30,571 nucleotides of DNA from a virus. Taxonomy: Duplodnaviria; Caudoviricetes. The stretch is taken from IMG/VR virus record IMGVR_UViG_3300045118_000099, positions 1-30,571 of that record; one strand, written 5' to 3'. Position 1 is the stretch's first letter. Every line of letters begins with the position of its first letter. The position numbers were made by a program, and so were the translations under genes. This document shows, one piece after another, positions 1 through 30,571 of the stretch. The notes under the pieces were generated by a model. It was not told where the DNA came from, made no database searches, and saw only the letters and a program-made list of their open reading frames with translations.

Positions 1-855
1 ATTTCCTGCTGATTGATAGGTGCAATCTCCTCCGTGATTTGAATATGCCGTGCAAGTTTGTGCCGTCCAAGTGCAACCAGCACCCTCGCAGACACCTTGC
101 CCTTGTGCTTCTAATTCTGAACAAGGTGAATAATTTTGACAAGTCATTCCGTCCCACCAACAAGTGGGATAATAAACATTGCAAGCTTCTTGAGTTTCAA
201 ACACAACACAATTAGAACTCCCACCACATCGTTCATCCATCGCACTACAAGAAGTTGATGGAGAGCCAGTGCAACTTTCACTTAATGTTCCATTACAATT
301 TCCAGTCGTATATGTGCCTGTGCAAGAGGAAGGAACAGCAGGAGTCCAAGAGCAACCAGCACTTCCACAAGTTGATTCATCACTATCCCAAGTATCACAA
401 CCTTTATCGGTGCAATTCGGGTCATTCCAGTTGCAATAAGTGCCATTCAATTCACAATTAGTTTGGTCATTATTCCATTGAGCACAATTAGTTGTTTGAC
501 TTCCATAACAATCTGATGGACTTCCTGCATTCCAAGTGCAATTATCACAACCTGTTTGTCCCGAACTATGACTCTGACAATTTGTTTCGTCTTCATTCCA
601 AATAGAACAACTTGAACATTCCCAAGAACAGGGTGGAGAGTTTAACGCACAGTTGGCATAATCATTATTGTAAATTGAGCAATAAGTTGTTGACCAAGTG
701 CAACCTATTGCCTCACAAGCCCCCTGACTTCCTTGATTTGCACAAACTAATGTCCCCGTGCAACTATCTGCTAGATAACCCCAAGAGCAACCATCTTGAT
801 TATTGCAAGGTGTTTCAGACATAAAAGTAGAGCAAGCATCAGGGGTCCCAGAACA
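1..855 (-). repeat. Degenerate Cys-rich protein repeats (C-x(6-10)-C-x(4-6)-C-x-W type)
   Basis: Translation includes CNNQDGCSW, CEAIGCTW, CALNSPPCSW, CELNGTYCNW, CGSAGCSW, CNVYYPTCWW, CEGAGCTW. Hand count is 38 Cys in 285 codons. Confidence 0.85.
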
Positions 856-3123
856 AGTTCCAGTAGGTTGAACATTATGTAAAGCCGTGCCTTCTGAATT
901 CATACCAACATTAAAAGTCTTCCTATTTGAAGCAGAACCCCAATAACCAACTGATTTACCTTTAATATAAGAATTGCCAGAATTATCTTGAAACTCTAAT
1001 CCATCATCGTGGTTTGCGTGATTAGATGAAATATAAATTGTATTGCTTCCGTGAATCCAATTAGGCCCCAATCCTAAATAACCAGTAAGGTTGTTATACC
1101 AGACGGAAATTCCATCTCCCTCATTATTATTTTGAGAAACAACCTTCCAGGCATCATTGCCAAATGAAGTAGTGTTCACTCCGCTCGGTCCAGTAAGACC
1201 CTGTGTTGGATATAATGGTTTTAGCAGATGATGTCTGTCGTTTGCTAAATCATAATAAGAAAGAACATTATTTGAATTATCTCTATAAACATAAGGTGTT
1301 GGCGTAAAGTTAACAACTCTACCAGCTGACTGTGAAAAAGACGAATCAACTGTTAAAGACGTATTTGTGGCAATAGCTGTAATTGTTCTACTTCCTGCTG
1401 TGGTTCTGATTTTCCAACCTATTCTTGCTTCGGTTAAGAATAAAGTCCCTGAACCTGTGACAGTAGTTCCCGAAGCACCAACTGTTCCTGTTCCCACAAA
1501 TTCAGCACTTCCCTTTGTTTCAACAGAACTTTGCAAATCTAATAGGCTAAACGGACTTGAAGTTATTATGTGAGGACTATCAACAATTTTCTTACTACTA
1601 TCCATATAGGTCATTCTGCCCGCAGTAAGCCAATTTAGAATAGGTGAAGCAGTAATAGTCTGAGCCGTGGTTTGGTCAAGTTTAAGAAAAAGATTACCCA
1701 AATCAACAGCATTTACTCTTACAGAAAAATGGCTATTGTTTGTTCCGCCAGTATCAAAAGTAACATTAACTGCAGCACCACCGCCAGATACATTCGCATA
1801 CCATTTAATCACTAATCTATCAGTAGTATTAAGAGTTTCTTCTGTGGCTATCACACAATGAATGCTTTGCTCTGCTGATGTAGTAGTTAAGGCAGATGAA
1901 TTTTCTGATGTAGATAACAATGTTTCGGCCCCGCCAGAAGTTCTCTTGTATAACTCAAAATACACGACTACTGTTTTAGCTGGAACATTAGACTTATATG
2001 CGTGAAAGTGGCAATCATATACCCCTGCTAACAACCTATCTAAACCAGGAGAGCCTGATACAGTGGCAAAGTTAAACATTGCTTGGTTATCTCCTGCTGA
2101 TAATCCTGACTTTACAACTGTTCCTGCTGTATCTGGCGTTTCATCCATTACATAATAAATCCCGCCTATGTCAGAAGCATTATCATAAAAGTATTCTGTC
2201 AGTTCAAGTGAAGACACTGCTAAATCTACATATTCTTTATTAACTAACTGATATTCTGAACCTGTGCCGACCACCGAAGTAGTCATCAAAGGAATACCAT
2301 TGGCTATGGTTTGTGGAGTTGTTTGGTCTAAATGAAGTGAAAGTGGGTCAGTTTCAGCAATTACGCCGGAATTGGTTATTGTTATGTCAGTTTGTTTGGT
2401 TGCATCATTGGATGAAGAAGTAATGGCAATTCCTGTTCCATTTTTCCAGTTTATATCCGTATACTTTGTAAGAGGATTAGTAGAATTAACATAATTTTGC
2501 CTATTCATATTACCTCCTCCCCCCTTATTCGCCATAATTGATATTGTATCTCTTCTCAATTTTTTTATTTCTTCATTCAATCCATCGATTGTCTTTTGAG
2601 AATTGCTTAAAACATCGTCTACCCTTTTGTTTATTTTTTCTTTATTTTTTTCATTGCCTTCTCTTAAACCAAAAATTAAATTCTTCAGTTCATCTTCCAA
2701 TTTTTTTATTTGGTTTTTATAATCAGTTATTTCAATCTTTTTATTTGATATTTTTTGAATATCCGCTTTTAATCCATCTATTTCAAAATTCACTAATCCA
2801 AGTTTTTTTAAATTAGCGTTTTTCTGCTCTACTATTGCAGACTCTAAAATAGATAATTTTTGATTTAAGACCTCATTTAAATCCTGTTCGTCCTTTTTTA
2901 ATTCTTCTTTTAAATTAAGAATAGAATTAAAAATAGATTCCATTTGCCCCCTAATTTCTCGTATCTTTTTTTTTGTCGTCTCAACAGTTTTTATTTCAAC
3001 ATCCTCTTTTACCTTATCGCCAATTCTTTGTATTTCTTTTTCAATAGACTTAAAACTATCGCTCATATTGGGGCGAGAAAGATTGTTCAAAATCTTTTTT
3101 AATTTTTCTTTATTCTTCGCCAT
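1..3123 (-). CDS. Large tail fibre/appendage-like protein (>1041 aa, runs off the window): N-terminal coiled coil, Gly linker, beta-rich fibre domains, Cys-rich CxW repeat region
   Basis: Hand translation of the minus strand from ATG 3123 (MAKNKEKLKKILNNLS...) finds no stop down to base 1. About 200 aa of K/E/L/I heptads, then NKGGGGN, two LDQTT(P/A)QT motifs, a GTGTVGASGTTVTGSGTLF...RTITAIATNTSLTVDS fibre-like module, then Cys repeats. Absent from the ORF track because it lacks a stop. Confidence 0.85.
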   Translation of the reverse strand, partial: MAKNKEKLKKILNNLSRPNMSDSFKSIEKEIQRIGDKVKEDVEIKTVETTKKKIREIRGQMESIFNSILNLKEELKKDEQDLNEVLNQKLSILESAIVEQKNANLKKLGLVNFEIDGLKADIQKISNKKIEITDYKNQIKKLEDELKNLIFGLREGNEKNKEKINKRVDDVLSNSQKTIDGLNEEIKKLRRDTISIMANKGGGGNMNRQNYVNSTNPLTKYTDINWKNGTGIAITSSSNDATKQTDITITNSGVIAETDPLSLHLDQTTPQTIANGIPLMTTSVVGTGSEYQLVNKEYVDLAVSSLELTEYFYDNASDIGGIYYVMDETPDTAGTVVKSGLSAGDNQAMFNFATVSGSPGLDRLLAGVYDCHFHAYKSNVPAKTVVVYFELYKRTSGGAETLLSTSENSSALTTTSAEQSIHCVIATEETLNTTDRLVIKWYANVSGGGAAVNVTFDTGGTNNSHFSVRVNAVDLGNLFLKLDQTTAQTITASPILNWLTAGRMTYMDSSKKIVDSPHIITSSPFSLLDLQSSVETKGSAEFVGTGTVGASGTTVTGSGTLFLTEARIGWKIRTTAGSRTITAIATNTSLTVDSSFSQSAGRVVNFTPTPYVYRDNSNNVLSYYDLANDRHHLLKPLYPTQGLTGPSGVNTTSFGNDAWKVVSQNNNEGDGISVWYNNLTGYLGLGPNWIHGSNTIYISSNHANHDDGLEFQDNSGNSYIKGKSVGYWGSASNRKTFNVGMNSEGTALHNVQPTGTCSGTPDACSTFMSETPCNNQDGCSWGYLADSCTGTLVCANQGSQGACEAIGCTWSTTYCSIYNNDYANCALNSPPCSWECSSCSIWNEDETNCQSHSSGQTGCDNCTWNAGSPSDCYGSQTTNCAQWNNDQTNCELNGTYCNWNDPNCTDKGCDTWDSDESTCGSAGCSWTPAVPSSCTGTYTTGNCNGTLSESCTGSPSTSCSAMDERCGGSSNCVVFETQEACNVYYPTCWWDGMTCQNYSPCSELEAQGQGVCEGAGCTWTAQTCTAYSNHGGDCTYQSAGN

Positions 3124-3445
3124 CCTCTAATACTTCTTTAATGCTATCTTTTATACTTTCAATTTCATCTTTAATTGTTTCCTTTATCTCTTTTCTTAAC
3201 TCATCAAGTTTTTTATCCATCGTTCCTTCCATTTCTTTATTATTTGCCTCTAAATCAACGTTTTGGGACTGGGTGCTACTTTGTGCCTGTTCTGGTTGTA
3301 AATCGCTTGGCGACCCCATTTCTTGCATTTGGGGGGCTTTTGGGAGCAATCCTTCTGAAAGTCTGGTCGCAAAACTTAATACAGCTGCTGTTTCATCAGG
3401 ATTTTCGTTTTGATTATTTACTTGTTGTTGTTCTTGTTGTATCAT
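3110..3445 (-). CDS. Hypothetical acidic/Gln-rich protein with C-terminal coiled coil
   Basis: 111 aa ORF, co-oriented, overlapping the start of the 3123 gene. C-terminal heptads (LDELRKEIKETIKDEIESIKDSIKEVL). Confidence 0.75.
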   Translation of the reverse strand: MIQQEQQQVNNQNENPDETAAVLSFATRLSEGLLPKAPQMQEMGSPSDLQPEQAQSSTQSQNVDLEANNKEMEGTMDKKLDELRKEIKETIKDEIESIKDSIKEVLEDGEE

Positions 3446-3453
3446 AATATAAT

Positions 3454-3519
3454 ATGTGGTTATTTCTAATAATTTTTATTATTGTAGTGGCTATTGCTGC
3501 TTGGTATTCAGTTAAGTGA
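3454..3519 (+). CDS. Putative 21-aa single-pass membrane peptide on the opposite strand
   Basis: ATG 3454 to TGA 3519 gives MWLFLIIFIIVVAIAAWYSVK. It fills the gap between two minus-strand genes and its stop abuts the convergent stop at 3520. Confidence 0.45.
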   Translation: MWLFLIIFIIVVAIAAWYSVK

Positions 3520-5442
3520 TTATTTTGTTTTATTCGCCTTATTCCAAATGTCGGTGAGTTGGGATTCATTTATGAAAGCGCTTTCTGGTTTCATTGCATA
3601 ATGAATTGTGCTTGTTCCACCCCAATCTGCTGTATCTCCAATATTGTCTACGATATTTTTGAAAGTTACACCATCATATCCTTCCTTTTGTGCGTTACCC
3701 ACAATTTCTTGTGTAGATTTCCCCCATTTAGTATTAAGTTTATCCCACTTCGCACCTTTAGCATCTATAACTAAAGGTTTTTTAAAATTCAAATATCCCT
3801 CATATACATAATCTGGTGTTCCTGCAAATCCAGTAGCATCTGTATATTCGTCAGTAAAAAATGCTCCTCCCTTTTTATTTGAAAACTTTTTTAATGGAGT
3901 TCGACTTCCGTGATAAGTTGGTGTTTGGCTATTCACAAACTCCTCTGCACTCTTGTATTTGCGGGCTTCTTGGTAAAGAGAATTTTCAACTTTTGGGGTT
4001 ACTTTTGCTATCCCCTGTTTTACATAAAACTGCTTTGATTTTGGAACACCTGCTTCATAAGTCGTGGGTGCTTTTAAAGGAATAGCATATTCTCCAAGGG
4101 GTTTGCCCATTGGTAATGCCGGTCTTTTTAGATATTCAGGAGTTGATGTAATATCAGGTGTTACCATTCCTTGCTTATTACCACTTAACATTTGAGCTAT
4201 TCTGGCCTGAACTGATTTTGAAGAGAAAAACTTTTTTGCCAAAAACCCTCCTACGGCCGCAGGGTCTCCACCAGATAACATTATCCAATCAGTTAAGGTT
4301 ATATTATTTAATGCCTGTTGACCAACAATTTTGTTTCCCAATTTATCTATTAAAAATTTAGAAAGTTGAGTTTGCTTATTCATTGCATCAATATTTTTAA
4401 CTCCCAAATATCGAGCTTTATCAAGTTGCCATTTTCTAATAACATTATCAATTCTTGTGGCTTTATCTACTAAATCAGGATTAAGTGTTTTGTTATAACC
4501 CAATTTTATTTCTCTTTCAAAAAGGCGTTTAACTTGATTGATTTCTGACATATTCAATCCTTGTGATTTGCTTTTTTGTAATAATTGTTTTGCACTAGAA
4601 AGATATTCTGCTCTTGCTCCTGGACTTGAAACTTTATTCCCTTTGTTAATAATCTCTTTAAGAGCAGTATTTATTGGTGTTACTTTATATTCACCAGGCA
4701 ATTTAGACAAAGCATCATCTACCAAATTTTTAGATTGAACAAACTTTAGTGATTCTCTCGTTATAATATCTTGTGGATTGCCAAAATTACCAGTATCAAC
4801 CAAATATTTTCCAGGAGATTTACCGGCTACTTTTGTAAATTTTATTTCATCAGTAGGATTTAATCTGGCAACTCTATTCATTATGTTCTCAGGAGTATTT
4901 TGAGTTATAGTTTTAGCTTTTGAAGCTATATTAGAAGTTATCTCTTCTGCCTTTCCTTGAATTTTAGGAATAGTTTTTTTAATTCCCTGTAATCCTGATT
5001 GAACTCCCTTACTTACTCCCAAAAAAGCACCTATATCTAAAATATTTTCAATATCTTTTGCTGCTTCAGGATGTTTTTGTGACCATTCCGCATATTTTTG
5101 CACCATGGGAACCTCAACCAACTTACCACCAATAAATTCAGTTGCTTCTTTTATTCCAGGTGCTTCAAATAAAGGTGCCGTAGCAGTTTTTGCAACTCCA
5201 CCAATAGTCCTAAATGCAGTTCTTGGTATTTCAACAAAACCCTTCTGTATTGCCTCTGGAATATTTTTGGGAGTAGCAAATGCTTTTTGAGCTTGGGCAG
5301 TAATTGCTTCTGCTTCCCCCATTATTGTTTTTCCTATTCTTGAAAGATAACCGGGCTCTTTTTCTTTTTGCGAAACGCCAAAACTATTGTAAACATCTTC
5401 CCCAAACTGCTTTTTAAATTGTTCTGCTGATATAGTTTTCAT
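3520..5442 (-). CDS. Putative internal virion/ejection protein with C-terminal ADP-ribosyltransferase-like (ART-PolyVal-like) domain
   Basis: 640 aa, helical and K/A/G-rich, positioned after the nozzle and first ejection gene. The C-terminus has YHGS...GAFFTD...A..F...VYEGYL..KKP...GYDGV motifs. Confidence 0.65.
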   Translation of the reverse strand: MKTISAEQFKKQFGEDVYNSFGVSQKEKEPGYLSRIGKTIMGEAEAITAQAQKAFATPKNIPEAIQKGFVEIPRTAFRTIGGVAKTATAPLFEAPGIKEATEFIGGKLVEVPMVQKYAEWSQKHPEAAKDIENILDIGAFLGVSKGVQSGLQGIKKTIPKIQGKAEEITSNIASKAKTITQNTPENIMNRVARLNPTDEIKFTKVAGKSPGKYLVDTGNFGNPQDIITRESLKFVQSKNLVDDALSKLPGEYKVTPINTALKEIINKGNKVSSPGARAEYLSSAKQLLQKSKSQGLNMSEINQVKRLFEREIKLGYNKTLNPDLVDKATRIDNVIRKWQLDKARYLGVKNIDAMNKQTQLSKFLIDKLGNKIVGQQALNNITLTDWIMLSGGDPAAVGGFLAKKFFSSKSVQARIAQMLSGNKQGMVTPDITSTPEYLKRPALPMGKPLGEYAIPLKAPTTYEAGVPKSKQFYVKQGIAKVTPKVENSLYQEARKYKSAEEFVNSQTPTYHGSRTPLKKFSNKKGGAFFTDEYTDATGFAGTPDYVYEGYLNFKKPLVIDAKGAKWDKLNTKWGKSTQEIVGNAQKEGYDGVTFKNIVDNIGDTADWGGTSTIHYAMKPESAFINESQLTDIWNKANKTK

Positions 5443-7295
5443 AGTTCTGTTATAGACCCATCACTATTTTTGGTATAATATTTACCATCAATTATTTGCA
5501 CTCCAACATCTGCGGGATTACCACCACGATAAATATAATCCAATTTAGCAAAATTGTTAATTTTATCTAATTCTGTCTTAAAATCATTTTCATTAGCTTT
5601 ATATCCTTTAACATTTCCATTTTTATCTTTTACTGTCCAAACGCCAATTTTAGTGGCCGCATTGGCTAAAACCTGTAATTCTTGGTCAGATAAAGCTCCA
5701 AAGGTTGCTCCTTTAGCCTTAGCATCAATAAGTGCTTGAAGATTTAAACCAGAACGCAATTGTTCTACTCCAGCAATAAAGTTAGCTTTTCCTCCCGTAA
5801 GTGATTGTATAGGAGCAAATCTTCCTAATCCAATTGTGCCAACTGCTCCACTAAGATTTTTATCAGTTATTAGACCACTAATCAAATCTACTTGACTCTT
5901 CATATTTGCAAGTTGTTTTTTCCCTTCAAAAGTGTTGGGGTCAAGAATTGAACCCTTTTGGTCATTTATAATCTTTTGAATATCTGCTACTATTTTTGCT
6001 CTTTGAGCCTGTTCTGTCTTAATTTGTTCTAACTTTAATTGTTGTTCCAATGGTAATCCCTCAATTTGTGCTTGTTTTAATTGGATACCTAATTTTTTTT
6101 CTCTTAATCCCAATAATCTTTCTTGTTCTGAAATAGTTCTTGCATCTCTGTCTCTCTGTGCCGCTATTGCCAAACTACCTGAAGGCAAACCATAAATCCT
6201 CTCAATTTGTGCTATCATTTGAGGATTTCCACTTGTAGCCTGATACACTCCATCCCAACCCAATGTCTTTGCCACTCTGTCCAAAGTATCAACAGCGTTC
6301 TTTTTCATCTGTTGGTTCATTTCCGCTATCTTAAACTCAAAATTCATTTTTGTATCAAAAAGCCTATCAGCCTCTTGTCTATCTTGCTGAGTTAAATTCA
6401 TCATTGTATCTAAATAGCGTTCTTTTGCTGCCCTTGTTTCCAATAAAGTATTGTAGTTCTTGACAAGTTGTTTGTTTCTTGCGTTAGACAAAGCTATAAC
6501 CTGTGAATCTGTGGCAAACCCACCGGCCTTAGTTACTTCAGTTCTAATATCGTCTTCTGTTCCCTCAATCACTTTTTTCATATTTATAAGTTCAGTATCA
6601 ATTCCCTGAATACCAGAAGACTCTAACATAGATTTATAAGTATCAACCAAACTGGTTCTTTGGTTCTGCTGACTCATATATTGTTGATAAGAACCTATAA
6701 CAGAATTTAAATATGGGTCTTGTGTAACAAAATTATCTATTGCAGACGAAGTCTGGGTAGATGGCAAATATTGATTATACATACTAACTGCCCCTGAATA
6801 ATCAGTAGGTGCTGTTTGTCCGGCCGCTGTTGCTGCTTGAAATCCTTGTTTATATTCCTGAAAAGTAGGTTTTGGTTGTGTGGCTTGAAAAACAGCATTG
6901 CTTTGTTGTGGTGTTGGTGTTCCCCTTGGAGCATATAAAAGCGTTCCGGTTGGCGAAGCACCTATTTGCACCATTTCTCCACTTTTTATTTTATCTGCTT
7001 CTGTTTGTATTGCAGTTAATCTTGATGGTTCTATGTTCTGTAGAGTTTCCCGTGGATTAAGAGGGTTTTGAACCCCTGAAACAGTTGCTATTTGTCCGAC
7101 TGGTCTATTCCTTACCTGCCAATTCCATTCTTCCAAAGCAGATGGGTTCGCTTGTCCTGAACTTGCCCATTGTTGAGCTTCTGCCAAAGACGCCTCTGAC
7201 ATTCCTGTCGGAGTGTTTGTCCCAGGCAAAACCTGATAATAGGGTTTACCTGTGTCCAAGCCTTTATAAACTTTGTATAGATTTTCTTGTGCCAT
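5439..7295 (-). CDS. Putative internal virion/DNA ejection protein
   Basis: Q/T/A-rich N-terminus, long coiled coil and C-terminal GATFGALSDQE motif, in the position of podovirus ejection proteins. The start is probably ATG 7295 (MAQENLY) rather than 7370, which overlaps the upstream gene. ATGA overlap with the next gene. Confidence 0.65.
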   Translation of the reverse strand: MAQENLYKVYKGLDTGKPYYQVLPGTNTPTGMSEASLAEAQQWASSGQANPSALEEWNWQVRNRPVGQIATVSGVQNPLNPRETLQNIEPSRLTAIQTEADKIKSGEMVQIGASPTGTLLYAPRGTPTPQQSNAVFQATQPKPTFQEYKQGFQAATAAGQTAPTDYSGAVSMYNQYLPSTQTSSAIDNFVTQDPYLNSVIGSYQQYMSQQNQRTSLVDTYKSMLESSGIQGIDTELINMKKVIEGTEDDIRTEVTKAGGFATDSQVIALSNARNKQLVKNYNTLLETRAAKERYLDTMMNLTQQDRQEADRLFDTKMNFEFKIAEMNQQMKKNAVDTLDRVAKTLGWDGVYQATSGNPQMIAQIERIYGLPSGSLAIAAQRDRDARTISEQERLLGLREKKLGIQLKQAQIEGLPLEQQLKLEQIKTEQAQRAKIVADIQKIINDQKGSILDPNTFEGKKQLANMKSQVDLISGLITDKNLSGAVGTIGLGRFAPIQSLTGGKANFIAGVEQLRSGLNLQALIDAKAKGATFGALSDQELQVLANAATKIGVWTVKDKNGNVKGYKANENDFKTELDKINNFAKLDYIYRGGNPADVGVQIIDGKYYTKNSDGSITEL

Positions 7296-7299
7296 AATT

Positions 7300-7578
7300 T
7301 TAATTATTAAGTGCAACAATACTACCAACGCTGTTCCTCCAACCAGCCGTTGTATACCATATTGGCACATTGTTAGTTGTATCGAAATATCTTTGACCTA
7401 CGGTTGCGACCGAAGAAACAGGTCTCGAAGTCAAAGCTCCATTTAATGTTACATATCTTCTGTTTACCACTGATAAATTGTCGGTTGGAGTATCTGTAAG
7501 TTTTCTATCGCTAAAAGCCTGAGTTTGCATATACTCTTTGACAATGTCCCATATTTGTTTTTTATCTATTTCTGCCAT
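7300..7578 (-). CDS. Small tail-associated protein
   Basis: 92 aa. The module G.LTSRP....VGQRYFDTT...PIWY...GW resembles small repeats seen in phage fibres and spikes. Confidence 0.55.
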   Translation of the reverse strand: MAEIDKKQIWDIVKEYMQTQAFSDRKLTDTPTDNLSVVNRRYVTLNGALTSRPVSSVATVGQRYFDTTNNVPIWYTTAGWRNSVGSIVALNN

Positions 7579-7580
7579 AT

Positions 7581-9167
7581 TTATGATTTTACAAATTCAA
7601 AATCTATTTCAATTTTTTTAAATGTCATATTTGCTGTTCCACTATTTGTTATTCTTGCTCCCAAAACATAAGTTTGATTCATATCAGGATTATAACTTTC
7701 AACATCATCTCCCACTGACACATTTGTTCCAACTGTAAAAGTTTTATTTGAATTAGTTATTACTCCGGCATCAGAGCCTATCAACTCTATTTTAAATTCA
7801 TTACTTGCCACTAATGGTTTTGTGTAAACTCTTACTTCTTTTATGGTTATTTTTTCTGAAAATAATTGAGATTGGGTTTCATATACTCCGGCTATTGGAA
7901 TTCCTGCTCCTGTTGGAACTGTGGTAAATTTGTAAAACTTATATTTGGTTGTCGGCCCAGAATCTGTTTCTAATGTTGAAAAATACACTTTTGCCGAACC
8001 AACTTTATTCCCCGTATACCCTGCCGAAGAAGCTCCGTAAAATAAATTAGAAACCACTACACAAACAGGTATTTGTTGAATATCGGTTTGGGTTGTAGCT
8101 GAAATTCTAAATAATCTAAATAATCCTTCTGGTATTTCGTTATCATATTGCCCATAAACAAGAAGTGAACCCTTTAAAACAGAAGAATCTTGTTCTGGTG
8201 CGGCAAAACCTACTAAATTACCAGTTGAAAACATCGCTCCAAAGTTAGGTGAAACAGAGTTCGGCAAAGAAATCGCCTTGCTGCCACCGGAATACATAGC
8301 CGCTCCTCCCAAATCATATCCCATAGTATAAGAAAAGTTTCCAAAAGATGTATTAGCATTCAAAGAATAGGCATTATAAGGGTTATAAGTAGTAATTCCA
8401 GCATCTGTCCCATTCCAAAGCATAAAATAAGAATCTGATGAAGAGAGAGAAGCAGTATCTTGGGTAATAACTGTCATATCTGCTTGTGCAATACGGCTTA
8501 CAATTATTTGAACATAATTTCCGTCTGGCGAAACATCTATATCTCTTACCTGTGTCCCTGAAGGAAATGCTGGTGAAAGCTTTGCATAAGATATTACATT
8601 TTCTGTTGAATCAATTTCAACCAAATTAGTTCCATTACCGAAATAAAGTTTTCCAGCAAACTGCACTGATGGACGAGGAACACTTGAAGTATAAGAAGCT
8701 TGTGTTCCTACAAAAGTTTCCGAAGTTCCATTAAAGTTTATCTTAGTTACTCCCCTGTCATGTCCTATGAAAATCTTTTCAGTTGAACCATAAAATTGAA
8801 TAGAAGCTCCATATTTGAAAGTAGGACTTTCAGCAGTTAAGGTTGCTAAAAGAACAGGATTATCATAATCAGGATTATAAGTTGTGGGGTCATTAACCTG
8901 AATTTTGTAAAGTCGTCCTGTATGCCCTATAGCATAAACATAAGTAATACCAGATTCTAATCGTGGCCTTGCTGCCATAATTAAATCGGTTATTACACTT
9001 TCTGCGGCATCTATTCTTGTAGGTTGTTCAAACCAAGTTAAATTCCCTGGGTCAGAAAAAGGGTCATTACCGTATGTTTTGGAGTATTTAGCAAAGCCAG
9101 AGTTTATATCCCCTTTTTCATATCTGGTTAATCTTCCCTGAAAATTGTTTATCGTAAGTGTTGGCAT
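7581..9167 (-). CDS. Putative tail nozzle/hub protein (beta-propeller; P22 gp10-like position)
   Basis: 528 aa, beta-rich with propeller-like repeats (FAGKLYFGNG, DIDVSPDG). N-terminal TINNFQG and C-terminal YETQ...KEVRV..KPL segments, located between adaptor/fibre and ejection genes. Confidence 0.6.
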   Translation of the reverse strand: MPTLTINNFQGRLTRYEKGDINSGFAKYSKTYGNDPFSDPGNLTWFEQPTRIDAAESVITDLIMAARPRLESGITYVYAIGHTGRLYKIQVNDPTTYNPDYDNPVLLATLTAESPTFKYGASIQFYGSTEKIFIGHDRGVTKINFNGTSETFVGTQASYTSSVPRPSVQFAGKLYFGNGTNLVEIDSTENVISYAKLSPAFPSGTQVRDIDVSPDGNYVQIIVSRIAQADMTVITQDTASLSSSDSYFMLWNGTDAGITTYNPYNAYSLNANTSFGNFSYTMGYDLGGAAMYSGGSKAISLPNSVSPNFGAMFSTGNLVGFAAPEQDSSVLKGSLLVYGQYDNEIPEGLFRLFRISATTQTDIQQIPVCVVVSNLFYGASSAGYTGNKVGSAKVYFSTLETDSGPTTKYKFYKFTTVPTGAGIPIAGVYETQSQLFSEKITIKEVRVYTKPLVASNEFKIELIGSDAGVITNSNKTFTVGTNVSVGDDVESYNPDMNQTYVLGARITNSGTANMTFKKIEIDFEFVKS

Positions 9168-10304
9168 TTAAGTAAGTGGAATAAAATTAAGATTTGATAT
9201 TGTATTTGCATTGTCAGTTAATCGCCAATAATCATTTTTTTTAATTGGATAAGTAACATGATAGTGTTCGTTATCTAATCCAGTAATACCAACTACACTT
9301 GTTTGCGGTGGATTATTGGCATCTGATTGTAATACCATCAATTTAGTGCCGGCAGCAGGAACACTTACTTCAAAAACTAAAAATCCAGCTGTTGTTTCTT
9401 GAGTAGTAGTATCTACGCTTCTTGCCGATGGCGACCCGATAGTTGGGGTAATGGTTTCTATTTTATCGTAAACAGCATTTTTGGTTGGCGGTTGTAATAC
9501 TCCATTCCAACCAGCACCATAAGTTTCATCGGCAAGCAATATGCTGCCAGTAAATTGTTTAATTCCCGCCACTGATTGATTTGAAGTTGTATCAACATAG
9601 GGCATAGATACAATTGAAGAAGGGGGACTAATTAATTGAAACACAGAACTAACTGAATCAAACTCTAATACTCCAATCATAGAAGCAACAATATCAGTAG
9701 TAGCAGGGTTGGTTAAATCTTGTCTTTTTATTCTTGCCGCCACAGAGCCAGAAGAACTTGTAAAAACCTGCAAAGCCATTACAGAACTTGTAGGAGCGGC
9801 AGGGAATTTTATTACTAATCCTAAACCATCAGAAAGAATAGATGGATTTTCAGAAAGTTTTACCCCATACACTGAACCAGACATTACAGAAGCTCTTGCG
9901 TAAATATAAGTTTGGTTCTGAATTGCCGCAGCATTAGCCACTCCAGCCCATTTTACACCTGTTGCTTGTCCACTATCTGCTGTTAGGGCTTGGTCATTGC
10001 TTCCCACTGCTAATTTACTTAAAACCGAAGAAGACTGAGCCACTAAAATATCACCTTTAGTAAAAGTGGTCTGTCCTGTTCCACCTTTGTTTGCTGATTG
10101 AACATGCCCACCCCCACCCGAAGCCGCAGCCCTAATATCATAGATTAAAGTTCCTGCGGCAGAAGACAAAGTGCCCACAAAGGTCTCTAACTTTGAAATA
10201 GCATCATTTTGAGCCGTTTCGATAGATGAATGAGAGGGCGAATTTAATTTATCTGTGGCTATTGGGTTTGAAATTGTTGAAACTACACTTGGAAATGTTG
10301 ACAT
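9168..10304 (-). CDS. Tail fibre/spike-like virion protein
   Basis: 378 aa, S/T/A/G-rich, with a fibre-type segment GGTGQTTFTKGDILVA...LSKLAVGSNDQALTADS..ATGVKW. Confidence 0.65.
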   Translation of the reverse strand: MSTFPSVVSTISNPIATDKLNSPSHSSIETAQNDAISKLETFVGTLSSAAGTLIYDIRAAASGGGGHVQSANKGGTGQTTFTKGDILVAQSSSVLSKLAVGSNDQALTADSGQATGVKWAGVANAAAIQNQTYIYARASVMSGSVYGVKLSENPSILSDGLGLVIKFPAAPTSSVMALQVFTSSSGSVAARIKRQDLTNPATTDIVASMIGVLEFDSVSSVFQLISPPSSIVSMPYVDTTSNQSVAGIKQFTGSILLADETYGAGWNGVLQPPTKNAVYDKIETITPTIGSPSARSVDTTTQETTAGFLVFEVSVPAAGTKLMVLQSDANNPPQTSVVGITGLDNEHYHVTYPIKKNDYWRLTDNANTISNLNFIPLT

Positions 10305-10307
10305 TTT

Positions 10308-10505
10308 TTAACTTGGTTTATTTATTTTTGTATAAACTGAACCCGTAGGTCTTGAAACACCTGTATAAACCCCACTTTCACCACTATCATAAAAACTTGT
10401 TGAACTATCATAAGCAGTGTCCACATCATCAAAAACTTGTTTTCCTATTGGATTTGCATTTGTATAATTTGCTCCTGTTGGTTTTGATACATTTGTATAT
10501 GGCAT
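10308..10505 (-). CDS. Small virion-associated protein with YTxxxxPxG repeats
   Basis: Likely start ATG 10505 (65 aa). Repeats YTNVSKPTG / YTNANPIG / YTGVSRPTG / YTKINKPS. Confidence 0.6.
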   Translation of the reverse strand: MPYTNVSKPTGANYTNANPIGKQVFDDVDTAYDSSTSFYDSGESGVYTGVSRPTGSVYTKINKPS

Positions 10506-10509
10506 ATTC

Positions 10510-11199
10510 CTAAAATTCAAAGCCATCAACACTTAAACGCTGTGCTTGCGTAGGTTGTTGAGTGCCTCTACTAATAGTTGCTATTAACTCGTCTACTCTT
10601 TTTTCGTATTTTGCATTGAACGCATCTCCTTCATTCATTTTACTCAATGAATACAAATAACTTGCCGCCACTCTCCAACCCAAAATTCTATAATCAAGTG
10701 TTACCGGATAAGATAAAGTGTCTGTAGTCGCCGTATATTCGGTTGGCTTTAAAAAATAAAACATCCTTATAAGTTGTGAAACATTATGAGAAGAAGTGGG
10801 TGTTGGAAATATCTCATACCAATCTCCCCTGTCATCAAATTGAGGTTCTTGCGTGCTAGCGTTAGTTCTTAACCAACCGAAAGACACATTGCCCTGTAAA
10901 TTAGAAACATCCACCTGTGAAGCTCGCTTATAGTTTTGTGGAGTTGTATCTGCATAATTTAATTCTATTGCCTTCAAAAAAAACATATCACTTGGATAAA
11001 GATATGTTCCAGTATTGACTGTTCCGTCCCTATAAGCCTCTTGAAGCTGTGAAGCATCCACCCCTCTGGCTATTAACTTTCGGTGAAAATCTGTTAATGC
11101 TTCGTTAGCAAAAACTATGAGGTTCGCATTTGTGAGCCCATTTGAATCTGTTTTTGCTTGTATTCTGGCGAAAGAGCCAATATCCGCTAATGTTGACAT
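10510..11199 (-). CDS. Putative head-to-tail adaptor (head completion) protein
   Basis: 229 aa, first gene after the MCP. Helical N-terminus (LIVFANEAL), central Y.YPSD and IFPTP beta segments, helical C-terminus, typical of adaptors. Confidence 0.65.
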   Translation of the reverse strand: MSTLADIGSFARIQAKTDSNGLTNANLIVFANEALTDFHRKLIARGVDASQLQEAYRDGTVNTGTYLYPSDMFFLKAIELNYADTTPQNYKRASQVDVSNLQGNVSFGWLRTNASTQEPQFDDRGDWYEIFPTPTSSHNVSQLIRMFYFLKPTEYTATTDTLSYPVTLDYRILGWRVAASYLYSLSKMNEGDAFNAKYEKRVDELIATISRGTQQPTQAQRLSVDGFEF

Positions 11200-11220
11200 T
11201 TTTTATTTAATTTAATTTTA

Positions 11221-11264
11221 TTCCCTCACGAAAGCCCTCACAAGAAGGGCTTATCATCAAGAAA
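11221..11264 (-). terminator. Long hairpin downstream of the major capsid gene (terminator or mRNA-stabilising stem)
   Basis: Core inverted repeat AAGCCCT(11232-11238)/AGGGCTT(11246-11252), extendable with G-U pairs on the minus-strand RNA. No strong U-tract. Confidence 0.5.
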
Positions 11265-11276
11265 CAAAACTAATTA

Positions 11277-12341
11277 TTAACTTGAAACCGCACTCTCAAC
11301 TCTTGCAATTCTATATACTCCAACTGCATCCTCGAAACGGGTTATACCCAATGAAACCTTACCACCAATACTTGTATAAAGATTTAATGGATTATTTGAA
11401 TCAGGTGTAGTTACAAGAATTGGCTCTGGTTGCTGGAAGAATCCCCAACCAAAAGACTGCTCGCCCAACACAGTTGTCGGGAAAACATTTACAGTTGATT
11501 TAAAGTAATTTTGCCAAGCTGACCTTAGATAGCGAATGCCTCTAAAATCACCTAAAGCTCCTGCCCTCAAATCGTCAACTGAAGTATATCTTCCTACATC
11601 GTTGAATGACCCAGAAGCAGTATTAGACATTAAGTCTGTTTCTGCAAATGGATGAATTACAGCGACATAGTATTTTCCTTCATAAGGCCTCAATCCAGCA
11701 GCATTTGAAGCCGCCAAATTCCTATAAGCCTTATTCATTTCAGTTTGGGTAAGCAAATCACCAGCTGCCAAATTAGCTCTGGATGTTTTTTCTCCGGCAT
11801 AAATTACTCCTTGAGTTCCAGCGTTTACAACTGTCTGAATTGCTGTATCAACCAATCTGGCTAAAGCGTTTCTAACTTGCATTACGCAAGCATCAACTAC
11901 TTCAATAGCCGAATTATGAACCAACAAATCAGAGACAGAAACCAATATACCCCACTGATATGGACCAGATGAATAACTGGTAGAACCCCAAGTAATAGCT
12001 GATGGGTTTGTTCCTTCGGTTATTGCAGCCACACCCTCAGTAGATGATACTGGGAAACCTCTGGCTGTTGCGGTCTGTCCGCCTTGTATTGAAGCACCAG
12101 CTCCAAATACAGAACCTCCTAAAGCTCCCTCAATAGAAACATTGATTTTTACAGGAATTTGGTTAGTTTGTGGAAATACAATCCTATCATAGCCTTTTGG
12201 AGAATCTCTTCGGACTCCCAATCTAGCATATTGTAATTGTGGTTCCAATACTCTAATCTCGTCCCTAATATAACCAATTAATAATTCAGAAGCATTTGAT
12301 GACGCACCGCCCCAAGCCGCTGCTCTTACTGTTACTGCCAT
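11277..12341 (-). CDS. Major capsid protein (HK97 fold, N4-gp56-family-like)
   Basis: 354 aa after the scaffold. Motifs ITEGTNP, QWG..VSVSDL, YVAVIHP...DL, GALG.FRGIR. Confidence 0.85.
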   Translation of the reverse strand: MAVTVRAAAWGGASSNASELLIGYIRDEIRVLEPQLQYARLGVRRDSPKGYDRIVFPQTNQIPVKINVSIEGALGGSVFGAGASIQGGQTATARGFPVSSTEGVAAITEGTNPSAITWGSTSYSSGPYQWGILVSVSDLLVHNSAIEVVDACVMQVRNALARLVDTAIQTVVNAGTQGVIYAGEKTSRANLAAGDLLTQTEMNKAYRNLAASNAAGLRPYEGKYYVAVIHPFAETDLMSNTASGSFNDVGRYTSVDDLRAGALGDFRGIRYLRSAWQNYFKSTVNVFPTTVLGEQSFGWGFFQQPEPILVTTPDSNNPLNLYTSIGGKVSLGITRFEDAVGVYRIARVESAVSS

Positions 12342-12360
12342 TTAATTTACAACTCTCTTA

Positions 12361-12873
12361 TTAAGTAAAACTTATATCTCCTCTGTCTATTGCCTTTAAG
12401 ACTTCTGTTCGTTTTTCTTCACGAGACATTTCGCTTAAAGGTTTTGATTCTCCTGTTGCAGGAGGATTCGTTGCCGAACCTCCGGCAGGATTATCCTTTG
12501 GCGATTGAGGCATAGTTAATTTGCCTTCTTTTGCCAAAACTGCTACCGCAGCATCTTCAACTGAATATCCTCCTAAGACTTTTTCCTTAATTTTATTCTT
12601 ATATTCTTTAGCAGCAGGATATTTATCAGTTGTATCAGAGAAAGCAGAATAAAACTCTGCTTCTTTTTTAGCGGAATCTCTTTCAGTTTCAAGCGTTTTT
12701 TTAGCTTTCACTAATTCATCCCGCTCTTTAGATGTAAGTTTAACTTTATTTGAGAGCTGTCTAATTCTTTTTTCGACCTTGCTCTCTTGGACATCATCGT
12801 CCAACTGGACATCTTCTTGAGTGTCCTCTTCTATGACATCATCTTTAATGTCATCCGTATTTTCATCTGCCAT
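12361..12873 (-). CDS. Capsid scaffolding protein
   Basis: Acidic N-terminus, VEKRIRQL coiled coil, P/G linker and C-terminal LSEMSREE helix, immediately upstream of the MCP. Confidence 0.75.
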   Translation of the reverse strand: MADENTDDIKDDVIEEDTQEDVQLDDDVQESKVEKRIRQLSNKVKLTSKERDELVKAKKTLETERDSAKKEAEFYSAFSDTTDKYPAAKEYKNKIKEKVLGGYSVEDAAVAVLAKEGKLTMPQSPKDNPAGGSATNPPATGESKPLSEMSREEKRTEVLKAIDRGDISFT

Positions 12874-12881
12874 AATTTACA

Positions 12882-12957
12882 TTAACAAGAAAGGCGAACT
12901 CCTTGTTAAGATTTAGTTATTATTTTCATTGTTTTTAGGGGACTAACCTAAAAACAA
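12882..12957 (-). promoter_or_regulatory. Two tandem RNA hairpins in the scaffold gene leader
   Basis: Perfect 11-bp inverted repeat TTGTTTTTAGG(12929-12939)/CCTAAAAACAA(12947-12957). A second stem TTAACAAG/CTTGTTAA spans 12882-12909 and ends 8 nt before the scaffold ATG. Confidence 0.55.
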
Positions 12958-12958
12958 G

Positions 12959-13354
12959 CTATTGAGAAACGAGAAAGCGTTTCTCGTGTTTCTGAGAACA
13001 GGTATAAGAATTGCACCATACTATTAGTTTATTTGGATTATCGGGGTGAGCTGCGATATTAAGAACGCTATGATATACAATATCATCAGGATTCTTTGAT
13101 TCATCGCAATATGAACACCTTAATTGTCCAATATCCCTAAAATGCGGGCAAAGCTTATATTGGTCTTCTGAACGAACATTAGGGTCAATAATACCGCAAT
13201 ATTCGCAGATGCCACCTCTTACTTGAGGCCAACGCCTTGTAACAGGCACTGTTCTCGAACCCTGTCTTTCAATCGTAGGCTTTACCTGTTGAACAGGAAT
13301 AGCCTGAGGTTCAGGAGCCTTTTGAGCCACCGTGCTCGGGTTTTTTTCTACCAT
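12959..13354 (-). CDS. Zinc-finger-like hypothetical protein
   Basis: 131 aa with CEYC...CPH, CSYC and CNSYTC...H motifs. Confidence 0.7.
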   Translation of the reverse strand: MVEKNPSTVAQKAPEPQAIPVQQVKPTIERQGSRTVPVTRRWPQVRGGICEYCGIIDPNVRSEDQYKLCPHFRDIGQLRCSYCDESKNPDDIVYHSVLNIAAHPDNPNKLIVWCNSYTCSQKHEKRFLVSQ

Positions 13355-13374
13355 ATTTTTAAGAACTTATTTAA

Positions 13375-13710
13375 TTAACGACCTTTTAACTGTTGTTCTA
13401 TCTTTTTTAACTCTAATCTATACGCCTCGCTAAATCCTTTGAAATCAGCATACTTGCTAAGAACTTCTATCTTTCCTTGAAGTCTTGCAACCTGCTTATC
13501 ATCTTTCTCAACGCATAATTGATTAACAAAAGAATCTAATTGACCCTGAAATATCTCTTTTTCAAGAAATTTCCAATGGTTTGATTGAGCAAGAGAATCA
13601 ATTGCTTCTATAATTTTAGCAATTTTTTCTTGCCTTGCTCTAAGCATTGGTTGAACATCAATCTCTTGCTCTTGTTCTAATGTATTTTCAATTATTTTTG
13701 AGTTATTCAT
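13375..13710 (-). CDS. Hypothetical helical protein (portal-to-scaffold region)
   Basis: 111 aa with L.QS.HWK.L...RLQGKIEVL pattern, typical of the small helical gene between portal and scaffold in podo-like phages. Confidence 0.7.
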   Translation of the reverse strand: MNNSKIIENTLEQEQEIDVQPMLRARQEKIAKIIEAIDSLAQSNHWKFLEKEIFQGQLDSFVNQLCVEKDDKQVARLQGKIEVLSKYADFKGFSEAYRLELKKIEQQLKGR

Positions 13711-13711
13711 G

Positions 13712-14257
13712 TTATGTTCCTGCCGATTGACTGTTAACCATAACCTGTGTAGTTACGGAACAAACACCTGTTACGGCCGCACCCACAATCATGAAAGTGC
13801 GGGCATTGCGACCTAATATCGGAAGACCTGTAACTCCTCCTGCTGCAACTGATGTAGCCTTTCCAATTCCCTGATATATGCTCGCAGAACCAGAACCAGA
13901 AGTGGAAAATACGCTATCTGGTGTGATAATACTTGAAGTTACTGTAACATTTAATACTGTCGTTTTAGCGCCAATACCAATTACAGGAATTGATAACCAT
14001 TCTGCATTTTGTCCCACAGAATTAGAAACAATACTTGTCCTTGCTACATCATACCAATTAGTGCCTCCATCATCTGATGTTTGCAAAACAGTGCTTACTC
14101 CTGCTCCCGCAGTAGAAGCCATAAATTTAACTACGATATTGTCAGCATCCTGTGGAATAAGAAAAGTATTTGCTATTCCTCCATTTGTTGAGGCAACACC
14201 AAGCAACCCATTATTTTGGGCATTTAATACTGTCGTTAGTGGTAATCTTATTGACAT
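13712..14257 (-). CDS. Putative virion structural/decoration protein (beta-sandwich)
   Basis: 181 aa, S/T/G/A/V-rich, with VLQTSDDGGTNWYDV beta-hairpin motif. Confidence 0.6.
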   Translation of the reverse strand: MSIRLPLTTVLNAQNNGLLGVASTNGGIANTFLIPQDADNIVVKFMASTAGAGVSTVLQTSDDGGTNWYDVARTSIVSNSVGQNAEWLSIPVIGIGAKTTVLNVTVTSSIITPDSVFSTSGSGSASIYQGIGKATSVAAGGVTGLPILGRNARTFMIVGAAVTGVCSVTTQVMVNSQSAGT

Positions 14258-14332
14258 TTTATTTAATCTTTAATTGTTTATATTTCGACCTTTGCTGTGC
14301 CTCGACAGCGTTGGTTTTTGCTTCTTTTGGCA

Positions 14333-14449
14333 CTACTTTTTCTTCTTCTTTCCCCTAATTTTACTGCCATATTCTCTTGTCCATTTTGTTGCAATATCAG
14401 GGTGTTTTGCCCACATATATCTACGTTGTTTTTTACTCCTAAATGGCAT
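14333..14449 (-). CDS. Small basic phage protein (MPFRSKKQRRYMW-type), 38 aa
   Basis: Hand translation MPFRSKKQRRYMWAKHPDIATKWTREYGSKIRGKKKKK*. It starts just after the upstream stop and resembles the MPFKS..QR..W mini-proteins I recall from environmental phage head modules. Below the ORF-track cutoff. Confidence 0.75.
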   Translation of the reverse strand: MPFRSKKQRRYMWAKHPDIATKWTREYGSKIRGKKKKK

Positions 14450-14453
14450 ACTA

Positions 14454-14681
14454 TTATTTGTTAATAAAGTCAATTACCTCATTGACCTTATCTCTTAACT
14501 TATTAAAGTCTTCCCGCCCGAAATCACCTGAAAATGGGGCAATCTTAATTGGTGCTGGCTTTGGTTCAGAGATTATTTCAGGTTTTGGCTCTTCGGGGAC
14601 AACAGGACTTACATTTTCTACCTGTATAGGTTCTTCTGCCTTTGTTGGTTCTACTTTTGTTTTTTTAGTTCCTTTTTTCAT
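14454..14681 (-). CDS. Hypothetical protein (P/E/K-rich, C-terminal helix)
   Basis: Likely ATG at 14681. C-terminal FGREDFNKLRDKVNEVIDFINK. Confidence 0.65.
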   Translation of the reverse strand: MKKGTKKTKVEPTKAEEPIQVENVSPVVPEEPKPEIISEPKPAPIKIAPFSGDFGREDFNKLRDKVNEVIDFINK

Positions 14682-14689
14682 ATTCACTT

Positions 14690-14722
14690 AAAAACGCCAA
14701 ATCCCACATTGAGATTGGCGTT
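14690..14722 (-). terminator. Putative intrinsic terminator/attenuator
   Basis: Minus strand reads AACGCCAATCTCA-ATG-TGGGATTTGGCG-TTTTT: a GC-containing stem followed by 5 U, in an intergenic gap. Confidence 0.55.
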
Positions 14723-14747
14723 GCTTTGTGCTTTACCGCCTTTTATA

Positions 14748-14939
14748 CTATTGTTCGACCTTTGTCGAGTTTGTGTTTCGTCTTGCTATCTTGAAGTCCA
14801 CTTTCTCTGCATAATTATTGGAAATATGGACAGACATATATGTTCCCCATGGGTCAATGGCTATTTTCATAACATCATAAGGCCTTAAATTACTTATCAT
14901 TTCCAATAATTTTTTCTCGTCTTCATTAAATAATTCCAT
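14748..14939 (-). CDS. Hypothetical protein
   Basis: 63 aa, TAATG-coupled to the upstream gene. Confidence 0.6.
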   Translation of the reverse strand: MELFNEDEKKLLEMISNLRPYDVMKIAIDPWGTYMSVHISNNYAEKVDFKIARRNTNSTKVEQ

Positions 14940-15349
14940 TAAAATTCAACAGACAAAACACTGCCTGTTCCTGTTGATATTATTGCGAACCTTCGATATA
15001 GACCATATTCTCTATTTACTCCCTGCACACTTGTTACTTGTGGATTACTCTCTATTGGAATAACAAACCTTCTTACTGTTCCCACTGGAATAATATGGTC
15101 AAAATTAGCTGTTCCACCTGCTATTGTTACAACGCTAGCTGCAGTATCTGAAGTCGCTATCCATTTTAATGCGGCAGAAGTTGTAATAGCCGCTATTTCC
15201 AAAGCAGTTGTATCGTGAGTTACTGAAATCACAGAAGAAGCAGAAGAATTGTCAGGAGCATACCTCGCCAAAGCTAATTTTGGAGAAGGATATTGTTGCA
15301 TTGTTGCATCAGTCTTATCTTTTGGAAGCCTTGGTGCATAATTTATCAT
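14939..15349 (-). CDS. Putative virion structural protein (beta-rich)
   Basis: 136 aa, S/T/A-rich, ATGA-coupled to the portal gene. Confidence 0.6.
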   Translation of the reverse strand: MINYAPRLPKDKTDATMQQYPSPKLALARYAPDNSSASSVISVTHDTTALEIAAITTSAALKWIATSDTAASVVTIAGGTANFDHIIPVGTVRRFVIPIESNPQVTSVQGVNREYGLYRRFAIISTGTGSVLSVEF

Positions 15350-17220
15350 ATTTGTGATTGATTAGTTTGATTTATTTCTGTTTTAAGCGGTGATGCCGCT
15401 TCTTGAGGCGACCTTTTTTCTGCTCCCACATTTAATTGTGGTTGCATTTTTTGCATTTGCATTTGTTGCATTATTTGTTGTTGTTGCATTATCATTTTCT
15501 TTTGTTCGGTTAATCTCGCTTCATGTTCTGCTAAGTGAAACCATATAGCGTTTGTTTTTGGAAATACAGCCCTATGAATATAAATATGCTCTTGGTGATT
15601 TTCTTCTTCGTTTGTCTGAACATAATTATCTTTAGAAAGTATTTCATTTTCTTCTCCGGCCCTTAACTCATCTAATGTTTTAGGAAACATTGTGTCTATT
15701 AACGACGGGTCTTCTAAGAACTTAGGAAAGAACACATATTTATTAAAATTTCTCATTCCATCTGGGCCAATAGTTTGAACCAAATTAGGATATAACTGCA
15801 TTAAATCTCTTCTTAAAACCAATTCTTTGTATTCTGCTTCTTTGGCTGAATAAACAAATATGCCTGGAGGAAAATCTGTATTGAAATCTTTGAAATCTAT
15901 TTCAGTTGATTCAACTCCCTTTACTCCCACTATGTTAGCTATTTTTGTTTTTAATTCTTTGCCATTTTTTGCATATCTATGGAACCAATGACTCCAAAAC
16001 TCTGATTCTCCAAATTGTAAAACCTTTGATTGCAATGATTGTGCCATATCGTTTAATTGTTGGTCTATCGCTCGTTCTGTGGCTGTGGTGGGTTTTCCTT
16101 TAACAGGTTGCAACACTTGCCCTGTTCCCATTGGTTCATTGGCTTCTTGAGTTAAAAGAGATATAAACGCTATAAGCCCTTGAGACATCGGGTCTTCGGT
16201 ATTCAGTGGCCAAACAGCATCTTGACTTTCCATTGGAATATGTTGGTTAATCTGTCTTTGAAAAAACTGGCTTATGTCTTTAACCTTATCAGGATTATAA
16301 CCGTAAATTGGATTAGCCCTATCTTTAGCGGCTATAAAAGCAAGATTAAGTAATACAGACTTTGCTCTATGCTTGTCTTCCAACAAATCAGCCACAGAAA
16401 ATACAACTGACGAATGTGGTTCTCTAAACGCTTCTTTTACCACAATAGGCCATTTTGACAATCCTTCTTCCTCATCATCTTCTAAATCTAATTTCTCTTG
16501 CATTAAAATCTTGCTAAATCCTTTATCTAACCAATAAACAGTTTTGTTTCCCTCGTCATCATATCCATAAAACTCTAAAATTTGGTAAACATCTCCTGCT
16601 ACCGTATCTACGGCTGGCTCTATTGTTTTCTTGGCAGCATCTCTCTTAACCTTATAATCCCATAAATCAGACTCAATTCCACTTGGTATTTCCTTTGGGT
16701 CTTTAATGCCAGTAATAATACCTTTCTTAATAAGCCGTTTTAAGTCCCATTTGCTCTTTGTTATCCATTTCCAATAATATCGCCACTCTTGCACATTTTC
16801 AAAATACGGGTCATAACCAAATACTAACGGATTGATAATGTGCGGCTTCATTATCTTTTGCTTTTTGTCAAACTGCAAAGTCTCGCAATATCCTCTGCCA
16901 AAAAATAATGTGTCCCATACCCAGTCATAGTCAATCTTTGATTTTGACATTTCCAAATAGTCTGATTGGGATAAAATGTTATACGAATTTATCTGATTTT
17001 GAGTAATACCCTGCGAAGGCAAAAACTTAATCTGCAATTTATTATCATAAAGGCTTGATAATAAACGATTAAATAAAGTAAGCAAAAGCGTTGAAGCTAT
17101 ATTTTGGTCTCCTCTTTGTAAATTGTTAAGCAGGACAAGTTGTTTTACTTGCCTTCGCTTCCTTTCTGATAAAAAGTTTTGGCTCTCTCGATAAAAACTT
17201 TCTATGTTCTCGGGTTTCAT
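15346..17220 (-). CDS. Portal protein (P22-like)
   Basis: 624 aa, downstream of TerL. Segments DTLFFGRG, DPY, P...SVADLLED, TTATE, and a Q/M-rich C-terminal tail. Confidence 0.85.
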   Translation of the reverse strand: MKPENIESFYRESQNFLSERKRRQVKQLVLLNNLQRGDQNIASTLLLTLFNRLLSSLYDNKLQIKFLPSQGITQNQINSYNILSQSDYLEMSKSKIDYDWVWDTLFFGRGYCETLQFDKKQKIMKPHIINPLVFGYDPYFENVQEWRYYWKWITKSKWDLKRLIKKGIITGIKDPKEIPSGIESDLWDYKVKRDAAKKTIEPAVDTVAGDVYQILEFYGYDDEGNKTVYWLDKGFSKILMQEKLDLEDDEEEGLSKWPIVVKEAFREPHSSVVFSVADLLEDKHRAKSVLLNLAFIAAKDRANPIYGYNPDKVKDISQFFQRQINQHIPMESQDAVWPLNTEDPMSQGLIAFISLLTQEANEPMGTGQVLQPVKGKPTTATERAIDQQLNDMAQSLQSKVLQFGESEFWSHWFHRYAKNGKELKTKIANIVGVKGVESTEIDFKDFNTDFPPGIFVYSAKEAEYKELVLRRDLMQLYPNLVQTIGPDGMRNFNKYVFFPKFLEDPSLIDTMFPKTLDELRAGEENEILSKDNYVQTNEEENHQEHIYIHRAVFPKTNAIWFHLAEHEARLTEQKKMIMQQQQIMQQMQMQKMQPQLNVGAEKRSPQEAASPLKTEINQTNQSQI

Positions 17221-17630
17221 TTTTTCTTTTTACTAAAAATATTTTGCAAGGTTGTGGGTCTGTCAAATATACTTACTCCCCATCTTGCTTCGCACAATAC
17301 AGCTATGCGATAACCTTTATTATTAAAAATTATTTTAGGGTCATGGTCTTCTCTTATTGATAATCCATCTTTCCATAAAAAATCTCTTATGTATTTTGCA
17401 TGACTATTAAAAAAATCCTGCTTGTTGTTTTTAGCACGCTCTATTTCTTCTTTCATTATACGCTTTTTCCAGTCAAAGTCAAATACTCGCACAATTAGTT
17501 TTTTACCAGTAGCGCTATCTATCAAAGGCGTATCAGCTTTTATGGCTAAATCTCGTTCTGTCCATTCAGTATTTTTACCTAATCCTTTTTCAATTCCTTT
17601 TCTTTCTTCTGATTGATATTCTTTAACCAT
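17217..17630 (-). CDS. Hypothetical protein between TerL and portal
   Basis: 137 aa, overlapping both neighbours. Confidence 0.7.
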   Translation of the reverse strand: MVKEYQSEERKGIEKGLGKNTEWTERDLAIKADTPLIDSATGKKLIVRVFDFDWKKRIMKEEIERAKNNKQDFFNSHAKYIRDFLWKDGLSIREDHDPKIIFNNKGYRIAVLCEARWGVSIFDRPTTLQNIFSKKKK

Positions 17631-19017
17631 TGTATCTTTCTATTATTGGAGCTTGATTAGCCCAAATGTCCTCTGCGATATCGTAAAATTCTCGCCCCCT
17701 ATTCATTTTAATTATTTTTTCTTTTTTAATTGTTTCACTTTTAATAGCTTGTGTCAACACTGCCGCATCAACACAATTCGGCGATGCCAAACCTTCTTTT
17801 AGCAAATCTTCTTTAGGCTGTATTCTAATCACTCCATCTTTATTTTGATATCTTATAGTTTCAAATTCATTCCAACCATAATTAGCCAATAGTCTTCCTC
17901 CTGATAACAACCATTGCCTTTCTCTCCAGTGCCATTCTGCTTTTAAATTTTGGAACATTTCATCTTCTGATTTCTCGCCAAACGATACACCCCTAACTGG
18001 ATAATCTAAATCTTTTAGCCTATCAAATACTCCCTGCCCTACTCCTGTTTTATCTATAACAATAAAATCTGCTTTGCAGTCTCTGTATTTTTCCATAATC
18101 ACTCCAACCAAATCCATTGTATTTTGCAGTTTCTGATTAAACAATATCTCTTGTAAATTTCCGCTTCTCAAAACTATTGCTGAATTATCACCGCCTGCAG
18201 CTGGGTCAACCCCTAAAATTCTATAACCTGAATGCTCGCCTTGTTGAACTATTACTGATTGATATTCTCTATCGTTTAATAACCTAATATATCCCTTCTC
18301 GTCTATTGCTTCGTCAAATGCGTCCCAATTGGCTTCTAAATAAGCTTTACGCTGTGCTTCTGGCAAACTTTCTAATGATTTATAATACTCTTGCGGTAAA
18401 TAAGGATTATCTGTTGGTAATGCCGGAACATACACAAACTCATATTGCTCTTTTTCTTCTGGCGGGAATAGTCTTTTAACCCACATATTCTTTACCCACG
18501 CCTCACCTATTGGATTGCAAGCGGCCATAAATCTAACATCTGGTATTCCTTCCCACCTTAAACGCTTTCTTAATTCTCTAAATGTGCTTATAGGATTTCT
18601 GTTTATCTCATCTACTCCCATTGCGGCAAACTCAACTGACAAATACTTTTCAGGGTCGTCTAAGTTTCTAAATGCTATAATTCCACTTCCGTATTCTGGG
18701 GCTAATGTAAACTCGTGTTTCGCTTCATTAAACTTACCTAACCAATGAGGAAACTCAAACTTAACTTTTGTCAAATGCCTATCATTAAGTGAAACATAAT
18801 CTTCGCAAAATAATCCTACTCTAACTCCTTTCTTATCATATTTAGAGTAAAACTTGGTAAGCCAATAAATCATCGACCATCTTAACCAGTGCGACTTACC
18901 ACTACCCAAACTCCCCCCATATAGCACAAATTTGAAACGCTTACTTGCATTTAATGCTTCAAGTTGCTTCGGTAAAAAGTGGCTCAACTCTGTAAATTTT
19001 ATAATTTCGTCTGCCAT
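17623..19017 (-). CDS. terL: Terminase large subunit
   Basis: Walker A YGGSLGSGKS, Walker B MGVDE, motif III ACNP, and RNase H-like nuclease motifs GVDPA.GGD, IDKTGVG, SPN.VDA. Confidence 0.95.
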   Translation of the reverse strand: MADEIIKFTELSHFLPKQLEALNASKRFKFVLYGGSLGSGKSHWLRWSMIYWLTKFYSKYDKKGVRVGLFCEDYVSLNDRHLTKVKFEFPHWLGKFNEAKHEFTLAPEYGSGIIAFRNLDDPEKYLSVEFAAMGVDEINRNPISTFRELRKRLRWEGIPDVRFMAACNPIGEAWVKNMWVKRLFPPEEKEQYEFVYVPALPTDNPYLPQEYYKSLESLPEAQRKAYLEANWDAFDEAIDEKGYIRLLNDREYQSVIVQQGEHSGYRILGVDPAAGGDNSAIVLRSGNLQEILFNQKLQNTMDLVGVIMEKYRDCKADFIVIDKTGVGQGVFDRLKDLDYPVRGVSFGEKSEDEMFQNLKAEWHWRERQWLLSGGRLLANYGWNEFETIRYQNKDGVIRIQPKEDLLKEGLASPNCVDAAVLTQAIKSETIKKEKIIKMNRGREFYDIAEDIWANQAPIIERYNG

Positions 19018-19564
19018 TTCCCTTAATTAAATTATCAATAGCCCATAATGGTTGTAAATTTGTATAATGAAATGCTTTCTTCTGTTGCTCTAAATCTGTT
19101 AAATCAAATTGGTCAAGTGGTATTTTATGGTCAATGTGCCAACCTTTTCTACCATAATTTTGCCAATTCATTCCTTGTGTAAATTGTTTTTCAATATAAA
19201 TTTTTAATTCTGGTATGCTACATCCTAAAAGTATTTCTGTTTGACAAATCTTTTTTGTTTTTTTCCTATACAATGCTCCCCACAAACGAGTTCTAAAATT
19301 ATGAGATAAGCGTGCCTGAATACTATTTTTTCTTTGTTGCACCATATATTCTCTATGATGCTTCATTTCTCTTTCTTTATTTTTTAATCTATAAAGAATT
19401 GCAGTAGCTTTTCTTCTTGCCCATCTAATAGGGTCGGCTTTTATTGCTTTATATTGCTCTTTTGAACGACGATTAGCTTCTGCACGATTATTTGCAGTCC
19501 ATATTCGCATATACTCTCTATTTCGTTTTCTCTTTCTCTCTAAAGCTGTTTCCATTCTATTCAT
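18959..19564 (-). CDS. HNH-type (endonuclease VII-like) putative homing endonuclease
   Basis: Basic helical N-terminus, then LLGCS..EL..YIEKQF..GMNWQNYG..GWHIDH.IP...FDL...FHYTNLQPLWA.DNL.K. Confidence 0.85.
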   Translation of the reverse strand: MNRMETALERKRKRNREYMRIWTANNRAEANRRSKEQYKAIKADPIRWARRKATAILYRLKNKEREMKHHREYMVQQRKNSIQARLSHNFRTRLWGALYRKKTKKICQTEILLGCSIPELKIYIEKQFTQGMNWQNYGRKGWHIDHKIPLDQFDLTDLEQQKKAFHYTNLQPLWAIDNLIKGNGRRNYKIYRVEPLFTEAT

Positions 19565-19823
19565 CTACTGAGATTACTTTTTTAGTTATCTCAATATCAC
19601 CCTCAACTTCTGTTTTGGGATTTCCTTCTCCCATCTTCCAAACATCTATTTTATTAAGCCCCTCTAAATATGCATCTAATTGTTCATCATCCATTTGAGC
19701 TAATCTCTCTTTTACTCTTTCTTTTAATGATTTACCACCAGCCCTACCATTAGGATTTGATATCTGTCCTTTCTTAAATTGGTATGGAAGCAAGTGTTCT
19801 GTTTTTGGATTTGGATTTGCCAT
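19557..19823 (-). CDS. Terminase small subunit-like protein (DUF5681-like)
   Basis: 88 aa with FKKGQISNPNGR motif, positioned upstream of TerL. Confidence 0.7.
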   Translation of the reverse strand: MANPNPKTEHLLPYQFKKGQISNPNGRAGGKSLKERVKERLAQMDDEQLDAYLEGLNKIDVWKMGEGNPKTEVEGDIEITKKVISVDE

Positions 19824-19836
19824 TTTAATTGCTTAC

Positions 19837-20607
19837 TTATAGACATAGTTGACTATATTTATTTTTGTGTTGTTTTAAATATTCCGGCCATTCACTCTCG
19901 TCTACTTTATACTTAAAATCTCTCCCCAAAAAGTCTTTGTTATTTTTTATATTATCCTCTAAATTATCTAAAACTTTGTTTGTTGCATAACTATCTTGCG
20001 TATAAGAATCAGTCAATTTATCCATTACCTTTTGAGTTCCGCCCATTGAGGTAAAATGCCAACCCCATTCTGTTTGTGTTTTAATATGATTAGTGCTTCT
20101 AAGATGATTTAAACATTTGCCTTGTATATTTTTACACTTTCCGACAATAGTTCCCCAAAATTGTTCTGTGCTTTTGTTATTAAGCCAATAAGTATAAACT
20201 CCTAATTTTAATTTGAAAATTGCCTTGTCGTCAACAGGGAATAAATTATAAATTTCATCAACATCTCCTATATATATTATATCATTTTTTTTAATATCTA
20301 TCAAGCAATCCTTAATGCTTTCTTTTTGGCACCACTCTCTCAGCCAATGTTTAGCTCCTTCGCCATAATTCGTATTAGGACTTTTCTTGGCTTCTTCCCA
20401 ATACTTGCCCCAAGTATCTTCTGTAATAAAATAATGTTTTACCTTATCCCAATTTTGATTAAACTTTTTTTCCTTTGGCTTACCTGAAAACGTTTTGTCA
20501 AACTCAATTACACGAAATTCGTCCACATAGTCTTTAAGTATGTTGTATCTAATTTCAAACAATTCCTGCTCGCCATTAAATGAAACCACATCAATTATTT
20601 TACTCAT
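19837..20607 (-). CDS. Glycosyltransferase family 17-like (beta-1,4-GlcNAc transferase/MGAT3-like)
   Basis: Motifs IID..SFNGE.EL.EIR..IL..YVD.F..IE...TFSG, GDVDEI, GWHF. Confidence 0.8.
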   Translation of the reverse strand: MSKIIDVVSFNGEQELFEIRYNILKDYVDEFRVIEFDKTFSGKPKEKKFNQNWDKVKHYFITEDTWGKYWEEAKKSPNTNYGEGAKHWLREWCQKESIKDCLIDIKKNDIIYIGDVDEIYNLFPVDDKAIFKLKLGVYTYWLNNKSTEQFWGTIVGKCKNIQGKCLNHLRSTNHIKTQTEWGWHFTSMGGTQKVMDKLTDSYTQDSYATNKVLDNLEDNIKNNKDFLGRDFKYKVDESEWPEYLKQHKNKYSQLCL

Positions 20608-21230
20608 GCCAACTTTGCAAACTTATTTTCTTTAATATAATACTTCAATTCTTCTCTTATTTTTTCATCAACCAACCTTCTATTCATACAAAATACATTT
20701 CTATAACCAATATACTCCATATCAAACCTGTTTTCCAATAAACGATGGAAGCAATCCTTATCATTCCAATGTTCGTATTGAATATACTTACAATTACTTA
20801 TTATCTCGCTTGCACCAATTAATACTTTGTAATCATAACCCTCTGTGTCTATTTTCAAAAAATCTATCTTTTTTATTTTATTTTCTTTTACATACCAATT
20901 AAGTGTTTTTATTGGCAATATTGAATTTACCTCTCCTGTTGGAGACGAACCATCAATAAACGCTTGATGTCCATTATTATAACCAACTTCACACTCTCTA
21001 TCTCCCAAACCATAATTATTCAAAAATACATTTTCTCTATTACCGACTATTCTTTTTAATTCTGCAAAAAATTCTGTGTTTGGCTCAAAAATATGCAATT
21101 TTATATTCGGCTTTAATTCTAAATACTCAACATCAATCCTTGCTCCTACGTCAAAAACAATCTTTATATTTTTCAATCTATTAAATAAATCTAATTCTGG
21201 TCGTGGAATTTTGTCTTGTTCTAATGCCAT
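20604..21230 (-). CDS. FkbM-family SAM-dependent methyltransferase
   Basis: Motifs VFDVGA, FEPN, IDFLKIDTEGYD..VL.GA, IQYE. Likely start at 21230 (the track gives 21254). Confidence 0.85.
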   Translation of the reverse strand: MALEQDKIPRPELDLFNRLKNIKIVFDVGARIDVEYLELKPNIKLHIFEPNTEFFAELKRIVGNRENVFLNNYGLGDRECEVGYNNGHQAFIDGSSPTGEVNSILPIKTLNWYVKENKIKKIDFLKIDTEGYDYKVLIGASEIISNCKYIQYEHWNDKDCFHRLLENRFDMEYIGYRNVFCMNRRLVDEKIREELKYYIKENKFAKLA

Positions 21231-21820
21231 AATAAATAATAACTTCTCTCGCAAAATTGTGCCTCTACGGGTTCTTTTGCATAAGGAAGATACGACCTCA
21301 TTTCTTTATAAAACTCTTTTGGATATCTATGCACTCTTTCTCTTGTAAGAATATAATTTCCGCCGGGACTAAAAGGAATATAGGCTGGTTTTGGTAATTT
21401 GAAATGGTCTGCCCATTCATTAAATGTTTTAAAATATTTTGTTGGAAATTGATTGGCATACCACGAATTGTTAATTTCTCTATACATTCCATTTTCATCA
21501 TACCAACATATTGGCATATATGTTTTATGATTTTGGGTGAGCAAAGGCGTAAAGTCCTTTCTATCCCTTATTATATCAAATTCTTCTTTGGAAATCGACT
21601 TAAACAGATTGGTCTTACTCCACAAAAATACATCTGGCAAGTTATCGTAATTATCCACCAAATATCCTAATCGGTCAAAATCCACTTGACCTATGTTTTC
21701 TGTCTTTATCGTATTTGGAAAATCAAAAGGTTTTTCAGAGCGGTCATAAATAAGCCAATCTGATGTATATTCTTTTACCCATTCAGGATTATTATTATAA
21801 CTTACAAGAATATATTTCAT
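21221..21820 (-). CDS. DUF3431-like putative glycosyltransferase-related protein
   Basis: Motifs LVSYN...EW, ENIG, YLVDNYDNLPD, FSPGG.Y...RE.V..YP.EFY, CER. Confidence 0.65.
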   Translation of the reverse strand: MKYILVSYNNNPEWVKEYTSDWLIYDRSEKPFDFPNTIKTENIGQVDFDRLGYLVDNYDNLPDVFLWSKTNLFKSISKEEFDIIRDRKDFTPLLTQNHKTYMPICWYDENGMYREINNSWYANQFPTKYFKTFNEWADHFKLPKPAYIPFSPGGNYILTRERVHRYPKEFYKEMRSYLPYAKEPVEAQFCERSYYLLWH

Positions 21821-22002
21821 TCTTTATACAAAATTTCAAGAGCTTTTTCTGTTAAAAAACAATCATTATTTTGTTCGTATTCTTTATCGCCATTTAAATG
21901 CTTTTTGGTTAATTTATAATTATTTTTATATCCCCACGGATGAGTATCATGCCAATGGTTGCATCCTTTTGGTATTTTTCTTTGATAAATTCCTGATGAC
22001 AT
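21817..22002 (-). CDS. Hypothetical protein
   Basis: 61 aa, fills the gap and is ATGA-coupled to the next gene. Confidence 0.5.
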   Translation of the reverse strand: MSSGIYQRKIPKGCNHWHDTHPWGYKNNYKLTKKHLNGDKEYEQNNDCFLTEKALEILYKE

Positions 22003-22003
22003 A

Positions 22004-22756
22004 TTAAATATAAAGAAATCTTTTGTAATAATTTTGGGGCAATGCCCACACTTTTGTATTTCTACGAGCCCAAAATTTCGGTGCTATTGTTAATCCTTTG
22101 TTTAACCATCTTGGCAATATAAAAAACGAACTATTGGCTATTATCGCATATTTTGCAAATCTCATTGAACGCCAGTTTATTCCAATATCGTGTATTACTT
22201 TATAATCAGGAAAAAACTCTTTTGCAGTTATTTCATCGTCAGTATGCACTTCAAACCTCATTTTAGGATTTATCTTTTTCATCATTTCAATTGCTTCATT
22301 CCAATATTCTTTTGTTAAAAATAAATCAGGAAAAACTTTAAACTCGCCACCCCTAAATCCTATAACACAAACATCATCAGACATTTCTAATGGTTCTACC
22401 TTCAACCATTCATTAACTTCTTTCTCATATTTTTCCCAATATCTTTCGTCTTGGAACTCACCATCTATAATTGTATTGTCCTCTATAAAATTAAACTCTG
22501 GGTCGTATGAACGAATATCTACTCCATTTTCTATAACCCTTTTTTCTTGCCATTGTTTCATATTTACAGACCAACCATCTATTATTGGCTGTTCTAAAAA
22601 AAACTTACCCTTAAAACCATGTTCTTTACCAGAACCATCTTCATTATAAATCATCTGATAGTCAACCCCCAATTCAAGAGCTTTAACTCTTGTAGCTACT
22701 AATCTGTGAAGTTGATTGCCCAAACCACTTCCTTGATGAAAATAACCTATAATCAT
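22004..22756 (-). CDS. Glycosyltransferase family 11-like (divergent)
   Basis: Motifs GSGLGNQL, GEFQDERY, IGFRGGEF (variant of HxRRGDY), IIANSSF. Confidence 0.75.
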   Translation of the reverse strand: MIIGYFHQGSGLGNQLHRLVATRVKALELGVDYQMIYNEDGSGKEHGFKGKFFLEQPIIDGWSVNMKQWQEKRVIENGVDIRSYDPEFNFIEDNTIIDGEFQDERYWEKYEKEVNEWLKVEPLEMSDDVCVIGFRGGEFKVFPDLFLTKEYWNEAIEMMKKINPKMRFEVHTDDEITAKEFFPDYKVIHDIGINWRSMRFAKYAIIANSSFFILPRWLNKGLTIAPKFWARRNTKVWALPQNYYKRFLYI

Positions 22757-23385
22757 AAAAACAATGAACCAAATTCTATATTTCTTCCTGGTTTTACTTT
22801 ATTATAATGAAAGGTAAATGGCTTATCCGCATCTTGATTTTCTGGTATTTCCAACTCTCTTCCAAAATGTTTAGCAACTTCCAATGGAGCAAACTTACAA
22901 CCTTGTTTTTCAAGCCACTTTCTATTATGACAACAAATAAATCCATCTTCGTTATAATTTCCAAAATATGGTTTCCACTCTTTTTGGGCCATTAAGTCCA
23001 TTAGTTTTTTACTTCGCAAAGAAACACTATTACCAACCCTAACTATTTCCCCTTCTTCGTCTCTGTAAGAAAACGAATCTTGTGGCAAAGGCCAGGGTGC
23101 ACCTATGTAATCATATTTCAACCACTCGTCTCGCCAACTTTCAGGATTAACTACAAATCCGTTCTCGTGAATCAAAAGACAAAAATCTGTTTCCACATAC
23201 TTTGGCATTTCATAAATCATAGCCTTACTCCAAGAATCAATGTCTTTAATTTCATCTAATTGAATATATTTAACTGCCCCAAACTCTATATTTTTACAAG
23301 AATAATTAAAAGCATTAACCATTTTATCGGTTCTATATCCTATTCCACTAAAACCTATTAAAGTAACATCAGGAAGTTTTATCAT
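22753..23385 (-). CDS. DUF5672-family putative glycosyltransferase
   Basis: Motifs YVETDFCLLI, YDYIGAPW, VGN.VSLRS, NEDGFIC, FAP.EVA..F. Likely start at 23385. Confidence 0.75.
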   Translation of the reverse strand: MIKLPDVTLIGFSGIGYRTDKMVNAFNYSCKNIEFGAVKYIQLDEIKDIDSWSKAMIYEMPKYVETDFCLLIHENGFVVNPESWRDEWLKYDYIGAPWPLPQDSFSYRDEEGEIVRVGNSVSLRSKKLMDLMAQKEWKPYFGNYNEDGFICCHNRKWLEKQGCKFAPLEVAKHFGRELEIPENQDADKPFTFHYNKVKPGRNIEFGSLFL

Positions 23386-24541
23386 AAAATTTCTTAAAAA
23401 CATCTACAATATATTTTAAATCCTTTGGCGTATAACGAGGATGCACCGTAAACCAAAGCGAATGCTTTAATATCCACTCTGACTCTTTCAAGCCTCCACT
23501 CTTTCTAAAAATACTATTCTGATAAGCCGGATGATAATCCACCCGACCAGTAAACATAGTTCTCGTCTCAATCCCATTTTTATCAAGCCATTCTATCAAT
23601 TCTGGTCGCCTACTTTGAACTGAAATAGGAAATCCAAACCAACAAATATCAGCTCCTTTAATCCATTTTGGCATAATTAACTCATCAAATTTACTCAATT
23701 CTTTGTATAAATAATTAAAGTTTCTTTTTCTTAATTTTTTAATCTTCTCTACTTTTCTTAATTGAACCCTACCCATAGCTGCTTGCAATTCAAGTGGTGA
23801 TAAGTTATATCCTATTTTCTCATAAATATAACGAGGGTTTTGGTCATAAGGCAATTTAGGATATTTAGTATTCTTTCTCATTTTCAAATTAGCTTGCCTA
23901 CCCCAATCTCGATACATTCTAACCTTTTGGGCCAATTCTTTATTATTCGTAAAAGTTCCACCACCTTGCCCCATTGCAATAATATGAGCTGCGTGAAAAC
24001 TCGTAAAGTTTATATGCCCAAAACTGCCAACTTTTTTGCCCTTAATGGTGCTACCCCAAGCATCACAGAAATCTTCTAATACTATTAAGTTTTTTTCCTT
24101 AGCCAAAGTCATTAAAGCAGGCATATTAACCACATTTCCCAAAAGGTGAACAGCTATTACAGCTTTTGTTTTTTCAGTAATAGCCTTTTTTACATCTTCT
24201 ACATCCAAACAATAAGTCCCTATTTTAGCGTCAATTACAACAGGCACTAACCCACATTGCAAAATTATATTAAATATAGTTGGAAATGTCACAGCTGGGA
24301 TAATCACTTCACTTCCTTTAGGTAATTCCAAAGCAGATAAAGCAAGCAATGCCGCAGATGAACCAGAATTGGCAAGTATTCCATATCTTACCTTTAAATA
24401 TTTAGCACATTCTTTTTCCATTAAATCCACTTCCTTATCAGCTTGCCACCAATTCCTATCAAGAACTTTATTTATTGCATCTCGTTCCTGTTTTCCGAAT
24501 AATGCCCCTCCATAAGTAAAACGATAATTATTATTTTTCAT
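23369..24541 (-). CDS. DegT/DnrJ-fold PLP enzyme, His-type NDP-4-keto-6-deoxyhexose 3-dehydratase (RfbH/DdhC- or ColD-like)
   Basis: Motifs NSGSSA.LLAL, TFPT, HLLGN, EDFCDA.G, SFHAAHIIAMGQGG (His at the Schiff-base Lys position), RDWGR, GYNL, WFGF, GIETR. Confidence 0.85.
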   Translation of the reverse strand: MKNNNYRFTYGGALFGKQERDAINKVLDRNWWQADKEVDLMEKECAKYLKVRYGILANSGSSAALLALSALELPKGSEVIIPAVTFPTIFNIILQCGLVPVVIDAKIGTYCLDVEDVKKAITEKTKAVIAVHLLGNVVNMPALMTLAKEKNLIVLEDFCDAWGSTIKGKKVGSFGHINFTSFHAAHIIAMGQGGGTFTNNKELAQKVRMYRDWGRQANLKMRKNTKYPKLPYDQNPRYIYEKIGYNLSPLELQAAMGRVQLRKVEKIKKLRKRNFNYLYKELSKFDELIMPKWIKGADICWFGFPISVQSRRPELIEWLDKNGIETRTMFTGRVDYHPAYQNSIFRKSGGLKESEWILKHSLWFTVHPRYTPKDLKYIVDVFKKFYDKTS

Positions 24542-25220
24542 CTAAGTAATCTTGCCATTTAATTGTATTTTTCCAATTAGGTGTTGTATTGGGCAACACA
24601 GCTTCTCTTGCCTCCTTGCGAGCTGGTGCAAACTTTATTTTCTTTCCTTTTGCAAGTTTTAAAACCGATGTGGCTTTTCCGTCTCCAAGACAATAAAATC
24701 TCTTATCCCAATCTTTTGCTAAAATTAACCCCTTAACTATATCATCAACATGCACATAACTTCTTGTCTGCATTCCATTTCCATAAACTATTACTTCGTC
24801 TTGTTCCTTAAAAATATCTATTACACTTTTACCACCCTTTTCTCCATAAACATTCGGCAACATACAAATTACATAATTATTGTGGAAATTTTGAATATAT
24901 TGCCCCGATGCCCACTTGGAAAAACCATAAGGTGATGTTTCAGGAGTTGCCGCAGACGCTGTATAAATAATCTTTGCATTAGGATATTCTCTTACCAGCC
25001 GAGCAGTCATTCTTAAATTATCCATATCGTGAACTGGGTCTTTCCAAGATGCTTCTACCGATGACTGGGCTGCTAAATGATAAATAACATCAATATCTTT
25101 TGGCAAATCACAAGTAATCAAGTTCTGTCCGTCTTTTAAATCAATTCCAATTCCACCTATCTTTTTAAAAAGGCGAGAACCAATCATACCCCGATATCCA
25201 GTAATTAAAATGTTTGACAT
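24531..25220 (-). CDS. Compact NAD-dependent epimerase/dehydratase (extended SDR)
   Basis: Motifs TGYRGMIG, HLAAQSSV..S, YGFSK (YxxxK), NVYG, RSYVHVDD. Confidence 0.85.
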   Translation of the reverse strand: MSNILITGYRGMIGSRLFKKIGGIGIDLKDGQNLITCDLPKDIDVIYHLAAQSSVEASWKDPVHDMDNLRMTARLVREYPNAKIIYTASAATPETSPYGFSKWASGQYIQNFHNNYVICMLPNVYGEKGGKSVIDIFKEQDEVIVYGNGMQTRSYVHVDDIVKGLILAKDWDKRFYCLGDGKATSVLKLAKGKKIKFAPARKEAREAVLPNTTPNWKNTIKWQDYLDEK

Positions 25221-26155
25221 AAATCTTTTATTATATCGCTAAGTGAATATTTATAATCCCATTCAGGATAATCCTTTCTAAACTTTGATATATCATGCAC
25301 ATCATATTTTCTGTCAGCCCACCTATTTTCTTTTAAATACTTTGATAAAAATGGCTTACCAACTTTTTTGCTTATTATTTCAGCAAACTCCTTAAGTGTT
25401 TTAGCTCTCTCTTTTCCTCCTCCCATATTATAAACTGCTGATATTTTTGGATTTTGAATAAAATGCCACATAGCATTAACTAAATCATAAGCATGCATCT
25501 GGTCTCTTACCTGTTCGCCATTAAAACCAAATATCCTGTATTTTTTACCTTCTTTTATACACTTCACAAGATAAGCCAAAAATCCATGCAATTCAGTTCC
25601 CTCGTGTGCTCTACCAGTAATACATCCACACCTAAAACAAGCAGTCTTTAAGCCATAACATCTGCCATATTCTTGAGTATATAGGTCTCCTGTAAGTTTA
25701 GAAACTCCAAATGGAGTTCTTGCTGTTTTATCCAATGGCACATTTTCATCCCATAAAGTTTCATTATTTCCTATATTTTCCCCATATACTTTATCGGTTG
25801 ACACATAAACAAATATAGCATTGGGACAATGCCTTCTCGTAGCGTCAAGCAAAGTGAATGTGCCAATCGCATTTATCATAAAATCTTCGGCTGGATGTTC
25901 TTTACTCCAATCGTGAGAAGCATTAGCAGCAGTATGAATTACCGCATCAAACTTATTTTTTTTAAAAAGTTCATCTATTCCAATAGCATCTCTTATGTCT
26001 AAAAATATATCAGGTTCTTTATCGGGTGTCCCTAAATTTATAGCTCTCATATTATTATCAATCCCAAAAACATTCCAATTTTTCTCTTTAAAAAACCTTA
26101 CAGCCTCTGAACCAACAAGACCAGTTGAACCAGTAATCAAAATAGTCTTTTTCAT
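25205..26155 (-). CDS. NAD-dependent epimerase, CDP-paratose 2-epimerase (tyvelose epimerase)-like
   Basis: Motifs TGSTGLVG, HTAA..SHD, STDKVYG, PFGVSK..GDLY.QEYGR.YG..T..FR.GCITG, QVRD. Likely start at 26155. Confidence 0.8.
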   Translation of the reverse strand: MKKTILITGSTGLVGSEAVRFFKEKNWNVFGIDNNMRAINLGTPDKEPDIFLDIRDAIGIDELFKKNKFDAVIHTAANASHDWSKEHPAEDFMINAIGTFTLLDATRRHCPNAIFVYVSTDKVYGENIGNNETLWDENVPLDKTARTPFGVSKLTGDLYTQEYGRCYGLKTACFRCGCITGRAHEGTELHGFLAYLVKCIKEGKKYRIFGFNGEQVRDQMHAYDLVNAMWHFIQNPKISAVYNMGGGKERAKTLKEFAEIISKKVGKPFLSKYLKENRWADRKYDVHDISKFRKDYPEWDYKYSLSDIIKDLCQTF

Positions 26156-26156
26156 A

Positions 26157-26750
26157 TTAGACAACAATCCAACCTTCATCAGTTGGATATTTAGTTCTTT
26201 CAACACCATCAGCATAATATTCTTTTGGCATAATTATTTTTTTATCCTCATTTGGGTTAAGAAACGCAGCCCACCAAGAAAAACTGCTATTTGCTCCAAT
26301 TAAACCCTGACAACTTGCCATGGCATTTAAGTCATCGACCTCATTTTGACCTTCCCAAATTTCAAACTTAACACCCTTCTTTGTCAACCATTCCGAAACC
26401 CATTGCCTATCTTGATAGTCATTAGTCCCCTGCCTATCCCTATAAAATACAAGAAATTTATCATTTGGAAATTGCTCTATTGCTTTGTCATAATAATTTG
26501 TATTTGTCAAATCAACATAAAAGGGATTATCAACATAATCACCTCTTCGGATATGCAAAGCAACAAATTCTTTTCTTTTACCAATTCCATCTTGATATAT
26601 TTTCCTTATTTCTTCTTTAAACTCTTTAAAATATTTAAAATCCTGAATATAAATATCTGGTATCAGTCCCTTGCGAACTTGTGAGTAGATATAGGCGAAC
26701 TGAAACATTCTATTACCTAAACCTCCCGAAATTTTACGAAATTCTTTCAT
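26157..26750 (-). CDS. Glycosyltransferase family 11 (alpha-1,2-fucosyltransferase-like)
   Basis: Motifs GGLGNRMFQ, HIRRGDY, ANSSFSWWAAFL. Confidence 0.9.
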   Translation of the reverse strand: MKEFRKISGGLGNRMFQFAYIYSQVRKGLIPDIYIQDFKYFKEFKEEIRKIYQDGIGKRKEFVALHIRRGDYVDNPFYVDLTNTNYYDKAIEQFPNDKFLVFYRDRQGTNDYQDRQWVSEWLTKKGVKFEIWEGQNEVDDLNAMASCQGLIGANSSFSWWAAFLNPNEDKKIIMPKEYYADGVERTKYPTDEGWIVV

Positions 26751-26756
26751 ATTATT

Positions 26757-27794
26757 TTAGGCAATCCATTCTTTATGTTCGGTTTGCCACTTAATTGTAT
26801 TTTTTAACGACTCTTCAAAAGTTAATGGCGACTTCCAACCTAACTCATGGAGCTTTGTCATATCAAGTTGATAATGCCTATCATGTCCAGGGCGCAATGT
26901 ATGCACATTCACAACTTCATACTCAAAATCCTCTTTACCCATAAGTTTAGCAATCAACTTTGCCAATTCTAAATTATCAAGTTGCAAATCGCCTGCTATA
27001 TTATATCTATCTGGCCTATCAACTGCATCTGGGGTATGCAAGTGAGCTGGAAGTTTTTGAAGAATAAACAATAAAGCATCTGCAAAATTACGAGAATGAA
27101 TATAAGAACGAGAACCAATTTCTACTTTATCACCCCTTTTTTCACCATGAATAATTACTTTTTCATTATTAGCAATCCATTTTTGAACCATCACAGGAAA
27201 TTTAGAAGGTTGTTGCATTTCTCCAAAATTATTCATTGTATTGGTAATAATAACTGGCACATCATAAGTTCGCCAATAAGATATAGCAATCATTTCTTGC
27301 GCTGCCTTGCTTGCTGCATAAGGATTTGATGGTAAAAATACTCCCCACTCCTTAACTCCAATATCATTTTTATTAGCCACAGGGCCATAAACCTCATCAG
27401 TCGATATTTGTATAAATGCTTTTGGCTTCACCTTTCTCGCAAATTCAAGCATATTTATCGCAAGACTAATGTTATTTTGGACAAAAGGAACAGGGTCTTT
27501 AATACTTGCCTCAACATCAGACAAAGAAGCCATATTTATTATATAATCTATATGCCCTATCTCTCCTGCAACAACGGGCGACAAAGGATTAGTAAGGTCG
27601 TGAATAATAAGGTCATACCTGCTTATCCACTCAGGATGATTGTCGAAAATTACAGCATTCCTATTAAATAAACCCTTATGAACCATACTATCAATGCCAA
27701 CTATATCCCAATCAGTATTTGTAAAAATGTGGGTTATAACATGGGTTGCTATTGAGCCACCCGACCCTGTAAGCAAAACTCTTTTTTTATCCAT
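26757..27794 (-). CDS. rmlB: NDP-glucose 4,6-dehydratase (dTDP-glucose 4,6-dehydratase-like)
   Basis: Motifs TGSGGSIA, AS.SDVE.SI..P..F..NN, ISTDEVYG, PSNPYAASKA, RPGHD.HY. Confidence 0.8.
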   Translation of the reverse strand: MDKKRVLLTGSGGSIATHVITHIFTNTDWDIVGIDSMVHKGLFNRNAVIFDNHPEWISRYDLIIHDLTNPLSPVVAGEIGHIDYIINMASLSDVEASIKDPVPFVQNNISLAINMLEFARKVKPKAFIQISTDEVYGPVANKNDIGVKEWGVFLPSNPYAASKAAQEMIAISYWRTYDVPVIITNTMNNFGEMQQPSKFPVMVQKWIANNEKVIIHGEKRGDKVEIGSRSYIHSRNFADALLFILQKLPAHLHTPDAVDRPDRYNIAGDLQLDNLELAKLIAKLMGKEDFEYEVVNVHTLRPGHDRHYQLDMTKLHELGWKSPLTFEESLKNTIKWQTEHKEWIA

Positions 27795-28374
27795 ATTTTT
27801 GTTTTAAATAGTTAATTTCTTCTAATTTTTGCTCGTCTGTTAAAAGGTAGGTCATTTGATGATTTCCGACCCCTATCCCAACCTCTATGTCTATTAAAAT
27901 CTTGGGCTTACCAAATCTTTTTTCTAATCTTTTATACAAATCACAATCAAGCATCCACGACAATCTTTCATCAAAAAAAACATTTTTACCCAATCTATTT
28001 CTAAAAGCCAATGCAGAAGGTGAGCCAAGTTTATTATTGCCAGTATGAATATCATCTATCCATTTTGGTTCTTTATTGGTAGAAGCCGAAGTAATTACCC
28101 AGTCCACCTTTTTATCTAAAAATGCTTCATATAATTTTTCTAAATAATTATCAGATTCCAACCAGTCGTCTACATACAAAACCTTAATAATCTCACCTTT
28201 TGCAGACTCTATAACTCTATTAGAAGTTATAGGCATTGTAGAATGCTTTATTAAAATTACTTCGTAATCAGTAAAAGCTTGTTTTTCAATAGACTCTAAA
28301 CAATTTGTCAAAAAGAATTGCCAGTTTTTCATTCCAAAGTGAAATGGGATTGCAATAGAAATTTTAGGTGTCAT
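27787..28374 (-). CDS. Glycosyltransferase family 2-like (compact GT-A)
   Basis: Motifs ISIAIP, CLESI..Q.F.DYEVI, AKGEII..L..DD, GSPS, FDE.L...LDCD. Confidence 0.75.
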   Translation of the reverse strand: MTPKISIAIPFHFGMKNWQFFLTNCLESIEKQAFTDYEVILIKHSTMPITSNRVIESAKGEIIKVLYVDDWLESDNYLEKLYEAFLDKKVDWVITSASTNKEPKWIDDIHTGNNKLGSPSALAFRNRLGKNVFFDERLSWMLDCDLYKRLEKRFGKPKILIDIEVGIGVGNHQMTYLLTDEQKLEEINYLKQKYG

Positions 28375-29075
28375 TTTGGTAATGGAGTATTAACATTTGT
28401 TATTATATTAAGTTCAGGAAAATCCTTACTTATTTGTCCCCACAATTCAGTGGCGTGTTTGTTGGCTTCGTGAATCATAGAATGCTCTTTCGTTCGGTAT
28501 AACCATAAAACTTCGGGTATAGTAATCAACTTCTTTCCTCTTAAAAGCAAGTTGAATGTAAGATGCATATCTTCCCACCCACACCACATCTTCGGACTAT
28601 ACCCCCCTACTTCTAATAACACCTCTCTTTTGATTGCACTACAATAACCAACCCTATTGCCAACTTTAAAATCTTCTATTTTAGGGTCTGCCATTAAAAT
28701 AATCTCATTTTGCACTATTCCAAAACACTTAAACGAAGGAGAAATTATATCTGCGTTTGTTTCTTCTGCCATCTTTGTTATTTTTTCAATAGCATTTTCT
28801 AATAACATATCATCTGCGTCTAATGGCAACACATAATCCCCTGTTGCATTCATTATCCCAGTATTCCTTGCACTAGGCAGACCCCTATTAGTTTGTGATA
28901 TAACCTTAACTCCATCTTTTTCAAAACTTTTGGCAATTGCCAAACTATTGTCAGTTGACCCGTCATCAACAACAATTATTTCGTAAGCCTTAACAGACTG
29001 CTCTAATGCCGAACTTATGGCACTGGCGAGATATTGTTGCTGATTAAAAGATGGAATTATGATTGAAATTTTCAT
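28371..29075 (-). CDS. Glycosyltransferase family 2
   Basis: Motifs SIIIPSFN, VVDDGSTD, N.GL..ARN.G, LDADD, VGGY, ED. Likely start at 29075. Confidence 0.92.
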   Translation of the reverse strand: MKISIIIPSFNQQQYLASAISSALEQSVKAYEIIVVDDGSTDNSLAIAKSFEKDGVKVISQTNRGLPSARNTGIMNATGDYVLPLDADDMLLENAIEKITKMAEETNADIISPSFKCFGIVQNEIILMADPKIEDFKVGNRVGYCSAIKREVLLEVGGYSPKMWCGWEDMHLTFNLLLRGKKLITIPEVLWLYRTKEHSMIHEANKHATELWGQISKDFPELNIITNVNTPLPK

Positions 29076-29088
29076 ATTTATAAAGGAA

Positions 29089-29343
29089 TTAAAACAATGG
29101 CCTACCATTGATTGTTTTTCCTCTAAACTTTTCTCTTGTCTTATCTAATTCCTCCCAATACACTTCTTCCCAAGTTTTAACACCAAATACATTCATTAAC
29201 ATAATAACAAATGGAGTAAAAAGTATTATTGAAATCATAAGTATAATTTCATCTGTAGTGATATTTTTAAATAAAGGAACTACAAGTGAAATCATAAACA
29301 TTGCAATAATAACAATTAACGATATTCTAATTTTTTCATTCAT
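29089..29343 (-). CDS. Small membrane protein (2 predicted TM helices)
   Basis: Two hydrophobic stretches (ISLIVIIAMFMISLVVPLF; IILMISIILFTPFVIMLM) and a charged C-terminal tail. Confidence 0.6.
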   Translation of the reverse strand: MNEKIRISLIVIIAMFMISLVVPLFKNITTDEIILMISIILFTPFVIMLMNVFGVKTWEEVYWEELDKTREKFRGKTINGRPLF

Positions 29344-29368
29344 ATTTTTCCTCTTACGAGGTAGTTAA

Positions 29369-30394
29369 TTATAATGTTTTTAATTGTTCGTTAATTGCCT
29401 GTCCGCCTTCTTTATTCACAGAAAAACGCTTCGTTAAAGTGATAATCTTGGGCGAATAATTACGACCCCAAAGTTTGACATAATATTCTTGAATCAAACT
29501 ATCAGGATAAATATATGCCGGGGATAAAGTAATCACGGGTGGATTTTCTTTTAAATACTTATTCCAATGAGACTCGTCATTCCACCTTGCTACATAATTA
29601 CCTTTTTCAAAATCCAAATCAACAGTTTTTCTTATTGCTTTCATTGCTTTAATAAATTCTTTTGACTTTCCACCTTGAAATCCCCCAGCATAATAAGTAT
29701 TGCTGAAGGGAATATAGGCCGCAGATTCTGGGTTTGGCTCAAAGGGAGCAATATAATTTTGCCTCAAAGCATACATTGGATGTAAAGCCGCAGTTATCCC
29801 ATCACCTAAAATCTCATCTCCCACATAATTAACAAACAACATATCTATATCGCAATAGAAAATATAATCATATTCTTGCAATTTTTCCTCTTGTTGCAAA
29901 AATGTATGATAACGGAATAATGTAGGCAACGGCCACTCTACTGATTCAAGTTCAAAGAAATTAACCTCTTTTCTTGTTTTAACCAAATCGCCAATCAATT
30001 TATCCATATCCTTTATTTTATTATCGTCCATTAAAATTGCCGCAGAGGAGGCATCTATAACCGATGCTTTGGCCTGTCCTAACCTTAAATAACTTTCAGC
30101 AAGTTTTTGCCTAATTATTTCAGGATTATCCGGCAAATCCGACCATGCAAAATAATCAACCTGATGTCCTGGCAAGAAAAATTGTTTTGCCCCCTCTATA
30201 ACTTTTGGCATAAATTCCCAATAAGGTGAATTTAAACAAATAAAACAAAGGGCTACTTTGTATTTTGGCAACTCTTGTGATTGAACTGCATAATTGAAAA
30301 ACTCTTTAACCACCGAAACATCATTAGCAGAATATTCACCTTCAGTTCTCGTCTGAAAAAAATTGGAAGCCAATCTTGTAAGTTCCTCATTCAT
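29369..30394 (-). CDS. Glycosyltransferase family 6 (ABO blood-group transferase-like, DXD type)
   Basis: Motifs FFLPGHQVDYFAWSD, WP..TL.RY, YDYIFYCDIDM, HP, YYAGGFQGG, WNDESHWNKYL, LSPAY, matching the GT6 motif order. Confidence 0.9.
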   Translation of the reverse strand: MNEELTRLASNFFQTRTEGEYSANDVSVVKEFFNYAVQSQELPKYKVALCFICLNSPYWEFMPKVIEGAKQFFLPGHQVDYFAWSDLPDNPEIIRQKLAESYLRLGQAKASVIDASSAAILMDDNKIKDMDKLIGDLVKTRKEVNFFELESVEWPLPTLFRYHTFLQQEEKLQEYDYIFYCDIDMLFVNYVGDEILGDGITAALHPMYALRQNYIAPFEPNPESAAYIPFSNTYYAGGFQGGKSKEFIKAMKAIRKTVDLDFEKGNYVARWNDESHWNKYLKENPPVITLSPAYIYPDSLIQEYYVKLWGRNYSPKIITLTKRFSVNKEGGQAINEQLKTL

Positions 30395-30434
30395 TATTTT
30401 TAACTTTTTATTTGTTTTTATTATTTTTTCCCTT

Positions 30435-30571
30435 TTACTTTTTAATTAACTTACTTGCTTGAACCATTGTTATACCTGTCCAAATAATATAACCGCAACC
30501 TACTAAGGTAAGGAAATCTGTATCACTTCCTAAACCTACTAACACTGCCAATGACCAGACAATTATATTTA
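30435..30571 (-). CDS. Partial (5'-truncated) membrane protein
   Basis: Hand translation ...NIIVWSLAVLVGLGSDTDFLTLVGCGYIIWTGITMVQASKLIKK*, with two hydrophobic segments. Confidence 0.55.
   Translation of the reverse strand, partial: NIIVWSLAVLVGLGSDTDFLTLVGCGYIIWTGITMVQASKLIKK

What the first reader, a model, noticed from the sequence alone, without database searches (positions are those of the whole stretch)
19837..30394. Phage-encoded ~10.5 kb soluble glycan-assembly pathway joined to the virion morphogenesis operon
Seen: 6 recognisable glycosyltransferases (GT6, 2x GT2, 2x GT11, GT17), 2 GT-like DUFs, 4 nucleotide-sugar enzymes and a methyltransferase, mostly overlapping or nearly abutting, ending 13 nt before TerS with no obvious terminator. 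The enzymes show no TM anchor or signal peptide, and no flippase, polymerase or GtrA/B/C-type genes are present. Known: serotype-converting phages use membrane Gtr systems, whereas chloroviruses, mimiviruses and some mycobacteriophages glycosylate virions with their own enzymes. Inference: a late-expressed system building a complex, methylated oligosaccharide on the virion (shield, host-surface mimic or adhesin).
Basis: partly seen in the sequence, partly recalled or inferred. Interest (0 to 1): 0.9.

Follow-up and report, generated by a model that had tools for sequence, protein, structure and literature searches.

The report
Podovirus glycan factory, quarter of genome
A widespread group of small uncultured lake and groundwater phages spends about a quarter of its genome on a conserved set of sugar-building and sugar-transferring genes, which likely coat the virus particle with a complex glycan, although the target has not been shown.

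Summary
The cluster is real and not an assembly chimera: a contig from another study spans the junction. It is a clade-wide cassette. Eight glycosyltransferase-fold genes run from GT6 to GT17 in 10 of 13 related phage records read whole, filling 21-27% of the eight 41-44 kb genomes measured. Both DUFs fold as GT-A enzymes; DUF5672's top match, tied, is the chlorovirus capsid glycosyltransferase A064R. The 'DegT' gene is an E1-type C3-dehydratase without the Fe-S loop, so the donor is likely a tyvelose-type 3,6-dideoxyhexose; some relatives swap in a lysine-type aminotransferase. No integrase, priming transferase, thymidylate synthase or multi-pass membrane protein was found in near-complete relatives. 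That favours virion glycosylation (about 0.55) over host-surface remodelling (0.3) or DNA (0.05). Homologous islands exist in cultured Synechococcus phages and a huge phage. This is a new variant of a known kind; acceptor and host are unproven.

The parts
29369..30394 (-). GT6 (ABO/BoGT6a-like alpha-1,3-Gal(NAc) transferase family); first gene of the cassette
   Evidence: Pfam PF03414 E 3.5e-27; PDB 4ayj E 5e-30; found in 10 of 10 related records searched
29089..29343 (-). 84-aa membrane protein with two hydrophobic stretches; specific to this window, probably not part of the pathway
   Evidence: hydropathy 2.87; no homolog in related loci
28371..29108 (-). GT2a, family 2 glycosyltransferase
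   Evidence: PF00535 E 2.8e-37; DDGStD and DaDD motifs conserved
27787..28374 (-). GT2b, divergent family 2 glycosyltransferase
   Evidence: PF00535 24.8 bits; present in 23 of 29 sequences, conserved DD
26757..27794 (-). RmlB-like NDP-glucose 4,6-dehydratase
   Evidence: TIGR01181 194.8 bits, below its cut-off of 365; 9 of 9 PDB hits at E<=1e-25 are (d)TDP-glucose 4,6-dehydratases
26157..26750 (-). GT11a, family 11 (fucosyl/colitosyl-type) transferase
   Evidence: PF01531 E 4.1e-19
25205..26215 (-). SDR, likely NDP-paratose 2-epimerase (tyvelose epimerase-like)
   Evidence: best PDB hit CDP-tyvelose 2-epimerase 9rl0, E 4.3e-33; next 3.7e-26
24531..25220 (-). short SDR; inferred 4-ketoreductase or epimerase, specificity not determined
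   Evidence: PF01370; only generic PDB hits, best E 7.9e-15
23369..24541 (-). E1/RfbH-type PLP-dependent C3-dehydratase: His186 at the lysine position of aminotransferases, Fe-S cysteine loop deleted
   Evidence: best PDB 3bcx E 3.5e-72 with alignment; RfbH 335.9 bits; motif in relatives
22753..23403 (-). DUF5672, predicted GT-A glycosyltransferase; fused to a methyltransferase in some relatives
   Evidence: model pLDDT 89; Z 12.6 to PBCV-1 A064R 2p6w, tied with LH3 GT at 12.5; fusion
22004..22756 (-). GT11b, divergent family 11-like transferase
   Evidence: PHROG 2644 E 1.6e-6; no Pfam hit; conserved in 28 of 29 sequences
21817..22002 (-). 61-aa ORF specific to this window; relatives often carry homing-endonuclease inserts inside the cassette
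   Evidence: no family, no homolog; HNH/NUMOD3 inserts in relatives
21221..21820 (-). DUF3431, predicted divergent GT-A-like fold
   Evidence: model pLDDT 97; best Z 7.5 and nearly all top-50 rows GT-A or nucleotidyltransferase folds; no Foldseek hit at E<=0.001
20604..21254 (-). FkbM-family methyltransferase (accessory)
   Evidence: TIGR01444 above cut-off; in 9 of 29 sequences
19837..20607 (-). GT17 (beta-1,4-GlcNAc transferase family); last gene of the cassette
   Evidence: PF04724 E 3.5e-16
19557..19823 (-). small terminase-like protein, 13 nt after GT17
   Evidence: position and DUF5681 weak hit; conserved before TerL in relatives
17623..19017 (-). terminase large subunit (preceded by an endonuclease VII/HNH-like ORF, 18959-19564)
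   Evidence: PHROG 2 E 7e-29; PHROG 1035
15346..17220 (-). portal protein, SU10 type
   Evidence: PF23899 E 9.6e-11
11277..12341 (-). major capsid protein, N4-gp56 family; candidate acceptor
   Evidence: TIGR04387 above cut-off; PHROG 1357
12045..12155 (-). 37-residue Gly/Ala/Ser/Thr-rich insertion in the capsid protein (residues 63-99), absent from sister lineages; candidate glycosylation loop (E-loop position recalled, not modelled)
   Evidence: alignment; long loop in 115 of 126 aligned capsid proteins, short in 11; wider family median 316 aa

Best explanation
A conserved cassette of eight glycosyltransferase-fold genes, a swappable deoxysugar-donor module and an optional methyltransferase likely builds a defined oligosaccharide in the cytoplasm of the infected cell and likely attaches it to the phage's own particle. 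Shown: the genes, their order, their conservation across a clade of 40-44 kb podovirus-like phages, and the absence of the searched integrase, priming-transferase and thymidylate-synthase families. Inferred chemistry: a host NDP-glucose is dehydrated at C4/C6, deoxygenated at C3 by an E1-like enzyme without an Fe-S cluster (so probably by ColD-type PLP/glutamate chemistry), reduced, and epimerised at C2 to a tyvelose-type 3,6-dideoxyhexose; the transferases add sugars one at a time from nucleotide donors, with no lipid carrier. Inferred acceptor: an outer virion protein, with the clade-specific Gly/Ser/Thr loop of the capsid protein as a candidate site. Inferred priming enzyme: DUF5672 or DUF3431. 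The purpose (shield, adhesion, stability) is not constrained by these data.
For: All eight transferase genes are present in 10 of 13 records read whole; G013 has three, G014 and G015 none. The cassette spans 9.0-11.6 kb, 21-27% of the eight genomes measured. Pairwise identities of GT17, DUF3431, GT6 and GT11a track the portal (Mantel rho 0.49-0.69) as well as capsid (0.51) and TerL (0.34) do, while RmlB and DegT track weakly (0.2). In 12 records at least 90% complete: tyrosine integrase 0 of 12, Bac_transf priming transferase 0 of 12, thymidylate synthase 0 of 12, with controls ringing. No ORF with three or more hydrophobic stretches in 13 records. A TerL-profile scan of GTDB gave 3 contigs; the stretches read hold no host flank. 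In 9 of 12 near-complete records the cassette runs on the same strand into TerS/TerL, G019 only across its record ends. G010 keeps the cassette before a different terminase. A sister lineage (L234) carries a different set, two GT4-like and one GT2, between TerL and portal. DUF5672 matches PBCV-1 A064R (Z 12.6, rmsd 3.7, 183 aligned), tied with LH3 GT (12.5) and AfGfsA (12.0). Atlas clusters of both DUFs are 82-100% viral among members with a record. Precedents: soluble chlorovirus transferases, Megavirinae clusters of 6-33 genes with clade-specific sugars, glycans on mycobacteriophage Che8 capsid.
Against: The cassette is antisense to the structural genes in G011 and G012 and cut off from TerL by two antisense genes in G017. 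It starts after NinG in G011, G012, G017 and G019, so middle expression is as likely as late. The enzyme families are those of O-antigen synthesis, and similar islands in pelagimyophages and cyanomyoviruses are read by their authors as host-surface modifiers. Virion proteins are Ser/Thr-rich, but so are those of cassette-free relatives: capsid 18.0% in the clade against 16.6% in 112 distant capsids and 18.5-20.8% in G014 and G015. No conserved C-terminal serine: 11 of 39 capsid proteins end in Ser, 0 in Gly-Ser. The capsid loop and the cassette are one clade, so one event, and short-loop relatives L234 and L252 also carry transferases. No gene matches a known protein-priming transferase family. 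The 4,6-dehydratase is dTDP-type while E1 and tyvelose epimerase are CDP enzymes, so the donor nucleotide is unsettled.
Confidence: 0.55

Rival explanations
1. The cassette rebuilds or caps a host surface glycan during infection. Its soluble transferases would extend host lipid-linked or protein-linked acceptors at the inner face of the membrane and rely on host priming and export, to block rival phages or change how the cell is recognised.
For: GT2, GT6, GT11 and 3,6-dideoxyhexose pathways are O-antigen parts (GT6-GT11-GT2 in blood-group-like O-antigens is recalled). The cassette follows NinG and the replication genes and can lie opposite to the structural operon. The donor module varies like a serotype locus: His-type in 22, Lys-type in 5, none in 2 of 29. 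Authors read phage islands of this kind as host O-chain modifiers.
Against: No tyrosine integrase in 12 of 12 near-complete records, so no sign of the lysogenic state in which conversion usually pays. No priming transferase and no multi-pass protein: a new eight-step unit would need host export enzymes that accept it. The genes are phage lineages, not recent host captures: Patescibacteria RfbH at most 44% identical, DUF clusters mostly viral.
Confidence: 0.3
2. The cassette glycosylates phage DNA to block host nucleases.
For: Phage transferases can put diverse sugars on hydroxymethylcytosine, and such clusters can neighbour terminases and epimerases. DNA methylases occur next to the cassette in several relatives.
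Against: No thymidylate-synthase homolog in 12 of 12 records, controls ringing in 10 of 14. No TET/JBP hit in 12 of 12, but no control rang. A C5 methylase was seen in only 1 of 6 complete genomes scanned. Eight transferases exceed what base glycosylation is known to use (recalled).
Confidence: 0.05
3. The product is a free or cytoplasmic glycoconjugate (decoy glycan released at lysis, or glycosylation of host or non-structural phage proteins), not a coat on the particle.
For: No export or anchoring gene, no acceptor tag found, and position not tied to the structural operon.
Against: No precedent found in the ten literature searches; repeated placement of unrelated transferase sets among packaging and head genes fits a particle target better.
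Confidence: 0.1

Closest known systems
Sugar islands of cultured Synechococcus myoviruses S-H68, S-B05, S-B43, RN05-S, RB11-B (and P-SSM2, S-SCSM2R)
   Same: Homologs of FkbM, GT17, GT11b, E1-type dehydratase, DUF5672, GT2b and GT11a in one island of about 17 kb; GT6 in P-SSM2; 13 transferases in S-SCSM2R.
   Different: About 200 kb T4-like genomes, different gene order, full-length E1 (431 aa, SFYPAHH), no DUF3431 or GT6 hit in the stretches read, island away from terminase; target untested and read as host cell-wall modification.
Huge phage LR756502 (642 kb, uncultured, unannotated)
   Same: GT6, E1, GT2b, DUF5672, DUF3431, GT11b, GT17 adjacent and in nearly the same order.
   Different: Part of a far larger island in a genome 15 times bigger; no function reported in the record.
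Megavirinae fibril glycosylation clusters and chlorovirus capsid glycosylation (PBCV-1 A064R)
   Same: Clustered soluble transferases plus rare-sugar pathways and methyltransferases, clade-specific sugars; DUF5672 shares the A064R GT-A fold and is sometimes fused to a methyltransferase.
   Different: Eukaryotic giant viruses with chemically proven glycans; 8% sequence identity; the fold match is tied with cellular enzymes.
Mycobacteriophage virion glycosylation (Che8; Freeman et al. 2023, seen only through citing papers)
   Same: Tailed phage with its own transferases; glycan on capsid protein.
   Different: Two or three transferases, no donor pathway reported in the passages read; glycans at the C-termini, whereas no C-terminal Ser or Gly-Ser tag is conserved here; no mycobacteriophage among hits for GT6, GT17, DUF5672 or DUF3431.
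Serotype-converting Gtr cassettes and O-antigen loci with the RfbG/H/S/E tyvelose pathway
   Same: E1-type dehydratase and tyvelose-epimerase-like SDR, GT2/GT6/GT11 families.
   Different: No integrase, priming transferase or multi-pass membrane protein; E1 lacks the Fe-S loop; the 4,6-dehydratase is RmlB-type.

Membership tests
Virus-encoded virion glycosylation | virus encodes several soluble glycosyltransferases | tested here: met
   eight GT-fold genes without membrane anchors
Virus-encoded virion glycosylation | glycan covalently bound to virion protein | not testable with these tools
   needs particles
Virus-encoded virion glycosylation | expression while particles are made | tested here: inconclusive
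   no RNA holder listed; same-strand link to TerS in 9 of 12, inverted in 2, interrupted in 1
Mycobacteriophage Che8-type cassette | conserved C-terminal Ser / Gly-Ser on capsid and tail proteins (feature taken from earlier scan notes) | tested here: not met
   capsid ends in Ser in 11 of 39, Gly-Ser in 0; no other virion protein has a conserved terminal Ser
Gtr-type serotype conversion | temperate phage with integrase | tested here: not met
   PF00589 in 0 of 12 near-complete records, control 14 of 14; serine recombinases not searched as a family, none seen in Pfam scans
Gtr-type serotype conversion | membrane GtrA flippase and GtrC transferase | tested here: not met
   no ORF with three or more hydrophobic stretches in 13 records (crude hydropathy scan)
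Complete O-antigen locus | priming phosphoglycosyl transferase plus flippase/polymerase or ABC exporter | tested here: not met
   PF02397 in 0 of 12; no multi-pass protein, which also excludes WecA-type
Phage DNA sugar hypermodification | thymidylate-synthase-type hydroxymethylase | tested here: not met
   PF00303 in 0 of 12, control 10 of 14
Phage DNA sugar hypermodification | 5mYOX/TET dioxygenase with C5 methylase | tested here: inconclusive
   PF12851 in 0 of 12 but no control rang
E1 (RfbH/DdhC) 3-dehydrase | His in place of the aminotransferase Lys | tested here: met
   His186 aligns with the residue that is Lys in the 3bb8 variant
E1 (RfbH/DdhC) 3-dehydrase | [2Fe-2S] cysteine motif | tested here: not met
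   cysteine loop deleted in the window and in all 12 relatives aligned; E1 and SpnQ have it, ColD lacks it
GT-A glycosyltransferases (DUF5672) | GT-A fold | tested here: met
   Z 12.6, 40 chains at Z>=8; Foldseek E 9e-6
GT-A glycosyltransferases (DUF3431) | GT-A fold | tested here: inconclusive
   best Z 7.5, within the range the tool calls common, shared with nucleotidyltransferases

The most novel reading that the evidence does not exclude
Small tailed phages carry their own serotype locus: a viral glycocalyx of about eight sugars, capped by a swappable rare deoxysugar made by an Fe-S-free E1 enzyme and displayed on a clade-specific capsid loop. Because the same genes sit in cultured cyanophages and a huge phage, many 'LPS' islands now counted as host-modifying auxiliary genes would really be virion-glycosylation systems.
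Probability: 0.3. Interest if true: 0.87.

Novelty: new variant of a known kind. Interest (0 to 1): 0.62.

Why it matters
Proven virion glycosylation in tailed phages is limited, in the papers seen here, to mycobacteriophages with two or three transferases. A large aquatic clade that keeps eight transferases and a donor pathway in a 42-kb genome must gain a lot from the product. If it goes on the particle, glycan coats are a common trait of environmental phages and a reinterpretation of the sugar islands of cyanophages and pelagiphages. The homologous island in cultured Synechococcus phages makes that open question testable now. The cassette also offers two uncharacterised GT-A families and an E1-like dehydratase that may work without an iron-sulfur partner.

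Tried and rejected
Assembly chimera at 19830: rejected. Ser/Thr richness of virion proteins as support: rejected, controls are as rich. C-terminal Ser tag: not found. Short capsid loop means no transferases: false for L234 and L252. Host assignment failed. The capsid query found nothing in GTDB. The TerL profile found 3 contigs, in MAGs labelled Cellvibrionaceae, Leptospira and Patescibacteria, with no host flank in the stretches read, and 2 of 401 Patescibacteria genomes, one of them the seed. RecA and GroEL of relatives are only 33-38% identical to anything tested. Start contexts lack Shine-Dalgarno motifs alike in the clade (23 of 252), Patescibacteria (8 of 84) and a Flavobacterium phage (4 of 66), by methods that differ. 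No RNA holder listed. No cultured relative by TerL or capsid (best 32% and 30%). TET search had no positive control. No tRNA. Freeman et al. 2023 is not held. Earlier-findings searches by sequence and by the first word set were empty. Literature searches that found no description of this clade or cassette; DUF5672 or DUF3431 occurs in 5 papers, and none of the 4 listed is on phages by title. Supplements were not read and could list these genomes.

Full report
Observation. The window is a whole 30,571-base virus record. From 30394 down to 19837 it holds 15 ORFs on the minus strand, overlapping or at most 25 nt apart, and GT17 ends 13 nt before a small terminase-like ORF. Pfam, PHROGs and NCBIfam confirm GT6, two GT2, GT11, GT17, FkbM, DUF3431, DUF5672, a DegT-family protein and three SDRs; the second GT11 rests on a PHROG hit alone. 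The enzymes have no membrane-like stretch; an 84-aa membrane ORF and a 61-aa ORF inside the run are peculiar to this window. Downstream lie TerL, an SU10-type portal, an N4-gp56-family capsid protein and genes that by position and size look like podovirus tail and ejection proteins (the tail assignment is inference). The DNA occurs in lake-water metagenomes, and a contig from another study covers 16128-21959 with one difference, so the junction is real.

A clade-wide cassette. TerL and capsid queries returned 42 and 35 viral loci. Of these, 14 of 14 with at least 5 kb upstream of TerL or portal hold cassette genes, and 32 of 37 with at least 2 kb (loci not reduced to one per contig). I read 13 related records whole. 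Ten carry all eight transferase-fold genes from GT6 to GT17, G013 carries three, and the more distant G014 and G015 none. In the eight genomes measured the cassette spans 9.0-11.6 kb, 21-27% of the genome. Pairwise identities of most transferases follow the portal about as well as capsid and TerL do (rho 0.24-0.69 against 0.51 and 0.34); DUF5672 does not (0.02), and the donor enzymes follow weakly (0.2). Kin share history, so this shows long residence, not function.

The sugar. The DegT-family protein is closest to E1, the CDP-4-keto-6-deoxyglucose 3-dehydrase (E 3.5e-72), has histidine at the position of the aminotransferase lysine, and lacks the cysteine loop. A review (PMC8987622, passages) states that E1 and SpnQ bind [2Fe-2S], that ColD does not, and that 4,6- then 3-dehydration leads to colitose, paratose, tyvelose and abequose. 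The 345-aa SDR matches dTDP-glucose 4,6-dehydratases and the 336-aa SDR best matches CDP-tyvelose 2-epimerase; the 229-aa SDR has only generic hits. I infer a tyvelose-type 3,6-dideoxyhexose by ColD-like chemistry; the nucleotide is unsettled and the window's cassette has no nucleotidyltransferase. The module is swappable: of 29 sequences, 21 have the window's motif, 1 another His type, 5 a lysine type and 2 none, and two relatives use GDP-mannose 4,6-dehydratase. FkbM is in 9 of 29; TylF, Methyltransf_24, a C-methyltransferase, GT47-like and radical-SAM genes appear in others.

The two DUFs. DUF5672 folds confidently (pLDDT 89) as GT-A; its best match among 48,161 chains is PBCV-1 A064R (Z 12.6, rmsd 3.7, 183 aligned), tied with the LH3 glycosyltransferase (12.5), AfGfsA (12.0) and mimivirus R699 (11.9). 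DUF3431 (pLDDT 97) reaches only Z 7.5, though nearly all top rows are GT-A or nucleotidyltransferase folds. Atlas clusters of both are 82-100% viral among members with a record.

Which acceptor? In 12 records at least 90% complete there is no tyrosine integrase, no Bac_transf priming transferase and no thymidylate synthase, with controls ringing; the TET search was also empty but had no positive control. No ORF in 13 records has three or more hydrophobic stretches. That argues against Gtr-type conversion, a complete O-antigen locus and the known DNA-glycosylation routes (bioRxiv 2023.12.21.572611, passages). For the particle: in 9 of the 12 the cassette runs on the same strand into TerS/TerL, often with GroES/GroEL or a DNA methylase between; G010 keeps it before an unrelated terminase; and a sister lineage has a different transferase set between TerL and portal. 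Cassette-bearing capsid proteins have a Gly/Ala/Ser/Thr-rich insertion, 37 residues in the window, that G014 and G015 lack; 115 of 126 aligned capsid proteins have the long form and the wider family has a median of 316 aa. Its place at the E-loop tip is recalled from the HK97 fold, not modelled.

Results against. In G011 and G012 the whole cassette lies on the strand opposite to TerL and capsid, and in G017 two antisense genes separate it from TerL. In four genomes it starts just after NinG, in three of them downstream of RecA, so it may be a middle module; chlorovirus capsid transferases are expressed early too (PMC5408694, passages), so timing does not decide. Ser/Thr content does not separate bearers from non-bearers. 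No terminal Ser or Gly-Ser tag is conserved. The loop and the cassette mark one clade, and short-loop relatives also carry transferases. O-unit transferases are soluble as a rule (recalled), so a host acceptor stays open.

Host. Endolysins (M23, amidase, CHAP) point to a bacterium. Shine-Dalgarno-like motifs are at background: 2 of 29 in the window, 25 of 229 in relatives, background 11%. That fits Bacteroidota (PMC6847099, search listing only) or Patescibacteria (8 of 84). No lipobox protein was found. Direct tests did not settle it.

Comparison with what is known. Large sugar islands in phages are known: 13 transferases in cyanophage S-SCSM2R (PMC12801897, passages) and LPS-type genes in pelagimyophages, read as host O-chain modifiers (PMC7029224, passages). 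Five Synechococcus phages hold homologs of GT17 and DUF5672; in the two read, FkbM, GT17, GT11b, E1, DUF5672, GT2b and GT11a share one island. Huge phage LR756502 has GT6, E1, GT2b, DUF5672, DUF3431, GT11b, GT17 side by side. Proven virion systems are Megavirinae clusters (PMC10117803, passages), chloroviruses and mycobacteriophage Che8 (through PMC11256854 and PMC12619734, passages; the primary paper is not held). The cassette works like these by design but is not shown to be a member. None of my searches found this clade or cassette described. Earlier scan notes describe other transferase cassettes beside terminases; they are leads, not support.

Verdict. Real, conserved and costly; a new variant of a known kind. 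Virion glycosylation 0.55, host surface 0.3, free or cytoplasmic product 0.1, DNA 0.05.

Noticed in passing
window 1-3123 (-), open at the record end: Long ORF with a coiled-coil start and a cysteine-rich repeat end (34 Cys in the last 260 of 1040 aa against 6 in the first 780); odd for a phage fibre made in the cytoplasm.
   Followed up: no
window 3520-5442 (-): Putative ejection protein with a C-terminal ART-PolyVal ADP-ribosyltransferase domain.
   Followed up: no
L086:16388-17950, L089:17310-18848, L093:5852-7423 and others: A divergent GroEL, with a small gene before it, sits between GT17 and TerS in 3 of the first 6 complete genomes, unusual for 42-kb phages; 35-36% identical to the nearest records.
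   Followed up: partly
L234:2322-5177: Sister lineage with two GT4-like and one GT2 gene between a different TerL and the portal.
   Followed up: partly
cassettes of L032, L033, L034, G003, G004, G011: HNH, NUMOD3 and AP2-type homing endonucleases are inserted repeatedly inside the cassette.
   Followed up: no
L051:412-2748: Terminase-sized ORF of 778 aa with an intein domain.
   Followed up: no
L323:29128-39944 (Flavobacterium phage vB_FspM_immuto_3-5A): A cultured Bacteroidota phage has its own run of glycosyltransferase, aminotransferase, methyltransferase and epimerase genes, only distantly related to this cassette; no paper held all four search terms.
   Followed up: partly
L183 (G381:C1:365001-385000): A run of same-strand ORFs with a distant TerL homolog at the end of a 386-kb Patescibacteria-phylum contig, probably a prophage; no other gene matched this clade.
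   Followed up: partly
L158:15001-17222 (G017): Amidoligase and glutamine-amidotransferase pair inserted antisense between GT17 and TerL.
   Followed up: no
L001:888-2963: A clade member with a 691-aa unknown ORF and no cassette gene in 3.2 kb before TerL; the record is 60% complete.
   Followed up: partly
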